A DNA stretch of 64,000 bases. Source: Candidatus Omnitrophota bacterium. Its GTDB lineage: Bacteria; Omnitrophota; Gorgyraeia; 2-02-FULL-51-18. A program made the translations under genes and the position numbers. The first letter of the stretch is position 1; the number at the start of each line of letters is the position of its first letter. The notes under the pieces are model-generated. The model saw only the letters and a program-made list of their open reading frames with translations, was not told where the DNA came from and made no database searches. The stretch covers positions 9,511 to 73,510 of the forward strand of contig JACPWF010000006.1 of the NCBI GenBank assembly GCA_016197155.1. The letters run 5' to 3'. Below are positions 1 through 64,000 of this stretch, one piece after another.

Positions 1-951
1 CCAGCGGTGAGGGTGGGCGGATTTCAGGATCACGGCGATTTCCTCAAGCGCGGCCTTCCAGTCAAAGGGCGCGGTGTTTCCGTTCAAATTCGTTTTGAGC
101 GTCTTGAGGCGCCCAAAATCGACCGGCTTGTAGCCGTAGCGGCCCTCGTCGCAGATCCACCACTTGTTCACCTCGGGGTTTTCGCGGGGCTTGAGACGCA
201 TGATCCGCTCTTCTTTCAGATGATAGGGGCGCGATTTTTCGTATTCAATGGAAATATTACAGCCGCGCGAACAGCCCGGGCACACCGACGCCTGCGAGCC
301 CAGATACCACACGCGCATCTTGAAACGAAAATCGCGGTCGGTGAGCGCGCCCACCGGGCAGATGTCGGCGACGTTGCCAGAATATTTGTTGTCGAGCGTT
401 TTGCCGGGATAGATGTCGAGCTCCGAATGGTCGCCGCGGTTAAAAACCCCGAAGTCGTGGGTCTTGGTGACTTCGTCCGCGAAGCGCACACAGCGCGTGC
501 ACAAAATACAGCGCTCCTGGTCAAGCATGATCGTGGGCCCGATCGCGAAGGCCTTTTTCGTTTTCTTCACCTTCACGTCGTCAAATTTCGGGTCGTACAG
601 GCCGACCTGCATGTAGTAATCCTGGAGTTTGCACTCCCCCGACTGGTCGCACACGGGGCAGTCGAGCGGGTGGTTCGCGAGCAGAAATTCCAGAACGACG
701 GCCTGCGACTCCTTGGCCTTTTGCGACTGGGTGTGAATGACCATGCCCTCGGCGACGCGCGTGTTGCAGGCAATCACGGTGCGCGGCATCTTCTCGACCT
801 CGACCTGGCAAATCCTGCAGTTGCCGGCGATGGACAGCGCGGGGTGATAGCAGTAGCGTGGCAATTCGATCTTGGCCTCGTCAATCGCCTCGATGATCGT
901 GATGCCGTCCTTGACCGCGTAAGGTTTGCCGTCAATCGTGATGTTAGCCAT
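1..951 (-). CDS. nuoG: NADH-quinone oxidoreductase subunit G (75 kDa), N-terminal part; the gene runs off the window start
   Basis: Reverse translation from ATG at 951-949 gives MANITIDGKPYAVKDGITIIEAIDEAKIELPRYCYHPALSIAGNCRICQVEV..., with the 2Fe-2S and 4Fe-4S Cys motifs typical of NuoG. It directly follows nuoF with an 8-bp overlap. The plus-strand ORF 7..1005 is its antisense artefact. Confidence 0.85.
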   Translation of the reverse strand, partial: MANITIDGKPYAVKDGITIIEAIDEAKIELPRYCYHPALSIAGNCRICQVEVEKMPRTVIACNTRVAEGMVIHTQSQKAKESQAVVLEFLLANHPLDCPVCDQSGECKLQDYYMQVGLYDPKFDDVKVKKTKKAFAIGPTIMLDQERCILCTRCVRFADEVTKTHDFGVFNRGDHSELDIYPGKTLDNKYSGNVADICPVGALTDRDFRFKMRVWYLGSQASVCPGCSRGCNISIEYEKSRPYHLKEERIMRLKPRENPEVNKWWICDEGRYGYKPVDFGRLKTLKTNLNGNTAPFDWKAALEEIAVILKSAHPHRW

Positions 952-2218
952 GAACTGCCCCGGCTTTTTTATGATTCAAAATATAATTTTCAAATTCTTT
1001 TCTAAATTTCGTGATGTAACTCTGAATCGGCCAGGCCGCCGCGTCGGCGAATACGCAAATCGTGCGGCCTTCCATGTTTCGCGCGACCTTTAAAAGCGTG
1101 TCCAGGTCCCTCAAATCCCCCTCGCCGCTGTAAATGCGCTGAACCACTTTGTAGGCCCAGCCCGTGCCCTCGCGGCAAGGCGAGCACTGGCCGCAGGACT
1201 CGTGCGCGAAAAATTTCGCGGCCACGAGCAGCATCTTCACCATGCACGTCGTCTCGTCCATCACCATCACGCCGGCCGAGCCGAGCATGGTCCCGGCGGC
1301 CTTGAGGCCGTCGTAATCCATTTTCACGTCGATCTCGCCGGCGGTCAGAATTTTCGCGGAAATGCCTCCCGGAATCACGGCCTTGAGGGCGCGGTCATTC
1401 CGGATCCCGCCCGCGTGCGTGTAAATCATCTGGCGAAGCGGGGTCCCCATCGGCAGTTCGTACACGCCCGGCTTTTTCACGTGGCCGGAGACGCTGAATA
1501 GATGCGTGCCCCCGTTTCCGGGCGAGCCGAGATTCGCGAACCACTCGGCGCCGTTTTTTAAAATGTGCGGCACGCAGGCCAGGGTCTCAACATTATTGAT
1601 GATGGTCGGGCATCCGAAAAGCCCCACGATCGCCGGAAAAGGCGGTTTCAGGCGCGGAAAACCCTTCCCGCCCTCAAGCGAATTAAGCAGCGCCGTTTCC
1701 TCCCCGCAGATGTAGGCGCCCGCGCCCCGGTGAACGACCAGGTCCAGATCCCATCCCGACCCAAAAATATTTTTCCCGAGAAAATTTTCCGCGTACGCCT
1801 CGTCGAGGGCGGCCTTTAAATTTTGATAAGGCTCGACGTATTCGCCGCGGATGTAAATGTAGGCCTTGTGCGAACGGATCGCGAACGCGCTGAGGACGAT
1901 GCCCTCGATCAATTGATGCGGGTCGCGTTCCAAAATATAGCGGTCCTTAAACGTGCCGGGCTCTCCCTCATCCGCATTCACGACGAGATAAACCGGTTTT
2001 GGATTATCCTTGGGCAAAAACTGCCATTTTTTTCCCGTCGGGAATCCCGCGCCGCCCAGGCCCCGCAGGTTTGACGCGGTCACGGTCTGCACGATCTCCT
2101 CCGGCTTCATCGCCAGGAGGACTTTTCGCGCGGTTTCGTAGGCGCCGCGCGGCCCGGCGACGGAAAGTTTCCAGGCATTCGGGACGTTGAAATTGCGGGA
2201 GAGGATGGGCTCTGTCAT
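944..2218 (-). CDS. nuoF: NADH-quinone oxidoreductase subunit F (51 kDa, NADH/FMN-binding)
   Basis: 424 aa. GAGAYICGEETALLNSLEG, the ESCGQCSPCREG 4Fe-4S motif and the GGAGFPTGKKW FMN site are all present. Confidence 0.95.
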   Translation of the reverse strand: MTEPILSRNFNVPNAWKLSVAGPRGAYETARKVLLAMKPEEIVQTVTASNLRGLGGAGFPTGKKWQFLPKDNPKPVYLVVNADEGEPGTFKDRYILERDPHQLIEGIVLSAFAIRSHKAYIYIRGEYVEPYQNLKAALDEAYAENFLGKNIFGSGWDLDLVVHRGAGAYICGEETALLNSLEGGKGFPRLKPPFPAIVGLFGCPTIINNVETLACVPHILKNGAEWFANLGSPGNGGTHLFSVSGHVKKPGVYELPMGTPLRQMIYTHAGGIRNDRALKAVIPGGISAKILTAGEIDVKMDYDGLKAAGTMLGSAGVMVMDETTCMVKMLLVAAKFFAHESCGQCSPCREGTGWAYKVVQRIYSGEGDLRDLDTLLKVARNMEGRTICVFADAAAWPIQSYITKFRKEFENYILNHKKAGAVHG

Positions 2219-2682
2219 TTCAATTTCTCTAAAATTTCATCCACTTTTTTCTCGGTCAGATCGCCGTAATATTTTCCGTCCACCTGCATCATCGGCGCCA
2301 TCTCGCACGCGCACAGGCACTCGGCCTCCTCGAGCGAGACCTTCCCGTCCGCCGACACGGCGCCGTTTTCGATCTGAAGTTTCTTTTTCAAATAGCCCAA
2401 AACTTTTTCGGAACCCATGAGCACGCAGGACGTCGTCGTGCAAAAACGGATGTGGTGCCGCCCCGCCGGCCTTTGGCGGTACATGGAATAAAACAGGACG
2501 ACCTCGCGCACGCGCACCACGGGCACGTCGGTCCATTTGGAAACCCAGGCCTCGACCTCCGGCGTCACACAACCGACTTTATCCTGCGCCAAATGCAAAA
2601 GCGGGAGTGTCGCGGCGCGTTTCTGGTCATACTTGGCCAAAATTTTTTGGGCTTCCGGATCTAGACTTGCTAATTCACCCAT
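2215..2682 (-). CDS. nuoE: NADH-quinone oxidoreductase subunit E (24 kDa, 2Fe-2S)
   Basis: 155 aa. The CTTTSCVLMGSEKV and AECLCACEMAPMMQVDG motifs are typical of NuoE. It overlaps the nuoF start by 4 bp. Confidence 0.93.
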   Translation of the reverse strand: MGELASLDPEAQKILAKYDQKRAATLPLLHLAQDKVGCVTPEVEAWVSKWTDVPVVRVREVVLFYSMYRQRPAGRHHIRFCTTTSCVLMGSEKVLGYLKKKLQIENGAVSADGKVSLEEAECLCACEMAPMMQVDGKYYGDLTEKKVDEILEKLK

Positions 2683-2696
2683 CCATTTCTCTCAAT

Positions 2697-2924
2697 CTAT
2701 AACTTTTTGTAGACATCCCCACGTGGAAAAATGGCCACGACCGCTATTTCCTCTTTGTCCTCGTGAATCTCATAAACAACCCTTAAACCCCCTACTTGAT
2801 AACGGTACAAATTCTCATAACCTTTTAACTTTTTCGTTCTTAAAAAATCCCGGGGGTTCTCTTCCAAACGAACGAAACAGGCCTTGAGGGCTAGTGTATT
2901 TAGCCACGCCTCACGGAACGCCAC
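2697..2924 (-). CDS. RelE/ParE-family type II toxin
   Basis: 75 aa. The C-terminal GYENLYRYQVGGLRVVYEIHEDKEEIAVVAIFPRGDVYKKL matches the RelE/ParE fold signature (YR..VG.YR..Y.....V.VL.I.HRKDVYK). It sits immediately downstream of an RHH antitoxin gene. Confidence 0.75.
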   Translation of the reverse strand: MAFREAWLNTLALKACFVRLEENPRDFLRTKKLKGYENLYRYQVGGLRVVYEIHEDKEEIAVVAIFPRGDVYKKL

Positions 2925-3130
2925 GGAACCCCTTTGCCTCGCCTGTACTCGGATCTTCCTTTTTCCACAAGATGGGCTTCGCTCTTGGACAATTCACCGC
3001 CCAACTTATCCAAAATGGACTCCCGGATAACTCCCGACACGGACTTATATTCGACTCTGGCGAACCTTTTAAGCTCCTGATAGATCTTTTCCGGTAAATT
3101 CACCAGAATTCTTTTGGTCATCACGCTCAT
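2900..3130 (-). CDS. Ribbon-helix-helix (CopG-like) antitoxin
   Basis: 76 aa with an N-terminal KRILVNLPEKIYQELKRFA RHH motif. It overlaps the toxin gene. An AT-rich operator-like inverted repeat lies upstream. Confidence 0.7.
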   Translation of the reverse strand: MSVMTKRILVNLPEKIYQELKRFARVEYKSVSGVIRESILDKLGGELSKSEAHLVEKGRSEYRRGKGVPWRSVRRG

Positions 3131-3167
3131 CGGACGGCCCTCACTTTTTCATTTTATATCAAAAGTA

Positions 3168-3187
3168 TATCATATAGATATATTATT
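3168..3187 (-). promoter_or_regulatory. Inverted repeat TATATC-N5-GATATA overlapping an extended -10 (TGATATAAA on the minus strand); likely autoregulatory operator and promoter of the RHH/RelE module
   Basis: AT-rich island in GC-rich DNA immediately upstream of the antitoxin start. The minus strand reads ...TTTTGATATAAAATGAAAAAGTGAGGGCCGTCCGATG, with a GAGGG Shine-Dalgarno. Confidence 0.4.
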
Positions 3188-3212
3188 GCAGGGTTCGGGT
3201 TTGCCACTGCCT

Positions 3213-4565
3213 CTATCGATCCAGCTCCCCCCCGATCATATTCACAGAACCAAAAGTCGGCACGATGTCGGCCACCATGTCGCCGACGAGAATTTTTTCG
3301 AGCGCGGCCATGATCGGAAAACACGGCGGGCGCACGCGCACGCGGTACGGCCGGTCACTGCCGTCCGACACGACGTAAAACCCCAGCTCCCCGTTGGCGC
3401 CCTCGACGGGAAAATACGCCTCGCCCTTCGGAGGACACAGGCCGTGGCCGTGCATCACCAGTTTAAAATGATTCATCAGGCCTTCGATGTTGCCGTACGT
3501 GTCTTCCTTGGCCGGTAGGGCCACTTTTTTGTCCTTCGAATAAACATCGTCATGGTGGCGCCGCGTCGTCCCCTCAAGCGTCGGGTCAAGGTCCACCTCG
3601 ACTTCGTGAAAACCCTTGGTCCTGCCCATTTTCGCCGCGTCGACCATCTCCGCCGCCGACAGCACGCGCCCGAAATCGCCCACCGACACTTCGCCCTTGG
3701 GCATGTCCTTCAAAGCGCGCTCGACAATGCGGATGCTCTGCTCCATCTCTTCCATCCGCACGTAATAACGGTCGAGATTGTCCCCGTGCTCGCCCACCGG
3801 CACATCAAAATCGATGCGGTCATAAACGAGGTACGGGCGCGCCTTCCGGACGTCGTAATCGATCCCCGTCGAACGCAAAAACGGCCCCGTGAGGCCGTAG
3901 GCGGTCGCGTCCTCTTTTGAAATGACGCCCGTGTCCTTCAGGCGGTCAACGAAAATCCGGTTCGTATCCAAAAGCCCTTTGACTTCTTTCAACACCTTAC
4001 GGGTCTCGCTCAGCGCCGCGCGGCATTTTTCCTCAAAACCCTCCGGCAGGTCGGATTTCAAACCGCCGACGCGCGCGTAAGAAATCGTGAGACGCGCGCC
4101 CGTGACGCTTTCGATGAGTTCGTACAGAAATTCCCTGGCCTTGATCATGTAAAGGAAAACCGTGAACGCCCCCAGCTCCATCGCGGAGGCGCCGATGCAG
4201 GTGAGGTGATCGGTGACGCGCGAGAGCTCGCTCATCACCACGCGGATGTATTGACAGCGGTCGGTCGTCTCGAGGCCCATCAATTTTTCGACGGCCAGGC
4301 ACCAGCCGATGTTGTTGATGAGCGGCGACACGTAATTCAGGCGGTCGGTGTAGGGAATGGCGTTGTTGTACGGGCCCTGCTCGCACATTTTCTCGAACGC
4401 GCGGTGGAGATACCCGATCTCGACGTCGGCGCCCAGCACCGTTTCGCCGTCAAGTTTGGCCGTGATGTGCACGATCCCGTGCATCGCCGGATGCTGAGGC
4501 CCGACGTTGAGGAGCATGGGACGGGTTTCTTTAACTTTTAAATTAGGAGAAACAGGCTTGCCCAT
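3213..4565 (-). CDS. nuoD: NADH-quinone oxidoreductase subunit D (49 kDa)
   Basis: 450 aa with NVGPQHPAMHGIV and the C-terminal RVRPPCFPIMAAL typical of NuoD. A TAAGGA Shine-Dalgarno precedes the ATG. Confidence 0.95.
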   Translation of the reverse strand: MGKPVSPNLKVKETRPMLLNVGPQHPAMHGIVHITAKLDGETVLGADVEIGYLHRAFEKMCEQGPYNNAIPYTDRLNYVSPLINNIGWCLAVEKLMGLETTDRCQYIRVVMSELSRVTDHLTCIGASAMELGAFTVFLYMIKAREFLYELIESVTGARLTISYARVGGLKSDLPEGFEEKCRAALSETRKVLKEVKGLLDTNRIFVDRLKDTGVISKEDATAYGLTGPFLRSTGIDYDVRKARPYLVYDRIDFDVPVGEHGDNLDRYYVRMEEMEQSIRIVERALKDMPKGEVSVGDFGRVLSAAEMVDAAKMGRTKGFHEVEVDLDPTLEGTTRRHHDDVYSKDKKVALPAKEDTYGNIEGLMNHFKLVMHGHGLCPPKGEAYFPVEGANGELGFYVVSDGSDRPYRVRVRPPCFPIMAALEKILVGDMVADIVPTFGSVNMIGGELDR

Positions 4566-4590
4566 TCAAAAATCCTTAAAAAAATGAAAC

Positions 4591-5583
4591 TCAATCGGAC
4601 GAACGCGTGATCTGCCTCAGGATCGCTTCTTTCAAGCGCGGATTGTCCGTCAGGCTCATCGCCTTCGTGTAAAATTCGGCGGCCTTGGCGAGTTCTTTTT
4701 GTTTCTCGTAGGCCATCGCCAGACTCAGGCACGCCTTGTAAAAATCGGGTTTCAGGGAAACGCTTTTTTCGTAGCACTCGATCGCCTTGGAATAATCATT
4801 CTCCTTGGCGTAGGCCGCGCCCAGATCGTACCACGCGACTTCGTCGTTCGGCGCGATTTCCGCGGCGCGCATCAGGGAATCGACGGCCTTTTGGTTCTCG
4901 CCGCGCTCCTGAAAAACATAGGCGAGGTTCGAATACGCGAAGACATTTTTGGGATCGGCCTGGATCGCCTTTTCGTAGGCGCCTTGAGCATTTTTCAAAT
5001 CATTCTGGCGGCTGTACAGATTTCCGAGCGAGAGATAGACGTCCGAATTTTGCGGATCGAGCCTGGCGGCCTGCCGGTACGCGTCGGCGGCCTTCACCGG
5101 CTCCCCCGCCCCCTCGTACGCCAGTCCCAGCGCGTGGCGGGCCTTCGAACTTTTCGGATCGGCCTTCACCGCTTTCTCGGCGAATGAAAGGGCCTGGTCA
5201 AAATCCTCTTTCTCCGCGTAGACAAGCGAGAGATTGAGAAACGTCTCGCCGTTCTCGGGATCAAGCTCCGCGGCCTTTTTGAGACTCGCCGCCGATTTGT
5301 CCCAGTTTTTTTGTTCGGCATAATTGACGCCCAGGCTCAGGTAGGCGGCGGCGTTCGCCGGATTCTCCGCGACCTCTTTCTCGTAAAGTTTTGTCGACTC
5401 CTCGAGGCTCCCCCGGCTGTAGGCCCTGTCGGCTTGTTCCAAAAACCCGGACCGGCTGGCCTCGGACGCGAGGGACAGATGACAGAAGACAGACGACAGA
5501 AGACAGACGACAGCGGTCAGCAGACAGGAGAAAAAGATCGAAAAAAAACAGGCTTTATTCTTTTTCCACTTTCCACTTTCCAC
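4591..5583 (-). CDS. TPR-repeat protein with N-terminal signal/TM segment, inserted between nuoC and nuoD
   Basis: 330 aa from a GTG start with a GGAGAG Shine-Dalgarno. It has a hydrophobic N-terminus followed by about 8 TPR units (AYLSLGVNYAEQKNWDKS..., TFLNLSLVYAEKEDFDQA..., VYLSLGNLYSRQNDLKNA...). Confidence 0.8.
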   Translation of the reverse strand: MESGKWKKNKACFFSIFFSCLLTAVVCLLSSVFCHLSLASEASRSGFLEQADRAYSRGSLEESTKLYEKEVAENPANAAAYLSLGVNYAEQKNWDKSAASLKKAAELDPENGETFLNLSLVYAEKEDFDQALSFAEKAVKADPKSSKARHALGLAYEGAGEPVKAADAYRQAARLDPQNSDVYLSLGNLYSRQNDLKNAQGAYEKAIQADPKNVFAYSNLAYVFQERGENQKAVDSLMRAAEIAPNDEVAWYDLGAAYAKENDYSKAIECYEKSVSLKPDFYKACLSLAMAYEKQKELAKAAEFYTKAMSLTDNPRLKEAILRQITRSSD

Positions 5584-5599
5584 TTTCCACTCTCCGTTT

Positions 5600-6082
5600 T
5601 TAATTTAAAGGCCCAATGATCGGCTGACGCTCGTTGTAGCGGTAGTCCTTCCTCAAAGGATGCCCCTTAAAACTTTCGTACATCAGGATCCGCTTCAGGT
5701 TCGGGTGGCCGCTAAAGCGGATGCCGAACATGTCCCACGCCTCGCGCTCGTACCAGTCGGCGGCCGGCCACACGCCCGCCACCGAGTCGAGCGTCGGGTC
5801 TGTTTCGCGCACCTGAACTTTTATGAACAGGCGGTGTTTTTTTGTGAGCGAATACAGATTGTAAATAATTTCAAAGCGTTTTTCTTTTTCTTCCCAAAAT
5901 AAATAATCGACGGCGAAAAGGTCCATCAAGAGGTCGAAGGAAAATTCCGAATCCGCGCGGAGGGCGGCCATGAAATTTTTGACGGATTCTTTTTTGGCAA
6001 TGACAACCGGCTCGCCGGCGTTTGACGCCAGGTCCGAGACCATCGCGGAATATTTTTGTCGGACTTTTTCGGCGAGGTTCAC
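5600..6082 (-). CDS. nuoC: NADH-quinone oxidoreductase subunit C (30 kDa)
   Basis: The C-terminal 160 aa ([18 protein letters not shown]...[19 protein letters not shown]) are NuoC-like. The listed ORF is over-extended into nuoB. The start is taken as the GTG overlapping the nuoB stop (GTGA); an alternative ATG lies at 6043. Confidence 0.8.
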
Positions 6083-6552
6083 ACTTCCTGCTTCTGATTT
6101 TGAATTTTGTCCTGCAGTTTCATGAGGCCGTCCAGCACGTTCTCCGGGCGCGGCGGGCATCCGGGAATGTACACGTCGACGGGAATGATCGTGTCGATGC
6201 CCATCACGGTGGCGTAGTTGTCGTAAAACCCGCCCGTGCACGTGCACACGCCGAACGCCACGACCCACTTGGGCTCGCACATCTGGTCGTACACGCGCTT
6301 CAAAACCGGCGCCATCTTGTGGCTGATCGTGCCCACGACAAACAGCACGTCCGCCTGGCGCGGAGAAAAACGCGGGAAACCCGCGCCGAAACGGTCGACG
6401 TCGTAATGCGCGCAGGCCGTGGCCATGTATTCCATCCCACAACAGGCGGTGACAAAAGGATACTGGAAAATGGAAAACTTGCGCGCCCAGCCGATGGCGT
6501 CGTTTAGCTTCGTCGTCATGAAACTGAATTTGTCGACCGTCACCGCTCCCAT
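6079..6552 (-). CDS. nuoB: NADH-quinone oxidoreductase subunit B (20 kDa, 4Fe-4S N2)
   Basis: The ACCGMEYMA, GxCTCTGG and IPGCPPRPE motifs are present. The start is trimmed to MGAVTVDKF... (an AAGGGGG Shine-Dalgarno precedes it); the ORF's upstream extension overlaps nuoA. Confidence 0.88.
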
Positions 6553-6908
6553 TCGAGCGCCCCCTTCTTCCACGCGTACGCGAACCCGAGCGCCAGAAAC
6601 GCCAAAAAGGTGAACATCTCCGCGATCCCCGCCCACCCGAGGCTCCTCAGGATCACCGCCCACGGGAAAAGCCAGACGATTTCCACGTCGAACAAAATGA
6701 AGAGCATCGCCAAAAGATAAAATTTGACCGACAGGCGCGTGCCGCCTTCCGAGGCCTTGGGCAGGCCGCATTCGAACGGCTCGGCCTTTTCGGGGGTGCG
6801 TTTATTTTTCGGCCCGAGAATTTTATTGAGAAACAGAATGAGCCCCGCGATGCCCGCCGCGATGAGGAACGTGGCCAGCACGCCCAGGGTTTCGACCGAT
6901 GAATTCAT
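6540..6908 (-). CDS. nuoA: NADH-quinone oxidoreductase subunit A
   Basis: Three-TM protein ([27 protein letters not shown]...) with a FECG and [11 protein letters not shown] pattern typical of NuoA. The start is trimmed to MNSS. Confidence 0.82.
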
Positions 6909-6984
6909 GCGCCCATTATAACCAGATAAAGGGTAATGTGACAAGCCCGACGCTAGGGGTGGGGGCATGAGGCGTGCCGGAGGC

Positions 6985-7170
6985 TTAGAGATTTTCGAGG
7001 ATTCTCAAATATTCCTTGGTTGAGATCCCAAGAGTCTTCAAATTGCTTTTGATCTCAACCAGCTGAAGTTCTTTTGAGGCGAACACAACACACGGGCGGG
7101 AAAGATCGGCCCGGCTGTATATTTTATGATCGCCGACTTGACGGACAAGATAGCAATTCACATGAAGCAA
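6985..7170 (-). CDS. hicA: HicA-like mRNA-interferase toxin (YcfA family); start uncertain, possibly truncated
   Basis: 61 aa. VRQVGDHKIYSRADLSRPCVVFASKELQLVEIKSNLKTLGISTKEYLRILENL matches the HicA core (RQKGSHRIY.HPDG...VP.H.KELK.GTLRSILKQAGIS.EEFL..L). It overlaps the HicB ORF by 47 bp in another frame. Confidence 0.5.
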   Translation of the reverse strand: MLHVNCYLVRQVGDHKIYSRADLSRPCVVFASKELQLVEIKSNLKTLGISTKEYLRILENL

Positions 7171-7453
7171 AAGCGGGGATCTGCATCGGCTCGGTCTTTT
7201 GACCGATAATCTCGGGAGGCATGAAGGTGTTTTTAACTTTTTGCCAGCCGCAGTCCGTTAAAACTTTTTCCCATGTTCCCATCTTGGTCACTTCTTCGAT
7301 GAACAGGCGGAGAGTCGTGCGGAATGAATCAAGAGCGTCTTCAACGGAATCCCCATGAGAAGCCAGATCCAAGACGGGGGTATAGCAGACAAAAACACCC
7401 CCTTCTTTCATAAGAATCACGGGAAGGTCATATTCAACGGGCCGCTTTTTCAT
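7124..7453 (-). CDS. hicB: HicB-like antitoxin (UPF0150/HicB_lk family)
   Basis: KKRPVEYDLPVILMKEGGVFVCYTPVLDLASHGDSVEDALDSFRTTLRLFIEEV fits the HicB N-domain pattern. The start is trimmed to MKKRP, with a GAGG Shine-Dalgarno and an extended -10 (TGGTATACT) just upstream. Confidence 0.6.
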   Translation of the reverse strand: MKKRPVEYDLPVILMKEGGVFVCYTPVLDLASHGDSVEDALDSFRTTLRLFIEEVTKMGTWEKVLTDCGWQKVKNTFMPPEIIGQKTEPMQIPAFASCELLSCPSSRRS

Positions 7454-7530
7454 GGTTTTCGCCTCGGGCAAAGTATACCACACGAAGGTTAGTGATTCCA
7501 GATTTGGCGTTTCTTGAATTCTCGTATTTT

Positions 7531-7566
7531 AAGCCCACGCGGTCGTCTGCCGGAGGATTCGGAAAG
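7531..7566. repeat. Direct repeat copy 1 (36 bp; duplicated 3' end of the giant gene, including an in-frame TAA)
   Basis: aagcccacgcggtcgtctgccggaggattcggaaa is 32/36 identical to 8231-8266. Reverse translation gives FRILRQTTAWA*, against FRTLQQTAAWA* at the true giant-gene terminus. Confidence 0.8.
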
Positions 7567-7604
7567 GCCGATGCCACGAGTCACAAAATTAATATTTTAT
7601 TAAT

Positions 7605-7633
7605 TTGACAATTTCATTAAAAACAGGCATACT
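7605..7633 (+). promoter_or_regulatory. Sigma70-type promoter: TTGACA, 17-nt spacer, CATACT
   Basis: TTGACA (7605-7610), a 17-nt AT-rich spacer and CATACT (7628-7633) are followed by a GGAGAC Shine-Dalgarno and the ATG at 7654. Confidence 0.6.
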
Positions 7634-7653
7634 GGAGGCATCAGGAGACGAAA

Positions 7654-7914
7654 ATGACCACGATGCTCAAAATGAACCGTAACCGGCAAGTCAATATCCC
7701 CTCGGCTTTTGTCGCAAGGCTCAGCCTGGGCGAAGACCGGTACTTCAAAGCCGACCTTAAGGGAAACCATATCATTCTGACCCCGGTTGATCCGGTGGAG
7801 CGGGTTTTTTCCAAAGAAAGCCTTGACCTTGTCGAGGAAGTTTATGGACGGGAAAAGAAGTCGGCCAAACGGGTGACCCCGGCCTGGATCCAGAAGGCGC
7901 ATCGCCCGGCCTAA
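7654..7914 (+). CDS. AbrB/MazE/SpoVT-family antitoxin
   Basis: 86 aa. The N-terminal NRNRQVNIPSAFVARLSLGEDRYFKADLKGNHIILTPVD is a swapped-hairpin AbrB-type DNA-binding domain. The ORF ends one base before the start of the downstream toxin-like ORF. Confidence 0.7.
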   Translation: MTTMLKMNRNRQVNIPSAFVARLSLGEDRYFKADLKGNHIILTPVDPVERVFSKESLDLVEEVYGREKKSAKRVTPAWIQKAHRPA

Positions 7915-8232
7915 ATGCCCTTCGAGCTTTACTTTCTCCCCCCTTACGGGCGCTGTCTCAAGCATCTTGGAAACAAAGAAAAACGCATTGCCCGACTGGT
8001 CGTTTCCGCGCTTCTTGAATATTTCCACTCAAACTCTCCCACTGGCAACCCTTACATGATCCCTGTCGGGGGAAGGGCTTACCGTTTGGTTTTCAAAAAA
8101 CTGGACGGGGCTGTCTGGGAAGCGTACATTGAAAACCACGTTCGCGTTCTCACAAGACTCGACAAACACCGGCACTTTCTCGTCTTCGCCGGCAATCACG
8201 ATCAGGTCAGACAATTTCTAAAAGAAAATTAA
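7915..8232 (+). CDS. Putative toxin partner of the AbrB-type antitoxin (weak RelE/ParE-superfamily resemblance)
   Basis: 105 aa, immediately downstream of and translationally coupled to the antitoxin. The C-terminal AYRLVFKKLDGAVWEAYIENHVRVLTRLDKHRHFLVFAGNHDQV resembles RelE/YoeB-like cores. The family assignment is tentative. Confidence 0.45.
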   Translation: MPFELYFLPPYGRCLKHLGNKEKRIARLVVSALLEYFHSNSPTGNPYMIPVGGRAYRLVFKKLDGAVWEAYIENHVRVLTRLDKHRHFLVFAGNHDQVRQFLKEN

Positions 8233-11200
8233 GCCCACGCGGCCGTCTGTTGGAGGGTTCGGAAATACTGCTGGATTTGAGTCCAGGCGGCGCGGAAAAG
8301 CGGCGGCAGGGCCAAGCGTTTGGCGGCGGCGCGGGTGTTTGGGGAAATGTCTCCCGATAAAAATAAATGAAGCGAAAAAGAAAGGTCTGTCCAATCAACC
8401 TCCGGCAGACGGGAGCGATAGAGGCTCACGAAACCGTCCGGAATATTTTTTGGATCGACGCTCGCCGCAAACATGGCCAGCCAAATATCCGCTTCTGAAT
8501 CCAACTCGCCCCGGTCGAGCGGCTTGGCCGGAATAAACGGCAGAGCCTGCGCCGCGGTCCAGCTGTTTATTTCCCCCGGCGTCGCCAGCGCCAACTGCCG
8601 GTACGGTTTGCCGGTAGCGGGATGGATCCGGGCATCTTGGTTAATAACACCTTCCGCCGCGAGCGTCGCCGCCAGGGGCATTTTTAAAATTCTGTCAACG
8701 CCGGTCCCTTCAAAACGGAAAATAAAGTTTTTCGCGGCCGGCAGCCGGGAAATGCGCCTCAGCATCAAAAGTTCATTCAATAAATAAGCCTTGTCCCCCG
8801 GCAAACGTCCCAAGTCAATACTGACCACGCAGGTTTCTTGAGAAACCAGGCCCGAGTCTTTGTATTTTTCAAAGGCGGCACGGACCTTCGCGGTTTCTTC
8901 ATCTCCTCTTTCCAAAATTTCTACCGCGCTCAGCATTTTCCTATCATCCGCCGCCGTCAAACCACGATCCGTTTGCACGCGTTCAATATTCAAATTCGCC
9001 GCCACAATATCCGCCTCGGAATAATGAAACCGCAAAACCGGCCGCATCTCTTCATCAAATAAAATAATATTATTTCCCGACCGTGCCGCAAAACCGGCCC
9101 CATCTCCTATCCGAATCGGATAAGGAATTTTATTCTCCAGCTCATTCAGCCTCACCGGTAAAAAGGCCTGCCTAAGCCGAGCCTTCTCAGACGCATTCAC
9201 GAGTCTGGCCCCCGCCGTCCTCCGAAGCGCGCGCGGCAAAGACTGTCCCTCCGGCAAAAGCGACTCCGGGAATTCGTCATCAACTCCGTCCGGGATCCCT
9301 TCCCTATGAGCCCGCTCCTGCGACTTTATCCGCTTCTCTTCAAATTCACGCCTTAAGGCTTCTCTTCTAAGACTTTCTTTATGACTGTACTGCTTGTGCG
9401 GAAACCTCCGCCGCGCCGCCAGCCTCGCACCGCTCTCAAGTCCTCTTATTTTCGATCGGTCAATCAAAATTTTCGAAATAATCGACTCTATTTCTCCTAC
9501 TTTCTCACTATAGGGTCCTGAGGATTCACCACTTCGCCCGGAATAAACCGTAATGGATAAAAGACTCGCTAAAAGAACCCCCAGACGTTCCGCGCAGTTA
9601 TCCTGGATCGCATATTCTAATAATTCATTAATCTTTGCGAGGGCCTTTTTGGTTTCCGGGTCTAAACGAATATTTGAAATCCTTTTTTCTTGCGCATCAA
9701 GATAGGCAAGTTGCAACGCTGTCTGGTATTCCCCGAACAAAACCAACAACTCGTCCCGGAACGCCTTTTGTAAGGGGTCCGCCGTTCCCGCAGCCCCCAC
9801 ACCCCCTGATTTCTGATTCGCCTCCGATAAACCGGCCAACCGCGCGCCTTTGCCGGTCCGCGGGACGACATGTTTGTGCTTATCCGCGATGCGTTCCATG
9901 CGGTTTAGTTTTATTTTTTTAATTTTGATCATGAGTCTCAATACTGCGTTTGATGCCAACAAAGAATAAATAGCCATCAGCCGTTGCCACACGGCTCCCA
10001 CCCTCCCTGCCTGCCGGCTAGAAAGAGACAACCTCGCGGCGTCCGGCCTGGATTCCGACACCTGTTCTCGATAAAGGGTCTCTAAACAGGTGAACGCCTC
10101 GGGAGACAGTCGGCCTTCATCATGCAGGCGCGTCAGAACGGCAGAGAACGCAGAGGGGTCGGGTCTCTGGTTGGATAATTCTCCCGCCGACCCCGCCACC
10201 AAAGCGTCGGGGGGCAGCCCTTTGACTCCGCCCAGGGCCAGCCGCGCGGCGGTGGTCAAACCCGTTCTTACTATTTGTTCCAACCGACGTTTTCGATAAT
10301 GTGTGGAGGCGCTGTCTGAATCCGGTTCGCCGGAAAATATTTCCTCCAAAATAGACTTCCATCTTTCCAGTTCGATGGGGTCCGTTAACCCCTGCTCCAG
10401 GCGAACCGCCAAAATAGCCGACACGATAGCGGCCTCGACAACCGGCCACCTTTCATCCGAAAACCCTGAAATCGCCGCCAAAATATTTCCCCAGCCGGAA
10501 ACGGCAGGTTTTACAATTTTTTCGATCGTTTCCCGATCTTGCCCGTTAAATTCCGCGGGCGTCCATTTATCTTGATTTCGCTTGGATTTTTTTTCCGTGT
10601 CAGCCGGAACACGGAGATTTAAAATGTGAAATACGAGCGCCGACAGGCGATTCAAAATTCTCTCTGCCTTGCGATGTTTCTCCAATTCTTCCGTCAGTCC
10701 GCGGGCAAGCTCCATTTTTACACTACGGTTTGCGCCGGCCGGATTTTGAACACCTTCCTTGCAAAGCCATCCCGAAAGCCTGTCAAGCGTCAAAAATGCG
10801 ACAGACTCAGGATCTGAGCTTTTTCCGGCTCTTTCTAAAATATCCTCACGCACCCGGCCCAAGCCCGCGTAAGGGGAGGGGACATCCGTAAACCCCGCCA
10901 CGGACATGGACTCAAAAAATTCTGCCAGGAAAGGCCCCGCGACATCACGCTCTGATGAACGGGTGTCGTTGATGGTCTTTTTCAAATAATCCGCAACACT
11001 CTGAACCCAACCCCCATAATTCCCGCCGGGCGCCATTTTCGGCCTAAACAGTCTCAATCTTCCGGTCGCCGTGTCGGCAACACCCAGGAAAACCTCTTCG
11101 TCTCCCCCGAACAGTCGTTTCAGGTGAAACATATCCAAAAAGATATTTTTCAACTGCGTGACGGAAAAAAAGCGGCCGCTCGTCCCGTAAATAAACGCCG

Positions 11201-14200
11201 CGTTCTGGCGCGGTCTATGCCAGGCGGGGACCAGTTCGGGGCGGAAGACGACCTCGTTGGCAAATGCGTGCTCGAGGGCGCCTCCCCCCGCGACAAACTG
11301 GACCGGCGTCCCGTCAGGATTCATGAAAAGAATGCCCACGCTTCCCGTTTTTCGCAAAATCCTCTCGTCGATGCGTACAGGCCCCGCGTCCTTTTCCAGC
11401 TCGCCCGTCATGCGCGGCTCAAGCTCCAGTAAAAGGAAATTCCGCAGAATGTTCTTACGAAAATCCTCCGGCACGGCCTCATCTTTTTTCTGATCGCTTA
11501 TTTTCTCCAGCCCCCAGGCGCAATATTTTAAAAAAGCCGTCCGGTACTCGTTAAAAAATGCGGCATTCCAGACCCGCGGCCACTTTTCCCGGAAATCGGC
11601 CATCCGCTCCGCCCTGCCGGGAGTCTCCCGCAGTTCCGCGAGGATTTTTGCTTTCACGCGCACCACGCCGGAAAGAACCAGGAGCTTCGAAAAAAATTCA
11701 TTGTCCGATTCCGCCGCCTCAGGCTCTGTTCGATCGCGCACAAACTCGGCGGCCGTGTTCCTTGTTTCCTGTATTTCCCGTAAAAATGCGCTCTCCCCCG
11801 GATGAGATTTTAAAAAATCACCGATCACCGCCTCTTGTTCATCGATGATCCGTTTGATATTTTGCGTGACCTGTTCCAAAAAACCGCGCGTCGAAACGGC
11901 TTCCCCTTTGATCCGGTTCGCGTCCATGATCCCGAGGACAAGCTCTACCGTATTCAATTCCCTGCTCACCCTGCCGCGGGGCGTGTGAAACGTGACAAGG
12001 GCTGTGTCGAAAACCGGGAGGTCGCTTGTCCATAAATCAGGCGGCGGAAGCGTTCCCGAATCCGACACGATCGTGACAAGGCCATCCCTCAGGTCAACAA
12101 CGGACCGGCCTGGCCCCACCCTGCCCGACGCAATCTCTTCGGCGGCGTACTGAATGGGCGTCAATAAATCGTCAAACTCCCGCGACCGCGGTTCCGGTCG
12201 GATCGGCGGGGTCTTTTGATGATTCCCGGGGGGCGCGTTTCCGCCGCGTCCGCGCCGCGTCCGCGCGGCGCCGGCACCCGCTAGCCGCGCGCCAAGCACG
12301 CCGCCCGTATCAAGCTCATGCCGGATTTTTTCAAACTCCAGCACGGCCATCGCGAAGGTCCAATTGGACCAGTTAAGCGCGGAGGCCCCGCGCATCCGGA
12401 ATTTGACCCGCCCTCCTTCCTCATAGCGCTCGATTTGTTCGGAAAAAGACTTGCCTTTCGGCGCCAGGTCCCTCAGAAAATTCAGGGTGTCTTGCGCCCT
12501 TTGAAAAAGCGCGCCAACGATTTGCCAGTAACGTTCGTCTCCGGGAAAAATCGTCTTACTCGTATTCACGTCGTGGATTCCCTGATGATTAATAAATTTT
12601 CTAAAGCTCTCCGAATTTATATCTATTTTTCTCTCGTCCAAAATTTTCCGTATCGCCTTCAAATTAAACAAAACCGCCCACAGCGTCGTGATCACCCACG
12701 CGTGCCCGGAGTCGTTGGGCGCTTCCGTGAAAGCCAGTCCGCCGTATTTGTCGCCGGGATAACGCCCCCACAACACCGTGCGCGGGAACCGGACCGTCTG
12801 CTCCGGGGATAAGGCAAATTTTCTGGCGAACACATCATCCAGCTGAACGTAAGTTTCCAGGATCGCGGGATCAAAAAACCCGTGGTACGGCTCCGGCAAA
12901 TTCAGCGTATAGGGAAAGATTGTCTGCGCGTCGAGACGGGTGGGTTTCTCACCATTGGGTCCTTCGAGACGCCCCGAGTTAAACACGTAGCGGTGGGCCA
13001 AAAGATAGTCGGCGGGACGTTCCCAAGTGTCCGGCCGGCCTTTGTAAATCGGCAGGACTTCCCTCTCCAAAAAATCGAGGGGGCCTTGGCCCTGTTCCAA
13101 TTCCGAATAGGGACGCCCCGCAAGCTCGGCCAAGCCATTCAACGCTTCCCGCGAGCGCGCGGCCGATACCATGCGCTTCAGAACACCGTAGTAAAGGATG
13201 TCATTCATGGCGTGCTTCCCGTGAAACTCCTCCCACGCGTCCAAATCGCGCGGGTCATTCTCCGGATCACGACTGCCACGGACGTATAAAATCGAATGGA
13301 GAATATTTTTACGGATCGCCTCGACGGCCCGTTCGAGAAGAAAAAGCGCTTTCCGCTCCCGCTCGGATCCCGCTTCCAATAGACCGTTCTCAAAAAGATC
13401 GAGCATCAGAATCGCCGCGTGGGCGGGTCCGTCGCTCTGGTCGCCCCAATTGGTCTCCGGTTCGGACAGGCCGTCCCATCCCAGTCTTTGGGCATTCAGT
13501 TTGTGAGTGGCCCCGTAACCCTGATAAAGGTAGTCGAGAAATTTATTCAAAATGAGCCGCGCATTTTCGAAAGCGCCCGCGCGCCTGGCCAGAAATGCGG
13601 CAAACTGGCACGCGTCACGCATCCAAGTAAAACCGTACAAAGGGTTGCCTTCCACGGAGCGAGGATCGTCGATCCCGTCGGTCAAATGGGAAGAAGCAAA
13701 AATCGCGCCCGTTTTCATCGCGTCACCCAGGGCATCCGAAAGGGCCGTCACAAACGCCTGTCTAAAATCTTCCCCCACTCCCAACTGCGCGGGCGCGGCT
13801 CTCGCTTCCAGGTTTCTCTCAGAACTCCCGACAAGCCGGTGCCGCCGGTCATCAACCGGCACGTGAATGAGAGCTTTTTGCCTTCCGAAAGGATAAAAAT
13901 ACGTATCCCTCGAGTCTTCCTTTACCCTCGCCCGGACAGTCAATCGATGGGTCCCCGGAACCATGGTGTTATTTTCAAAACGAACCTTGAAAAAAACTGC
14001 TTCCGGAGGAAGTCCTCCGTTACCTGAGCCCACGGAAATAATGTTGGCCGGATAACGCTGTCTTCTGTTGGTGTGGTTGCTTTCAATTTCAATAACAAGA
14101 CTGTCTCTAATTTTCCGCGGGTCAATCACCCCGTCTAAAAACAGAACGCCTTCGACCACCAAAGGTTGGTCCGGTCCTATCAGATAAGGCGTGTGGAATG

Positions 14201-17200
14201 AAGTGACCCTGTCATTATTCACCGAGAGCCAGCCGTCCGTATCGGTTTTTTTCTCATCCACGCGAAAGGGGAGATTCTCCACCGGATTAGCCGTCATTTT
14301 AAAAATATGAACCGTGGGCGAAGCTCTGTGAAAATAGGGCCTGAGGCCTATGCTCAAACCTTCCTTCGCCAACTGCCGCCCCGACCGGTCGTACTGGCGA
14401 AGGGACTGTCCCTCGCCAGGTAAATGGGGGGCCATGTCCCGAAGGCGGTAGTTTTTGTTAGGGTCCGGGCTGAAAAGAGGCTTCACATCAACCGACACAA
14501 AATCTTTCATGCCGTCTTCCCCGGGCTCGCTTTTCAGGGACACGGCATGATTGGAAAGATTGATGCCGACGATGAGAGCCGTTTGTGGATTTGTTTCCCC
14601 CCGATTTTTTATCCCAAAGATCAAAAAAGGTTTTCCTTTTTCCGGATAATGAAGGGAAACCGCTTCAGCCGCACCCAACTCCCTGCCCAATCTTTTTCTC
14701 AAATTGACCAAACGGCAAAGGTAGGCCCTTGTCGAGGCGCTCACATTTTTGAAATAATCATGGTCTGCGATTTGATTCCACTTGGGACCGTCCCCGAGCG
14801 GCCAGACCGCAAAAAGTGTCGCGATCACGCGCGCGGCCTCTTCCCCCTGAATGTCCTGATAGCGCCGCCTCTCGGCGGGTTCGTTGGGACCGGAGATGGG
14901 TCTAAAAACGCCGGAGAGTTCCAAGAAATCCGAGTCCAGATAAACACGAAACCATCTGTCGTAGGTCCCCGCCATCCGCGCGCCCCGTCCCCCTCGTCTC
15001 GGGGAGGCGATCACTTCAAAGGCCGTGTTAGCATGATCCTCGAGAAACGGGTAAGCTGTCTTAAGTTCGGAAAAACGCCTTCGCGCCTCGGTCATCCTCT
15101 CGGCGGGAGACACAAACTTCATCGCCTCGGCCGTCACATGGCGGAGCATGCGTTCAAAAGGCGTCAGATAATATTCGCCGAATTCCTGCACGCGCATGTC
15201 CCATGAATACTTTGAATTAAGCGCGTTCTCAACCACGTGCTTCCATTGATTCGAATTTTTGTAAACTGACAGCGCTTCCGCGATGGCGCCTAAAAACTCC
15301 TCGTGATTGTATCCCTCAAAAATAAAACCGTTGCCTGTCGGGTGACGACCGGCATCATAAACTTGAACGGTGTCCTGCAATCCTCCCGTCTTTCTCACAA
15401 TCGGCACCGTTCCGTAAAGCATCGCGATCGGCGGGGTGAGTCCGAACGGCTCTGTTCTTGAAGGGACAATAAACAGATCACTGCCTGCGTAAATCAGCTT
15501 GTCATTCGAATCCATTTCGTATCCATCCAGATTCACGGGATTCTTGTCCAAACGGTCATCGGAATCGTTCAAATAAAAACGAAATTGCCCGCCGTACCCG
15601 CTTTGCCACAAGTAGTGCGCCAGATTCCTGAAATTTGCCTTTTCATCGCCAAAACCGTTCATGTCGTTGAAAATGATGACCTGCGCCCCGAGGTCCAGAG
15701 TCTTTTGAAGGACATCCCGCACAAGACCCGTTCCTTTTTGCTCAGGATCCAGGCGCGCGATCATGGAAATGATCGGCACGTTCTCATCAACATTCAAATC
15801 AAACCGTCTTTGCAGTTCAGCTTTCGCTAAAGGTTTAATTTTTTCCATTTCTCTAACCGTTTCAAACCCGCGGTAAGCGCCGGACCCATTCCCGTTCCCC
15901 TTATCCAACCCATTGGCAATCGGATGCCAGGCCCCTTCATCGTGTCGCCTTTTGGCAATCTCATCCAAACCCCCTGTCGGAACAAGGTTTCCCATAATTT
16001 CATCGCCGTAACCCTTGCTGACCGCGTCCACCCCGTCGGCGAGCGCGATCGCCGCGCGCGTCAGATTGAATCCGCCGCGCAGGGCAAAATCGCGCGCGTA
16101 CTGCGTCGGATCCGAAAGCGTCAAACCGAGAATATCGAACCATTCATCCGGAAACTGGCCCTGATAAGTGGGTCCGGCGTTGTGGATCCTGTAAAAATAC
16201 TTGGCGCGGGAGAGAGGATCGTTTAAATCATTTCGTGGATCGAGATACCAGCCGGCATGCTCCATCCTCCCCAGAATAGGAACGAGCGCCGTCAGCCAGT
16301 CGTTGGCGTGAATCACGTCCGGCTTGGGCATGAGCCCTCCGCGAACCAACTCGGGAATCACCTTCATCACACTGCGCGAGAAAAAGACAGCCTGCCGGAG
16401 CGAAGTGTCGTTGTAGGTGGTGTCATAAAGATGATGAGTGTAGTCGAGCGCCTGATTCGTGGCGCCAAGAAGCCAGTAATAAACGCCGTTGACCATCGCC
16501 TGTCTCACCGCGCCGGGAACCTGGACGCCCGCGACAGGCGCGGAGTATTCGATGTCCGTTGGCCGCACATCAAAATCTCCTGATTTTCCGTTGGACGAAT
16601 GTCTATAATCCGGCATAAAAAGCGAAACAAACCCATCTTCCAAACCTAGACGCGCCAGCGCGGCCGCCTGCTCGGCGGCCGAGTCGCCGAGACCGCCTCT
16701 CTTGGCAAACGGCCTCGCCTCCGGAGTGACTAACACAATGTGCGGAGGATAACCCTTCCACGATACCGGTTTCACCCGTCCGGCCATCCGCGCACCGGCC
16801 GGCTGCACGCGGCGGCGATACTTTGGATCTCGCAAAAAGCGGAGCGCGCCTTTTTTAAACGTCCACTCAATCCCCCCATCTTTTCGTTTCCCCGTTATTG
16901 TTCCTTCGCGGATACCTTTTTTCACGATCAGGCCCCATAGCCCACGGTTGAAGGACTGTATTTCGTGGTTAAAAATGTTTACGCGAATGGCCTCCTCGCC
17001 GCCCGCGGATGACTGAAGCAGTGAATCCCAGCGGCGGAGCTGTCCGATGACCCGATCATTTTTCTCTGCTTGGATTTTCCGCCGCGGGATCCGCCTGACG
17101 CCGACACGCCTGAAGTGCCGCAAAACGGCCCGGTAGCCCACCGCTTCCAAATCAATCAGCTTGCCGGCCAGATCCACGATTTCAGCTTCAGAACCCCCTC

Positions 17201-19073
17201 TCGGAGCGGTGAGTGCCAAGTACACGGCTGGGCGCTTTTTCATGTCGGCCAACGTGGAACCCTCCTTGATCACCAGCGCCCTCAGAGCCATGCGGTAAAA
17301 ACGGTCTGTCTTGGCCAAGCGGAGGAGTTGTTCAAAAACATCCGTGTTGATTGTCAGTTCCCGCTGGTCCGGTCCCTCAATCGCGCGATCGATCCGGACA
17401 GCCGCCGCGCCCACCGCCTCATTTTTATCGCGACGGGTTCCGGCGGAAATAAAAACTTTGTTGGGGACATTCAAAAATTCATTCACCCACCCCCGCTCTT
17501 CCCGGCTCAAGCGATCCGAATTCCTAAAAAATTCTCTCAGGCCCCGAAGAATCTTTTCCGGACGGTTGTCCGCTGAGACGATGGCCGGGCCTTGAATAGA
17601 TTTAACCGGAGGCGCGGCATCCTCTTTCACTTCCAAAAAACGATAAACGAAACAAACGACCGACAATGAAACTGCGAATATTACTCCCCCCAAAAGCAGA
17701 TCTCGTCTGTTCACCAAATACCTTCTATTGGGTTCGGAGTGATCGTTCGGATCCTGTGCGGACAGCCTCGCGGCGAACAACCGGCTCATTGAATAACCTT
17801 GAACCAAAAGCGCGTAAATAACCGGGCGTGTCAGCCGGTCTAAATCCAGCTGTGCCGGATTAGACGAGTTTCTATGAGCTTGAATAGCGGAAACCGCCTC
17901 ATTTATCGCGTCATTATTCAGGCTCAGCGTTGAAATGAGCTCAACGATTTTCTCGCTGAATGGCTTCTGCCGGGGAAATTCTTGTTCTTCGGGTCTTATT
18001 TTTATGAACCAATTGTTCAACAGCTTTCCGACCTGCGAGATCCTTATTTCTTCGTCGTTCAATCGATTTCTTTTTTGTTCTAATTTCAAATTCTCTTGAT
18101 AATGATAAACGGTCGATTCATAAACGTCATGGGCTTCCCTAAAAATCTCTTCCTGGTTTGGGTAAACTTTTTTTAATATTCCCCACACCGCATCAAAAGT
18201 GACGTCGCTCGTCTGCCGGCCGGGGGTGACGGGTACATTGGTATAACCTGTGATACTCGCCAATCTCGCCCCGCCGGTTCCATGTTGCCAAGCGCTGGCC
18301 TCGTTCCTCAAACTCGCCAACCGCGCGGCGGCAAGCGGTTCAAAAATGGGCAGTGCCCGAACCCCTGAGACAGCCGGGGTCAGACCCCTGTCCGGCGATG
18401 GCCGGTGAGGGGTCAGGCCCCTCAAGGGCTCCAAAAGCACCTCTTCATATTTTTTCTGACTCGTTTCGGACGTGACATTCGGCGTGAGAACGACGTAGGA
18501 CCAGCCTTTTTCCTTGAATAATTTTTTGAGATGCGCGGTGTGGTAGCCGCCCGCGATGAGAATGGCCGCCTTCGGCGTCCGGAGAGTGGATTGTGCCTGC
18601 CTGCCGGACAGGCAGGGAGAGTGGGTCGTGGATTTATCCACCATCCACGATCCACCATCCACGATCCGCTGTGTATTTCTTACAAACGCCCTGTCTCTGG
18701 CATTCACAGACCCATAAAACCGTCTCAGCAATTTTTTCCCGTCCTCCAAAATATTTTTGCTGGGCACCATGTCCGCAAAACACCCGCGGTCGGCAAGCTC
18801 ACGGTTCACAAAAGCCAGCGTCGAGAGCGTCGAGAAATCTTTTTCGTTGAAATCAAACAGACGGAATTCCTTGGAGGACATCTGGATCCGGTAAGCACTT
18901 TCCAAAAGCCGCAGGTAACGGTCAATCGCATGTAGGGTCGGAGGGGTCAGAGGCCTCCGACCCCTTTTTAGAATGACGGAATACACCCTCTCCTCCGTCC
19001 GCTCCGACTCATTCAGAAGTGTTTTGTAAGTGACAGAACAAAAAATTCTTTTTTGTTCTGTCATCCCGAGCAA
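8229..19073 (-). CDS. Giant multidomain protein (up to 3,614 aa) with a GT5 glycogen/starch-synthase-like domain and a GH15 glucoamylase-like domain; the 5' end is ambiguous
   Basis: A single uninterrupted 10,845-bp ORF. GT5 motifs: [13 protein letters not shown] (KTGGL type), [14 protein letters not shown], and the C-terminal [39 protein letters not shown]. GH15 motifs: [24 protein letters not shown] (catalytic WEE) and [31 protein letters not shown]. One hydrophobic helix lies near aa 445 ([22 protein letters not shown]). About 1,700 C-terminal residues are unassigned. Start candidates are TTG 19073, ATG 19064 and ATG 18884. Confidence 0.85.
   Translation of the reverse strand: [3614 protein letters not shown]
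8231..8266. repeat. Direct repeat copy 2 (the true 3' end of the giant gene)
   Basis: Matches 7531-7566. It encodes the last 11 codons plus the stop of the giant ORF. Confidence 0.8.
18935..18964. repeat. REP-like GC palindrome GGGTCGGAGGGGTCAGAGGCCTCCGACCCC
   Basis: A member of the palindrome family that also occurs at 50798-50828 and 56551-56572. It lies inside the maximal giant ORF but upstream of its ATG at 18884. Confidence 0.6.
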
Positions 19074-19986
19074 GCGAAGCGCGTCGAGGGATCAAGTCAT
19101 CACTATGGGTTTTTTCTACCAACGCCGCCTGCTCCAGATTCGCGAGATTGAAATCAATTTGCTTTTCTTTATCTTTTAAATTTATTAATTGCTGAATGGC
19201 GGGGAATTCATTCAGACTGATATTCTTTTCTTCGGCAAGCTTCAAGAGGCCTTCAATGCTTTTCCCCTGATTTCTGATTTCTGACTTCTGATTTCTGTCT
19301 TTTTCATATTCCAAAAGTTCTTTGGTATAATACTTATTTTTCAGCTTTTCAACCGACACCTCAATCGTTTTCAAATAATCCAGGATCGCCTCGCGCTTGC
19401 CGGCCAAAGCCGCATAATTTTTCAGGCTCTCCATGTAAAGATTCAGATCTTCGACGCCCATGATCTTCATCGAACGATTTGAGCTAAGATTTAAATATTC
19501 CTCCCCCTGAATTTTTCCCTGCGCGAGATAACTGCGGCCGAGGCGTTTCCACACTTCGGGAGACGCAATTTTTTTGATCGGCGTCAGCGTGCAGTCCCCT
19601 TCTCCACCCTCCGACAATACCAGTAGGGGCGACGCGTCGCCCGCCTGCCGGACGGGCAGGCGTCGCCCATACGGCGCATAATATTTTTCCGAAATCGCCT
19701 CAAGAGTTTTCGCCAAATTTTCCTGGCCGGAGAGATTGGAGTGGGCATCCTGGATGTGAATGATGAGCCTGCCGTTTGTGCCGCGGTGAATTTCCTTTAA
19801 GTCCGCGAAATCCAAGGGCGTCTCAAATAAGGTAGGATTCTGCGCAATCATCTGCAGGGGCGACCCGTACGAAGAATCGTGGCTATACATCGAATCCACC
19901 GGCGCGGCGTAGGACAGCTCTTGAATTAAAAAAGTCCCCGCCAGCACGAGCGCGATCGCTTTTATGCGCGTCTTCATTTTGTGCAT
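19009..19986 (-). CDS. Secreted hypothetical protein (signal peptide; Lys/Glu-rich with a short tandem repeat)
   Basis: 325 aa. The N-terminal MKTRIKAIALVLAGTFLIQELSYAAPV is a signal peptide. A tandem 7-nt DNA repeat (19267-19297) encodes QKSEIRNQ-type repeats. The 3' end overlaps the maximal giant ORF by 65 bp in a +1 frame. Confidence 0.7.
   Translation of the reverse strand: MHKMKTRIKAIALVLAGTFLIQELSYAAPVDSMYSHDSSYGSPLQMIAQNPTLFETPLDFADLKEIHRGTNGRLIIHIQDAHSNLSGQENLAKTLEAISEKYYAPYGRRLPVRQAGDASPLLVLSEGGEGDCTLTPIKKIASPEVWKRLGRSYLAQGKIQGEEYLNLSSNRSMKIMGVEDLNLYMESLKNYAALAGKREAILDYLKTIEVSVEKLKNKYYTKELLEYEKDRNQKSEIRNQGKSIEGLLKLAEEKNISLNEFPAIQQLINLKDKEKQIDFNLANLEQAALVEKTHSDDLIPRRASLARDDRTKKNFLFCHLQNTSE
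19033..19061. repeat. Perfect palindrome ACAGAACAAAAAA-TTC-TTTTTTGTTCTGT (13-bp arms containing A6/T6 runs)
   Basis: Seen directly in the sequence. It sits exactly where the 325-aa ORF and the giant ORF overlap in different frames. Confidence 0.9.
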
Positions 19987-20213
19987 CTTATTTTATCCAT
20001 TAAAGTTAGAGATAGAACTCATCTTGGGTAAAGTCTACCTTACAAAGTCAAAATAAGCAAATTTTTTACTATCCATAACTCTTTTATTTATAAATAGTTA
20101 CAATATTTTATACCCCCTTCCCAGAGACATAGAAAAAGGGGTCAGAGGCCTCCTGCACCAGGACCCCCTCAAGCGGGCACATCCACCGGAAAAGCCGCGT
20201 ATTTTTGTCTTTT

Positions 20214-20339
20214 GGGGACTGTCCCTTTTTGCCCTTTTGGGGACAGTCCCCTATTTTTTTCGTTCTATATTTCATTTCAAAACTACCTTTTTTCTCTCTT
20301 TAGGGACTGCCCCTTTTTGGTCAAAAAGGGACAGTCCCC
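20214..20339. promoter_or_regulatory. Four copies of a pseudo-palindromic site GGGAC-N-GTCCC, arranged as two ~55-bp direct repeats in a divergent promoter region
   Basis: GGGGACTGTCCC (20214-20225), GGGGACAGTCCCC (20239-20251), AGGGACTGCCCC (20302-20313) and GGGACAGTCCCC (20328-20339) are each flanked by T-rich spacers. They lie between divergent genes starting at 19986 and 20404. Confidence 0.55.
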
Positions 20340-20403
20340 TATTCATATTGCGTTACTTCAATAGGCTTGTTAGAATAAGGAAATTAAACAAGGAGAAAAA
20401 TTC

Positions 20404-21036
20404 ATGTCTGAAGCCGCATCCTTGGATGTGTTTACCATCGTGCTTTTTGCCCTTCGCTGGCTGCATTTCATTTTTGGCATCACCTGGATTGGCCTTCTTT
20501 ATTTCTTCAATTTCGTGAACGGCCCCTTCCAAAAAACCCTCGACGCCAATACCAAAAAAATCGTCGTTCCTCAGCTCATGCCGCGGGCGCTGTGGTGGTT
20601 CCGCTGGGGCGCCATGATCACGTTCCTTTCCGGATGGGCGTACATCGGAATCAAACTTCACGCGAACGGCGCGGGCCTGACGGGCGAAGGCGGTCTTTTG
20701 ACTTCAACCTGGGGTCAATGGATCTCGCTCGGCGCGCTTTTTGGAAGTGTGATGTGGTTTAATGTGTGGTTTGTTATTTGGCCGGCTCAACAAAAATTGA
20801 TCGCCTGGACCAAAGCGGGTCAGGCGCCGCCTGAAATGGCCGGACTCGCCGCCAAAGCCGCCAAACGTTCACGCATCAACACTTATCTCTCGGTACCGCT
20901 TTTATTTTTCATGGGAGCCGCCAGCCACTTTCCTTCGTTCAGCTGGATAACGGCAGTGATCGTGATCGCCATCGGCTTTGTGCTTGTGTGGCATCTCATA
21001 AATAAAGTTGCGCCAAAGGTGGGTTCGAATTTTTAA
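20404..21036 (+). CDS. Integral membrane protein, HemJ/CopD-like (DUF420-type) family guess
   Basis: 210 aa with 4-5 TM helices. RWLHFIFGITWIGLLYFFNF resembles the HemJ TM1 (conserved His). An AAGGAG Shine-Dalgarno precedes it. Confidence 0.6.
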   Translation: MSEAASLDVFTIVLFALRWLHFIFGITWIGLLYFFNFVNGPFQKTLDANTKKIVVPQLMPRALWWFRWGAMITFLSGWAYIGIKLHANGAGLTGEGGLLTSTWGQWISLGALFGSVMWFNVWFVIWPAQQKLIAWTKAGQAPPEMAGLAAKAAKRSRINTYLSVPLLFFMGAASHFPSFSWITAVIVIAIGFVLVWHLINKVAPKVGSNF

Positions 21037-21903
21037 CTAGAAAGTAAAATCAACACCTTTTCTCTCTCGGGGCTCAACGTGAACTTTCTGCGTTTGGGCC
21101 CCGAGTTTTTCATGCCAGGCCTCAATCACATAATCCCCCGGCGGCAGGTTTTTGATTTCAAATTTTCCGTTCTCATCGCTCACCGCGAAATACGGGTGCG
21201 CGAGCACCCCGATGTAGCCCGTCATCCACGGGTGCACGTCGCATTTTAAAGGCACCATCACCTCCGGCGCCGAAAAACTCTTCGTCTGCTTCATTCCCTG
21301 AAACGGCAGGCCCAAATTCCACGGCCTTGAATTTTTCGGAAACGAGTGAATGTTGTGCAGGGTCGGGTCTTCATTCAGAAAAATAACCGGCTGGCCCACC
21401 TGCGCGCCCGTCACGTGCGGCAGGTAAACACAGCCTTTATTTTCGATCGTGACGGGTGCGGCGGGCGGCGGAAAATTCATTCCCTCGAGCCCTTCTTTCA
21501 CGTAGACAAAAACATTTTGCACGGCGCCGTCTTTCACCAAAAGCTCCTCGGAATAAAGCGGCTCTTTGTGAAACACCGAACATTCGGGGTTGCCTTTAAT
21601 GGACAATTCTTTTGGCGCGGGCGCCTGGCCGGTGAATAAAACTTTTCCGGCGAGCGTGGCCGCGGTTGAGGGGTCAAAAGCGGATTTGGCCGGCGCTTGA
21701 GAAACGGCCGACTCGGGAGACGGCGTTTCCTTCTTTGCGCAACCGGAGGTCACCACCGTCATTGCGAGGAGGAGCGAAGCGACGACGAAGCAATCTCCAC
21801 GACAAAGATTGCTTCGCCCCTTCGGGGCTCGCAATGACAGCTGACTCACGCTTCCACCTTTATCGTCAAAATCAAATCCCCGGGATGATTGCAGGTGTGG
21901 CAA
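21037..21903 (-). CDS. Lipoprotein with a cupredoxin-like (amicyanin-type C-x2-H-P-W-M) motif; start uncertain
   Basis: A lipobox ([11 protein letters not shown]) is present. [11 protein letters not shown] resembles the amicyanin copper-site motif CTPHPFMRG. The ORF's 5' end overlaps the J-domain gene by 58 bp, so the true start is probably an internal alternative codon. Confidence 0.55.
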
Positions 21904-22472
21904 ACTCTTCCTTGACGGGCCAGCCTCAACTTTTTCCCCGAAGAAATCCCGGCGGGAATTTTCACGGTGATTTTCCTGCCGTCATTCATCGAAAAACTGA
22001 CTTCACCGCCCTTTTGGGCCCTGGTTTTCGAAACTTTGAGCGTGGCTGTCAAATCCGAGGAAACTTCTTCGGATATTTCTTCTTCGCTGTCAAAACGTCC
22101 CCGCGAACCGGCTCCTCCTCCGAAAATATCCTCAAAATGAAAGGAACGGCCGCCGCCCTGGCCTCCGCGAAACGCCCGGAGAATTTCTTCAAAATTAAAA
22201 TCCTGCGCGCCTTGAAAACCCTGCGCGGACCCGCCGCCGAAGCCCCCCGAAAACCCGCCTTTTTTGTAGGCGTCGTAGTCAGCGCGTTTTTTGGCGTCGC
22301 TTAAAACGTAGTAGGCCTCGGAGATTTCCTTGAACTTTTCCTCGGCGGATTTGTTGTTGGGGTTGGCGTCGGGGTGAAATTTTTTGGCCAGCGACCGGTA
22401 AACTTTTTTAATTTCATCCGCGGACGCCTTTTGACCGACGCCTAAAATTTCGTAATAATCACGCTTTGGCAT
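21846..22472 (-). CDS. J-domain protein (DnaJ-like with a G/F-rich region, no zinc finger)
   Basis: DYYEILGV...HPD in the J domain, followed by a GGFGGG-rich segment. The CxxCxGxG repeats are absent. Confidence 0.85.
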
Positions 22473-23496
22473 GGACCAAAACCTTGTCCCGTCCGCCGTA
22501 GCGGGCGAACCATGGCTTTGCGCCTTTGTCGAGCACCGCGTTCAGAGCCTGGATATTTTTCACGCCGCGGTCCGAAAGCCAGGCCTCGAGCGCCTTCGCC
22601 CCCTCCTTGGCGTACACGGGCACCCCGTCCTTCCACGTCGCGCGGCCGCAGAGCACACCCGCGAAATTCACACCCGCGCTGATCGCCAGCTCCAGACTTT
22701 CTCTGAAAATGTCGTCGCTGACACCGGCCGAAAGATAGATGAACGGTTTTTTCGTGCAGGCGTCCTGCCGTTTGAAAATCGCCCGGGCCTCGTCCCAGTC
22801 GTAGGCGGCCTCTTTTCCGTTAAACGCCTTGGAGCCCTTCAGAAATTTCACGTCGATGGGAATTTCCACCTTCAGCACGTCGACCTTGTAGCGGTCCTTC
22901 GAAAATTCCTCCATGCTTTTGATGACGACGTCCGGCTTGATTTTGGCGTACGCCAAATCTTTCGCGTCGCCGCCCTTGGGGTCGTAGCCGACAAATTCCA
23001 GAAAAAAAGCGATGTCCGCCTCTTCGCATTCCTTGCCGATGCGTTCCATGATCTCCTGTTTTCTTTGATTCACTTTGGGATCATCAAACGGAGAATAATA
23101 CAAAAGCACTTTCACGCAGTCGGCGCCCTCTTCCTTGATACGCCTGGCGCTGTAACCGTCGATGAAGGTCGGGATGCGTCCGGCGCTCGTGTCGTCGTAA
23201 CCGGTTTTTTCGTAGGCCAAAAGGAGACCGGCATTTTTCGCGCGCGCCTTCGCGGCGGGCAGGCCGTATTCGGGGTCGAGCAGGATCGCGCTCGCGTGGG
23301 GCGTCAAAACTTTCGTCACGGCGGTTTTGAATTCCTCAAGCATCTGCCGCGTGACCTGGCTGTCGGGAACGCCTTTGGCCTTCGCGATGGATTTCTGCAG
23401 GGACCCGCGCTGGTCCATGGCCGCGGCGCTGATGACCCCTTTTTTATTGGAAACCGCCTCCAGACTTTTCAATTTGCCTTCAGAAAGGGTGATCAC
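22459..23496 (-). CDS. Class I aldolase of the LacD/tagatose-1,6-bisphosphate aldolase family
   Basis: 345 aa. [34 protein letters not shown] and GVLCGRATW are close to the LacD consensus. Confidence 0.85.
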
Positions 23497-23523
23497 CTTT
23501 TATCGCTCCTTTTGTTTCGCACA

Positions 23524-24621
23524 TTATACACTAAACCGAAAATGCATCACATCCCCGTCCTCGACCACGTACTCTTTGCCCTCGAGACGGAACCGGCCTT
23601 TTTCCCGCGCGCCCTGCTCGCCGCGATAACGCACAAAATCGTCGTACGCGATCACCTCGGCGCGGATGAATCCCTTTTCAAAATCCGAGTGAATTTTCCC
23701 CGCGGCCTGGGGCGCCGTGGAGCCTCCCTCGACCGTCCAGGCGCGGTTTTCGGTCTCGCCCACCGTGAAAAACGCGATGAGGCGAAGCAGTTTGTGTCCC
23801 TCGCGCGCCAGCTGGTCGAGCCCCGATTCTTTCAGGTTCATCGCCTTTAAAAATTCCCCGCGCTCATTCGGCTCAAGTTTTGAAATTTCCTCCTCGACTT
23901 TTCCGCTGATCGCGATGACCGCCGAGCCGTCCTCGGCCGCCTTTTTTCTCACGGCCGTCACGTGCGGCGTGTCGGGCCGGCCGAGCTCGTCCTCGGCGAC
24001 GTTCGCGACGTAAAGAATGGGTTTGTCCGTGAGAAAATGGCTCTCTTTCAAAAGCGACCGTTCCTCGCCGGACAACGCCGCCTGCCGCGCCGTTTTTCCC
24101 TCATTAAAATTTTTCTCGCAGAGCGACAACGCCGAGAAGACCTGCGCCGCTTTTTTGTCGCCGGCCTTGGCGGCTTTTTCCCATCGGACTTTCATTTTGG
24201 CGAGCGTTTCCAGGTCCTTCAGGATGAGTTCGGTTTTGAGGACTTCCATGTCCCGCGGAGGATCGACCGTGCCGCTCACGTGGACGATGTCCTTGGATTC
24301 AAAACAGCGCACGACCTCGATGATCGCGTCGACCTCGGCGATGTGGCTGAGGAACTGATTGCCCAGGCCCTCGCCGACGCTCGCCCCCTTCACGATGCCC
24401 GCGATGTCGACGATCTCGATCGAGGTGGGCACGACTTTTTTCGTGGGAACGATTTCCGTCAGCACCTGCAAGCGTTCATCCGGCACGGCCACGACACCGA
24501 CGTTCGGATCGATTGTGGCGAACGGGTAATTCGCGGCGAGGACCGAACTGCGCGTGAGCGCGTTAAAAATCGTGGACTTGCCGACGTTCGGCAGGCCGAC
24601 GATGCCGCATTTAAAACCCAT
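23524..24621 (-). CDS. ychF: Ribosome-binding ATPase YchF
   Basis: MGFKCGIVGLPNVGKSTIFNALT, NYPFATIDPN and the C-terminal TGS domain are present. Its start overlaps the GH57 stop (TAATG). Confidence 0.95.
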   Translation of the reverse strand: MGFKCGIVGLPNVGKSTIFNALTRSSVLAANYPFATIDPNVGVVAVPDERLQVLTEIVPTKKVVPTSIEIVDIAGIVKGASVGEGLGNQFLSHIAEVDAIIEVVRCFESKDIVHVSGTVDPPRDMEVLKTELILKDLETLAKMKVRWEKAAKAGDKKAAQVFSALSLCEKNFNEGKTARQAALSGEERSLLKESHFLTDKPILYVANVAEDELGRPDTPHVTAVRKKAAEDGSAVIAISGKVEEEISKLEPNERGEFLKAMNLKESGLDQLAREGHKLLRLIAFFTVGETENRAWTVEGGSTAPQAAGKIHSDFEKGFIRAEVIAYDDFVRYRGEQGAREKGRFRLEGKEYVVEDGDVMHFRFSV

Positions 24622-26129
24622 TATTTAATCCCAACTTCTAACTTCCAACTTCTAACTTTTTTATAAATATCCGCGCCCGTCCCCATTTCAGGAAGGTTGC
24701 TTTTGGCATCCGCCAATATTTTCAAAAAAGGCGGCTCGATTTCATCCGGGACATACGGCTGGACAAGCTCGGCGGCGCGCGCCGCGAATTTCATGTTCTG
24801 GACCGGTTCGATCCCCGAGAGCTCGTCAAAAAACCACCCGCAGCTCGTGAACATGAAAAGCGCGAATTTTTCGGCCTCGAGCAGATTCCATAATTTCGTT
24901 TCCTCTCCCGGATTCAAATTTTTTCCGGCCTGCCGCGCGAGGAATTTTTCGCGGCCTTCTTCGGAGCCGTCGAGCATCACCTCGATGTAATCGTTTCTGG
25001 CGCCCCAGGGGTCTTTCAGGAGACCGCCGGCCTGCGTTTCATAAACGTCATCCACGATCTTTTTTAAAAAATCAAACGCGTCCCGGAGCGGCGCGCGCCA
25101 TTTTTGATTCCAGCCTTCGTGGGAGGCAACATGACAACCGCAGTCGGACCGCCAGCGCTCCACGCCGTGCGCACAGCTCCAGGAGCTGTTCTCGTGAATG
25201 TCCGCTTCCGATTGCGAACCCGCCTTCGCCAAAAATTCCGCGAAATTGACCAGGTGCGCCAAATGATAGTCGCGGATTTTTTTGAAGCCGTAGGCGATCG
25301 CCATTTCCCCGAACCGGTGATGATGCCCGAAGGATTCCCCGTCCGTCGCGGTGGAAACCAATTGTTCCGCCTGGCGGTGGCTAAAGGAAGTCAGTAATTT
25401 GTAAACGAGTTCATCGCCGTTGTGAAGCAGTCCCTGAAACGCGATCGCCCGCGAAAGCGGCGCGTCGTAGAAAAAAACGTGAAACTGCCGCCCGTGGTCC
25501 AGCACCATGCGATAGGCCTGGCGCGTGTCCACCGTCTCGTGACGCCGGTTCTGCCATTCCGACCCAAAACCCAGACGGCGGACGCGCTTGGCCTGATGCG
25601 GCGCCAAAACCGTGAAAAGAATCCCGTGCTCGGCCATGACATTGAGCGTCTCTTTGTCCGCGGCGGTTTCGGAAAGCCACATGCCCTCGGGTTTTCTTTT
25701 GTAATGGAATTCGAAATCGCGGATGCCCCAGATCACCTGCGTGATTTTGTCACGGCGCGAAGCGAGCGGCATGATGACGTGGTTGTAAACCTGGGCCATG
25801 GCGTTGCCGTGGCCGCCCCGTTCGGAAATACTGCGGCGATCAGCGTCGAGGATGGCCTCGTAAACGGCGGGATTTTTTTTGCGAAGCCAGCTTAAGAGCG
25901 TCGGGCCGATGTCAAAACTGAGATAAGAAAAATTGTTCACGCGCTCTTTGGTCTGCCCTTTCGGATCGAGAACCGGTGCGCGCGTGTTCGGGGCGTAGCA
26001 TTCCTTTGTGATGCGCTCGTTCCAGTCATGGTCGGGGGCGGCGCTGTCTTCCCTCTCGACCTCGCCCGTCCAGGGATTTTCGCGCGGCGGCTGGTAAAAA
26101 TGGCCGTGGATCGTGATGTGTTTCTTCAT
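24621..26129 (-). CDS. Glycoside hydrolase family 57 enzyme (alpha-glucan branching/amylase-type)
   Basis: The N-terminal HGHFYQPPRENPW is the GH57 signature, and a GESFGHHH region follows. It lies 9 bp after luxC in the same operon. Confidence 0.88.
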   Translation of the reverse strand: MKKHITIHGHFYQPPRENPWTGEVEREDSAAPDHDWNERITKECYAPNTRAPVLDPKGQTKERVNNFSYLSFDIGPTLLSWLRKKNPAVYEAILDADRRSISERGGHGNAMAQVYNHVIMPLASRRDKITQVIWGIRDFEFHYKRKPEGMWLSETAADKETLNVMAEHGILFTVLAPHQAKRVRRLGFGSEWQNRRHETVDTRQAYRMVLDHGRQFHVFFYDAPLSRAIAFQGLLHNGDELVYKLLTSFSHRQAEQLVSTATDGESFGHHHRFGEMAIAYGFKKIRDYHLAHLVNFAEFLAKAGSQSEADIHENSSWSCAHGVERWRSDCGCHVASHEGWNQKWRAPLRDAFDFLKKIVDDVYETQAGGLLKDPWGARNDYIEVMLDGSEEGREKFLARQAGKNLNPGEETKLWNLLEAEKFALFMFTSCGWFFDELSGIEPVQNMKFAARAAELVQPYVPDEIEPPFLKILADAKSNLPEMGTGADIYKKVRSWKLEVGIK

Positions 26130-26138
26130 TGGATTATT

Positions 26139-27125
26139 TTACCATACCCAATCCGCCAAATTGGGCCGGCCGTCATGCCGCCGGGCGAGCAAGGGATGCT
26201 GCATTTGTCCCGCGCGGCAGATCCGGTTCGCTCCGAGTTTCACCAGGCGCGCCGCGAGCCTTTTTCTCTCGGAGGGCGCCGCCTCAAGCGCCACCGTCGA
26301 CAACGCCCCGCGCAGATGGGACAGCGACCAGAAAACGCTTTCTCTTTTTTCAAACGCCCTGACGAGGTACGGCTCTTTCAACATCCGCGAAAAAGACTTG
26401 GGTGACACCTCTCCCCCTTTTTCGACGTAAATCACCGACGGCGAAAGACACCCGCGCCTGTCCATCATCCAAATATCATGGGCGGCCTTCCCGGCCAGAT
26501 TCCGGATATTTCTTTTTTTCATCGCCGCGCGCGTGTAAAAACCCAGGCTCACGCGGTGCCCGTGGCCGATGAAGGGTTTCGCGGGCGGAAGGTCTTTTTG
26601 GATGCGCGCCAGGGTTTCGTCGCTTCCGTAGGCGACGACAAGGCCGGCTTTCTTATAATGCCGGCGCAGAGAGGCTTTTGATTTTGGCGGCAAAAGGCGG
26701 TGCCCCGCGGCCAAACGAGGGTCAATCCCCCGGAGCGACGCGAGGTAAACGTCGAGAAACCCCCCGTCGCGGCCGGAGACCTTGCAGATATTTTTGCTTT
26801 TCACGAGGATTCCAAAAACAAAGCTGAAGATCGCGGGGTTGGGCACATTGCCGGGGAGGATGTGCAAAATAATGTCCGGGCCCCTGACCTGACCGTCGAG
26901 ACGAAGCGGATTTCCGAACTCGAGCCGCAGAAGCGCGAGGATTTTTTTCCCGGTCAGCTCCGAAAAAATGGAATCGAGAATGGCCTCCGCCTGCTTCCGG
27001 CTAAAATGGGATCGCGTGACAAGTTTTTTTAGAGCCTTTTGGCGATAAGAATAATTTTTCGAAAGCCACCGTGCCGAAAGCCGCCCGATTTGCCGGACAA
27101 TTTCTTTGATCGGCCGCGGATTCAC
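26139..27125 (-). CDS. LuxC-family acyl-CoA/acyl-protein reductase (fatty-aldehyde forming)
   Basis: PF05893-like core (ILHILPGNVPNPAIFSFVFGIL..., GSDETL). The listed ORF is over-extended by 111 R/G-rich codons into the luxE-like gene. The start is trimmed to the GTG overlapping the upstream stop (GTGA). Confidence 0.72.
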   Translation of the reverse strand: MNPRPIKEIVRQIGRLSARWLSKNYSYRQKALKKLVTRSHFSRKQAEAILDSIFSELTGKKILALLRLEFGNPLRLDGQVRGPDIILHILPGNVPNPAIFSFVFGILVKSKNICKVSGRDGGFLDVYLASLRGIDPRLAAGHRLLPPKSKASLRRHYKKAGLVVAYGSDETLARIQKDLPPAKPFIGHGHRVSLGFYTRAAMKKRNIRNLAGKAAHDIWMMDRRGCLSPSVIYVEKGGEVSPKSFSRMLKEPYLVRAFEKRESVFWSLSHLRGALSTVALEAAPSERKRLAARLVKLGANRICRAGQMQHPLLARRHDGRPNLADWVW

Positions 27126-28153
27126 GACGCCAAAAACTCCTCGTACGCCGTCGAGCACCCCCGGATCTCGGCCTCGGGCGCGCGGCCCAAAAGCTCGAAC
27201 CCTTCCCGATGGGCCAGGCCCAGGTCTTCGGTCTGCACGGCCATCACCGATCCGCGATTGGCCAGGTCCCAATGCCTCAAAAGTCCTTTTTCCCCTTTTT
27301 TGGCCTCCTCCCCCGTGGCCGGATCGATGACGAGCGTCCGCGTCCACGGCGGCCCCTCGAACGGCCGGCCGCCCGCGCTGTAAAATTGGCTCGAGAGCTC
27401 GGTCATGCCGTACTCGCTCACGCAAAAATTTTCGGGGATGCCCAGTCTTTTTTTGCATTCGACGTAAAGGGATTTTTTGGAAATTTCCCGGGCCCTCCCC
27501 TTGAATCCGCCCGTTTCAAACAGGCGGCTTTTGGGAGGAAGTTTCACGGAAATTTTTTTCTCATTCAAAAAATCAAGAAAACCTTTGAGGGAAAACGCCG
27601 TCGCGAGAATGAGGACCGGCCCTTTTTCTTTTTTTAAGTCCGCGAGCATCTCTTTGAAAAAAAACCTTCCCCGCCGCGCGTAAAATTTTCCGGGCGGCCG
27701 GGAATACCGGCGGTTCACCACTCCCATCATGTGCGACAGCGAGGAATCCGCGGCCTCTCCGGGAGAAGCCATTAAAAAGAAAAAGCGAAGGCGCGCGTTG
27801 TCGAAGAGGAGATGCTTTTCGAACGGCGGCCCGATCGCGGCCTCATAGTATTTCAACGTGTCAAAAAAATGCGCCCCGCGCCCCCGGCCCGTCGTGCCGC
27901 TGGTGCGGAACAGCTTCACCGCTTTTTTGACGGGGAAGGTCGTGAGCACCAGGTTCTTGAACCCGTCCGTCGGGATGGCGGGGATCTCTTTCCAGTTTTT
28001 CAGCGAGCCGGGCTTTTTGCCCTCCGCCAGGCAGAAGCGCCTGTAGTTTTCGTTGCGTTCGAACTGGCGCCGGAAAAGTTGGAGGGCCGGCGTTTCGAAA
28101 TCGGCGGGGTCTAGGAAATTTTTTTGAGGATCTTTTCGAATTGCTGGACGCAA
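27122..28153 (-). CDS. LuxE-family acyl-protein synthetase (acyl-AMP-forming)
   Basis: FRTSGTTG, SEYGMTEL and the LuxE-like N-terminus (FLDPADFETPALQLFRRQFERNENYRRF) are present. The ORF's 5' end overlaps the aminotransferase gene, so the start is tentatively trimmed to TTG 28153. Confidence 0.7.
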   Translation of the reverse strand: MRPAIRKDPQKNFLDPADFETPALQLFRRQFERNENYRRFCLAEGKKPGSLKNWKEIPAIPTDGFKNLVLTTFPVKKAVKLFRTSGTTGRGRGAHFFDTLKYYEAAIGPPFEKHLLFDNARLRFFFLMASPGEAADSSLSHMMGVVNRRYSRPPGKFYARRGRFFFKEMLADLKKEKGPVLILATAFSLKGFLDFLNEKKISVKLPPKSRLFETGGFKGRAREISKKSLYVECKKRLGIPENFCVSEYGMTELSSQFYSAGGRPFEGPPWTRTLVIDPATGEEAKKGEKGLLRHWDLANRGSVMAVQTEDLGLAHREGFELLGRAPEAEIRGCSTAYEEFLAS

Positions 28154-29448
28154 AAGGAGATCTCTTTCTCGGAAATCACAAACGGGGGCGTAATGGAAAT
28201 GACGTCGTGATGCTCGCCGGCCGGCAAAACGAGGATGCCGCCACGCAGGCACTCCTCGATGAAAAGCCGCGCCTTGGCCGGGGGCTTGCCGAATTCCACG
28301 CCGATCATGAGCCCCGCGCCGCGCACGTCGGCGATGAGGGGGTATTTTTCTTTCAATTTCCAGAGTTCCCTACGGAAAAAATCGCCGAGCGATTTCGAGC
28401 GGTCCACGAATTTTCTTCTTTCAATTTCTCCGATCACCGCGAGGGCAATCGCGCACCCCAGCGGATTTCCCACGTAGGTGCTCGTGTGAATGGCGTCCCC
28501 CGTCGACGCGCCCCAGGAATGCATCACGCGGGTCGTCCCGACGCAAACCGAAATCGGAAACCCGCCGCCCATCCCCTTTCCCAGACACAAGAGGTCGGGA
28601 ACGACACCGCTCTTGTCCATGGCAAACATCGAGCCCGTTCGTCCGAAACCCGTGAACACTTCGTCCGCGATGAGAAGGGCCGCCTCTTCGTCGCAAACGG
28701 CGCGGAGCTCCTTTAAAAAACCGGGCGGCGCGACGTGGATGCCGCCGCGGCCCTGAATGGGTTCAAGGATCACCGCGCCGATCCGGTGCGGCGACCGGCG
28801 GGATTTATGAATAATTTTTTTAACGGCTTTTAAATCGGAAAACGGCGCGAACGAGACGTGCTTCCCGAGCTGTTTCGCGAAAGGCTTGCGGAAATCCGCG
28901 CGGTGCGTGACATGGAGCGCCCCATAATTCAAACCGTGATACGCGCGCTCAAACGCGATGACCCCGGTTTTTTTCGTGTGCATCACGGCGGTTTTGAGCG
29001 CGGTCTCGACCGCCTCGGCGCCCGTCGAGGAAAAAAAACTCTGGTTCAGATTTCCGGGCGTGATCTCCGAAAGTTTTTTGGCCAAAAGCACCTTCACCTC
29101 GTTCGGATGCACGTCCCCCAGGCCGTGGATCATTTCCGCCGCCTGGCGCCGCATCGCCTCCTGCACGACGGGCGAGGAGTGCCCGATCCCCATCACGCCG
29201 AAACAGCTCGTGAGATCGAGGTAGCGGTTCCGGTCCACGTCAATCATGTTGGCGCCGGATGCTTTTTTTAGAAAAATGGGGAAAGGTTCATGCGTGTAGG
29301 TGAGTTGGGGACACTCGAAGCGCTTCAAAAGCTCGGTGAGTCTGAGGGACTGCGGGCCCGGAATTTTCGTGCGGATTTTGGGAAGTAAATTTTTTGGGAG
29401 CGGCTTTTCTTTTTTCCCGATTTTAAAGGGAAAACGGAATAATTTCAA
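28111..29448 (-). CDS. Class III (omega-type) PLP aminotransferase
   Basis: 445 aa. EPIQGRGG, DEVFTGFGRTGSMFA and the CLGKGMGGG lysine region define the fold-type I class III family (ArgD/GabT/omega-TA-like). Confidence 0.88.
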   Translation of the reverse strand: MKLFRFPFKIGKKEKPLPKNLLPKIRTKIPGPQSLRLTELLKRFECPQLTYTHEPFPIFLKKASGANMIDVDRNRYLDLTSCFGVMGIGHSSPVVQEAMRRQAAEMIHGLGDVHPNEVKVLLAKKLSEITPGNLNQSFFSSTGAEAVETALKTAVMHTKKTGVIAFERAYHGLNYGALHVTHRADFRKPFAKQLGKHVSFAPFSDLKAVKKIIHKSRRSPHRIGAVILEPIQGRGGIHVAPPGFLKELRAVCDEEAALLIADEVFTGFGRTGSMFAMDKSGVVPDLLCLGKGMGGGFPISVCVGTTRVMHSWGASTGDAIHTSTYVGNPLGCAIALAVIGEIERRKFVDRSKSLGDFFRRELWKLKEKYPLIADVRGAGLMIGVEFGKPPAKARLFIEECLRGGILVLPAGEHHDVISITPPFVISEKEISFCVQQFEKILKKIS

Positions 29449-30383
29449 TGCCCGGCCCCGAGAAATCGCTCCGCGTCGAGCGCGGCCATACAGCCCGTGC
29501 CGGCGGCGGTCACGGCCTGCCGGTATTTGTGGTCCTGCACGTCGCCGCAGGCGAAAACGCCGGGGACATTCGTCAGCGTGCCGTCGTGAACCCCGATGTA
29601 GCCTTTCGCGTCGAGCGCGACTTGACCCTTAAAAATTTCAGAATTCGGCGTGTGGCCGATCGCCATGAAAACGCCGTCGGTTTTTTTCTCGGAGACCGCC
29701 CCCGTTTTTAAATTTTTCAACACCACCGCCGTCACTTTTTTCTGCGCGGGGTCCTGGATGTCCGTCACGGCCGAGTCCCAGATGAAATCAATTTTTTTAT
29801 TGGCGCGGGCGCGGTCCTGCATGATCTTTGACGCGCGAAGCTCCGCGCGGCGGTGAACGATCGTCACGCGTGTCGCAAATTTGGTGAGAAACGTCGCCTC
29901 CTCCACCGCGGAATCCCCGCCGCCCACCACCACCACTTCTTTTCCCTTAAAGAAAAATCCGTCGCAGGTGGCGCAGGCTGAAACCCCGTGTCCCTGCAAC
30001 GCTTTTTCGGAGGGAATATTGAGCCAATTGGCCGAGGCGCCGGTGGCGATGATGACGGCATTCGCGGAATACTCTTTTCCGTCGGAAGTGACCCTGAAAG
30101 GGCGCTTCGAAAAATCGGCGGCCGTCACGTCCTGCTGAAGAAGCTCGGTCCCGAACCGCGCGGCCTGCTTGCGGAAAAGATCCATCATCTCGGGCCCCAA
30201 AACGCCTTCGGGAAATCCGGGATAATTTTCCACGTCGGTCGTCAGCATGAGCTGTCCGCCGGGCTGTCCGCCCTTGGCCAGGCCCTCGAAAAGAAGCGGT
30301 TTCAGATTCGCGCGCGCGGCGTAGATCGCCGCCGTGAAACCCGCGGGGCCGGAGCCGATGATGATGAGATTATGCGCCGTCAT
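29445..30383 (-). CDS. trxB: Thioredoxin reductase
   Basis: IIIGSGPAGFTAAIYAAR, the ACATCDGFF redox-active CATC motif and the GGGDSAVEEATFL NADPH site are present. Confidence 0.95.
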   Translation of the reverse strand: MTAHNLIIIGSGPAGFTAAIYAARANLKPLLFEGLAKGGQPGGQLMLTTDVENYPGFPEGVLGPEMMDLFRKQAARFGTELLQQDVTAADFSKRPFRVTSDGKEYSANAVIIATGASANWLNIPSEKALQGHGVSACATCDGFFFKGKEVVVVGGGDSAVEEATFLTKFATRVTIVHRRAELRASKIMQDRARANKKIDFIWDSAVTDIQDPAQKKVTAVVLKNLKTGAVSEKKTDGVFMAIGHTPNSEIFKGQVALDAKGYIGVHDGTLTNVPGVFACGDVQDHKYRQAVTAAGTGCMAALDAERFLGAGH

Positions 30384-30603
30384 TGCCGATCGCCTCGACG
30401 GGACAACCCTCTTTGGCTTCTTTGCACTGCGCCTCCTCTTCGGGTGTGACGGGCTGTTTTTTCACGAAAGAATAGCCGCCCGCCTGGTTGCGGTCAAAAT
30501 TTTGCGGGGCCGTCTGGCGGCACAGGTCGCAATCAATGCACTGCGTGTCGACGTAAAATGCCCCCGGCACATTTTCAGGATAACGATTGGCCTTGTCTGA
30601 CAT
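30370..30603 (-). CDS. Small ferredoxin (single [3Fe/4Fe-4S] cluster type)
   Basis: 77 aa. CIDCDLCRQTAP ... C ... EGCPVEAI follows the Cys pattern of Pyrococcus/Desulfovibrio-type ferredoxins. Confidence 0.8.
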   Translation of the reverse strand: MSDKANRYPENVPGAFYVDTQCIDCDLCRQTAPQNFDRNQAGGYSFVKKQPVTPEEEAQCKEAKEGCPVEAIGNDGA

Positions 30604-30685
30604 TGTTCCTCCATGATAAAAAGTTAGAAGTTAGAAGCGATCTCGTTTGCTACTAGCTACTAACTTCTAACTACTAACTAAATTA

Positions 30686-32170
30686 CTAACTCGGTAAATC
30701 GCTCTCTCCCATTAAATATTCATCCACCGCGCGCGCGGCGCCCCGGCCTTCGTTGATGGCCCACACGATGAGGCTTTGTCCGCGGCGCATGTCGCCGGCG
30801 GCGAAAACCCCTTTCACATTCGTCGCGTATTTTCCGTATTCGGCCCTCGCGTTCGACCGCTCGTCCCGCTCCACTCCCAAACCTTTCAGCACCGTTTCCT
30901 CCGGACCCAGAAATCCCATCGCCAAAAGCACCAGGTCCGCCGGTAAAAGCTTTTCGGTGCCAGGCACCTCTTTGGGAATAAAACGGCCTTTGTCGTCTTT
31001 TTGCCATTCAATGTTCACGATTTGAATGTGCCGGACATTCCCGTTTTCATCTCCCACAAATTTTTTAGCAGTCACCAAATACTGCCGCGGGTCATCCCCA
31101 AAAAGCGCTTTGGCCTCCTCCTGGCCGTAGTCGAGACGGTAAACTTTGGGCCACTGCGGCCAGGGGTTGTCGGCCGCGCGCTCGAGCGGAGGCCTGGGCA
31201 AAATTTCCAGCTGGATCAAACTTTTGCATCCGTGCCGCATCGCGGTCCCCACGCAGTCGGTGCCCGTGTCGCCGCCGCCGATCACGACCACGTTTTTTCC
31301 CGAGGCGGAAATCCCCGCGCCGTTTTTTTTATTGTCCAAAAGATTTTTTGTGTTCGCGTGCAGAAACTCCATCGCGAAGTGAACGCCTTTCAAATTTCTT
31401 CCCTCAATGGGAAGGTCGCGCGGCTTTGTGGCGCCCCCGCACAGAACAGCGGCATCAAATTCTTTCAAGAGTTTTTCCGCGGGATAGTTCCGACCCACTT
31501 CCGTGTTCGTCACAAACTTCACGCCCTCTTTCGCCATCAAATCCACGCGGCGCTGAACGATTTTTTTATCGAGCTTCGGATTCGGAATGCCGTACATGAG
31601 AAGCCCGCCGGCGCGATCGGCGCGCTCAAACACCGTCACCGCGTGCCCGGCGCGGTTGAGCTGGGCGGCGGCGGCGAGCCCCGCGGGACCCGATCCCACG
31701 ACCGCCACTTTTTTTCCCGTGCGAACGCCGGGGATCTGGGGGGTCACCCACCCTTCCTCAAAACCGCGGTCGATGATCGCACATTCGATATTCTTGATCG
31801 TGACCGGCGGCTCGTTGATGCCCAGGACACAGGAGCCTTCGCAGGGCGCCGGACACACGCGGCCGGTGAATTCGGGAAAATTGTTCGTTTTGTGCAGGCG
31901 GTCGAGCGCCTCGCGCCAAAGGCCTTTGTAAACCAGGTCGTTCCATTCGGGAATAAGATTGTTGACCGGGCAACCCTCGGCCATTCCCGCCAGGAGCGTC
32001 CCGGTGTGGCAAAAAGGGATCCCGCAGTCCATGCACCGCGCGCCCTGAGAGCGCAGTTTCTCCTCGGGCAGGCGCTCGTGGAATTCATCCCAGTCCCTGA
32101 TCCGTTCGCGCGGAGAACGGTCTTTGGGAAGTTCGCGCGGAATTTCTTTGAAACCGGTGGGCTTGCCCAT
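30686..32170 (-). CDS. gltD: Glutamate synthase (NADPH) small subunit
   Basis: 494 aa with an N-terminal 4Fe-4S Cys cluster ([10 protein letters not shown]..., CPAPCEGSC), an FAD/NAD Rossmann motif ([17 protein letters not shown]) and VFAAGD. Confidence 0.95.
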
Positions 32171-32173
32171 AAA

Positions 32174-35100
32174 TTAATTTCCGCCCACGCGGGACAGGTC
32201 GCGGACATTTTCCTCGAAGGCCGCCATGATCGCCTCCTCGCCGCTGAGGCCGGAGCTTTTCACGCGATCGAGCGCCTGGAGGACGCGTTTGTAATCTTTC
32301 GGGATCACGCGGACAAATCGGGGAACCATTTCTTCCCAGAGATCCAAAATGTGCCGCGCGCGGCGGCTCTGCGTGTGGCGCAAATACCGCTCAATCAGGC
32401 CGCGCACCTCGGCGATTTCCGCGGGGCCGGTCAATTTTTCAAGCTCCACCATCTGCCGGTTACAGCGGCCCGCAAAATCCCCGGCGGCGTCCAGCACGTA
32501 CGCGATCCCGCCCGACATGCCCGCCGCGAAATTCCGCCCCGTGCCGCCGAGCACGACCACCCGCCCGCCCGTCATGTATTCACAACCATGATCGCCGACG
32601 GCCTCGACGACCGCGGAAACGCCGCTGTTGCGCACGCAAAACCGCTCGCCCGCCATCCCGTGAATGTAGGCCTCGCCGCTCGTGGCGCCGTAGAAAGCGA
32701 CGTTGCCGATGAGGGTATTTTCTTCGGGTTTGAAAGTTGATTTTTTCGGCGGATAAACAATGATCTTTCCGCCTGACAGCCCTTTGCCGACATAATCATT
32801 CGCGTCGCCCTCAAGCTCGAGGGTGATCCCGCGCGGCACAAAAGCGCCGAAGCTCTGCCCCGCGGATCCCGTAAACTGAAGATGGATCGTGTCGTCGGGC
32901 AGTCCGTCGGCCCCGTGCCGGCGCGTGAGTTCGCTCCCCAAGATCGTGCCCACGACGCGGTTGGTATTTTTGATCGCCAGCGACGCCTTCACGGGTTTTT
33001 TGTCTTCGAGCGCCGGCTCGCAGAGCTTGAGAAGGGTCGTGTGGTCAAGCGCCTTCTCGAGCCCGTGGTCCTGCGGGATCTGGCAGTAGCGCCCCACCTC
33101 CGCCGGAACTTTCGGTTGATACAAAATTTTTGAAAAATCAAGGCCCTTGGCCTTCCAATGGTCCACGGCCTTTTTCACGTCGAGCCGGTCGACGCGGCCG
33201 ATCATTTCATTCATCGTGCGGAATCCCAGACGCGCCATGATCTCGCGGACTTCCTCGGCGATAAAGGTCATGAAATGGACAACGTGCTGCGGATCGCCGC
33301 TGAATTTTTTTCGAAGCTCGGGGTCCTGCGTCGCCACACCGACCGGACAGGTGTTCAAATGACACACGCGCATCATGATGCAACCGAGCGCCACGAGCGG
33401 CGATGTCGAAAATCCGAATTCCTCGGCGCCCAGGAGCGCCGCGATCGCCACGTCGCGTCCGGTCTTGAGTTGTCCGTCGGTCTCGACGGCGATGCGACTG
33501 CGCAAATTATTCAAAACCAAGGTCTGATGCGTCTCGGCCAGTCCCAGTTCCCAGGGAATCCCCGCGTGCTTGATGCTCGAAAGCGGCGACGCGCCCGTGC
33601 CGCCGTCATGCCCGCTGATGAGGACCACGTCCGCGTGCGCCTTGGCGACCCCCGCGGCGATCGTCCCCACACCGACCTCGGCGACCAATTTCACGCTGAT
33701 CCGCGCGTTCCGGTTTGAATTTTTCAAATCGTGAATCAGTTCGGCCAGATCCTCGATGGAATAAATGTCGTGATGCGGCGGCGGTGAAATGAGCCCCACC
33801 CCCGGCGTCGAAAAACGCACCTTCGCGATCCACGGATAAACCTTGGCGCCCGGAAGCTGTCCGCCCTCGCCGGGCTTGGCGCCCTGGGCCATTTTGATCT
33901 GGAGCTCGCGAGCCTTCACCAGATACAGGCTCGTGACGCCGAAACGGCCCGAGGCCACTTGTTTAATCGCGCTGTTCCGCGAGTCGCCGTTCGGGTCCGG
34001 CGTGTAGCGCGCGGGGTCTTCGCCGCCTTCGCCGGTGTTTGATTTTCCGCCGAGCCGGTTCATCGCGATCGCGAGCGACTCGTGCGCCTCTTTGGAAATC
34101 GAGCCGTAGGACATCGCCCCCGTTTTAAAACGTTTCACGATCATTTCGACGGGCTCCACCTCGGCGATGGGGACGGGTTTCAAATCGGATTTAAAATCCA
34201 AAAGGCCGCGCAGGGTGCAGTGATGTTTCGATTGATTGTTCACGGCCTCGGAATATTCCTTGAACACTTTGTAATTTTTGGTGCGCGTGGAAAGCTGAAG
34301 CTTGTGAATGGTTTCGGGATTGAATAAATGAACCTCGCCGTCTTTGCGCCACTGGTATTGGCCGCCCGGGTCAAGCGCCAGGCCATCGGTCGAGCGCGGG
34401 GCAAACGCGTGATGATGGCGGCGCTTCACTTCCTCGGCGAGCGTGTCGATGCCCACGCCCTCGACGCGCGAGGCCGTCCACGTGAAATATTGGTCCACCA
34501 CGTTTTGATTCAACCCGATCGCCTCAAAGATCTGGGCGCCGCGATAACTTTGAATCGTCGAGATCCCCATCTTCGACATGGTTTTCACGACACCCTTCGC
34601 GACGGCCTTGGCATAATTTTTGACCGCGGTTTTGTGATCGATATTTTTTAAAATTCCCTGCCGGATCATGTCGTCCAGCGTCTCAAACGCCAGGTACGGA
34701 TTCACGGCCCCCGCGCCGTAGCCGACCAACAGCGCGAAGTGATGCACCTCGCGCGGCTCGCCCGATTCGAGCACGAGCCCGACCTTGGTGCGCGTGCCCT
34801 CGCGGATGAGGTGATGGTGCAGTCCCGACACGGCCAGAAGCGCGGGGATCGCCGCGTGGTCGGGGCCGACGCCGCGGTCGGATAAAATGAGAATGTTGAC
34901 GCCTTCTTTGATCGCGCCGCTCGCTTTTTTGTAAAGTTCGGCCAGCGACGCCTCGAGGGATTTCCCCCCGCCGCTCACTTTGTACAAAATCGGCAGGCTC
35001 ACGGATTTAAAATCCGGATGCCGCAGGTGGCGGAGTTTTTCAAATTCCTCGTTCGTCAAAACGGGACTTTTTAACCGGATCTGCCGACAGCTTTCCGGCT

Positions 35101-36772
35101 CGGGCTTTAAAAGATTCCCCTCCGGGCCGATCGTCGTCTCGGTGGACGTGATGATCTCCTCGCGGATGCAGTCGATCGGGGGATTGGTGACCTGCGCGAA
35201 CAGTTGTTTGAAATAATTATAAAGAAGCTGGGGCTTGTCCGACAAAACGGCCAGCGGCGTGTCCGTCCCCATCGAACCCACGGCCTCGACTCCGTCCTTC
35301 CCCATCGGCGCCATCAGGATCCGCAGATCCTCGTAGGTGTAACCGAAGGCCTGCTGGCGCACGAGCACCGCGCGATGATCCGGCTCGCGCGCGTGCGGGG
35401 CGTCGGGCAGTTTTTCAAGCGGGACCAAATTTTCATCGAGCCACTCGCGGTACGGATGCGCGCGGGCGATTTTATTTTTCAATTCCTCATCGGAAACGAT
35501 CCGGCCCTCTTCGGTGTCGATCAAAAACATCCGGCCCGGCTGGAGACGCCCCTTGCGCAGAATATTCTCCAGCGGCACGTCGAGCACACCCACCTCCGAG
35601 GCCATGATAACAAGGTCGTCTTTGGTCACATAGTAGCGCGAGGGACGCAGGCCGTTCCGGTCGAGGACCGCCCCGATTTGAACGCCGTCGGTGAACGCGA
35701 TCGACGCGGGCCCGTCCCACGGCTCCATGAGCGAGGCGTGAAATTCGTAAAAAGCCTTTTTGTCGTCCGGCATCGATTCATGATTCGCCCACGGCTCGGG
35801 GATCATCATCATCACCGCGTGCGCGAGCGATCGCCCGCCGAGCACGAGAAATTCGAGGCAGTTGTCGAACATCGCCGAGTCACTGCCGTCCTCGCAGATG
35901 ACGGGAAGGATTTTTTTTATGTCCGCGCCGAAAAGCTCCGACGCGCAGAGCGCCTCGCGCGCGTGCATCCAGTTCACATTGCCGCGAAGGGTGTTGATCT
36001 CGCCGTTGTGCGCGAGGTAGCGGTTCGGATGGGCGCGCTCCCAGCTCGGGAACGTGTTGGTGCTGAAGCGCGAATGCACGAGCGCCAAAGCGCTCTCGAC
36101 GGCCGGGTCGACCAGGTCCGGAAAAAACAGCTCGACCTGCTCGGACATGAGCATCCCTTTGTAAACGATTGTTCTGTGTGAAAGGCTTGAAATGTAAAAT
36201 GCGGGCAGGCCCGCCGTTTTCGAATAGCGGATCGCGTTTTCCGCGCGGCGCCGGATCACGTAGAGCTTGCGCTCAAACGCGAGGTCTTCTTTTATTTTCG
36301 GATTTCTTCCGATAAAAATCTGCCGCACAAAAGGCTCGGAGGCCTTCGCGGTGGGCCCGAGAGAACCGTTTCGCGTGGGAACCGTGCGCCAGCCGAGAAA
36401 GTCCTGGCCTTCTTCCCGAATGATGCCCTCAAAAATCTTTTCGCAGGCGCGGCGTTCTTTTTCATTGACTGGCAAAAACACCATGCCCACGCCGTACGCC
36501 CCCGCGGGAGGCAGGTTGATCTTGAGTCCGGAGCAGGCCTTTTTCAAAAAGGCATGCGGCACCTGCAACAAAATCCCCGCCCCGTCGCCGGTGTTGGCCT
36601 CACAACCGCAGGCGCCGCGATGGCGAAGGTTGACAAGCACCGTCATCGCCTGCTCGACGATTTGGTGGGATTTTTTGCCCTTCACATTCACGACAAACCC
36701 CACCCCGCAGGCATCTTTTTCGAATGCCGGGTCGTAAAGTCCCTGTTTGGAGGGGGCAATGGCTCTATTCAT
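32174..36772 (-). CDS. gltB: Glutamate synthase large subunit
   Basis: 1,532 aa. The N-terminus is the amidotransferase [27 protein letters not shown].... The FMN/3Fe-4S central domain and the C-terminal GXGXG ([17 protein letters not shown]) domain follow. Confidence 0.97.
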
Positions 36773-36837
36773 GGCTAACTTTTTAGTATATCAATAAGTC
36801 AGAGGGGATTTCAAAGGAAAAAGCGGGAAAAAGGGTG

Positions 36838-37866
36838 CTAAACTTTGAGAACGACCTTGCCGAAATTCTGCCGGGCCTCCAGGTGGGCCTGCGCCCGGGC
36901 GGCTTCTTTGAGGGGAAAAACCTGATCGAGTGTCGGAACCAAACGCCCCTGCTCAACCAGATCCAAAACCTTGTGGAGTTCTGCGAGACTGCCCATGTAG
37001 GCGCCAAGCACGCTGATTTGTTTTGAATAGAAATAACGGATATCCACTTCCACCTTGGGACCCGAGGTCGCCCCGCAGGTCACCAGGCGCCCGCCCCGTT
37101 TTAAAACCGTGAAATTTTTGGGCCAGGTCTCAGGGCCAATGTGGTCCAAAACAACATCCACGCCGGCGCCGTTGGTCAGTTTTTTTATTTTTTCCGCGAA
37201 GTCTTCGGTTTTGTAAAGAATGACTTCCTCCGCGCCCAATTTTTTCGCCCGGGAAACTTTTTTGAAATCGCCGACGGTCGTGTAAACCGTGGCGCCGAGG
37301 AATTTCGCGATCTGGATGGCCGCGGCGCTCACTCCCGACCCGGCCGCATGGATGAGCACGGTCTCCCCGGCCCTCAGATTCGCGCGCGTGACGAGCATGT
37401 GGTAAGCCGTGAGAGAGGCCAGCGGAATAGAGGCCCATTCTTCAAAAGAGTAACGCCCGGAAACGGGAACGACAAACCGCTCGTGAACGGCCACGCGCTC
37501 GGCGTAACCGCCCTGGGTTTGGAGGCCCAAAATTTGAAATTCGGGGGAATAACTGTCGCGCGCGGAGAGCGCTTCGGGCAAATGGCCCGGCACCTGCCCC
37601 GGGGAAACGACGACGCGGTCGCCTTTTTTAAAACGCTTCGCGCCCTTTCCGCATTCGAGAACCGTCCCCGCGACATCGGAACCGGGGATGTGCGGCATGG
37701 GGATGGAAACCCCCGGCAGGCCCTGCCTCACCCAGATGTCGAGATGATTGAGGGCGCAGGCCTTGACCTCGATCAAAACGTCGCCGGGCCCGGCGGGAGG
37801 CTCTTTAAATTCGCCGAATTTTAAAACTTCGGGGCCGCCGTGTTTTTCAAAAAATACCGCTTGCAT
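36838..37866 (-). CDS. Zinc-type alcohol dehydrogenase / NADPH:quinone oxidoreductase family protein
   Basis: MDR-superfamily pattern: EVKACALNHLDIWVRQG and the GAGSGVSAAAIQIAKFLGA Rossmann motif. Confidence 0.9.
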   Translation of the reverse strand: MQAVFFEKHGGPEVLKFGEFKEPPAGPGDVLIEVKACALNHLDIWVRQGLPGVSIPMPHIPGSDVAGTVLECGKGAKRFKKGDRVVVSPGQVPGHLPEALSARDSYSPEFQILGLQTQGGYAERVAVHERFVVPVSGRYSFEEWASIPLASLTAYHMLVTRANLRAGETVLIHAAGSGVSAAAIQIAKFLGATVYTTVGDFKKVSRAKKLGAEEVILYKTEDFAEKIKKLTNGAGVDVVLDHIGPETWPKNFTVLKRGGRLVTCGATSGPKVEVDIRYFYSKQISVLGAYMGSLAELHKVLDLVEQGRLVPTLDQVFPLKEAARAQAHLEARQNFGKVVLKV

Positions 37867-39290
37867 CAGCTATAACTTTTAACCAATTTCACAAACAGCC
37901 GCACCCCCACGCCCGTGGCGCCGATCGGCGAAAGGGGCTTCGGGTGCGATTCATTCCACGCGGTCCCGGCGATGTCCAGGTGCGCCCACGAGGCCGTGTG
38001 ATCGGCGAATTCTTTCAAAAACATCGCGGCTGTGATCGTGCCGGCGTATTTTTTGCTGATATTTTGAATGTCCGCGTACGTCGCGCGAATCAAATCAAAA
38101 TATTCTTCCCACATCGGAAGTTCCCACACGCGCTCGCCCGTTTCCTCGCCCGCCTCCTTGATGCGGTTCACGAGGTCGCGGTCCGTTCCCATGACGCCAC
38201 TGCACAGATCCGCGAAGGTCGCCGCGCACGCGCCCGTGAGCGTGGCGATGTCCACGAGCGCTTTGGGTTTGTAGCGCGCCGCGTACGCGAGGGCGTCCGC
38301 CAAGATGAGCCGGCCCTCGGCGTCGGTGTTGAGCACTTCAATGGTCTTGCCGTTCATCGCGCGGACAATGTCGCCCGGCCTCTGTGCGCGGCCGCCCGGC
38401 ATGTTTTCGCAAACAGGCGCGATCCCCACGACCCTGACCGGCAATTTCAAATTCGCGATCACCTTCATGGCGCCGATCACGGCGGCGGCGCCGCACATGT
38501 CGAATTTCATTTTGTCCATGTCGTTCGAAGGCTTGATCGAAATGCCGCCCGTGTCAAACGTGATCCCTTTTCCGACAAGCACGAGGGGGCGCGCGCCCTT
38601 CACTTTATTTTCCAAGATAATGAACTGCGGCGGGTGGACACTGCCTTGGGAAACGCCGATGACGCCGCCCATTTTCAATTTTTTAATTTCGTTCAAACCC
38701 AGCACCTTGCAGGTCAGATTATTTTTCCGCGCCATCTCGCGCGCGGCCTGGGCCAGGCGTTCGGGCGTCATGACATTCGGAGGCTCATTGGCAAGGTCCC
38801 GCGTGAAAAAAACGCCCTGGGTGATCGTCTCGGCTTCGGCCGCCGCGCGGCGGAGGGCGCGCGCCTGGTCCGCGTGTTTTGAGACGAGCTCAAACGACCC
38901 GATCTCGTGCACGGGTTTGGGCTTGGACTTGTAGCGCGCGAAGCGGTAGTCCGCCAGGCGCGCGCCCTCCGCGGCCGCCCCGGCGATCTCGGCGAGCGAA
39001 AACTTCTCCCAAAAACTGTCAAGGTCCAGGCGGACGCCCCTCGCTCTCGACGCCCTCCCCTGGGCGAGGAGCCGCGCGGCGGCCACCCGCACTTTTTCGA
39101 GCGTGAATTTTTCTTTTTTGCCGAGGCCGATAAAAAGCGTGTCCCCCGCCAGAAACGTCTCCCCGGCCTTTAGGGAGACTTTTTTATCCGATAAAATTTT
39201 TGGGGGTTTGCCGTTTTCAAAAACGCCGATGGCCGAAACATCCGCGGCCTTGGAAGAGGAAGCTTTCGAGACGTTCGCCATGATTTTCAT
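37866..39290 (-). CDS. pepA: Leucyl aminopeptidase (M17)
   Basis: NTDAEGRLILADALAYA and VGKGITFDTGGISIKP are M17 signatures. Confidence 0.95.
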   Translation of the reverse strand: MKIMANVSKASSSKAADVSAIGVFENGKPPKILSDKKVSLKAGETFLAGDTLFIGLGKKEKFTLEKVRVAAARLLAQGRASRARGVRLDLDSFWEKFSLAEIAGAAAEGARLADYRFARYKSKPKPVHEIGSFELVSKHADQARALRRAAAEAETITQGVFFTRDLANEPPNVMTPERLAQAAREMARKNNLTCKVLGLNEIKKLKMGGVIGVSQGSVHPPQFIILENKVKGARPLVLVGKGITFDTGGISIKPSNDMDKMKFDMCGAAAVIGAMKVIANLKLPVRVVGIAPVCENMPGGRAQRPGDIVRAMNGKTIEVLNTDAEGRLILADALAYAARYKPKALVDIATLTGACAATFADLCSGVMGTDRDLVNRIKEAGEETGERVWELPMWEEYFDLIRATYADIQNISKKYAGTITAAMFLKEFADHTASWAHLDIAGTAWNESHPKPLSPIGATGVGVRLFVKLVKSYS

Positions 39291-39613
39291 TCCGGTGATT
39301 GCTCCTTCATGTGGACTCGGACGCGCAGGGACCCGTTCCGCGGCCTCGGCAGTCCTCCGACGATCGCGAGGGTCTTTTCGCGCGTGATGGTGTTCGGAAA
39401 ATCCAGTTTGATCAAAACCTCATGCGAAATTTTCACGCCGCGTTTTTTTAAACCCAACAGCATCGCGCCGAATTCCTTCGCCCCTTCGAGCGCGTCGCCG
39501 GTCACCTGAAACTCCAGGCTCCGGATCGGGCGGGAATCTTTGAGACGGCCCGCCACGTCGTTCTTCACCTGCGAAGGCAGGAGAAAACTTTCGCTTTCAA
39601 ACAGATCGGTCAT
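39287..39613 (-). CDS. Hypothetical protein
   Basis: 108 aa, 4-bp overlap with pepA. No confident family assignment. Confidence 0.55.
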   Translation of the reverse strand: MTDLFESESFLLPSQVKNDVAGRLKDSRPIRSLEFQVTGDALEGAKEFGAMLLGLKKRGVKISHEVLIKLDFPNTITREKTLAIVGGLPRPRNGSLRVRVHMKEQSPE

Positions 39614-39715
39614 CGGGCTCCTCGCTTGGGTGAAGACGGGTTTAAATCACAGCTTTTGGACAACGGCTGTGATTATAATATAAATCCGCGCAAAAAGGAA
39701 AACGGAAACGTCGAT

Positions 39716-40063
39716 TCATGCCATTTGAAGCGGCGCCCTTTTTGAGTGGATAACCTTCCGTATCCGATTGGCGACCACGGGTTTGAGTTGGATGACCTTC
39801 ATCCGAACCGTGAAGCCGATCGCCAACAACACTTTTTCGAGCGTCATCACGTTCGCAAAATCTCCGCTTTCAATTTTGGAGATATGCTGTTGGGTAACGC
39901 CCACTTTTTCAGCCAACCGCCTTTGGTTCAGATCGTGTTTTATGCGGTACTCAATGATCCGTTTTACAATTTCCAGCTTCTGCTCTTCAAGCTCGTAAAG
40001 TTCTTTGAAATAGGGATCTTTTAATTTTTCTTTGAGATGCTTATCCACGCTTTCGATTCTCAT
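39716..40063 (-). CDS. XRE-family HTH antitoxin (HigA-like)
   Basis: NQRRLAEKVGVTQQHISKIESG HTH motif, directly downstream of a Gp49/HigB-like toxin gene. Confidence 0.75.
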   Translation of the reverse strand: MRIESVDKHLKEKLKDPYFKELYELEEQKLEIVKRIIEYRIKHDLNQRRLAEKVGVTQQHISKIESGDFANVMTLEKVLLAIGFTVRMKVIQLKPVVANRIRKVIHSKRAPLQMA

Positions 40064-40074
40064 GCCGGCTCCTC

Positions 40075-40422
40075 CTACTGTCTTCTTATAAAGTCCGACC
40101 GCCTTTGAACGGCAAGCTCCCTCTCGTTTTTTGGGGCCTTGCCCGTTTTCTTCACGAACCCATTCGTAAGAATCGCTTTATCCTCATGAAAGAAAAAGTA
40201 TAAAATGCGGACGGCTCCTTCCTGCGTTTTGAATCTCAATTCGAAAATGGCCTCCCCAAGGTACTTCGCGTGGGGCTCGGGCAATTTGTGCCCGAATTTC
40301 TCAAGGAGCGACTTCACAAAGAAAAACTTCCTCTGGGTTTTGCGATCCAGCGAGTCCACAAACTCCCGGACGGGCGACCGGCCCGATTCAGTCAGGTAGT
40401 AGTAAGCGCTTATCCCTGCCAA
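40075..40422 (-). CDS. HigB/RelE-superfamily toxin (Gp49-like, toxin-first arrangement)
   Basis: 115 aa. KYLGEAIFELRFKTQEGAVRILYFFFHEDKAILTNGFVKKTGKAPKNE is the Gp49/HigB-type core. A small inverted repeat (ACAAC...GTTGT) lies in its upstream region. Confidence 0.7.
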   Translation of the reverse strand: MAGISAYYYLTESGRSPVREFVDSLDRKTQRKFFFVKSLLEKFGHKLPEPHAKYLGEAIFELRFKTQEGAVRILYFFFHEDKAILTNGFVKKTGKAPKNERELAVQRRSDFIRRQ

Positions 40423-40492
40423 GAGAAATCTCTTCGGTGGATGGTTAAAGTATACAACTAAATGGTTGTTACGTCAAGACAGGCCCACGGCG

Positions 40493-41542
40493 TCACGCGC
40501 GAATGGGTTCGGGCACCAGGAGAGGCGTCATCTCCGTCACGTCCCCGTAGCCGAGTTTTTTTAGGAAACCCTGGATAATTTCTTCCTCGAGGCGGGTGCA
40601 TTCCTCGTGCTCGAGTTTCGGGCAGGGGATCTGGCCGCCCGCGATCATGCCGTGCCCGCCGGCGGTGCCTTTTTTTCCGATGAGCCGCCGCAGAAAATTT
40701 CCGGCGTCGCCTTTTGAATTCGTCGTGCGGATCGAAACGACGAGCCGGTCCTTGTAGCGGCCGAGGCAGATCGCCCAGCTCGCGCGCTCACAGCGCAGGA
40801 TAAAATCCGCGATGAACGGCACGAAATCGGGATTGTTCACCTCGCCGAGTGTCGCCGCGACCGCGTTTTTGTAGAGGCGCGTGTGGTGCAGGGCGCGGTT
40901 CAGGGTGATGAAATAATCGCGCGGCAGTCGCGGGTGAACGATGTTCGCCAAAAGTTTTTTCTGGCTTTTCGGAAAAAGCGCCAGATACGCCTGGATGTCG
41001 GTCTCGCGCGCCTCGCGCCCCAGGTCCTGCGTCTCCGAACTGATGCCGTAGGAAAGGGCCGTCGCCAGTTGGGACGGAATTTCCAGCCCGCTTTCCAAAA
41101 GATACTCGGTCAGGATCGTCGCCGTCGCGCCGTACTCGGTCCGGATGTCGATAAAATCCGCGCGCGTGGTCCGCCGTGCCGGATGATGGTCGATGACGAT
41201 GACGGGTCTCCGGTTTTTGGGAAAGGAGCTGTTGCCCGTGCGCGGCTGCATGTCCACCATCGCGAAATCGACGCCGGGCCTGAAATCCGCCTCCTGAAGC
41301 GGCGAGATCCGAAGGCGCAGAAGCCGGATCATCGCGCGGTTCTCCGCGCGGCCCACGATGCCGCCGTATTTGACCACCGCCGGGACCTTGAATTTATGTT
41401 TCACAATGTAGGCCAGCGTCACGGCGCTCGAGACCGAGTCGGGGTCCGGATTGTCATGGGTGAGCACGACCAGGCGCTTGGTGTCGCGGAGCGCGGCCTC
41501 GATCCTTAAAAAACTTTCCTGAATTTCTTCGGGTGTGGGCAT
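40493..41542 (-). CDS. DHH-family phosphoesterase (NrnA-like oligoribonuclease/pAp phosphatase)
   Basis: DHH motif (VIVIDHHP) plus a DHHA1-like C-terminus (GGGHGMIAGG). Confidence 0.85.
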   Translation of the reverse strand: MPTPEEIQESFLRIEAALRDTKRLVVLTHDNPDPDSVSSAVTLAYIVKHKFKVPAVVKYGGIVGRAENRAMIRLLRLRISPLQEADFRPGVDFAMVDMQPRTGNSSFPKNRRPVIVIDHHPARRTTRADFIDIRTEYGATATILTEYLLESGLEIPSQLATALSYGISSETQDLGREARETDIQAYLALFPKSQKKLLANIVHPRLPRDYFITLNRALHHTRLYKNAVAATLGEVNNPDFVPFIADFILRCERASWAICLGRYKDRLVVSIRTTNSKGDAGNFLRRLIGKKGTAGGHGMIAGGQIPCPKLEHEECTRLEEEIIQGFLKKLGYGDVTEMTPLLVPEPIRA

Positions 41543-41556
41543 TTTGGAAAAAAACG

Positions 41557-42729
41557 TCAGTACCGCGGGCAGTTCGGATCCACGGCTTCGGACCAGGCGT
41601 CGATGCCGCCGGCCAGGTTCTTCACTTTTTTGAATCCGATTTTTTGCAAAAGCTCGACGGCCTTGGCGCTACGCCCGCCGAAATGGCAGTGCACGACGAT
41701 CTCGTCGGCGCTGTCGAGCTCGCTCACCTTTTCGGGCAGGGTCCCCAGCGGAATAAGTTTGGAGCCGGGGATGCGGTTGATCTGGTATTCGCTCGGCTCG
41801 CGCACGTCGACCAAAACAAATTTATCCTTCCGATCGATCTTCGCTTTCAATTCCTCCGCCGAAATTTCCGGCACGCCGGCGCCGCCCGTTTTTCCCGCCC
41901 CGGGCGCGGGCGATGGGTTTTCCTCCCCGCGGCCGATGCCGCAAAACGCGTCGTAATCGATGAGTTCCTTGATCGAGGGGTGATCGCCGCAGACCGGGCA
42001 TTTGGGATTGCGGCGGAATTTCACCTCGCGAAAATTCATCTTGAGCGCGTCGTAGAGCATGAGGCGGCCGATGAGCGGCTCGCCTTTCCGCAAAAGAAGC
42101 TTCACCACCTCCGTCCCCTGGATCACGCCGATTACTCCCGGCAAAATTCCGAGCACCCCGCCCTCGGCACAGCTCGGGACCATGCCCGGCGGCGGCGGCT
42201 CGGCGAAAAGACAGCGGTAGCAGGGGCCTTTGCCCGGATAAAAAACCGTGGCCTGGCCGTCGAAACGGAAAATGCTCCCGTACACGAACGGTTTTTTTGA
42301 GAACACGCAGGCGTCGTTCACCAGATACCGCGTCTGAAAATTGTCCGTGCCGTCGAGAATGATGTCGAAGTCGCGGATCACCCGCATCACGTTGTCTTTC
42401 GAGAGGCGCTCGTTGTGGACGACGACCTTCACGTTCGGATTGATCTGGGCCAGGCGCTCTTTGGCGGACTCGACCTTGGGTTTTCCGACGCTTCCGGTGG
42501 AGTGGATGATCTGGCGCTGTAAATTGGAGAAGTCGACGACGTCGAAATCAATGAGGCCAAGCGTCCCCACACCGGCGGCCGCCAGATACAGCGCGGCCGG
42601 CGAGCCGAGGCCTCCCGTGCCGATCAAAAGGACACGGCCGGCCTTAAGGCGTTCCTGGCCCTCCACCCCCACCTCGGGCATGATGAGGTGCCGGCTGTAC
42701 CTTAAAATTTCATCCTGCGTCAGCGCCAT
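41557..42729 (-). CDS. MoeB/ThiF-type E1 adenylyltransferase with a C-terminal rhodanese domain (MoeZ-like)
   Basis: LLIGTGGLGSPAALYLAAAGVG and the CxxC...CxxC pattern, followed by a rhodanese domain (VHCHFGGRSAKA). Confidence 0.9.
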   Translation of the reverse strand: MALTQDEILRYSRHLIMPEVGVEGQERLKAGRVLLIGTGGLGSPAALYLAAAGVGTLGLIDFDVVDFSNLQRQIIHSTGSVGKPKVESAKERLAQINPNVKVVVHNERLSKDNVMRVIRDFDIILDGTDNFQTRYLVNDACVFSKKPFVYGSIFRFDGQATVFYPGKGPCYRCLFAEPPPPGMVPSCAEGGVLGILPGVIGVIQGTEVVKLLLRKGEPLIGRLMLYDALKMNFREVKFRRNPKCPVCGDHPSIKELIDYDAFCGIGRGEENPSPAPGAGKTGGAGVPEISAEELKAKIDRKDKFVLVDVREPSEYQINRIPGSKLIPLGTLPEKVSELDSADEIVVHCHFGGRSAKAVELLQKIGFKKVKNLAGGIDAWSEAVDPNCPRY

Positions 42730-43852
42730 TCTTCCTTCTCCTCAAAACTTTTATTATATCACGAAGAACGGCGTCCACTTCTTTTTCGGTATTGAACCGC
42801 CCCAGACCAAACCGGACAGCCGATCGCCTCAAATTTTCGCTCACGCCGAGCGCTTTTAAGACGTACGAAGGCTCCGGGCTCGTGGAAAGACAGGCCGAAC
42901 CGGACGACAGCGCCACGTTTTTTAGGCGCTTCAAAAGTTCCCCCGATTCCACGCCGGGAAAACTGACATTCAGGTTATTCGGCAAGCGATGTTTGAGACT
43001 GCCATTGACATTCATTCCCGGAATTTTCAAAAGCCCGACGAGAAGCCGGTTTCTCAATTTCAAAAGCCGCGCGGATTCTTTTTTCATCCGGCCGCGGCAA
43101 ATCTCGCAGGCCTTCCCAAAACCCACGATGCCGGGGACATTGAGCGTGCCCGACCGCATCCCGCCCTCATGCCCGCCGCCGTCGATTTGGGGCGCGAGAA
43201 GGGTCCCCCGCCGCGCATAAAGCGCCCCCACGCCCTTGGGCCCGTAAATTTTGTGCGCGGTCATCGACAAAAGGTCGAGGTTCATTTTTCTCACGTCGAT
43301 CGGCACTTTGCCCAGGGCCTGCGCCGCATCCGAATGGAATAAAATCCCTTTCTCCCGCGCGATTCTTCCAATCTCGGCGATGGGCTGGAGGACGCCGATT
43401 TCGTTGTGGGCGAAGAGAATGGAAATAAGAATCGTCCGCGGCGTGATCGCGCGCTTCAGTTCCTCCACGTCCACGAGGCCGTCTTTTTGAACGGGCAAAT
43501 GAGTGACCTCGAAACCGCTCAGGGCCAGGCGCTTGAAGGGGTCCAAAACGGATTTGTGTTCGGTGGAGAGGGTGAGGAGGTGATTTTTCCCATCGGGCGC
43601 CGCTCCGGCGGCGCCCTTTAGCGCGAGATTATTGGATTCCGTGGCGCCGCTTGTGAAAATGATCTCGGAGGGTTCGGCATTGATGAGACGCGCGATTTGC
43701 GCTCTGGCTCTTTGGACGGCCTCGTGAGCTTCTTTGCCGTAACGGTGATTGAGGCTCGCGGCATTGCCGAATTTTTCGGAAAAAAAAGGAACCATCGCGC
43801 GAACCACGCGCGGATCAACAGGCGTGGTCGCATGATGGTCCATGTAAATCAT
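42710..43852 (-). CDS. Cysteine desulfurase, group I (IscS/NifS-like)
   Basis: MIYMDHHATTPVDPRV..., the SMTAHKIYGPKGVGALY lysine region and the SSGSACLS active-site Cys loop. Confidence 0.9.
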   Translation of the reverse strand: MIYMDHHATTPVDPRVVRAMVPFFSEKFGNAASLNHRYGKEAHEAVQRARAQIARLINAEPSEIIFTSGATESNNLALKGAAGAAPDGKNHLLTLSTEHKSVLDPFKRLALSGFEVTHLPVQKDGLVDVEELKRAITPRTILISILFAHNEIGVLQPIAEIGRIAREKGILFHSDAAQALGKVPIDVRKMNLDLLSMTAHKIYGPKGVGALYARRGTLLAPQIDGGGHEGGMRSGTLNVPGIVGFGKACEICRGRMKKESARLLKLRNRLLVGLLKIPGMNVNGSLKHRLPNNLNVSFPGVESGELLKRLKNVALSSGSACLSTSPEPSYVLKALGVSENLRRSAVRFGLGRFNTEKEVDAVLRDIIKVLRRRKNGADAG

Positions 43853-43870
43853 AAGGCGCTTATCTTAAAA

Positions 43871-44566
43871 TTATTCCCAAACCTCTGTCTCAGAAACCAC
43901 GTTCCCGTCTTTGTCGTACTGACGGACGATCTTTTTCTTGGGCTGGCTCGTGGACGCGTTCTGGGGCGCGGCCTGCTGGTAATAAACCGGCTGAGGCTGT
44001 GGCCGCGGCTGAGGGCTCGACGTGAGCGAATCCAAAAGCGCACTGCCGATCACGTTCGTTCCCGCGCCGATCAGAGCGCCTTTGCCGGCCTTTCCGCCCG
44101 AGGCCCCCGAGGCGATGGCGCCCGTGCCGGCGCCCAAAAGGGCATTTTTTAGAATTTTATTGTTGGGATTTTCCTGTTGGGGATACTGCTGAACGTACAC
44201 CGGCGCCTGTTCGACCGGTTGATAAGTGGTTTGCGTTTGAACCGGATAGGCCTGCGCGGGAGCCGCCTGGACATACTGGACCGGCTGTTGTTGCTGTTGA
44301 GGAGCCGGTGAACCGCTCAGGCTGTCCAATAAAGCGCTCCCAATCACGTTCGTCCCCGCTCCGATCAAAGCCCCTTTGCCGGCCTTTCCGCCGGAAGCGC
44401 TTGAGGCAATAGCCCCCGTCCCCGCTCCCAAAAGCGCGTTTTTCAAAACCTTTTTATTGGGATCTTCCTGTCCGGAATAATCCTGCCCGGCGGCCTTTGA
44501 AACCGTTCCTGAAAAAATAACGAGTGACGCCACACTGACCACCAAAAAACCCTTTAACGCTCTCAT
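43871..44566 (-). CDS. Secreted glycine-zipper protein with an internal tandem duplication
   Basis: A signal peptide is present. Two near-identical ~47-aa modules (NKKVLKNALLGAGTGAIASSASGGKAGKGALIGAGTNVIGSALLDSL) are separated by Q/P-rich linkers. The duplication is also visible at DNA level (~44021-44160 vs ~44330-44460). Confidence 0.7.
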   Translation of the reverse strand: MRALKGFLVVSVASLVIFSGTVSKAAGQDYSGQEDPNKKVLKNALLGAGTGAIASSASGGKAGKGALIGAGTNVIGSALLDSLSGSPAPQQQQQPVQYVQAAPAQAYPVQTQTTYQPVEQAPVYVQQYPQQENPNNKILKNALLGAGTGAIASGASGGKAGKGALIGAGTNVIGSALLDSLTSSPQPRPQPQPVYYQQAAPQNASTSQPKKKIVRQYDKDGNVVSETEVWE

Positions 44567-44629
44567 CTTGGTCTCCTTATTCAGTCCTCTTAAATCATTT
44601 TTACCATGACACCATCAAGTATAACACAC

Positions 44630-46201
44630 TTAAATCACTCTTTCAAACTCCTCCACCGGCAGTTTCCACACCGGCACGCCGCAAAAGCGGTCCCCCTCGG
44701 GGCAATACGGCTGGGTGCCCGCGAGGCTCCTCAGGCCGCAGGGCGGCAGGAGGTACTTGCCGATTTCGGGAAATACGCGGCTCACCTGCGTCACCTCGTC
44801 GCGGCACATGCTCCAGATCTCTTCCTGTGCCGTGTAGCAAAGGCGCTTGGTCCACTTGTGGTGGTGATTCAAAAGGTCCCCCGACTCGTAAAAACGGATC
44901 GGAAAGGCATTCGGCAAAAGATACATCACAAATTCCTCTTCGACACCCTTGTTCAAAAGAAGCGCCATATTTTTCCAGACCGTTTCCATCGTGCGGTTGT
45001 AAAAATCCGTAGCCTCGGCCGAAACCCGCACGAGCGTGGGCGTGATGAAGTCCGGACGCTCGGCGACAAACTGACGGTAAAGCACGGGCCGCGAGGCCGG
45101 CGTCATGCGGTGGCGCTGGTCCTGGGAATCGGCGGTGTGGCTGATTTTTTTCTGAAAGGTGAAATGGGGGTGCGAGAGCGTGCGCGTCAGTTTCCCGAGC
45201 GTGGTGAGATTGAGCGCCTCGCCGAAATAAGGATTCTTCGCCGGATTCAAAACCAGGTCCAGGGCCTCTTCCTCCGGGAGCGATTCCGCGGTGAGGCCGA
45301 GCACCGCGCGCACGGCCGCGGCCATGCTCGCTTGGCCGTTCACCTTATAGTCGGCCAGGCGCGAGGTGAGATTCCCAAGTTGGGCGTCAAACTCCTTTAA
45401 AAACGCGCGGCGGTCCGTCAGGCCCCCTTCGGCCGTGCGCGCGGCGAAAAATTCATGCTCCGGCGTTTTCTCGAGCGGGATCACGTCTTCGATCTGGCTG
45501 AAAAAAAGCGGGTCCACCTCATTCACGGCCTCGACCATTTTCCCGACGACCAGCCTCTGCTCGAGCGGCGCGTCGAACTGTTCGCAGAGCCGGTGATACC
45601 GGTGAAGGGTGAGTCCGCTCACCGTGTGGTAGAGGTGCGCGTGCGTGGCGACCGGCAGGACGTAGCGCGCCACTTCCTGAGCGCGTTTTTTTAAAGCGCT
45701 CGCCCAGCGTTTTTCATTGGAATCGCGATAAGGAAATATTTTTTCATACTCCGCCCGAATCACCGGCTCAAGAATCCCCATCAGCTCTTTGTAAGCCTCC
45801 ATCTGAAAACGAATGGTTTCCAAATAGAGCGGGAGAATATTTTCATCCAGCGGCGGCACCGTGAAATTTTCGGGCGACACTTCGACGTAGCGCTGGGAAA
45901 CTTGTTCGCTGTTATAAAACGGGTGGCTGTGGAGAAACGACCAGATGCACTGCCGGGAAACTTTGTCGAGGATAAACTGAAACGTCGCGTGCTGGATCGT
46001 CGTGTGGTGTCCGGCCTTGTAGATCGATTCGGCGATCTCGTCCCGCCTGCGGCGAGCGCGTTCGTCTTTGTGAACATCCTCGGACGTCACCACGCGCGGC
46101 GAGTAGCAGGTCCGCGCCGTCGCGACCGCGTTGTCAAACGGGTCCCGGAAATAATTTTCCAGCTTCACGACGGGTTCGGGGGACAGGCCCAGGCGGTTCA
46201 T
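44630..46201 (-). CDS. thyX: FAD-dependent thymidylate synthase ThyX, double-length form
   Basis: 523 aa. ThyX-like ARTCYSP and the QRHRMTPASR (RHR...S) motif are present. Its length matches duplicated-domain ThyX forms such as the Chlamydia one. Confidence 0.8.
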   Translation of the reverse strand: MNRLGLSPEPVVKLENYFRDPFDNAVATARTCYSPRVVTSEDVHKDERARRRRDEIAESIYKAGHHTTIQHATFQFILDKVSRQCIWSFLHSHPFYNSEQVSQRYVEVSPENFTVPPLDENILPLYLETIRFQMEAYKELMGILEPVIRAEYEKIFPYRDSNEKRWASALKKRAQEVARYVLPVATHAHLYHTVSGLTLHRYHRLCEQFDAPLEQRLVVGKMVEAVNEVDPLFFSQIEDVIPLEKTPEHEFFAARTAEGGLTDRRAFLKEFDAQLGNLTSRLADYKVNGQASMAAAVRAVLGLTAESLPEEEALDLVLNPAKNPYFGEALNLTTLGKLTRTLSHPHFTFQKKISHTADSQDQRHRMTPASRPVLYRQFVAERPDFITPTLVRVSAEATDFYNRTMETVWKNMALLLNKGVEEEFVMYLLPNAFPIRFYESGDLLNHHHKWTKRLCYTAQEEIWSMCRDEVTQVSRVFPEIGKYLLPPCGLRSLAGTQPYCPEGDRFCGVPVWKLPVEEFERVI

Positions 46202-46340
46202 TCTTTGTTCACTTTAAAAACGATTTCCTCGGGCGGTGGCAGAAAATCCTTGATCACTTTCAGCTTGCCGATCGGTTCATTCGCGTATTTTATTTTGTGT
46301 CTCATAGGATGCTAAGCCTTCTCGCGGGACAGGGTCCGAT

Positions 46341-46499
46341 TTATTTATGCAAAGCTTGACGCGCCGAAATTCTTGCGACTTTGCCGTTTTTCCACACGGC
46401 AAGAGGTCGACCTGTTTCTTTATGCCGCTCTACTACCTGCCGAACGGCCTTCTTTAATGCCGCTTCCGCTTTGTCTTGTAATGTCATTCTTTTTTTCAT
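46341..46499 (-). CDS. Small ORF (52 aa) translationally coupled to the zeta-toxin-like gene (ATGA overlap)
   Basis: Hand-translated: MKKRMTLQDKAEAALKKAVRQVVERHKETGRPLAVWKNGKVARISARQALHK. It is below the ORF-track size cutoff. Its start overlaps the upstream stop. Confidence 0.35.
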   Translation of the reverse strand: MKKRMTLQDKAEAALKKAVRQVVERHKETGRPLAVWKNGKVARISARQALHK

Positions 46500-47095
46500 T
46501 TTAGAGTCGTCCACTTTCCAACTATTTTAAAATATTCTTGATAGTCCATTACTTCTACATTTCCATTCCGTCGCTTAGCAATTAACACTGGTGTAGTCCC
46601 GGAATTATCGAAAAGCATCCATGAATCAAAAGTAGACTCGTACTTAATAAAATTGCTCACGCCTCGAACAAACCGCCTTCGAACATCTACCGCAGGAACG
46701 TGATGCCCGCCTTCAGTCACACGATCTTTGATCCGAGCTATCGCTAATTCAGGGCTCGGAATCCACAAAAAGAAAAGGTGGAGCGAATAACCCTTCTCCT
46801 TCAATTCATTTAACAGATGCATATAGGATCTACCTGATAGTGTAGTTTCGAAGGCAAAATCGACCCCATGACCAGCATACTCGTCAATTCGTTGTAAAAC
46901 AAGTTTGCCGGCCTTGATCGCCGCGGCTCGCGGATCGAATGGCGCCAGTCCTTGTGCGATCAAGTCCGCATTCACAAAATTGGGACACTTCACATAATCT
47001 GGCAGAAACAACTTTGCAAATGTTGTTTTGCCTGAACCGTTTGGACCGGCGATGAGGTAGAGGTTTTTGGAATGCGGCATTCTTACGCCGCGCAC
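46496..47095 (-). CDS. Zeta-toxin-family P-loop kinase (AAA ATPase-like)
   Basis: Walker A LIAGPNGSGKTT, plus the overall PF06414-like pattern (DEYAGHGVDFAFETTLSGRSY...). Confidence 0.72.
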   Translation of the reverse strand: MRGVRMPHSKNLYLIAGPNGSGKTTFAKLFLPDYVKCPNFVNADLIAQGLAPFDPRAAAIKAGKLVLQRIDEYAGHGVDFAFETTLSGRSYMHLLNELKEKGYSLHLFFLWIPSPELAIARIKDRVTEGGHHVPAVDVRRRFVRGVSNFIKYESTFDSWMLFDNSGTTPVLIAKRRNGNVEVMDYQEYFKIVGKWTTLK

Positions 47096-48888
47096 TCGCC
47101 CTTGCCCACTTCGACTTTGAAGGCCTTGCCGGGATCGCCGAGGTCTTCGTACATTTTCGGGTCCTGGTCAAACGCGGGCACAGCGGTGAAAGGGTTCACG
47201 ATTTCTTTGAGGCGCGCCACGCCCGCCCGTTCGGCCCACTGCAGAAAACTTTCGCTCCGCCCTTTTTCTTTTTTGAAGGCATCGAGAATGGCTTGGGTCG
47301 CCTCGGGTGTCCGTTTGGCGGGGATAGGCGCGATGCGCTTGCCGAACACCGCCGCCCCGTTCGGCGCCGTGAAGCCGCCGATCATGAGCTGATAATGCGG
47401 CACGGCCCTGCCGTCCACGTTTTTCGAGGCGCCGTGAAAACCGATGTTCGCGATGTGGTGCTGGCCGCAGGAATTGGTACAGCCGGAAATTTTGATCGTG
47501 ACGTCGCGGAAAACCGGGTCGCTTCCGTAACCGTTTGTGAAAATTTTTCCCATCTCAAACGCGAGCCCCTTCGAATGCGTGATGGCGATCTGGCAGGTGT
47601 CGGCCCCCGGACAGCGCGTGATGTCCGTCACCGTCTCGGCGCCCTTCTGCGCGAGACCCGCCTTTTGCAATTCGGCGTAAAGCGCTTTCAGGGAATTTTT
47701 CGGGACCCAGTGCAAAAGAATATTTTGGGAAATGGTCGTCCGCATCCGGCCGCCGCAAAACACGCGCGCGATTTTAGCGAGCGCGCGCATTTGCCCGGGA
47801 TCAATGTCCCCCAATGAACAGCGCACATTCACCGCCCAGTAGCCTTTTTGTTTTTGTTCAAAGGAGTTGGTCGCCAGCCATTCGTCAAATCCCGGCAAAA
47901 CTGCCGGGGCCTGCGTCGGCGCGGCCTGTTTCAGAACCGGCGCGGCGGCTTCCCCGACTTTCAATTTCCAAAACGCCTCTTTCCCCGAACCCGTCGCGAC
48001 CACCGCGCGGCGCTCATCCAAAAATTCCTTGCGGAAGGTTTCGATGCCCCACTTCGCCACGAGATATTTGATGCGCGCGCGATTTTTGTCCTTGCGCTCG
48101 CCGTTCCGGTCAAAGAGGCGGATCACCGCCTCCGCCGTCGGCAGGTAAAGCTCGACGGGTATAAATTCTTCAAGAAGCTGAGCCGCGAACGGCTGGCTCC
48201 CCAGCCCCCCGCCGACGTAAACGGCGAAACCGCGGGCCTCTTTCCCGTTCACGACTTTTTTTTGGGCGACGAATCCCAGGTCGTGAATCCCGACCTTCGC
48301 CCAATCCTCCTCGGCGCTTCCCTCAAACGCGATCTTGAATTTTCGCGGCAGGTTCTGGCAGACGGGGTTTCTCAAAAAATAAAGGCTGAGGAGATCCGCG
48401 TAAGGCGTCACGTCAAAAACTTCTTTGGGCGAGATGCCGGCGTAGTGCGTCGCGCTGACATTCCGCACCGTGTTGCCACAGGCCTCGCGCGTCGTGAGAC
48501 CCACCTCGGCAAGCCTTCTCAAAATCCCGGGAACATCCGTGCGTTTGATTTCATGGAGCTGGACCGCCTGCCGGGTCGTCACGTGCGCGAGCTTGTTCGG
48601 CGCGAAGCGCTCGGCGATGTCGGCGATGCATTCGAGTTGAAGCGGATTGAGGTGCCCGAAACGGATCTTGATGCGGATCATGTGCCGGTCCGTCGAGCCG
48701 CGGATGCCGTACACGCCGTTTTCGAGGCGGAATTTCTTAAAATCATCCGGGTCGAGCTCGCCCTTTTCGAGACGCGCGATCTCGGCCTCAAAGCGCCGGA
48801 TCTCGGCCTCGTGTTCGGGCGAGAGTTCCTTTGTGAGGCGCTCTTCAAAGAGCGCCGACAGGTCTTCGATTTTTTGCGGGGTGGTCAT
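47083..48888 (-). CDS. Ferredoxin-dependent sulfite/nitrite reductase (siroheme, 4Fe-4S)
   Basis: 601 aa. Duplicated NIR/SIR half-domains, and the Cys cluster GCTNSCGQHH plus TREACGNTVRN. Confidence 0.88.
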   Translation of the reverse strand: MTTPQKIEDLSALFEERLTKELSPEHEAEIRRFEAEIARLEKGELDPDDFKKFRLENGVYGIRGSTDRHMIRIKIRFGHLNPLQLECIADIAERFAPNKLAHVTTRQAVQLHEIKRTDVPGILRRLAEVGLTTREACGNTVRNVSATHYAGISPKEVFDVTPYADLLSLYFLRNPVCQNLPRKFKIAFEGSAEEDWAKVGIHDLGFVAQKKVVNGKEARGFAVYVGGGLGSQPFAAQLLEEFIPVELYLPTAEAVIRLFDRNGERKDKNRARIKYLVAKWGIETFRKEFLDERRAVVATGSGKEAFWKLKVGEAAAPVLKQAAPTQAPAVLPGFDEWLATNSFEQKQKGYWAVNVRCSLGDIDPGQMRALAKIARVFCGGRMRTTISQNILLHWVPKNSLKALYAELQKAGLAQKGAETVTDITRCPGADTCQIAITHSKGLAFEMGKIFTNGYGSDPVFRDVTIKISGCTNSCGQHHIANIGFHGASKNVDGRAVPHYQLMIGGFTAPNGAAVFGKRIAPIPAKRTPEATQAILDAFKKEKGRSESFLQWAERAGVARLKEIVNPFTAVPAFDQDPKMYEDLGDPGKAFKVEVGKGECAA

Positions 48889-48988
48889 GGGATGAATCTA
48901 TTCCTTCGCGGGCCTAATGTCAAGCATTTTTGTAGCAATTATATTAAAATAAATAACTTATATATAACTAAAATACTAGTCTATAAAT

Positions 48989-49198
48989 CTACCGGCGCGA
49001 CTGGGAAAAACAGGCGAAGGACAGCGACAGAATAAAAACGCCGAGGAGGAGACTCCCCAAAGGCGTCAATTCAAAACTGCCGATCCTAAACTCCCACCCT
49101 TTGAAATACCGCAGGACGTGAAACGACCCCACGGCCGCGTAGATCATGCCGGAGAGCCGCAAAAGGTTTGTCGTTGTCCGTCCGCCTGATTTGGCCAT
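48989..49198 (-). CDS. Small hypothetical membrane protein
   Basis: 69 aa with two hydrophobic helices. It carries only weak coding evidence. Confidence 0.35.
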   Translation of the reverse strand: MAKSGGRTTTNLLRLSGMIYAAVGSFHVLRYFKGWEFRIGSFELTPLGSLLLGVFILSLSFACFSQSRR

Positions 49199-49205
49199 GC
49201 CTTGA

Positions 49206-50351
49206 TTATATCAATTCCCCGCGAAGCCTGTCCATGCCTTCCCGAAAAATGGGCTCACGCGCCAAAAGGCCGAGCACCAGGTGCGCGCCGCCGGCGAAAT
49301 CGTAAAAATAACCCGGGTGCGCGAGGGTGTTGTGTTTTTTGAGGAGGGTCATCGCGATTTTTTCTTCGTCCGCGCGCCCGTGGGCGGCCGCGTCGATCAC
49401 CGCGTACCACCCGCCCTCGCTTTTCAAAATCCGCAGGGGCGGGGTCCCTCGCGTCAAATGATTTCGATTTTCAAAAATCCTTTTCATTATTTCCGCCTGA
49501 ATCTCGCCGCGTTTTTCCATCCAACCCGGAAACGCGTTCTGCGCCGGTGTGTTTACCGACAAAAAAGTATCCGCGATAATCTCGAGGCGGCGGATGGCTT
49601 CGCGCGTTTCTTTTTCGGGGCCGCTTACCACAATCCAAGATAATTTCATTTGAGGCAAAGCCAGGATTTTGGAAATACCGGAAAGCGTAAAGGTCAGACA
49701 TTCGTCATTGCCGGCAAACGAATGCCCCGCGCCGTTTTCAAACGGATAGTCCAGAAAAACCTCGTCGGAAAGAACCGCCATTTTATTCCGCGAGCAAAAA
49801 CGGTTAACCAACAATCTTTCCTCCCGCCGGACAAAATGGCCGGTGGGGTTATTGGGATTGACGAGAATAAAAACCTTCGCGTTCCGCGCGGAGGCGGGTT
49901 TGGGATCCATCCGCCAACCGTTCTCGTACCGGAGCCGGTAGCGCGAAATCCGCGCGTCGTTCAACCCCGCCAGATAATCCAAAAGCGGGTAGCTCGGCCG
50001 CGGCGCGAGCGCCCGTTCGCCCGGGTTGAGAAGAAGCCGGAAAACAAACGCGTACGCCTCGCTCGTGCCGGCGGTCAAAAAAACCTGATCCGGGAGAACG
50101 CGGATTTTTTTTTCGAGGTAATAATCACAAACCGCGCGGCGGGCCGAAAGGAGGCCGTGAGGGTCGGGGTCGTACGAAAAATTTTCGGGGCCGGGCGGGC
50201 ATTCTAAATTTTTTAAAGAATGAAACCCCGAGCGCGTGGGATTGGATTCGGTGAGGTCAAAAATTTTCTCCCCCGCCGCTTTTTTGGCTTCGAGAAGCCG
50301 CGACAGGGGGTTGGATTCGAGCCGCCAATTTGTCCGTTTGGCAAAACGCAA
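49206..50351 (-). CDS. Class I/II PLP aminotransferase (AlaC-like)
   Basis: 381 aa. The LVNPNNPTG motif and the SGISKILALPQMK lysine region are present. Confidence 0.82.
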   Translation of the reverse strand: MRFAKRTNWRLESNPLSRLLEAKKAAGEKIFDLTESNPTRSGFHSLKNLECPPGPENFSYDPDPHGLLSARRAVCDYYLEKKIRVLPDQVFLTAGTSEAYAFVFRLLLNPGERALAPRPSYPLLDYLAGLNDARISRYRLRYENGWRMDPKPASARNAKVFILVNPNNPTGHFVRREERLLVNRFCSRNKMAVLSDEVFLDYPFENGAGHSFAGNDECLTFTLSGISKILALPQMKLSWIVVSGPEKETREAIRRLEIIADTFLSVNTPAQNAFPGWMEKRGEIQAEIMKRIFENRNHLTRGTPPLRILKSEGGWYAVIDAAAHGRADEEKIAMTLLKKHNTLAHPGYFYDFAGGAHLVLGLLAREPIFREGMDRLRGELI

Positions 50352-50426
50352 TCGATGCCCCTTTAAACTGCAGGGGCGCGGATGACTCCGCGCCCCTTTT
50401 TTGGCGTTAGTCCGTTGCGCGATGAA

Positions 50427-50699
50427 TTACGCTTTTTTTCTGCCCAGGAAATAACCCAGGATCAGAGACCCCGCGGCAAACGCGCCGATGTATTTCCATG
50501 GATTTTTATGAACCTCGCGCTCCGCCTTGAGCGCGGCCTTTTTGACTTTACTGCCGCCTTCCTCGATCGCCTCGGTCGTCATCTTTTTGACGTGGTCGAA
50601 GTTGTCGCAAATCGCCTCTTTCTTTTCCTTGGCAATCTGATTGACCAGATCGAGCGCCGAGCCCAGTTTACCATTATGATTCAACGTTTTCATCGTCAT
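50427..50699 (-). CDS. DUF883 family protein (ElaB/YqjD-like C-tail-anchored)
   Basis: The C-terminal NPWKYIGAFAAGSLILGYFLGRK is typical of ElaB/YqjD/YgaM. Confidence 0.8.
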   Translation of the reverse strand: MTMKTLNHNGKLGSALDLVNQIAKEKKEAICDNFDHVKKMTTEAIEEGGSKVKKAALKAEREVHKNPWKYIGAFAAGSLILGYFLGRKKA

Positions 50700-50797
50700 T
50701 GTTCTCCCTTTTTGTTAATTTTAATTATTATTGTTAATTATTAATTAACTATTGATAATTATACATAACAAAGTTAACATTTTCAAGCCCCACCCGT

Positions 50798-50828
50798 GGG
50801 GTCGGAGGGGTCAGAGGCCTCCGACCCC
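50798..50828. repeat. REP-like GC palindrome GGGGTCGGAGGGGTCAGAGGCCTCCGACCCC; a separate 24-nt perfect palindrome GGTACCGGGTTCGAACCCGGTACC lies at 50839-50862
   Basis: Two strong hairpins in the divergent intergenic region between the elaB-like and FNR-like genes. Confidence 0.6.
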
Positions 50829-50913
50829 ATCTCCCAGCGGTACCGGGTTCGAACCCGGTACCACCTTTACACCGGACAGAAAACAGGTATAATGCTTAAA
50901 AACGAGGGCGGGC

Positions 50914-51630
50914 ATGGCTGAAAAACCCAGGTTCTACGACGCGGCGGTCTCCAGGATTGTTTCGCTGACGGACACCGTCAAACATTTCGTGATCGATTAC
51001 CCCAAAGACGCCGATACGCGATTCATCGCGGGCCAGTTCATGATGGTGCACCTCCAAAAAGACGGCCAGCCGCACAAAAAACCCTACTCGATCGCGTCCT
51101 CCCCCTCGCTCGATCACCAAATCGAGCTCTGCATCAAGCTCGTCGAGGGCGGCTTTGTCTCCACCTGGTTTTTCAATTTAAAAGAAGGCGACGTCCTGCG
51201 CACAAGCCTCCCCTACGGCGTGTTCACGCTCCGCGAACCCTGGGAGGAGAATCTTGTTTTCGTGGGCACCGGCACCGGCATCGCGCCGCTTCGCGGGATG
51301 ATCCAGAATTTGTACGAAAAAGGCTGTGCGAAGGAGATCTGGCTGATATTCGGAAACCGCTACGAGACGGACATCCTGTATCTTGACGAATGGCGGGAAC
51401 TGGAAAAGCGGCACAAAAATTTTCACTTCATTCCGACCGTGAGCCGCGGAAAAAACTGGAACGGAGAGACCGCCTACGTGCAGGACGTGGTGAAAAAATT
51501 ATTCGCGGGAAAAACAGCGGGGCTTGATTTTTACGGCTGCGGGCTTGTGCCGATGTGCAAGGCGCTCAAAGAAACCCTGATCGGAATGAATATTCCCCGC
51601 GAGAAGATCCACTTCGAACAATTCACCTAG
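50914..51630 (+). CDS. FNR-family FAD/NAD(P)-binding oxidoreductase
   Basis: RFIAGQFMMV...KPYSIASSP (RxYS FAD motif) and the GTGIAPLRGM NAD site. Confidence 0.85.
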   Translation: MAEKPRFYDAAVSRIVSLTDTVKHFVIDYPKDADTRFIAGQFMMVHLQKDGQPHKKPYSIASSPSLDHQIELCIKLVEGGFVSTWFFNLKEGDVLRTSLPYGVFTLREPWEENLVFVGTGTGIAPLRGMIQNLYEKGCAKEIWLIFGNRYETDILYLDEWRELEKRHKNFHFIPTVSRGKNWNGETAYVQDVVKKLFAGKTAGLDFYGCGLVPMCKALKETLIGMNIPREKIHFEQFT

Positions 51631-51650
51631 GAGCGCGATGAATCGCGCCC

Positions 51651-52184
51651 CTACGATTTTCTTTTCCTGAACGCTTCCCACAGGCGCCGGATGTCGTTGT
51701 CCGACGAACGCGCCACCTGATTGCAGACGAAAATGAGGACGGAAAACTGCCAGGCCTCCTCGGGTCCGGTGACCAGGCCCGCGCGCACGTTTTCACTGCG
51801 CTCTAAAAACGCCGCGTGATGCTCGATCGCCTTGGCGAGCCGTCCCTCAAACACGTCGATGGACTGGGTGTGGTTGTTGTATTTGAATGAAGGGAACGCG
51901 ATGCCGCGCACGAGAAAAAAATTCGTCACGGCGTTTTCGCCAAACGGCATTTTTTCCTCGAAATCGAATCCGCCGAACTGCGGGGTGTTGAGCGGCAGGA
52001 CGATTGAGGGCTTCTCGACGGTCACCTCCCCCCTGCGGACCACGGTGTCGCCGGGGTTCACCGACGACTCCGAGAGAAAAAGATAGGGCACCTGTGTCGC
52101 CGCGAACGTCTCAAGCGGCAGGACACGCGGCCGGATGATCTCGGTATTTTTTAAAGCGCTTTCCCAGATTTCATGAATGTCCAC
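51651..52184 (-). CDS. Hypothetical protein
   Basis: 177 aa; no recognised motif. Confidence 0.55.
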   Translation of the reverse strand: MDIHEIWESALKNTEIIRPRVLPLETFAATQVPYLFLSESSVNPGDTVVRRGEVTVEKPSIVLPLNTPQFGGFDFEEKMPFGENAVTNFFLVRGIAFPSFKYNNHTQSIDVFEGRLAKAIEHHAAFLERSENVRAGLVTGPEEAWQFSVLIFVCNQVARSSDNDIRRLWEAFRKRKS

Positions 52185-52494
52185 GCGTGTCCTTAAAATG
52201 AGTTTTCAATTCCCCGATGAACGCCGTCACGTCGAGCCCCAAGGCCTCGGGTTCATATTTCTCCAAATACCCCACGGCGGTGCGGAAGAGGCCGCGCGCG
52301 CCGCTCTCGATCCCGCGCCCGCGCTGGTAAAGCGCGGCGGCGGCCTGGATCACCCCTTTGTACAGATCGCGGTGGGGGTCCCGCGCGTCCGTCCGAAGCC
52401 ACAGCGCCTCGATCACCTCGTGGCACTCGAAAAATTCTTTTCGCGCAAAAAGGCGCAGGCCCTCCTCGAACAGGGGGTCCACGGACTTTTTCAC
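52171..52494 (-). CDS. DUF309-family protein (start trimmed)
   Basis: The C-terminal FFECHEVIEALWLRT...LYQGVIQAAAALY resembles DUF309. The listed ORF is over-extended into metE. The start is taken as the GTG overlapping the metE stop. Confidence 0.55.
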   Translation of the reverse strand: MKKSVDPLFEEGLRLFARKEFFECHEVIEALWLRTDARDPHRDLYKGVIQAAAALYQRGRGIESGARGLFRTAVGYLEKYEPEALGLDVTAFIGELKTHFKDTRGHS

Positions 52495-54836
52495 TAAATC
52501 AGAACGCGCGCTTTTGGTTTCCCTTTGGGAGCCGTGCCGCCGCCTGAGCCGTTTTTTCGGTTTTGGAACTCCGCGCGCAAGGCGCGCGCGGCCTCGACCA
52601 TGGCCTTCAGGGAAAGGGTGGTCTCCTCCCACCCGCGGGTTTTCAAACCGCAGTCGGGATTGACCCAAAGATTTCTCGGCGGAAGAACGCGCGCGGCCTT
52701 GGTCAGAAGATTTTTCATTTCCTCCACCGTCGCCACGCGCGGAGAATGGATGTCGTAAACGCCCGGCCCGATCTCATTCGGGTAGCGGAACTTCACGAAC
52801 GCGTCCAGGAGCTCCATCTGCGAGCGCGACGTCTCGATGGAAATGACGTCCGCGTCCATCGCGGCGATCGAGCCGATGATGTCGTTGAACTCGCTGTAGC
52901 ACATGTGCGTGTGGATCTGGGTTTGGTCCGAGACGCCCGAAGAGGCCAGTTTAAAACTCTCCACGGCCCATTTCAGGTACCCGGCCCACTCTTTGCGGCG
53001 AAGGGGCAGGCCCTCGCGGATGGCCGGTTCATCGATCTGGATCACGGCGGTCCCCTGTTTCTCGAGGTCGCGGACCTCGTCGCGGATCGCCAGCGCAATC
53101 TGCCGGGCGGTTTGGCTCCGCGGCTGGTCATCACGCACGAACGACCATTGCAGGATCGTGATCGGACCGGTGAGCATGCCCTTCACCGGTTTTTTTGTGA
53201 GCGACTGCGCGTAAGCGGTCCACTCCACCGTCATGGGCCGCGGCCGCTCGACGTCTCCGTAGATCACGGGCGGCTTCACACAGCGCGTCCCGTAGGATTG
53301 CACCCAGCCGTTTTTCGTGAACGCGAAGCCGTCCAACTGCTCGCCGAAATATTCCACCATGTCGTTGCGCTCAAATTCGCCGTGCACGAGGACGTCCAGG
53401 CCGATGTCCTCCTGGCGCCGGATCGCGTCGGCGGTTTTTTCCCTTAAAAATTCGCAGTAGGCATCGGCGGACAGATCGCCTTTTTTGAAACCGGCGCGCG
53501 CCTGGCGCACATCGGCGGTCTGAGGAAAGGAGCCGATCGTCGTCGTGGGAAAAAATTCGAGACCGAGCCGCTCGCCCTGAATCTCCTGCCGGACCTTAAA
53601 AGGGCTTTGGCGCCTTGAGTCTTTCGGTTTTACCGCGCGAAGCCGCGCGGCCACCGATTTTTTATGAATGCGCGGGCTTTTTTGACGGCCCCGGATCGCG
53701 GATTCATTTTTCTGAAATCCGGCGGCGGCGCTTTTTTCGCCCGACAAGGCCTTTTGGATCATTTTAATCTCCGCCAATTTCTGTTTGGCGAACGAAAGCC
53801 AATTTTTGAGCTCGCCGTCGAGCGAAGTCTCGAGGTCCAAATCCATCGGCGAATGAATGAGAGAACATGAGGAAGCGATCACGCACGCGTCCGCGCCCCT
53901 TTTCCGAACGGCGTTTTTCAGAAAGGAAACGGCCCTTTTCAAATCCGTTTTCCAGATATTCCGGCCGTCGACGACGCCGAGCGAGAGGATTTTATTTTTC
54001 GGGACCGCGCGGAGGGCGGCCGCCAACTGCCCGGGCGCCCGCACGAGATCGATGTGAATGCCGTGCACGGGCAAGGCCGCCGCGAGTTTTAAATGCTCCC
54101 CGAGCGCGCCGAAATAAGTCGTGAGCCACACGCGCGCGCCGGGGGCTTCCTTCGCGAAAAGCGCGTACGTTTTTTTGAGGGCCGCTTTGGCCTTGGCGTC
54201 CAGATCCAAAACAAGCGCCGGTTCGTCGATCTGAATGTCGCCGGCGCCGATCGATTCGAATTTTTTCAAAATGGAAACGTAAACTTTGAGAAGGCCGTCC
54301 AAAAGCTCCCAGCGCGAAAATTTCGCGTCCTTTGACTTCCCCATTAAAAGATACGTCACCGGGCCGATGATCACCGGGCGCGTGGAAACGCCAAGGGCCC
54401 TGGCTTCTTTAAATTCCGCGAAGGGTTTTTCCGACGCGGGCGAAAAACGCATCCCTTTCGAAAATTCGGGAACGAGGTAGTGGTAATTGGTGTCAAACCA
54501 CTTGGTCATCTCCATCGCGGGCACGGATTTCGAGCCGCGCGCCATCGCGAAATAAGTGTCGAGGTCCACAGCCCCGCCCTTCCAGCCATAGCGGGCCGGG
54601 ACGGCGCCGACCAGGGCCGTCAGGTCCAGCATCTGGTCGTAAAAACTGAAATCATTCGAGGGAATAAAATCCATTCCGGCTGATTTTTGAGCGAGCCAAT
54701 TCTTCTTTCGGATTTGGCGGCCGGTTTCCAGAAGCGCCTCCTTCGGGATCTCGCCCTTCCAGTAAGATTCCGTGGCCTTTTTTAATTCGCGATTTTCCCC
54801 GATGCGCGGGTATCCCAAATTTGCTGTTTTTAACAT
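52494..54836 (-). CDS. metE: Cobalamin-independent methionine synthase
   Basis: 780 aa. MLKTANLGYPRIGENRELKKATESYW..., two UROD-like halves, and the HTHMCYSEF zinc site. Confidence 0.95.
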   Translation of the reverse strand: MLKTANLGYPRIGENRELKKATESYWKGEIPKEALLETGRQIRKKNWLAQKSAGMDFIPSNDFSFYDQMLDLTALVGAVPARYGWKGGAVDLDTYFAMARGSKSVPAMEMTKWFDTNYHYLVPEFSKGMRFSPASEKPFAEFKEARALGVSTRPVIIGPVTYLLMGKSKDAKFSRWELLDGLLKVYVSILKKFESIGAGDIQIDEPALVLDLDAKAKAALKKTYALFAKEAPGARVWLTTYFGALGEHLKLAAALPVHGIHIDLVRAPGQLAAALRAVPKNKILSLGVVDGRNIWKTDLKRAVSFLKNAVRKRGADACVIASSCSLIHSPMDLDLETSLDGELKNWLSFAKQKLAEIKMIQKALSGEKSAAAGFQKNESAIRGRQKSPRIHKKSVAARLRAVKPKDSRRQSPFKVRQEIQGERLGLEFFPTTTIGSFPQTADVRQARAGFKKGDLSADAYCEFLREKTADAIRRQEDIGLDVLVHGEFERNDMVEYFGEQLDGFAFTKNGWVQSYGTRCVKPPVIYGDVERPRPMTVEWTAYAQSLTKKPVKGMLTGPITILQWSFVRDDQPRSQTARQIALAIRDEVRDLEKQGTAVIQIDEPAIREGLPLRRKEWAGYLKWAVESFKLASSGVSDQTQIHTHMCYSEFNDIIGSIAAMDADVISIETSRSQMELLDAFVKFRYPNEIGPGVYDIHSPRVATVEEMKNLLTKAARVLPPRNLWVNPDCGLKTRGWEETTLSLKAMVEAARALRAEFQNRKNGSGGGTAPKGKPKARVLI

Positions 54837-54863
54837 GACTCAACCCTTATTTTGTCGTGCGTC

Positions 54864-54893
54864 GTAGGGGCGAGGCGGCGCCTCGCCCCCTAC
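54864..54893. promoter_or_regulatory. Near-perfect 30-nt GC palindrome (14-bp stem with one bulged C) between mrp and metE; likely a terminator or REP-like element
   Basis: GTAGGGGCGAGGCGGCGCCTCGCCCCCTAC lies 28 nt upstream of the metE ATG. An AAGGG Shine-Dalgarno follows. Confidence 0.5.
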
Positions 54894-54918
54894 AATATGG
54901 GTTTGCCTTCTTAAATTG

Positions 54919-56025
54919 TCAAGAAATTTTGGAAAGCTTCCTCAAATATTCGTATCCGTAGAGCCCCGTCGCGTGGCCGTCGCTCCAGCGGATCTGAAGC
55001 GCGTACCGGCCCACGGGCTGGATCGCCGTGGCGCGGATATAGGAAGGAAGGGTTTCGGCGTGGAGCGTGCGGTGACCGGTTTTTTCGTCCACGCAGGCCG
55101 CGCAGGGACAGGCCAGGCGCAGGTCGCGCGACTCAAAGACGCTCTTTTTGCCGTCCGACCACTCCACCCAAACCTGCGGCTCGTTGGGAGAGCTCAGCGC
55201 GACCGGCAATTTTTTGTCCGAGCCCTGAGTGCCGCGGATGCGGATCTGTGCGGCCAGATTTTCCGCGATCGCCATAAAATGTTTCGCCGCGGGGCTGTCG
55301 GGATCGGCGTGAACGACGGGGTCTCCCCCGTCCGCTGACTCACGAATAGAGGTGACGAGCGGAATGCCTCCCAGATAGGGAATCCCGAGCGTCTCCGCCG
55401 CGCGGCGCGCGCCGCCCGAGCCGAAAATTTCATCCTTTTGCCCGCAGTGGCCGCACACGTAATGGCTCATGTTTTCAATGACCCCCAAAACCGGCGCGTT
55501 CAATTTATCGAACATCATGATTGCCTTTTGCGCGACATTCCACGCCACGTCCTGCGGCGTCGAGACCACCACCGCTCCCGTGATCGGGATCGTCTGGCAG
55601 AGGCTCAGCTGAATATCCCCCGTCCCCGGCGGCAAATCGACGAACAGGGTGTCCAGCTCCCCACATTCCACGGTCCCCAGAAAATCCTGGACCATCTTGT
55701 GAAGCATCGGCCCGCGCCAGATCACCGCCTCGTTCGCGGGCACGAAAAATCCCATGGAGATGATTTTGAGGCCGTATTTTTCGACGGGGGCGATGCGGCC
55801 GGTCTCGAGGGAAACGGGCTTGTCCGTCACTCCCAGAATCGTCGGAATGCTCGGACCGTAGACGTCGGCGTCCATGATCCCCACCTTCCGGCCGGTCGCG
55901 GCCAGCGCCAGCGCGAGATTGGCGCTCACGGTGGATTTTCCCACGCCGCCTTTGCCGCTGGCGACGGGGATCACGTTTTGGACTTTGGGGATCAGTTTTT
56001 CTTTTGCGTTGCCGAGGATGGCCAT
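54919..56025 (-). CDS. Mrp/ApbC/NBP35 Fe-S cluster carrier ATPase fused to a C-terminal DUF971 domain
   Basis: GKGGVGKST Walker A, the CGHCGQ motif, and a C-terminal about 90 aa with a DUF971-like pattern (WVEWSDGKKSVF...LRLACPCAAC). Confidence 0.88.
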   Translation of the reverse strand: MAILGNAKEKLIPKVQNVIPVASGKGGVGKSTVSANLALALAATGRKVGIMDADVYGPSIPTILGVTDKPVSLETGRIAPVEKYGLKIISMGFFVPANEAVIWRGPMLHKMVQDFLGTVECGELDTLFVDLPPGTGDIQLSLCQTIPITGAVVVSTPQDVAWNVAQKAIMMFDKLNAPVLGVIENMSHYVCGHCGQKDEIFGSGGARRAAETLGIPYLGGIPLVTSIRESADGGDPVVHADPDSPAAKHFMAIAENLAAQIRIRGTQGSDKKLPVALSSPNEPQVWVEWSDGKKSVFESRDLRLACPCAACVDEKTGHRTLHAETLPSYIRATAIQPVGRYALQIRWSDGHATGLYGYEYLRKLSKIS

Positions 56026-56056
56026 TTTCGTCTGGGGGTTATTTTACACTTTCCAC

Positions 56057-56085
56057 TTGAAATTAAAAAGGTTTTCGTCTATACT
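56057..56085 (+). promoter_or_regulatory. Sigma70-type promoter: TTGAAA, 17-nt spacer, TATACT
   Basis: TTGAAA at 56057-56062 and TATACT at 56080-56085. The same architecture as the promoter at 7605. Confidence 0.6.
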
Positions 56086-56091
56086 GCTCTT

Positions 56092-56223
56092 ATGTTCAGA
56101 TCCATTCGACTTCACAACGCACTGTCCACGATCGCTACGGCCGTAGCGGCATGGCGCTTTATGCCTTGTCATTACTGCTCCAAGCGCACGGGTGTGGGTT
56201 GGGAGGAGAAGGGGGTTCTTTAG
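56092..56223 (+). CDS. Candidate leaderless small ORF (44 aa; hydrophobic helix plus a CHYC motif)
   Basis: The ATG lies 7 nt after the -10 box. The product is MFRSIRLHNALSTIATAVAAWRFMPCHYCSKRTGVGWEEKGVL. There is no Shine-Dalgarno sequence. Alternatively this region is a non-coding leader or sRNA. Confidence 0.3.
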   Translation: MFRSIRLHNALSTIATAVAAWRFMPCHYCSKRTGVGWEEKGVL

Positions 56224-56268
56224 TTCGCATTGAGTTGAGTCAATAAATAAAACCTAAAATCCGATCAA

Positions 56269-56303
56269 CCCATTACCGAAAGGTGATGGGTTTCTTGTTT
56301 TTA
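56269..56303 (+). terminator. Intrinsic-terminator-like hairpin (9-bp stem, GAAA loop) followed by a U-rich tract, upstream of the ATG at 56325
   Basis: CCCATTACC-GAAA-GGTGATGGG followed by TTTCTTGTTTTT. Confidence 0.55.
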
Positions 56304-56324
56304 GGGCAACCGAAGGAGGAAAAA

Positions 56325-56537
56325 ATGTTAAAAGTCATTGAAAATCCGGGGCGCAAAAAAAGAGGGCAGACGGTGAAGCACCCCGTAAAGCTCACGGCCC
56401 TCTTCTACCTCAAAGAGGCTTTGCTCAGAGAACGGTACGAGACTTGCCAGGAGATCATCGCGACGGCCAAGGAGTTCGGGGCGGCGGAATTCGAAATCGC
56501 CGACCTCCTCGAAGACCCGAGGCGAAGCCCGACCTAA
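56325..56537 (+). CDS. Hypothetical small protein (70 aa)
   Basis: A strong AAGGAGG Shine-Dalgarno lies 6 nt upstream of the ATG. The ORF-track version (from 56283) starts inside the terminator hairpin, so it is trimmed. Confidence 0.55.
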   Translation: MLKVIENPGRKKRGQTVKHPVKLTALFYLKEALLRERYETCQEIIATAKEFGAAEFEIADLLEDPRRSPT

Positions 56538-56550
56538 AAGCGGGGTGGTT

Positions 56551-56572
56551 GGGGTCAGAGGCCTCTGACCCC
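56551..56572. terminator. Perfect 22-bp palindrome GGGGTCAGAGGCCTCTGACCCC between convergent genes (REP-like; probable bidirectional terminator)
   Basis: Seen directly in the sequence, between the stop at 56537 (+) and the nadA stop at 56583 (-). Confidence 0.6.
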
Positions 56573-56582
56573 TACGACCCCA

Positions 56583-57563
56583 TCAGTAGCTGGCGATCAC
56601 CGCGTTGGGGTGATCCTTGGAGACATCCATCATGCGCCGGAGCGTTTTTTCCGCGCGCTGACGGATGCCTTCGGGGATCTCGATCCGGTGTTCCAGGACC
56701 TCCAGCGCGTGGGCCACCCAGCCGAGGGTCGTCATCTTCATCGTTTGGCAGACGAATTGCTCCGTCGGGACGATGAAGCGTTTTGTGGGATGGTCTTTTT
56801 TTAATTTAAAAATCATCCCCATTTCCGTGCCGATGATGAAGGTGTCGGCCCTGCTTTTGGCGATGTAGGGCGAGAAGCCGCTCGTCGAGCACACGTGATC
56901 GGCCAGGTCAATCACATCCGGCGGGCATTCGGGGTGCGCGATAAAAGGCGCGCCCGGATATTTCGCCTTCGTCCTCAAAACATCCTCAGCCGTCACGCGG
57001 ATGTGCGTTGTGCAGAATCCCGACCAGAGAATGATTTCCTTTTCGGGGCAGAAACGCCGGACATAATGGCCGAGGTTTTTGTCGGGGACGAATAAAATTT
57101 GTCTGTGCGGGAGAGATTTGACAATTTGGACCGCGTTGGAGGATGTGCAGGCAATGTCGCTCTCGGCCTTCACCTCGGCGGAGCTGTTGACGTAGCAAAC
57201 CACGGCCGCGTCGGGAAATTCCTTCTTTTTTTCGCGCAGGCGATCGGCGGTGGCCATGAGCGCCATCGGGCAGTCGGCCTCGCGCACGGGCAGGATCACG
57301 GTTTTTTCGGGATTTAAAATTTTAGCGCTCTCGGCCATGAAATCCACGCCGCAGAAAACGATGACGGCCGCGCCCGTGCCGATTGCGGCCTTGGAGAGCG
57401 CCAGGGAATCCCCGAGGATGTCCGCGACTTCCTGCACCTCAAAATTCTGGTAGTTGTGCGCGACAAGGTAGGCGTTTCGTTCCTTTTTCAAACGAAACAC
57501 TTTCTCGCGGAGCTTTTCCTTCAGCGCTTTCGGATTGGCTTTTTCTAAAACGTCGAGTTCCAA
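56583..57563 (-). CDS. nadA: Quinolinate synthase A
   Basis: 326 aa with a NadA pattern (the three conserved 4Fe-4S Cys ligands and HPECP). It starts with TTG at 57563-57561, at the edge of a 71-bp duplication. Confidence 0.9.
   Translation of the reverse strand: MELDVLEKANPKALKEKLREKVFRLKKERNAYLVAHNYQNFEVQEVADILGDSLALSKAAIGTGAAVIVFCGVDFMAESAKILNPEKTVILPVREADCPMALMATADRLREKKKEFPDAAVVCYVNSSAEVKAESDIACTSSNAVQIVKSLPHRQILFVPDKNLGHYVRRFCPEKEIILWSGFCTTHIRVTAEDVLRTKAKYPGAPFIAHPECPPDVIDLADHVCSTSGFSPYIAKSRADTFIIGTEMGMIFKLKKDHPTKRFIVPTEQFVCQTMKMTTLGWVAHALEVLEHRIEIPEGIRQRAEKTLRRMMDVSKDHPNAVIASY
57491..57561. repeat. Direct repeat copy 1 (71 bp; 5' end of nadA)
   Basis: 69/71 identical to 59576-59646. 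Confidence 0.85.
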
Positions 57564-57726
57564 CGTCTATATCCTCTCTGCTTAGGCCGTCATCCCCGAA
57601 ACCCCTTATCGGGGATCAAGCGGTTGATCCCCCCGCATTCGTGGGAATGACAACTTATAAGTTCGCTTCATCTTCCTTGTTTGTGAAAATGAACAAATCA
57701 CGTGGGTTTGAGCAATGCTCTTAAAA

Positions 57727-58854
57727 TCAGTCGGGATTGACTTTTCTTCTTCCCTGTATTGAATAAATTATTCTGGCATCTTTTATACCACTTGCGGTGA
57801 GACTCTTAATAAAAACACTGGCTAAAGGCAAGGCATCTTTGGCGGGAATCTCTCCTGGCCAACCTGGAACGGGGTATTTGGGACCAGCTAAAATATTAAA
57901 TTGCAATCTCGTTTGGTATCCATGCAAATCCGTAAAAGAAACATACAGCTCGCCAGTTTCCTTTGGTCGGTTTTCAAACATATAACTTATCATTTCATCC
58001 CAAGACATACTTCCGGAATGAATCTTAGTCCCTTTAACACAAAGAGAACCCGTTGCGACCCATTTACCGAAAGATTTCCCTTTTAATTCAGCGATCTTTT
58101 TACAAGTATTTTCGTCAAACACTTTGGTTATGGTTTGCATGGAAATTATATTACCTTCTCCATCTTTAGAATCTAGAAGCTGGTGCTCATCGATCGCATA
58201 ATAATTTTCAGAAAAGGAGGGCATAAAAAGTTTCTTACGCAAGAATGCCTCCAAAGATATAGACAAAGCAGGTATTATTGATTCAATTTCAGACCGCCAA
58301 CCCTCAATGTAGAGTTGCAATTCGTAATCGGGTCCACTGCTAGGTGTAAATACATAAAAATACTTTAGCGACCGCTGAGTTATTAGATTATCAACACAAT
58401 CTATTGTTGAGGTTTGAATTATAATCGGTCCGTTTTCTTTTAAATCAAACGAAATAGACCCCGTAACATTTCCGGGACAGAATGTTCCAGATTCAACATT
58501 TTTTTGAGTCAGTCGTTCGGCTTGCTTTAGGGCTTGAATGTGTTGCTCTTTGGAATACTTATTATCCAGTTTTAGTTTCCCAAGAAGAATCATCGGTTTT
58601 CCCGGAAGGACCGGATTGACCCAGCCTCCTTCAAGCTCAAATGCTGGCATGATTTTGTTCTTCGTAGCAACAAATAAGGGCGAATTCAATTGGGCATTCG
58701 TGAGACGCTGAAACCCTGAGGGAGGGCTTAGCAAATCGGCATCAGATATAGCATTATTCTGGGCATGAGAAACGAAGGGGTAGTTTAAAGAACCAAAAAT
58801 AAATAGCGTACCCAGACTTCCGTTGGCTATTACCTTTTTAATTTTAGGATTCAT
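57727..58854 (-). CDS. Hypothetical secreted protein, encoded in the low-GC island
   Basis: 375 aa with an N-terminal signal peptide. The local GC (~40%) is well below the ~60% background. Confidence 0.6.
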   Translation of the reverse strand: MNPKIKKVIANGSLGTLFIFGSLNYPFVSHAQNNAISDADLLSPPSGFQRLTNAQLNSPLFVATKNKIMPAFELEGGWVNPVLPGKPMILLGKLKLDNKYSKEQHIQALKQAERLTQKNVESGTFCPGNVTGSISFDLKENGPIIIQTSTIDCVDNLITQRSLKYFYVFTPSSGPDYELQLYIEGWRSEIESIIPALSISLEAFLRKKLFMPSFSENYYAIDEHQLLDSKDGEGNIISMQTITKVFDENTCKKIAELKGKSFGKWVATGSLCVKGTKIHSGSMSWDEMISYMFENRPKETGELYVSFTDLHGYQTRLQFNILAGPKYPVPGWPGEIPAKDALPLASVFIKSLTASGIKDARIIYSIQGRRKVNPD

Positions 58855-59393
58855 GTTGGCGCTTGAAAATTGGACTCACATTCGTTGGTGATTTTGGAGA
58901 GCTTCGCAATATGCTTTTCACAAAGGGTCATTACGTCTTCGTCTAGAATGTCATCAAAACAGCACCGGATTTTACCCGTAGGTTTTGCAGTTGTTATTAA
59001 TGGTCTACTGCGAACAACATTTACCGTTGCTCCGCCTGTTCCCATAAGATGATATAAAACCACCAGATCCTTGGTTCCTTCACCGGTTGTTTCTTCAATT
59101 AGGCTTACGTGAGGATGACTTTGCACAGGACGCTCGTGTATGGTAATATCCCTTTGCCTATCCAAGTATTTCATAAACTTGTCTTGACGCATTTCTCCGA
59201 CTTTTTTTTCATACCATTTCTCAAATCCGGGAACACTGAAAAATTCCTTTTTCATCATAAATGTTATACTACGAGAGGCTGATAAAAATGCACTGATGTT
59301 GTACCTAAAAGCATCGGTATGAAAAGGGCTCTCCTTTGCACGATCCAAAAAGTATTTTGCTTCATTAAGCTTATCCGCTGTAGCAGTCACCAA
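58851..59393 (-). CDS. Hypothetical protein, encoded in the low-GC island
   Basis: 180 aa. Low GC. It overlaps the downstream gene by 4 bp. Confidence 0.55.
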   Translation of the reverse strand: MVTATADKLNEAKYFLDRAKESPFHTDAFRYNISAFLSASRSITFMMKKEFFSVPGFEKWYEKKVGEMRQDKFMKYLDRQRDITIHERPVQSHPHVSLIEETTGEGTKDLVVLYHLMGTGGATVNVVRSRPLITTAKPTGKIRCCFDDILDEDVMTLCEKHIAKLSKITNECESNFQAPT

Positions 59394-59547
59394 ATCTAAT
59401 CCTTTAAAATCTTATCATAACAGCTGTCACAAATCGGCTGTGTCTGAGCTTCCCCCGGCCCTCCAAAGGTTACGGGTCTCTCACAAGTACTTGGCTCTTC
59501 TTTCCCACATACCGAGCATTCCACAAACTACTCCTTGTAATAAAATT

Positions 59548-59648
59548 TAGTGCCCTGCTCCTAAACTGGAAGCGAGACGAAACACTTTCTCGCGGAGCTT
59601 TTCCTTCAGTGCTTTCGGGTTGGCTTTTTCTAAAACGTCGAGTTCCAT
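59548..59648 (-). pseudogene. Truncated duplicate of the nadA 5' end (33 codons; MELDVLEKANPKALKEKLREKVF then divergent)
   Basis: Its ATG at 59648-59646 lies 1 nt after the nfu stop codon. Its first 23 codons are identical to the nadA N-terminus. Confidence 0.5.
59576..59646. repeat. Direct repeat copy 2 (71 bp; ancestral nfu-nadA junction)
   Basis: Matches 57491-57561 with 2 mismatches. It ends in the ATG, where copy 1 has TTG. Confidence 0.85.
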
Positions 59649-59649
59649 T

Positions 59650-60225
59650 TTACTGGACCTGCACGACCTCTTTCACTTCGGGGATGAGTGACTTCAGGCG
59701 ATTTTCCACGCCCATCTTGAGCGTCAGGATGGAGCTGGGGCAGGAACTGCACGAACCCTGGAGGTGCAGGGTCACGACGCCGTTTTCATAACCGTAAAAC
59801 GTGATGTCTCCCCCGTCCATCGCGACGGCGGGACGGATCTCATTGTCCAAAATTTCGCGGATCCGCCGCTCGATGTCGCCGTTTGCGCCCGAGCCGGCGC
59901 CGGGCGCTCCCGAAGGCCCCGGCCCCTGGGAAAAAAGCGGTCCGTCCGATTCGAGAACCGTCCGGATCGTCCGCGTGATGTTTTCGACGATCGACTGCCA
60001 GCTGGCCGATGGATTTTTTGTGACGGTGATGAAATTGTGGCCGGCCATCACGCCCAAAACCGACTCGCTCTCAAAAAGCGCTTCGGCAAGCCTCGATCCC
60101 TTGGCCGATGCCTTGTCCGGAAAATTCAAAGAGCCGGCCGGGACAAGCACGCGGTTCACGTTAAATTTGAGCGTGTTCGGGTTCGGCGTCATCTCCGCCG
60201 CTATTTCCAAAATGCCTGGATTCAT
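59650..60225 (-). CDS. Nfu/NifU-like Fe-S cluster delivery protein (Nfu_N plus NifU C-domain)
   Basis: N-terminal Nfu_N-like region (TPNPNTLKFNV) and a C-terminal CxxC (LQGSCSSCPSS). Confidence 0.82.
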   Translation of the reverse strand: MNPGILEIAAEMTPNPNTLKFNVNRVLVPAGSLNFPDKASAKGSRLAEALFESESVLGVMAGHNFITVTKNPSASWQSIVENITRTIRTVLESDGPLFSQGPGPSGAPGAGSGANGDIERRIREILDNEIRPAVAMDGGDITFYGYENGVVTLHLQGSCSSCPSSILTLKMGVENRLKSLIPEVKEVVQVQ

Positions 60226-60713
60226 TTTCCTTCTCCTTCGGTTGACACTTGGCCTTTTTTCCTGCCCGCGTCCGCCAGCGCGTCCTCAAGCGCGTGCCAA
60301 ATGAGCGTCGCGCATTTCACTCGGACGGGAAATTGCCTGACCCCTTCGAAAATTTTGAGCCGCCCCACGGCCGCGCGCGTGTCCTCGCTCACCGGATCGC
60401 GCGTCAAAAAACGGAGGAACTGGTTTTTCAGCGCCTCGGCGTCCTTCACGGGCTTTCCCTCTATGAACGAAGTCATCATGGAAGCGCTGGATTTGGAGAT
60501 GGCGCAGCCGGAGCCTTCGAATCCCACCGATTCTATTTTACCACTTCCGTCGACTTTGAGATAAAGGTGATAATCGTCCCCGCAGAGGGGATTTCGCCCG
60601 TGCGAATAGTGCGTGGCGCCCTCCGGCTTCCTGAAATTCCTCGGCCGGCGGTTGTGGTCGAGGATCACTTCCTGGTAGAGGTCGTTCAATTTCACTTCGC
60701 CCATGCCGGTCAT
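60222..60713 (-). CDS. SufU/IscU-type Fe-S assembly scaffold
   Basis: The three conserved Cys are in NPLCGD, GSGCAIS and VKCATL contexts. Confidence 0.85.
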   Translation of the reverse strand: MTGMGEVKLNDLYQEVILDHNRRPRNFRKPEGATHYSHGRNPLCGDDYHLYLKVDGSGKIESVGFEGSGCAISKSSASMMTSFIEGKPVKDAEALKNQFLRFLTRDPVSEDTRAAVGRLKIFEGVRQFPVRVKCATLIWHALEDALADAGRKKGQVSTEGEGK

Positions 60714-61957
60714 TTGAATATCTCCAAAACTTTTTTGACGCCGCGCGCGAGTTTGTCGATTTCCTCTTTCGTGTTGTAAAACGCGAAGGACGCGCGCGCG
60801 GTGGCGGGGACGCCGAAGCGCTTCATCGTCGGCTGGGCGCAGTGATGCCCCGCGCGGATGGCGATGCCCTCTTGGTCAAGCACCGTCCCGATGTCGTGCG
60901 GGTGAATCCCCTCGAGCGAAAACGAAACGAGGCTCGCCTTTTCGGCGGCCGTCCCGATGATCTTGAGTCCCGGGATCGCGGACAACTTTTCCGTCGCGTG
61001 AGTTAAAAGTTCGCGCTCGTGAGCCGTGACCGCTTCCCAGTCCAATTTCCCCAAGTAATCCAGCGCCGCCCCCAGACCGATGATCTCGGCGATCGCCGGC
61101 GTGCCCGCCTCAAACTTGGCCGGCGGTTTGGCGTAGGTCGTTTTCTCGAAAGTCACCGACTCGATCATGTCGCCGCCCGTCTGGTAAGGGTCCATCGCGT
61201 CGAGGTGCTTGGCCTTCGCGTACAAAACGCCGATGCCCGTCGGCCCGTAAATTTTGTGTCCCGAAAAACAGTAGAAATCGCAGTCGATCTCCCGCACGTC
61301 GACTCTGAAATGGGGCGCGCCCTGCGCGCCGTCGACTAGGACCCACGCGCCGGCGTGATGCGCGAGCCTCGTCATTTCCCGGATGGGATTCACGGTGCCA
61401 AGCGCGTTCGAGACGTGCCCGATAGAAACCAGGTACGTCCGCGCGCCGAGAAGTTTTTGAAATTCCTCCAAAATGATTTCTCCGCGGTCGTTCACGGGAA
61501 TGATTTTAAGCGTCAGGCCCTTTTCCTCGCAAAGCCTCTGCCAGGGGACGATGTTGGAGTGGTGCTCGATTTGGGAAATGAGGATCTCATCGCCCTTTTT
61601 CAAAAATTTCCGGCCAAAACCCGCCGCCACGAGGTTCACGGCCTCGGTCGCGCCGCGCACGAAAATAATCTCCGACGCGCGCCCGGCGTTCAAAAATCGC
61701 CGGCACTTCTCGCGCACGGTGTCGCATTCGGCCGTGGAGAGCTGGCTGAACGTGTAAACGCCGCGGTGGATCGTCGCGTACTCGTGGCGCAGAAAGGCCG
61801 CCATGCGGTCGATCACGGCGGACGGCTTTTGCGTCGTCGCGGCGTTGTCGAGGTAAACAAGCCCGTGCCCGTTCATGACGCTCGAGAGCATCGGAAAATC
61901 CCGCCGGATCCGATCGATGTCCAAAACGTCCGCGGCCGCCGTTTCCGTTTTCGTCAT
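60710..61957 (-). CDS. sufS: Cysteine desulfurase SufS (group II)
   Basis: RAGHHCAQP, the active-site Cys loop, and the FSGHKIYGPTGIGVLY lysine region. Confidence 0.92.
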   Translation of the reverse strand: MTKTETAAADVLDIDRIRRDFPMLSSVMNGHGLVYLDNAATTQKPSAVIDRMAAFLRHEYATIHRGVYTFSQLSTAECDTVREKCRRFLNAGRASEIIFVRGATEAVNLVAAGFGRKFLKKGDEILISQIEHHSNIVPWQRLCEEKGLTLKIIPVNDRGEIILEEFQKLLGARTYLVSIGHVSNALGTVNPIREMTRLAHHAGAWVLVDGAQGAPHFRVDVREIDCDFYCFSGHKIYGPTGIGVLYAKAKHLDAMDPYQTGGDMIESVTFEKTTYAKPPAKFEAGTPAIAEIIGLGAALDYLGKLDWEAVTAHERELLTHATEKLSAIPGLKIIGTAAEKASLVSFSLEGIHPHDIGTVLDQEGIAIRAGHHCAQPTMKRFGVPATARASFAFYNTKEEIDKLARGVKKVLEIFK

Positions 61958-63132
61958 GTTTTCACCATGCCTTTGATCGCTTCCTGAATGTTTTTCTCGA
62001 GATCGTTTTTCAAACTTTTGTCGCGAATCTCGTCAATGATTTCCTGCGCGAAACCGTAGGTCAGAAGAAATCGCGCCACGCTTTTTGAAAGTCCGCGGCT
62101 CCTCAAATAAAAAAGCTCGTCCTTCTCGATCGGGCCGACCGTGGCGCCGTGATGGCAGGAGACGTCGTCGTTTTCGATGATGAGTTTTGGCCGCGCGAAA
62201 CCCTGCGCCGTTTCCGACAGGAGAAGCGAGCGGCTGAGCTGTTTCGAATCGGATTTTTCGGCGTTCGGATGCACGCGGACCAGGCTGTCAAATTCGGACC
62301 GCGCGCGGTCGGTGAGGATCGTTTTGTAAAATTGGCGGCTCGTACAGCCGGGGGCCGCGTGAATCGCCTGAACGTGGTGGTGGCTTTCCGAATCCCCTTT
62401 CAAAACGGTCAGGCCCTTCATCGAGGCGAACGCCTTTGGCGCGCGGAAATGGATTTCCGAGTCGTTCCGCAGGACCCGCGAGGCGTCCGACGTGAAAACC
62501 GAGGATTCGAGAGAACTTCCCTCATCCAATAAAAAACGGTTGGCCGCAAATTGAAACGCGCCGCGATCGCGACTCAGCTGAACCACGTCCACGTGCGACT
62601 TTTTCCCCAATTGAAATTCATTCACCGCGTTCACGAAATGCGCCGCGGCCGTCTCCCCCGTGTAATGCAGGATAAAACTCGCCCGGACCTGATTGCCTGC
62701 GTGAACCAAGAGGCGCGGATAAAACACGCAAGGGGCGCCTGCCGGAGGAGCGCTCACGAAAAAAACGTGAACCGGATCGATCAGGCACGACTCGTCCGGA
62801 ATGTCGAGCCAAACCCCGTCCCGGAACCGGCGCGCGTTGATCGCGGCAAAAGGGTCCGAGTTTTTTTCGGAGATACCGCCCCGGAGAGGACGCACGGCCG
62901 TCCCCTTCGGCAAAGCGCCCAGCTCAGAAAATTCCGGCGAATATTTTCCGTTCATAAAAACAATTTGAATGCGCCCGCTTCCGGAAAAAGACGACGGGGT
63001 TTTTTCGGGCTCGACAAACGCGGTCTCGAGAATGGGCGTCAGGTCCACATACCTCCAGGCCTCCTCACGCCGCGTGGGAAACACGACGTCCGGAAACGAT
63101 TCGCGATAGGTTTTAGCGGCTGACGGATTCAT
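61954..63132 (-). CDS. sufD: Fe-S cluster assembly protein SufD
   Basis: SufB/D-family C-terminus (GATVGPIEKDELFYLRSRGL). The start is trimmed to MNPSAAKTYRESF... because the listed ORF over-extends into sufC. Confidence 0.82.
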   Translation of the reverse strand: MNPSAAKTYRESFPDVVFPTRREEAWRYVDLTPILETAFVEPEKTPSSFSGSGRIQIVFMNGKYSPEFSELGALPKGTAVRPLRGGISEKNSDPFAAINARRFRDGVWLDIPDESCLIDPVHVFFVSAPPAGAPCVFYPRLLVHAGNQVRASFILHYTGETAAAHFVNAVNEFQLGKKSHVDVVQLSRDRGAFQFAANRFLLDEGSSLESSVFTSDASRVLRNDSEIHFRAPKAFASMKGLTVLKGDSESHHHVQAIHAAPGCTSRQFYKTILTDRARSEFDSLVRVHPNAEKSDSKQLSRSLLLSETAQGFARPKLIIENDDVSCHHGATVGPIEKDELFYLRSRGLSKSVARFLLTYGFAQEIIDEIRDKSLKNDLEKNIQEAIKGMVKT

Positions 63133-63853
63133 AACCTTTCCTCTCGAGCTCGATCGCCAACTGTCTGTCACCCGAGCGCACGACGCGCCCGTCCGCGAGG
63201 ATGTGCACAAAATCCGGCTCCACATGATTCAAAAGCCGCTGGTAGTGCGTGATGAGGATCATCGCGTTGTCCGGCCGCCGGAGTTTTTTGACGCCCTCGG
63301 CCACGACTTTAAGCGCGTCGATGTCCAGGCCCGAATCGGTTTCGTCGAGGATCGCCAATACGGGATCCAGGACCGCCATCTGAACGATCTCGTTTCTTTT
63401 TTTCTCGCCCCCCGAAAATCCGTGATTGACCGAACGGCCCGAAAAATCGGGGCTCATTTGAACCAGTTTCAATTTTTCCGAAAGGATCCCGTCAAACTCG
63501 AGCGGGTCCACCTCCGTTTTCCCCAGAAATTTCTGCTTGGCGTTGTACGCCATCCTCAGGAAACTGGCGTTGTTCACGCCGGGGATCTCGACGGGATACT
63601 GAAACGCGAGAAAAACTCCCATGAGGGCGCGGTCCTCGGGCTCCAGATCCAACAGTTTTTTCCCGAGGAAAAGGATCTCGCCCTTCGACACCGCGTAGTG
63701 CGGATCGCCCGCCAGCACCTTGGCCAGCGTGCTTTTTCCGGAACCGTTCGGGCCCATGATCGCGTGGACCTCCCCCGCTTTCACCTCGAGATTGAAACCT
63801 TTTAAAATTTCCTTGCCGCCGATGCCGGCGTGCAGATTTTTAATGGACAACAC
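63113..63853 (-). CDS. sufC: Fe-S cluster assembly ATPase SufC
   Basis: LSIKNLHAGIGGKEILKGFNL, Walker A GPNGSGKST, and an ABC signature. The start is trimmed to GTG 63853, 2 nt after the sufB TAA; the listed ORF is over-extended. Confidence 0.9.
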   Translation of the reverse strand: MLSIKNLHAGIGGKEILKGFNLEVKAGEVHAIMGPNGSGKSTLAKVLAGDPHYAVSKGEILFLGKKLLDLEPEDRALMGVFLAFQYPVEIPGVNNASFLRMAYNAKQKFLGKTEVDPLEFDGILSEKLKLVQMSPDFSGRSVNHGFSGGEKKRNEIVQMAVLDPVLAILDETDSGLDIDALKVVAEGVKKLRRPDNAMILITHYQRLLNHVEPDFVHILADGRVVRSGDRQLAIELERKGYESVSR

Positions 63854-63855
63854 GT

Positions 63856-64000
63856 TTAAGCCACGCTCCCTTCGAGTTTCAAACCCAATAATTTCGTCGC
63901 CTCGACGGCGAACTCCCCAGGCAATTCCCGGAAAACATCCCTGCAAAAGCCGTTAATGATCGCCCCCATCGCGTCCTCGGTTTGGATCCCCCGCTGGCGG
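63856..64000 (-). CDS. sufB: Fe-S cluster assembly protein SufB, C-terminal end (partial; gene runs off the window end)
   Basis: Hand translation of the minus strand gives ...[14 protein letters not shown] ending at TAA 63858-63856, consistent with a SufB C-terminus. Confidence 0.6.

Follow-up and report, generated by a model that had tools for sequence, protein, structure and literature searches.

The locus

The window, a 64,000-nucleotide stretch of DNA from a Candidatus Omnitrophica genome that was assembled from a metagenome, includes consecutive genes for a class III aminotransferase (AT in what follows), a LuxE-like protein and a LuxC-like protein. The three genes and their immediate neighbours are as follows.

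28111..29448, minus strand: class III (fold type I) PLP aminotransferase (AT), 445 aa, TTG start (Pfam PF00202, alignment A5)
27122..28153, minus strand: LuxE-like acyl-protein synthetase, 343 aa, probable TTG start (Pfam PF04443, alignment A6)
26139..27125, minus strand: LuxC-like acyl-thioester reductase of the ALDH superfamily, 328 aa, GTG start (Pfam PF05893, alignment A1, AF2 model)
29445..30383, minus strand: thioredoxin-disulfide reductase TrxB (TIGR01292, 404.8 bits, over cut-off), a syntenic neighbour
30370..30603, minus strand: small 4Fe-4S ferredoxin (Pfam Fer4_13), a syntenic neighbour
24621..26129, minus strand: GH57 + DUF3536 glucan-active enzyme (Pfam matches), a syntenic neighbour

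The initial annotation of this DNA had the strand and coordinates of the AT, LuxE and LuxC reading frames correct, and each of the motifs that it quoted (FRTSGTTG, SEYGMTEL, ILHILPGNVPNP, EPIQGRGG and DEVFTGFGRTG) is found in the translations. It also described the genes as tightly coupled by short overlaps, and this is confirmed: reading the sequence, the trxB stop and the AT start share TTGA (4 nt), and the LuxE stop and LuxC start share GTGA (4 nt). The overlap of AT with LuxE is 43 nt, by way of an in-frame TTG at 28153, and is identical in the closest relative (L001). The TTG start of AT is backed by an N-terminal peptide that is kept in homologues, and there is a 9-nt gap between the LuxC stop and the GH57 ATG. 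The mechanically called reading frames, 27122-28252 and 26139-27458, extend beyond the real genes: translation of the LuxC-like gene begins at 27125 and not at 27458, and the 328-aa product from this GTG is identical to the deposited protein P0001.

A lux operon (luxCDABE) can be rejected, as a Pfam scan of the roughly 55 window ORFs found no luciferase genes luxA or luxB and no acyl-transferase gene luxD, and the neighbours are trxB and GH57.

The LuxE-like and LuxC-like proteins

The only solved homologue of either protein is the LuxC-LuxE complex of Photobacterium phosphoreum (PDB 7XC6), which likewise combines an ANL N-domain that has a short C-terminal Cys tail with an ALDH-fold reductase, and is also encoded by adjacent, translationally coupled genes. 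The LuxE-like protein matches Pfam PF04443 with 44.4 bits (1.3e-11, cut-off 24.9), the match lying at the C-terminal end of the profile. It is an adenylating enzyme of the ANL type in which the C-terminal subdomain is missing. It has the motifs SGTT, ETGGFKG, EYGMTEL and a C-terminal GR-x6-RGCS. In LuxE, Lys238 and Arg355 are the adenylation pair and Cys364, in the C-terminal TRxxKGCxLS, carries the acyl group (PMC9157457). In the alignment to 7xc6_E, its sole PDB homologue, these three are matched by Lys218, Arg324 and Cys333 of the LuxE-like protein, which are invariant in A6 (11 sequences from three lineages).

The LuxC-like protein matches Pfam PF05893 with 155 bits (3.6e-45, cut-off 21). 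Its Cys226 (DRRGCLS) aligns with the acyl-accepting Cys296 of LuxC (7xc6_A) and its His317-Asp318 with LuxC His442-Asp443, and Asn93 is also retained (A1). The AF2 model (pLDDT 86.5, pTM 0.82) has 7xc6_A as its best PDB match, with a TM score of 0.87. There is an internal deletion of about 80 residues in the catalytic domain relative to homologues of 390-453 aa (A1), common to the related protein P0002 and with intermediate deletions in P0004 and P0007, and the loop at residues 222-225, just before Cys226, is modelled with low confidence. The deletion, and the weakly modelled loop beside the catalytic Cys, could be taken to mean that the shortened gene is a decaying, non-functional remnant, but we consider this highly improbable, as the deletion preserves the frame, both genomes have an uninterrupted gene at 62% amino acid identity (near the 68% of GH57), Asn93, Cys226, His317 and Asp318 are all kept, and the model still resembles LuxC. 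The initial annotation had raised catalytic degeneracy of the LuxC and LuxE homologues as a concern for its proposal, and in both proteins the catalytic residues are retained.

There are also substantial differences from the Photobacterium enzymes. Identity is only about 18%, and both proteins fall far under the relevant NCBIfam equivalog cut-offs, with 41.8 bits against 550 for LuxE (NF052244) and 36.1 against 750 for LuxC (NF052251). The cleft residues described for LuxC and the P460-P488 element, which comes from the neighbouring subunit and closes the C14 cleft (PMC9157457), can be followed in the alignment. Trp111, Met114, Tyr291, Phe297 and Phe436 are replaced in the LuxC-like family by Ser, Ser/Lys, Val/Met, Leu and Pro respectively, and the family stops at about LuxC residue 458, such that the C-terminal extension with this cleft and oligomerisation element is missing. 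The alignment points to loss of the L-shaped hydrophobic acyl cleft of LuxC in the LuxC-like protein, to which the deletion of about 80 residues adds a further difference in the window protein. Finally the pair is coupled here to AT, and in Verrucomicrobiota to QueD.

The aminotransferase

AT matches Pfam Aminotran_3 (PF00202) with 355.9 bits (3.2e-106). Alignment A5 includes E. coli GabT as reference, its sequence verified as that of PDB 1sf2_A, and in it the PLP lysine Lys291 (LGKG) and the pyridine-nitrogen-binding Asp262 (DEV) are invariant. At the positions of GabT Arg141, the gate Glu211 and Arg398, the window AT has Leu, Arg (in QGRGG) and Ser, and all 15 members of the AT family have Leu, Arg and one of Ser, Gln, Ala or Cys. 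AT is under every NCBIfam equivalog cut-off, the best values being 317.6 against 410 for argD and 288 against 506 for GabT, and HemL is absent from its 25 best NCBIfam families. We therefore reject ArgD, GabT, putrescine aminotransferase, OAT or LysJ orthologues, given the sub-cut-off scores and the missing carboxylate-binding arginines and gate Glu, and HemL (glutamate-1-semialdehyde aminomutase) given its absence from those 25 families. The placement against ArgD, GabT and HemL proposed in the initial annotation thus comes out, by equivalog scores and residue alignment, as none of the three. The GFGRTG motif is one that we take to resemble those of omega-TA and BioA types. As AT has no arginine placed for a distal carboxylate, its substrate is probably not an amino-acid semialdehyde but an aldehyde of neutral, hydrophobic or heteroaromatic type.

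Conservation of gene order

The order AT-LuxE-LuxC, with the genes overlapping or abutting, is found in three contexts, comprising the window lineage and two further divergent lineages. The window type, trxB-AT...LuxE-LuxC, is present in 14 of 16 informative loci. In L093 and L094 the order is def-fmt-AT-LuxE-LuxC with gaps of 3 and 2 nt, and AT and LuxC are respectively 49% and 29% identical to those of the window. In L175 and L176 it is DsbA-like-AT-LuxE-LuxC-RNase HII with overlaps of 4 and 8 nt, and AT is 53% identical to the window AT. This recurrence in divergent genomes with unrelated flanks supports the earlier suggestion that AT, LuxE and LuxC are a coupled functional unit, and answers the question, raised with it, of whether AT stays linked to luxE-luxC elsewhere. 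The initial interpretation as a whole is only partly supported, as it had included the ferredoxin-trxB genes and GH57 in the unit. Of 17 informative window-type loci, 12 have GH57 after LuxC and 5 do not, and neither of the two divergent lineages has it there. TrxB is not upstream of AT in L093 and L175. All three accompany the trio only in one Omnitrophota lineage, which is syntenic over about 20 kb, and are phylum-level syntenic neighbours outside the AT-LuxE-LuxC module. Nothing supports the related proposal that the product is attached to a glucan, the GH57 linkage not being conserved.

A proposed route from carboxylic acid to primary amine

On balance we think it likely that the three genes are a self-contained module for conversion of a carboxylic acid to a primary amine (R-COOH to R-CHO to R-CH2NH2). 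As the trio recurs in distant relatives it would represent a real pathway and not a light-emission system. We infer each of the catalytic steps, and the direction of flux. The LuxE-like enzyme would use ATP to adenylate the acid and move the acyl group to its own C-terminal Cys333 (RGCS), and its flexible tail, a "swinging cysteine", would then pass it on to Cys226 of the LuxC-like reductase, which would reduce the thioester with NAD(P)H and release the aldehyde. AT would convert this to R-CH2-NH2 with an amino acid as amino donor.

The chemical logic of acid to aldehyde to amine is already known from other systems. In tambjamine BE-18591 synthesis the LuxC-like reductase TabE, which groups with LuxC in a similarity network, and the class III transaminase TabA make an amine, dodecylamine. 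TabE/TabA, TamH and PigE all take an activated acyl thioester through an aldehyde to a primary amine by means of a class III PLP enzyme, and the PigE aminotransferase model gives the window AT 288 bits. However their substrates are ACP- or PCP-bound acyl chains in secondary-metabolite clusters, and in TamH and PigE reductase and transaminase are fused, whereas here the carrier would be the LuxE tail, with no ACP and no biosynthetic gene cluster, and the module is among housekeeping genes across the whole phylum. ArgB/ArgC/ArgD, LysZ/LysY/LysJ and the fungal alpha-aminoadipate reductase Lys2 also take COOH to CHO to CH2NH2, and ArgD and LysJ are distant relatives of AT. They differ in that the acid would here be activated through adenylation and a thioester on the enzyme and not as an acyl phosphate, the reductase has the ALDH and not the GAPDH fold, and AT is without the arginines that bind amino-acid carboxylates.

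With regard to substrate, an alkyl or fatty acid is possible but doubtful, a QueD-pathway acid (7-carboxy-7-deazaguanine, CDG, or 6-carboxytetrahydropterin) unlikely and an amino-acid or polyamine type very unlikely, with something else making up the remainder. The initial annotation favoured the first, with a long-chain fatty acid reduced to its aldehyde and this aminated to a primary alkylamine, which might serve a lipid or a glucan conjugate. The only characterised LuxC-LuxE pair does reduce myristic acid, TabE and TabA provide a precedent for the amine, and the Leu in AT in place of the distal-carboxylate-binding GabT arginine, together with GFGRTG, would fit a non-carboxylated and possibly hydrophobic aldehyde. 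However the LuxE and LuxC equivalog cut-offs are missed by an order of magnitude, the acyl cleft residues are replaced and the P460-P488 element is absent, and in the three contexts there is no luxD or other acyl-chain-supplying gene, ACP, lipid or acyltransferase gene conserved beside the trio. In the sister clade the linked genes are QueD and an organic-anion-type MFS transporter and not lipid genes, and the one glucan-related link, to GH57, is not conserved. We thus regard the fatty acid version as a tentative suggestion that may well be wrong.

Some observations count against the acid-to-amine module itself and would fit AT being a housekeeping enzyme of amino-acid or nitrogen metabolism that follows gltBD-fdx-trxB, its adjacency to LuxE-LuxC being inherited and LuxE-LuxC making an aldehyde independently for another purpose. 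In 11 of 14 window-type loci there are one to three unrelated genes between AT and LuxE (response regulator, GGDEF, abhydrolase, GH16, or MamF/VIT1/GH2), and L022 and L013 have LuxE-LuxC without AT nearby, with gltD in L022 followed directly by RR-LuxE-LuxC. In window-type genomes AT is invariably joined to trxB by the 4-nt overlap, and could therefore belong to a different unit. It is also far better conserved (60-82% identity) than LuxC (36-62%). Also to be counted against the module are the more than 120 Verrucomicrobiota loci that have LuxE-LuxC with no class III aminotransferase within 7-8 kb, and the deletion in the window LuxC, with its poorly modelled loop. Nonetheless we find a housekeeping AT unlikely, as the trio recurs, its genes overlapping or abutting, in two lineages where gltBD, trxB and GH57 are not around it, and AT is without the arginines of ArgD, GabT and OAT types and reaches no equivalog cut-off.

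The link to QueD in Verrucomicrobiota

In the sister family of Verrucomicrobiota the order is LuxE-(MFS)-LuxC-QueD in 121 of 131 informative loci, with an organic-anion-type MFS transporter often between LuxE and LuxC, and QueD directly after LuxC (median gap about 100 nt) in otherwise variable flanks. This QueD is bona fide, with 102.9 bits on TIGR03367 against a cut-off of 89.25, and the linkage hints at a pterin or deazapurine acid as substrate. The module might then supply preQ1 without QueC or QueF, with LuxE and LuxC converting CDG to 7-formyl-7-deazaguanine and AT converting this to 7-aminomethyl-7-deazaguanine (preQ1), or might, in a close variant, act on the QueD product 6-carboxytetrahydropterin. 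In queuosine synthesis the CDG carboxylate supplies the aminomethyl carbon of preQ1, and a single metabolite would thus account for the QueD link and the AT link alike. The frequent MFS transporter, one locus that runs on into a QueE-like gene, and an AT pocket without carboxylate-binding arginines, which would fit a neutral heteroaromatic aldehyde, are in keeping with this. However neither the window nor any AT-linked locus has a QueD or PTPS gene, and the QueD-linked loci in turn are all without AT. A search for riboswitches, of the preQ1 class or any other, found none, only 1 of about 130 loci has QueE as a neighbour, and the QueD link could be frozen synteny inside one phylum. We also found no literature on this proposal. 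QueC and QueF (CDG to preQ0 to preQ1) likewise have the net effect of turning a carboxylate carbon into an aminomethyl group, but are unrelated enzymes with a nitrile in place of the aldehyde intermediate proposed here, and the connection is purely inferential. We consider the preQ1 route improbable, and hold as more speculative still the general form, in which LuxE-LuxC of the PVC superphylum are QueD-pathway carboxylate reductases that with a dedicated AT would take CDG to preQ1 via 7-formyl-7-deazaguanine, independently of QueC and QueF.

Significance

Non-luminous LuxC and LuxE homologues are common, and a search with the LuxC-like profile gives 1434 clusters (50% identity, E <= 1e-30), but no function outside bioluminescence is assigned to them in a 2025 review of aldehyde dehydrogenase superfamilies or in what our literature searches found. 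There are now two stable LuxE-LuxC partnerships, with a distinctive class III aminotransferase in deep Omnitrophota lineages and with QueD in Verrucomicrobiota, and these give concrete, testable hypotheses on the acids that LuxE-LuxC may reduce. If the three proteins are indeed a carrier-free system that turns a free acid into an amine, nature would have a compact equivalent of the engineered cascades of carboxylic acid reductase and transaminase. If the substrate were CDG, this would be a previously unknown path to the queuosine precursor and the first housekeeping function for the widespread non-luminous LuxCE family, and would alter the annotation of queuosine biosynthesis in two phyla.

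Gene order and junctions

On the minus strand the gene order is gltB, gltD, ferredoxin, trxB, class III aminotransferase (AT), LuxE-like, LuxC-like, GH57/DUF3536, ychF, DeoC/LacD aldolase and DnaJ-like, and those at the centre of this analysis are as follows.

28111-29448, minus strand: class III aminotransferase (AT); Pfam Aminotran_3, 3.2e-106, above the curated cut-off
27122-28153, minus strand: LuxE-like protein; Pfam LuxE, 1.3e-11, above the curated cut-off
26139-27125, minus strand: LuxC-like protein; Pfam LuxC, 3.6e-45, above the curated cut-off
24621-26129, minus strand: GH57/DUF3536, 3' of the LuxC-like gene

The trxB and AT genes overlap by 4 nt (TTGA), AT and LuxE by 43 nt, with an in-frame TTG at 28153 as the LuxE start, and LuxE and LuxC by 4 nt (GTGA); a gap of 9 nt then separates LuxC from GH57. 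The non-standard starts have homology support, as the N-terminal peptide of AT is kept among relatives, the overlap of 43 nt is also present in the closest relative (L001), and the deposited LuxC-like protein has the same 328 aa as that predicted here. The LuxC-like protein and AT are both 100% identical to deposited proteins of a single contig in a Candidatus Omnitrophica metagenome assembly. The initial annotation of the trio is confirmed with regard to the three open reading frames, their Pfam assignments and the junctions, and all of the motifs that it cited are found in the translations. A promoter and terminator scan of 21000-37500 gave terminator-like sequences at the number expected by chance and no convincing site between the genes, and is neutral on co-transcription.

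Conservation of the three genes as a probable unit

Adjacency within the lineage of the window proves little, because synteny there extends over about 20 kb. We surveyed 18 distinct loci of this lineage, 16 of them informative upstream of LuxE. AT is upstream of LuxE-LuxC in 14 of the 16 and directly abuts LuxE in just 3 of these; the others have one to three unrelated genes between the two, mostly a single-domain response regulator, with GGDEF, abhydrolase, GH16, or MamF/VIT1/GH2 as further inserts. The last is seen in one Omnitrophota relative (L003/L004, 4068-6887), where MamF/MmsF-like, VIT1 iron-transporter and GH2_C genes lie between AT and LuxE. Two loci of the lineage, L022 and L013, have LuxE-LuxC without AT.

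Decisive here are the contexts of the most divergent AT homologues. For P0240 (49% identity) the order is def-fmt-AT-LuxE-LuxC followed by grpE-dnaK-dnaJ; the genes of the trio are 3 and 2 nt apart, and this LuxC has only 29% identity to that of the window. For P0244 (of the P0238 cluster, 53% identity) the order is DsbA-like-AT-LuxE-LuxC-RNase HII, and the genes of the trio overlap by 4 and 8 nt. There is no gltBD, trxB or GH57 gene nearby at either locus, and GC content is 40% and 46% in the two distant lineages and 55% in the window. The lineages of loci L093 and L175 are treated as deep Omnitrophota-related branches, with no second phylum claimed, since DnaK of L093 is nearest to that of unclassified bacteria (78-79%) and then of Omnitrophica (73-74%).

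That three independent contexts keep the same three genes, translationally coupled, argues for AT-LuxE-LuxC as a functional module, which is our best reading of the gene arrangements. The same comparison excludes trxB and GH57 from the module: the connection to them that had been proposed finds no support, both being absent from the two distant contexts, and GH57 being 3' of LuxC in 12 of 17 informative loci of the window lineage. A response regulator adjoins the module at L093 and at many of the Omnitrophota loci and was considered as a fourth component; its similarity, 35% over 82 aa, is generic, and we make no such claim. The window also has a 3614-aa open reading frame (8229-19073, minus strand) with the starch/glycogen-synthase domains GT5 and GT1 plus a GH15 glucoamylase domain, and L001 has a giant open reading frame at the syntenic position. 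This protein and GH57 were each dropped as user of the amine, as the linkage is not conserved.

Thiol-redox genes are found directly 5' of the module in different lineages: trxB in the window (29445-30383), a DsbA-like gene in L175 (7934-8953), and genes for AhpC and an FMN reductase (L055, 4538-5122, and L062, 1456-2022). This may be coincidence, or may have to do with holding the two catalytic cysteines in the reduced state.

The LuxE-like and LuxC-like proteins

The only solved homologues of the two proteins are in PDB 7XC6, the P. phosphoreum LuxC-LuxE complex. The elements defined in LuxE are Lys238, Arg355 and the C-terminal TRxxKGCxLS, in which Cys364 hands the acyl group to Cys296 of LuxC (PMC9157457). 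The equivalents, ETGG-x-K (Lys218, paired by alignment to the 7XC6 LuxE), G-R324 and, nine residues past it, R-G-C333-S, are invariant in the alignment of 11 LuxE-like sequences from three lineages. For the LuxC-like protein, alignment gives Cys226 (DRRGCLS) as the counterpart of the LuxC cysteine, His317-Asp318 as that of His442-Asp443 and Asn93 as that of Asn162. An AlphaFold2 model of this protein (pLDDT 86.5, pTM 0.82) is confident save for residues 222-225, and its best PDB match is LuxC itself (7xc6_A, TM 0.87, rmsd 3.0 Å), with ordinary aldehyde dehydrogenases ranking behind. With the catalytic residues kept and a confident model closest to LuxC, the two proteins are, on the criteria available, not degenerate.

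The LuxC-like protein of the window (26139-27125) and its nearest relative P0002 lack, by an in-frame deletion, about 80 residues that follow the Cys-bearing strand in homologues of 390-453 aa, and P0004 and P0007 have deletions of intermediate size. This gradation points to a catalytic domain that was shortened step by step within a single sublineage.

A fatty acid had been proposed as the substrate, and for this we find no support. Both proteins are more than 10-fold under their NCBIfam equivalog cut-offs (LuxE 41.8 bits, cut-off 550; LuxC 36.1 bits, cut-off 750). The hydrophobic C14 cleft of LuxC is lined by Trp111, Met114, Tyr291, Phe297 and Phe436, which were studied by mutation, and is shut by element P460-P488 of the adjacent subunit (PMC9157457). 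In the alignment of the LuxC-like family the five residues are replaced by Ser, Ser/Lys, Val/Met, Leu and Pro respectively, and the P460-P488 element is missing throughout. Fatty-acid specificity is thus not established for these homologues.

The aminotransferase

AT falls under every NCBIfam equivalog cut-off (argD 317.6 against 410, GabT 288 against 506, putrescine aminotransferase 300 against 612), and HemL is not among its best 25 NCBIfam families. The nearest solved relatives are putrescine, acetylornithine and GABA aminotransferases, with similar scores.

In GabT, AcOAT and OAT, Arg398 holds the alpha-carboxylate of glutamate or 2-oxoglutarate, and Arg141 the distal carboxylate. We aligned the AT family with E. 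coli GabT (identical in sequence to PDB 1sf2_A), and in 15 of 15 members Arg141 is replaced by Leu (HGR to HGL), the gate Glu211 by Arg (QGEGG to QGRGG), and Arg398 by one of Ser, Gln, Ala and Cys; both PLP-contacting residues, Lys and Asp, are retained. A relocated arginine, Arg234 of AT, may be a ligand for the carboxylate of the donor. We infer that the aldehyde substrate would bear no carboxylate, which would disfavour glutamate, aspartate and aminoadipate semialdehydes; alkyl, amino-alkyl and heteroaromatic aldehydes would be compatible with such a site.

Window-type ATs have a basic, aromatic N-terminal extension, FxFPFKKKKxPLPKN (29370-29448, minus strand; alignment columns 1-40), which is absent from L093- and L175-type ATs and may be for membrane binding.

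A sister family linked to QueD

LuxC-like alignments were scanned against one genome per species and metagenomes, and the matches were mostly in Verrucomicrobiota. QueD is directly 3' of LuxC in 121 of the 131 informative Verrucomicrobiota loci among L006-L008, L024-L092 and L095-L174, the median spacing being about 100 nt, and this QueD is above the TIGR03367 equivalog cut-off. LuxE is 5' of LuxC in 106 of 112 loci of this sister family, and a gene, usually for an organic-anion-type MFS transporter, is inserted between them in 26 of 117; the flanks beyond LuxE, LuxC and QueD are variable. Locus L109 has LuxE-LuxC without AT or QueD, and there is nothing to be learnt from the genes around it (for a DEAD helicase, Hpt-RR and a distant fatty-acid desaturase). 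The QueD-linked Verrucomicrobiota loci have no class III aminotransferase, and there is no PTPS/QueD gene in the window, the Omnitrophota loci or the AT-linked loci.

The linkage suggests that at least the Verrucomicrobiota clade reduces a carboxylic acid of the QueD pathway. If the AT and QueD partnerships are combined, conversion of 7-carboxy-7-deazaguanine through 7-formyl-7-deazaguanine to preQ1 would be a possibility that is chemically exact. We consider it improbable, in part because no riboswitch was found: the Rfam search of the window and eight related loci gave no match to a riboswitch or other RNA at gathering score. A search for QueC, QueE and QueF near about 175 loci gave one match only, a QueE-like gene after QueD in L082.

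Other features of the window

A Gp49/HigB-like toxin and HTH antitoxin pair is at 39716-40422 (minus strand), and a separate zeta-toxin-like kinase gene at 46496-47095 (minus strand). The ThyX homologue at 44630-46201 (minus strand) has 523 aa, about twice the usual length, with two Thy1 profile stretches, and may be a tandem fusion. Two open reading frames of 375 and 180 aa without Pfam match (57727-59393, minus strand) occupy the sole part of the window in which GC is low (0.44, as against about 0.56).

Comparison with known systems

We found no description in the literature of an AT-LuxE-LuxC or LuxE-LuxC-QueD partnership, and nothing relevant that connects LuxC/LuxE to QueD, Verrucomicrobia, Omnitrophota or queuosine. 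The proposed route, a LuxE/LuxC-type mechanism and then transamination, would be that by which the LuxC-like TabE and class III TabA make dodecylamine, and the fused TamH and PigE enzymes carry out the same chemistry; in outline the trio also mirrors ArgB/C/D and LysZ/Y/J. It would differ from these in having the LuxE tail as the proposed acyl carrier, and differs in its housekeeping gene setting across a candidate phylum, in the atypical active site of AT and in the QueD linkage of its sister clade. Of the interpretation in the initial annotation, we retain the coupled trio, which most likely turns an acid into an amine, and find no support for a fatty substrate or for a link to GH57 and trxB.

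Follow-up and report, generated by a model that had tools for sequence, protein, structure and literature searches.

A 2.0-kb integrase-less island between two copies of the nadA 5' end at the nfu-nadA junction of a Candidatus Omnitrophota bacterium

Results

The junction between nfu and nadA in a Candidatus Omnitrophota bacterium is split by about 2.0 kb of low-GC DNA enclosed by a direct duplication of the nadA 5' end, and this island probably entered as an integrase-less cassette, by reciprocal recombination of the chromosomal gene with a nadA fragment carried by the element itself. The window analysed here is a stretch of 64,000 nt from assembly GCA_016197155.1 (contig JACPWF010000006.1, positions 9,511-73,510, forward strand). 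Positions in the window of all features discussed are collected in Table 1.

Table 1. Features of the nadA island, its flanks and the second insertion (positions in the window)
Feature	Position	Strand	Description
Second insertion of the same design	7529..8265		37-nt direct repeat around a TA-like cassette
nadA (quinolinate synthase A)	56583..57563	-	intact, apparent TTG start; Pfam NadA E 1.7e-117
8-bp inverted repeat	57474..57498		GTTTCGTT-N9-AACGAAAC; nadA codons 22-30
Proximal 71-nt copy (attR-like)	57492..57562		present working 5' end of nadA
Putative island-supplied nadA translation-initiation region	57564..57585	-	GAGAGGA, 8 nt, TTG, as read from the sequence
Imperfect palindrome/hairpin, ~69 nt	57586..57654	-	GTCATTCCCAC...GGGGATGAC; right end of island
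p375	57727..58854	-	375-aa secreted two-domain protein; signal peptide at ~residues 1-31
p180	58851..59393	-	180-aa cytoplasmic helical-bundle protein; PF26900 (Phage_lambda_Ea47) N-terminal family
p42	59396..59524	-	42-aa CxxC...CxxC zinc-ribbon-like ORF; AAGGAG-N6-GTG upstream; first island gene
Dead-end relic ORF	59547..59648	-	33 codons; MELDVLEKANPKALKEKLREKVFRL + ASSLGAGH-stop
Distal 71-nt copy (attL-like)	59577..59647		displaced original nadA 5' end, codons 2-24 + TG of ATG
nfu (NifU-like Fe-S scaffold)	59650..60225	-	Pfam Nfu_N 3.1e-24, NifU 3.3e-27

The two copies of the repeat start 2085 nt apart and agree at 69 of their 71 positions, an identity of 97% that lies far beyond chance for a sequence of this length. 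Exact runs within the repeat measure 33 and 28 nt, and both mismatches (AAC/AAT and GCA/GCG) are third-position, synonymous differences. A 71-bp repeat with two mismatches had been reported in the initial annotation, and it is confirmed here with the coordinates moved by one base. Only one other pair of long direct repeats with such spacing, the 37-nt pair around the TA-like cassette, occurs in the 64-kb window. In the independent Logan assembly of run SRR12113391, one contig (L112) is 100% identical to window positions 59606-57735 and begins exactly 30 nt within the distal repeat; the repeat-to-island junction is therefore present in the raw reads. This assembly, made with k=31, is interrupted exactly at the repeat, which leaves the nfu side unphased and L112 without linkage to nfu.

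The gene nfu is the last of the suf cluster ahead of the insertion and its stop codon abuts the distal repeat, where the minus strand reads nfu-TAA-A-ATG GAA CTC... The ancestral ATG is thus kept 1 nt past the nfu stop, and it opens the relic ORF, which ends 22 nt ahead of the p42 start. At the proximal copy the same strand reads ...GAGAGGATATAGACG TTG GAA CTC... and runs into full NadA, with the first T of the TTG (57563) lying outside the repeat. Both the dead-end ORF beside the nfu stop and the replacement of an ancestral ATG by TTG had been proposed earlier; the former is seen directly in the sequence, while ATG was found in all five relatives with a readable nadA start (L006-L010).

Between the copies GC falls to 0.36-0.43, against 0.55-0.62 outside, and the island as a whole has a GC of 0.40, compared with 0.58 in host genes. 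The genes p375 (GC 0.395, GC3 0.348) and p180 (GC 0.405, GC3 0.365) reflect a deviation of 6 to 10 SD of the island genes from the 28 host genes (GC 0.581 +/- 0.019, GC3 0.717 +/- 0.057), the GC drop of the initial annotation being borne out by windowed and gene-by-gene values alike. The eight closest related Omnitrophota genomes, all of them MAGs, encode NadA proteins 81-90% identical to that of the window. Seven keep the order sufU-nfu(-prx)-nadA, and the remaining one (L012) has nadA without sufU or nfu matches; in the closest relative (NadA 90% identical) the junction reads nfu-TAA-ATCA-ATG. None of the eight has the island genes, whose presence at this position in relatives, with normal GC and no repeat, the initial annotation took as the sign of an ancestral rather than an inserted locus; their absence together with the atypical composition supports horizontal acquisition. 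The uninterrupted nadA site is a comparison at species level; for a strain-level empty site, a metagenome scan with the junction 22-mer gave 0 matches. Spacers between nfu and nadA are hypervariable among the relatives, and no other cassettes with gene-terminus duplications were seen in ~90 kb of their sequence.

The second insertion in the window is flanked by a 37-nt repeat (7529-7565 and 8229-8265) which is 89% identical, with 4/37 sites differing and a longest exact run of 14 nt, and which corresponds to the last 12 codons and the stop of a 3614-aa gene, that is, to a duplication of a 3' end. Within it lie 0.66 kb (7566-8228) with two TA-like genes on the plus strand (7654-7914 and 7915-8232). 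A gene-terminus duplication therefore flanks both insertions, as had been recognised from the outset, and on its outer side the repeat stops at a gene terminus in both of them, at the start codon in the case of nadA and at the stop codon in that of the 3614-aa gene. Such edges are expected if only coding sequence was common to the element fragment and its target, and they would not be expected from random duplication.

The hairpin at the right end of the island has a GC of ~0.53, above that of the cargo, and the 171-nt stretch which includes it (57560-57730) folds with a z of -3.07, none of 200 shuffles being as stable. Palindromic elements of this kind also lie in the intergenic DNA upstream of nadA in relatives, and the presence of such a GC-richer hairpin suggests that the surrogate nadA 5' region came from a different Omnitrophota host. 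On its inner side the direct repeat ends at an arm of the inverted repeat inside nadA, which in relatives takes the form TTGCGC-N11-GCGCAA; three of its pairs have changed on both sides, and the covariation score, calculated on only 9 sequences, was reached by 0/500 shuffles. All three island genes are oriented in the direction of suf-nfu-nadA. No terminator-like site was found between them and nfu or nadA, which makes their expression by read-through from the host operon probable; on the minus strand the island has a single terminator-like match (58978-58966, 5 pairs), which does not exceed chance expectation and lies within the p180 coding sequence.

Two overlapping hypothetical genes had originally been counted in the island. 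The overlap stands, p375 and p180 sharing an ATGA (4 nt), but the count does not, a third ORF of 42 aa having been missed. Searches of PADLOC-DB 2.0 returned 0 families for p42, p180 and p375 at E <= 1, those of Pfam and NCBIfam gave sub-threshold matches only and no toxin or immunity domain, and PHROGs produced a single match, of p180 to the function-unknown phrog_19262 (E 6.2e-6). Profile searches detected no recombinase domain in the three proteins, and the predicted folds are a helical bundle for p180 and a PsbP-like domain for p375. As the initial annotation had stated, no integrase was found in the island, and a scan of 30 further mid-size ORFs elsewhere in the window gave none either. 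The gene call of p42 was made solely in the Logan contig; no credible homologue of the protein was found, its match to DUF7685 (E 0.0024) is below the cut-off, and it could be a zinc-ribbon micro-protein.

The p180 family comprises at least 618 members. Its assignment to PF26900 is a precomputed annotation, found on P0002 and on the majority of the 120 homologues listed, and the Pfam set scanned here did not include that model. Residues 8-120 of p180 match the N-terminus of lambda Ea47 with 23% identity (tblastn E 3e-3), and a FRYNLSAFLSAxRS-type helix is common to both proteins. In contrast to the stand-alone p180, Ea47 has 410 aa, and it carries Lys (RNTIEK) in place of the His that is invariant in the R-x4-H motif of the p180 family. 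Among 71 sequences, conservation within this motif (RQRDITIHE) is at least 90% for R80 and complete for H85. The lambda ea47 gene is a classic, non-essential phage gene of the b-region; the p180 family is cellular, with members in Omnitrophota, Cloacimonadota and WOR-3, and a search of IMG/VR found no relatives. Neighbours of the family include TIR_2 proteins, restriction-modification systems, a KAP NTPase and a serine recombinase, p180 being the only island gene associated with defence islands. The motif agrees with the R-x4-6-H of the HEPN superfamily, to which the RNase toxins of the HEPN-MNT and Abi types belong. Profile-level homology to that superfamily fails, however, and lambda Ea47 is devoid of the motif His: hhalign of p180 against PF05168 (HEPN protein) gave a probability of 0.1, and no HEPN Pfam family appeared among the matches of the 71 family members. 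A search of PDB sequences with p180 gave no match. p180 may be a conflict- or defence-associated helical protein, possibly an HEPN-like RNase.

The N-domain of p375 (~40-210) has a predicted PsbP/Mog1/DcrB/LpqN-like fold, as judged by structural superposition with family members. Its likeness to the periplasmic and secreted PsbP/Mog1/DcrB/LpqN/MTC28-like proteins, which include the T6SS immunity proteins TplEi, Tsi3 and Tli4, is one of fold, without sequence-level membership, and unlike them p375 has an extra C-terminal domain (~213-365) belonging to a family of its own, of 150-186-aa secreted proteins. p375 might be a periplasmic binding-type protein. In the initial annotation the secreted p375 and the cytoplasmic p180 were read as a two-gene toxin-immunity or defence pair. 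A cognate module of this kind would be in keeping with the 4-nt overlap, with the defence islands in which the p180 family is found, and with P0122, a full-length p375 homologue that adjoins an HEPN-MNT pair. It could also be argued from the fold that the p375 N-domain shares with T6SS immunity proteins and Eag chaperones (5h7y, 4luq, 7wdk, 1tu1, 6xrb), but a PsbP-like fold is a scaffold used generically for periplasmic binding, and in two genomes stand-alone relatives of the C-domain have a conserved housekeeping neighbourhood, SPFH-X-cupin-YbaB. The blank PADLOC result and the lack of Pfam or NCBIfam matches above cut-off also speak against it. Relatives of p375 were found in 0 of 8 independent p180-family contexts, and relatives of p180 in none of the p375-family contexts examined. 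Since the two families were never neighbours in the other loci examined, the toxin-immunity reading is unsupported and, in our opinion, very unlikely; the three island genes are probably independent cargo, not a cognate pair. The initial interpretation is accordingly kept as regards the insertion, its horizontal origin, the absence of an integrase and the shared mode of insertion, and abandoned as regards the pair.

Discussion

Reciprocal recombination with an element-borne nadA fragment, which we regard as the probable origin of the island, would have begun with incoming DNA, presumably circular, that bore a near-identical copy of the nadA 5' segment. Exchange between this copy and the chromosomal segment would leave the order attL - cargo - attR. 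In this way the 5' end that nadA had originally, together with its ATG beside the nfu stop, would be displaced and survive as the 33-codon relic, while the incoming copy, equipped with its own hairpin, Shine-Dalgarno and TTG, would now be joined to the nadA body; the gene is accordingly preserved. This strategy would correspond to the 'gene fragment stored in attP' of integrative elements, which restore the coding sequence of their target in that way (Mageeney et al. 2020, PMC7192596).

The resemblance to such elements, for instance SXT at the 5' end of prfC or the islands mapped by Islander/TIGER, extends to several features. As in site-specific integrative elements, the flanking direct repeats hold part of the target gene and represent the terminus of a housekeeping gene; nadA is rebuilt from what would be the fragment of the element, with the displaced piece marking the far end; composition is atypical, and the site is uninterrupted in related genomes at the species level. 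In contrast to these elements, the island has no tyrosine or serine recombinase of its own near one end, and no integrase or excisionase was found in it or among the window ORFs scanned. It measures only 2.0 kb, with three genes and a long 71-nt identity block, and no excised circle of it was found. The absence of a recombinase could point to a cis-mobilizable (CIME-like) element or to a satellite mobilised in trans. CIMEs keep attL and attR and have lost the integration genes (review PMC5704250), and under that definition the island, with both ends kept and integration and transfer genes absent, resembles them. As in those of the Streptococcus ICESt1/ICESt3 type, attL and attR sit at the end of a housekeeping gene and enclose accessory cargo, and mobilisation would require an incoming element of matching specificity. 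Unlike CIMEs, however, it occupies a 5' end instead of the usual 3' end, it displays neither tandem accretion nor signs that a larger element has decayed into it, and Omnitrophota have no known cognate ICE or IME. No remnant of a decayed integrase is visible in the 2 kb, which are tightly filled by the three genes, so the island can be called at most a possible 'CIME by decay'. As for integron cassettes, the 69-nt hairpin has no correctly oriented R''/R' core sites (RYYYAAC ... GTTRRRY) of an attC by inspection, which is a weak test, and the ORFs tested include no intI.

Recombination of a RecA-dependent Campbell type, or an illegitimate event facilitated by homology, could equally have been supported by the 71-nt block of 97% identity. 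The donor, a closely related strain, might already have had the cargo upstream of its own nadA, together with the hairpin spacer and the TTG start; no site-specific recombinase would then be needed, as one crossover would fall in nadA and the other would be an illegitimate joint after recipient codon 24, duplicating 71 nt. The exact runs of 33 and 28 nt suffice for homologous pairing, the right arm resembles the native nadA upstream region, no integrase was found nearby among the ORFs scanned, and the outer edge of the repeat is where homology would end, given the hypervariable nfu-nadA spacers. However, the repeat of the TA cassette is a poor RecA substrate and yet exhibits the same architecture, no locus of the donor type was found in any database, and an inner boundary at the conserved inverted repeat is more like the core site of a recombinase. 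Transfer from a donor strain appears rather unlikely in the light of these data.

Transposition with a 71-nt target-site duplication, produced by widely staggered cuts or replicative repair, would also explain an insert flanked exactly by a direct duplication of target sequence, and survival of the gene could then be luck, as three of the four bases before TG give a usable start codon. Known bacterial target duplications are of 2-15 bp, and repeats of 71 and 37 nt far exceed this range. Moreover, the copies differ at 2 sites in the nadA island and at 4/37 in the TA cassette, the repeat edges are gene termini in both insertions, no transposase is present, and terminal inverted repeats are lacking, 496/500 shuffles scoring at least as high. 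Transposition is already disfavoured by these observations and seems most improbable. Finally, a metagenome-assembly artefact, by which a separate low-GC replicon that shares the 71-nt repeat sequence became joined into the Omnitrophota contig, is hardly credible even though the source is a MAG contig and linkage to nfu is unconfirmed in the Logan assembly broken at the repeat, because the copies, being non-identical, represent separate loci instead of a single collapsed node, 71 nt should be shorter than typical reads and large assembly k-mers, the cargo contig carries the left junction at 100% identity, and such a replicon would still bear a nadA 5' fragment, that is, an attP.

Recombination with an element-borne nadA fragment remains our preferred reading, and the nadA island would represent a tidy, fairly ordinary footprint of horizontal gene transfer that does not overturn current understanding. 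We see a slim chance that Omnitrophota host a whole class of recombinase-less micro-cassettes of 0.7-2 kb, which carry surrogate gene termini, insert at housekeeping-gene ends, are mobilised in trans and spread conflict genes, and that the Ea47-N-like family is a new single-gene HEPN-like defence effector. If that were true, the site recognised by a trans-acting recombinase may be the conserved inverted repeat where the crossover falls, GTTTCGTT-N9-AACGAAAC in the case of nadA.

The island provides a base-resolved example of how a candidate-phylum bacterium gains accessory genes with an essential NAD-biosynthesis gene left unbroken. The occurrence of two integrase-less cassettes in 64 kb suggests that gene flux in Omnitrophota may commonly proceed through micro-islands mobilised in trans or in cis. 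In addition, two uncharacterised families, the widespread Ea47-N-like helical proteins and the small secreted proteins, are flagged as testable, and a cellular family with a conserved R-x4-H offers a way into lambda ea47.

A lineage-specific insertion at the nfu-nadA junction

The low-GC island at the nfu-nadA junction is confirmed. A direct-repeat search and MAFFT alignment placed it between two copies of a 71-nt repeat that are 69/71 identical and spaced 2085 nt apart, both mismatches being synonymous third-codon positions, and all genes of the nfu-island-nadA region lie on the minus strand. GC is 0.36-0.43 between the copies versus 0.55-0.62 outside, GC3 is ~0.35 in the two large island genes versus 0.717 ± 0.057 in the host (n = 28 genes), and the Arg, Ile, Gly and Leu codon preferences of the island genes are inverted with respect to those of the host. 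The initial annotation had recognised the repeat, the relic ORF, the TTG start of nadA and the GC drop, with coordinates one base off and without the 42-aa ORF.

Features of the island, of the window and of the loci compared (L-numbers; L007, L009, L010 and L011 are related Omnitrophota loci)
Sequence	Feature	Position	Strand	Remarks
Window	Source MAG			Candidatus Omnitrophica, 74-kb contig; locus tags HYZ52_00875, HYZ52_00880
Window	nfu	59650-60225	-	
Window	Distal repeat	59577-59647		directly after nfu (TAA-A-ATG); 71 nt of nadA 5' sequence
Window	Relic ORF, 33 codons	ends 59547	-	exits distal repeat into island
Window	p42 gene	59396-59524	-	first island gene; CxxC...CxxC, zinc-ribbon-like; strong SD upstream (AAGGAG-N6-GTG)
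Window	p180 gene	58851-59393	-	
Window	p375 gene	57727-58854	-	ATGA overlap with p180 gene
Window	Non-coding island tail, 163 nt			after p375
Window	Right-end hairpin, 69 nt	57586-57654	-	within tail
Window	nadA initiation region			between hairpin and proximal repeat; GAGAGGA, 8 nt, TTG
Window	Proximal repeat	57492-57562		same 71 nt, continues into intact nadA
Window	Inverted repeat	57474-57498		nadA codons 22-30
Window	nadA, intact	56583-57563	-	TTG start
Window	GGGGTCAGAGGCCTCTGACCCC palindromes	18932-18964, 50796-50828, 56540-56581		
Window	Two TA-like modules in tandem	6985-8265		between nuoA and 3614-aa gene
Window	HicA/HicB-like module	6985-7483	-	
Window	37-nt repeat of TA cassette	7529-7565, 8229-8265		89% identical
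Window	86-aa + 105-aa pair	7654-8232	+	inside 37-nt duplication of 3' end of 3614-aa gene
Window	3614-aa ORF	8229-19073	-	one ORF; apparent glycogen/starch-synthase-type segment
Window	Low-GC islet	39716-40422	-	Gp49/HigB-like toxin and HTH_3 antitoxin
Window	161-nt direct repeat	44031-44485		78% identical, spacing 294 nt; in gene of 231-aa Gly-zipper protein
Window	Low-GC islet	46496-47095	-	zeta-toxin/AAA-like 199-aa protein
L007	GTCAT(T/C)C...GATGAC element	5909-6000		upstream of nadA
L011	GTCAT(T/C)C...GATGAC element	5875-5967		upstream of nadA
L035	GTCAT(T/C)C...GATGAC elements	1575-1667, 4676-4769		upstream of nadA
L009	1-Cys peroxiredoxin gene	5131-5955		between nfu and nadA
L010	1-Cys peroxiredoxin gene	5090-5743		between nfu and nadA
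L098	dnaB with apparent intein	2595-4661		688 aa with Hint-like insert

With NadA as the guide, a search through 185,579 species-representative genomes yielded eight close relatives with NadA proteins 81-90% identical. According to tblastn, sufU-nfu-nadA is kept in seven of the eight, and the island proteins p375, p180 and p42 (named by their lengths in residues) left no trace in any of them. The nfu-nadA gap is 4 nt in the closest relative, L006 (TAA-ATCA-ATG), other relatives have 30-130-nt spacers holding palindromic, multicopy intergenic elements, and nadA starts with ATG in all five relatives with a readable start (L006-L010). The island, with no counterpart in these relatives, is therefore a lineage-specific insertion; carriage of its genes with no repeat, as expected for an ancestral position, was seen in 0/8. 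Horizontal acquisition, as first proposed, is thus upheld by both the atypical composition and the absence from relatives. Two relatives carry an ordinary-GC peroxiredoxin gene at the same place, so that the junction is variable in this lineage even without the island.

Independent evidence came from the Logan assembly of SRR12113391, in which a 1872-nt contig (L112) is identical to window positions 59606-57735. This contig covers the border between distal repeat and island, and the junction is therefore present in reads; it starts at a de Bruijn branch point, precisely 30 nt (k-1) into the distal repeat, and the nfu side of the repeat lies beyond phasing by this assembly. At the other side L112 ends ~6 nt short of the p375 stop codon and 170 nt before the proximal repeat, and either reduced coverage or strain variation at the right end of the island could account for this. 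The p42 ORF was called as a gene solely in the Logan gene set. Exact-protein look-ups of NadA with the TTG start and three other candidate starts found none of them in a collection of 15 billion proteins; the gene may have been deposited with a different start or with a pseudogene flag.

Insertion mode

Certain integrative elements insert at a gene extremity and rebuild it from a piece of the gene kept in attP (PMC7192596), and the architecture of the island is that of an integration product of this kind. The native nadA 5' end, with its ATG beside the nfu stop, would have been displaced and would now mark one border, the distal repeat acting as an attL-like site, while at the other, attR-like border the nadA body would have received a surrogate 5' end that starts with TTG and brings its own SD. 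An excised circle would carry the attP joint hairpin-repeat-CTCGCTTCC, and the regenerated attB would read nfu-repeat-TTGAAAAAGG with the distal-type variants C/A. Four observations make such a fragment, carried in by the element, a better explanation than a target-site duplication: the repeat's outer limit coincides with the start codon, its copies differ from each other, a TA-like cassette in the same window behaves alike, and the proximal copy is preceded by ~100 nt that are richer in GC than the cargo (GC 0.53), hairpin-bearing and of nadA-upstream type. The hairpin, GTCATTCCCAC...GGGGATGAC, belongs to a type also found upstream of nadA in relatives such as L007 and L035, and this stretch has the look of nadA upstream sequence acquired from a different Omnitrophota host.

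The TA-like cassette is a 0.66-kb two-gene insertion bracketed by a 37-nt repeat that corresponds exactly to the final 12 codons and the stop codon of the 3614-aa gene, all four mismatches being non-synonymous. Gene-terminus duplication thus flanks both insertions, as the initial annotation had noticed. No flanking gene-terminus repeats were detected around the other low-GC islets of the window (HicAB, HigB-HTH, zeta-like), nor in ~90 kb of relatives. The 161-nt direct repeat elsewhere in the window lies within a gene and indicates an internal protein repeat.

Profile searches of the three island proteins and their predicted folds revealed no recombinase, the island ends lack terminal inverted repeats, and 30 other mid-size ORFs of the window are housekeeping, TA-type or unassigned, with no integrase among them, in agreement with the integrase-less island reported initially. 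A CIME is an att-flanked element without integration genes (PMC5704250); since attL and attR are present here and the recombinase is absent, this is the nearest named category. The insertion may have been made by site-specific recombination in trans or, with DNA of a donor strain, by RecA-dependent Campbell-type or homology-facilitated illegitimate recombination. No excised circle came to light, nor a cognate integrase or an empty site at strain level, the nfu-nadA junction 22-mer giving 0 matches in a metagenome scan. A tRNA-linked island was ruled out, as a scan of the window found no tRNA or tmRNA, and an integron attC reading of the right-end hairpin was rejected by inspection. The island is best described as an att-flanked, integrase-less, CIME-like micro-island whose target gene is preserved by a surrogate 5' end.

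The inner repeat boundary coincides exactly with an inverted repeat (8-bp arms, 9-nt A-rich spacer), whose form in relatives is TTGCGC-N11-GCGCAA, preserved by compensatory changes at third positions. In three pairs both bases have changed, and the covariation score was reached in 0/500 shuffles; the analysis covered nine sequences, one of which supplied the structure. A recombinase core site is one reading, towards which position and conservation lean slightly; an mRNA hairpin and a codon coincidence are the others. The right-end hairpin is a single-copy palindrome of the GTCAT(T/C)C...GATGAC type, with no further copies in the window or the compared loci; elements of this type are multicopy in relatives (three copies in 13 kb of L011). 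REP-like GC-rich palindromes (GGGGTCAGAGGCCTCTGACCCC) occur in at least three places of the window, one of them at 56540-56581, where nadA and an 84-aa ORF converge at their 3' ends, and are probably bidirectional terminators or REP elements.

Expression and nature of the cargo

No terminator- or promoter-like sites were found in the gaps separating the cargo from nfu or nadA, and minus-strand matches showed no excess (3 terminator and 4 promoter sites vs 3.8 and 6.3 in shuffles). Together with the co-orientation of the genes, this suggests that the cargo may be read through from the suf-nfu operon. An Rfam scan of 56000-60500 gave a chance sub-threshold snoRNA match only, with no riboswitch or known RNA.

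Searches of the three island proteins against PADLOC, PHROGs, NCBIfam and Pfam gave nothing above threshold except PHROG 19262 (phrog_19262), which matches p180 residues 9-82. Six p180 homologues were recovered at first and at least 618 by profile search, mostly stand-alone proteins of 170-185 aa that come from Omnitrophota, Cloacimonadota, WOR-3 and unbinned metagenomes; none has a name, and most, among the matches listed, bear a precomputed PF26900 (Phage_lambda_Ea47) assignment. In tblastn, p180 residues 8-120 align to the N-terminus of lambda Ea47, a non-essential protein with no assigned function. Across 71 aligned members K7, F14, F28, L36, R40, S41, E49, W59, H85, F145 and D152 are invariant and R80 nearly so, R80 and H85 forming an R-D-x3-H motif. 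The AlphaFold model is a helical bundle (mean pLDDT 74.7, helices >90) with a disordered insert at 83-137. HEPN membership found no support at profile level, an hhalign comparison between the p180 profile and a HEPN protein giving no match. A BFVD fold search returned one unnamed phage protein (E 0.01), an IMG/VR scan with the p180 profile had 0 confirmed matches, and, searched against PDB sequences, the profiles of p180 and p375 gave spurious matches only.

The p375 protein has a Sec signal peptide. A word-indexed homology search found only the protein itself, and exhaustive HMMER found 15 relatives, including a full-length homologue (339 aa, 43% identical) adjoining a HEPN-MNT pair, ~13 secreted 150-186-aa proteins matching only residues 213-365, and two further matches, a 121-aa fragment and a 238-aa protein. 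For a C-domain homologue 61% identical, the setting is a small islet of low GC flanked by dnaB and bamA. In the metagenomic contig L098, the gene of the replicative helicase DnaB contains an apparent intein. In two large contigs the family occupies a conserved SPFH-X-cupin-YbaB neighbourhood, with purM upstream (in locus L105) and purD downstream, an ordinary chromosomal setting, and tblastn found no p375 relatives in phage and plasmid collections. No credible homologue of p42 was found.

The initial annotation had correctly seen horizontal acquisition, the missing integrase and the insertion mode common to the TA cassette; its functional guess, a toxin-immunity or two-gene defence pair, fared otherwise. 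Nowhere else in the contexts examined do members of the p180 and p375 families occur together, so that this reading is unsupported. The eight independent contexts of the p180 family are all defence or mobile neighbourhoods, with no constant partner gene: its members directly follow TIR_2 proteins twice, and neighbours include MjaI, FokI, ICEA and Eco57I-type restriction-modification systems, an SNF2/PLD helicase, a KAP NTPase, an ImmA/HTH pair and a large serine recombinase. The cargo genes are best read as accessory genes independent of one another and combined as a mosaic; p180, judged by homology and gene neighbourhood, is a member of a sizeable family associated with defence islands.
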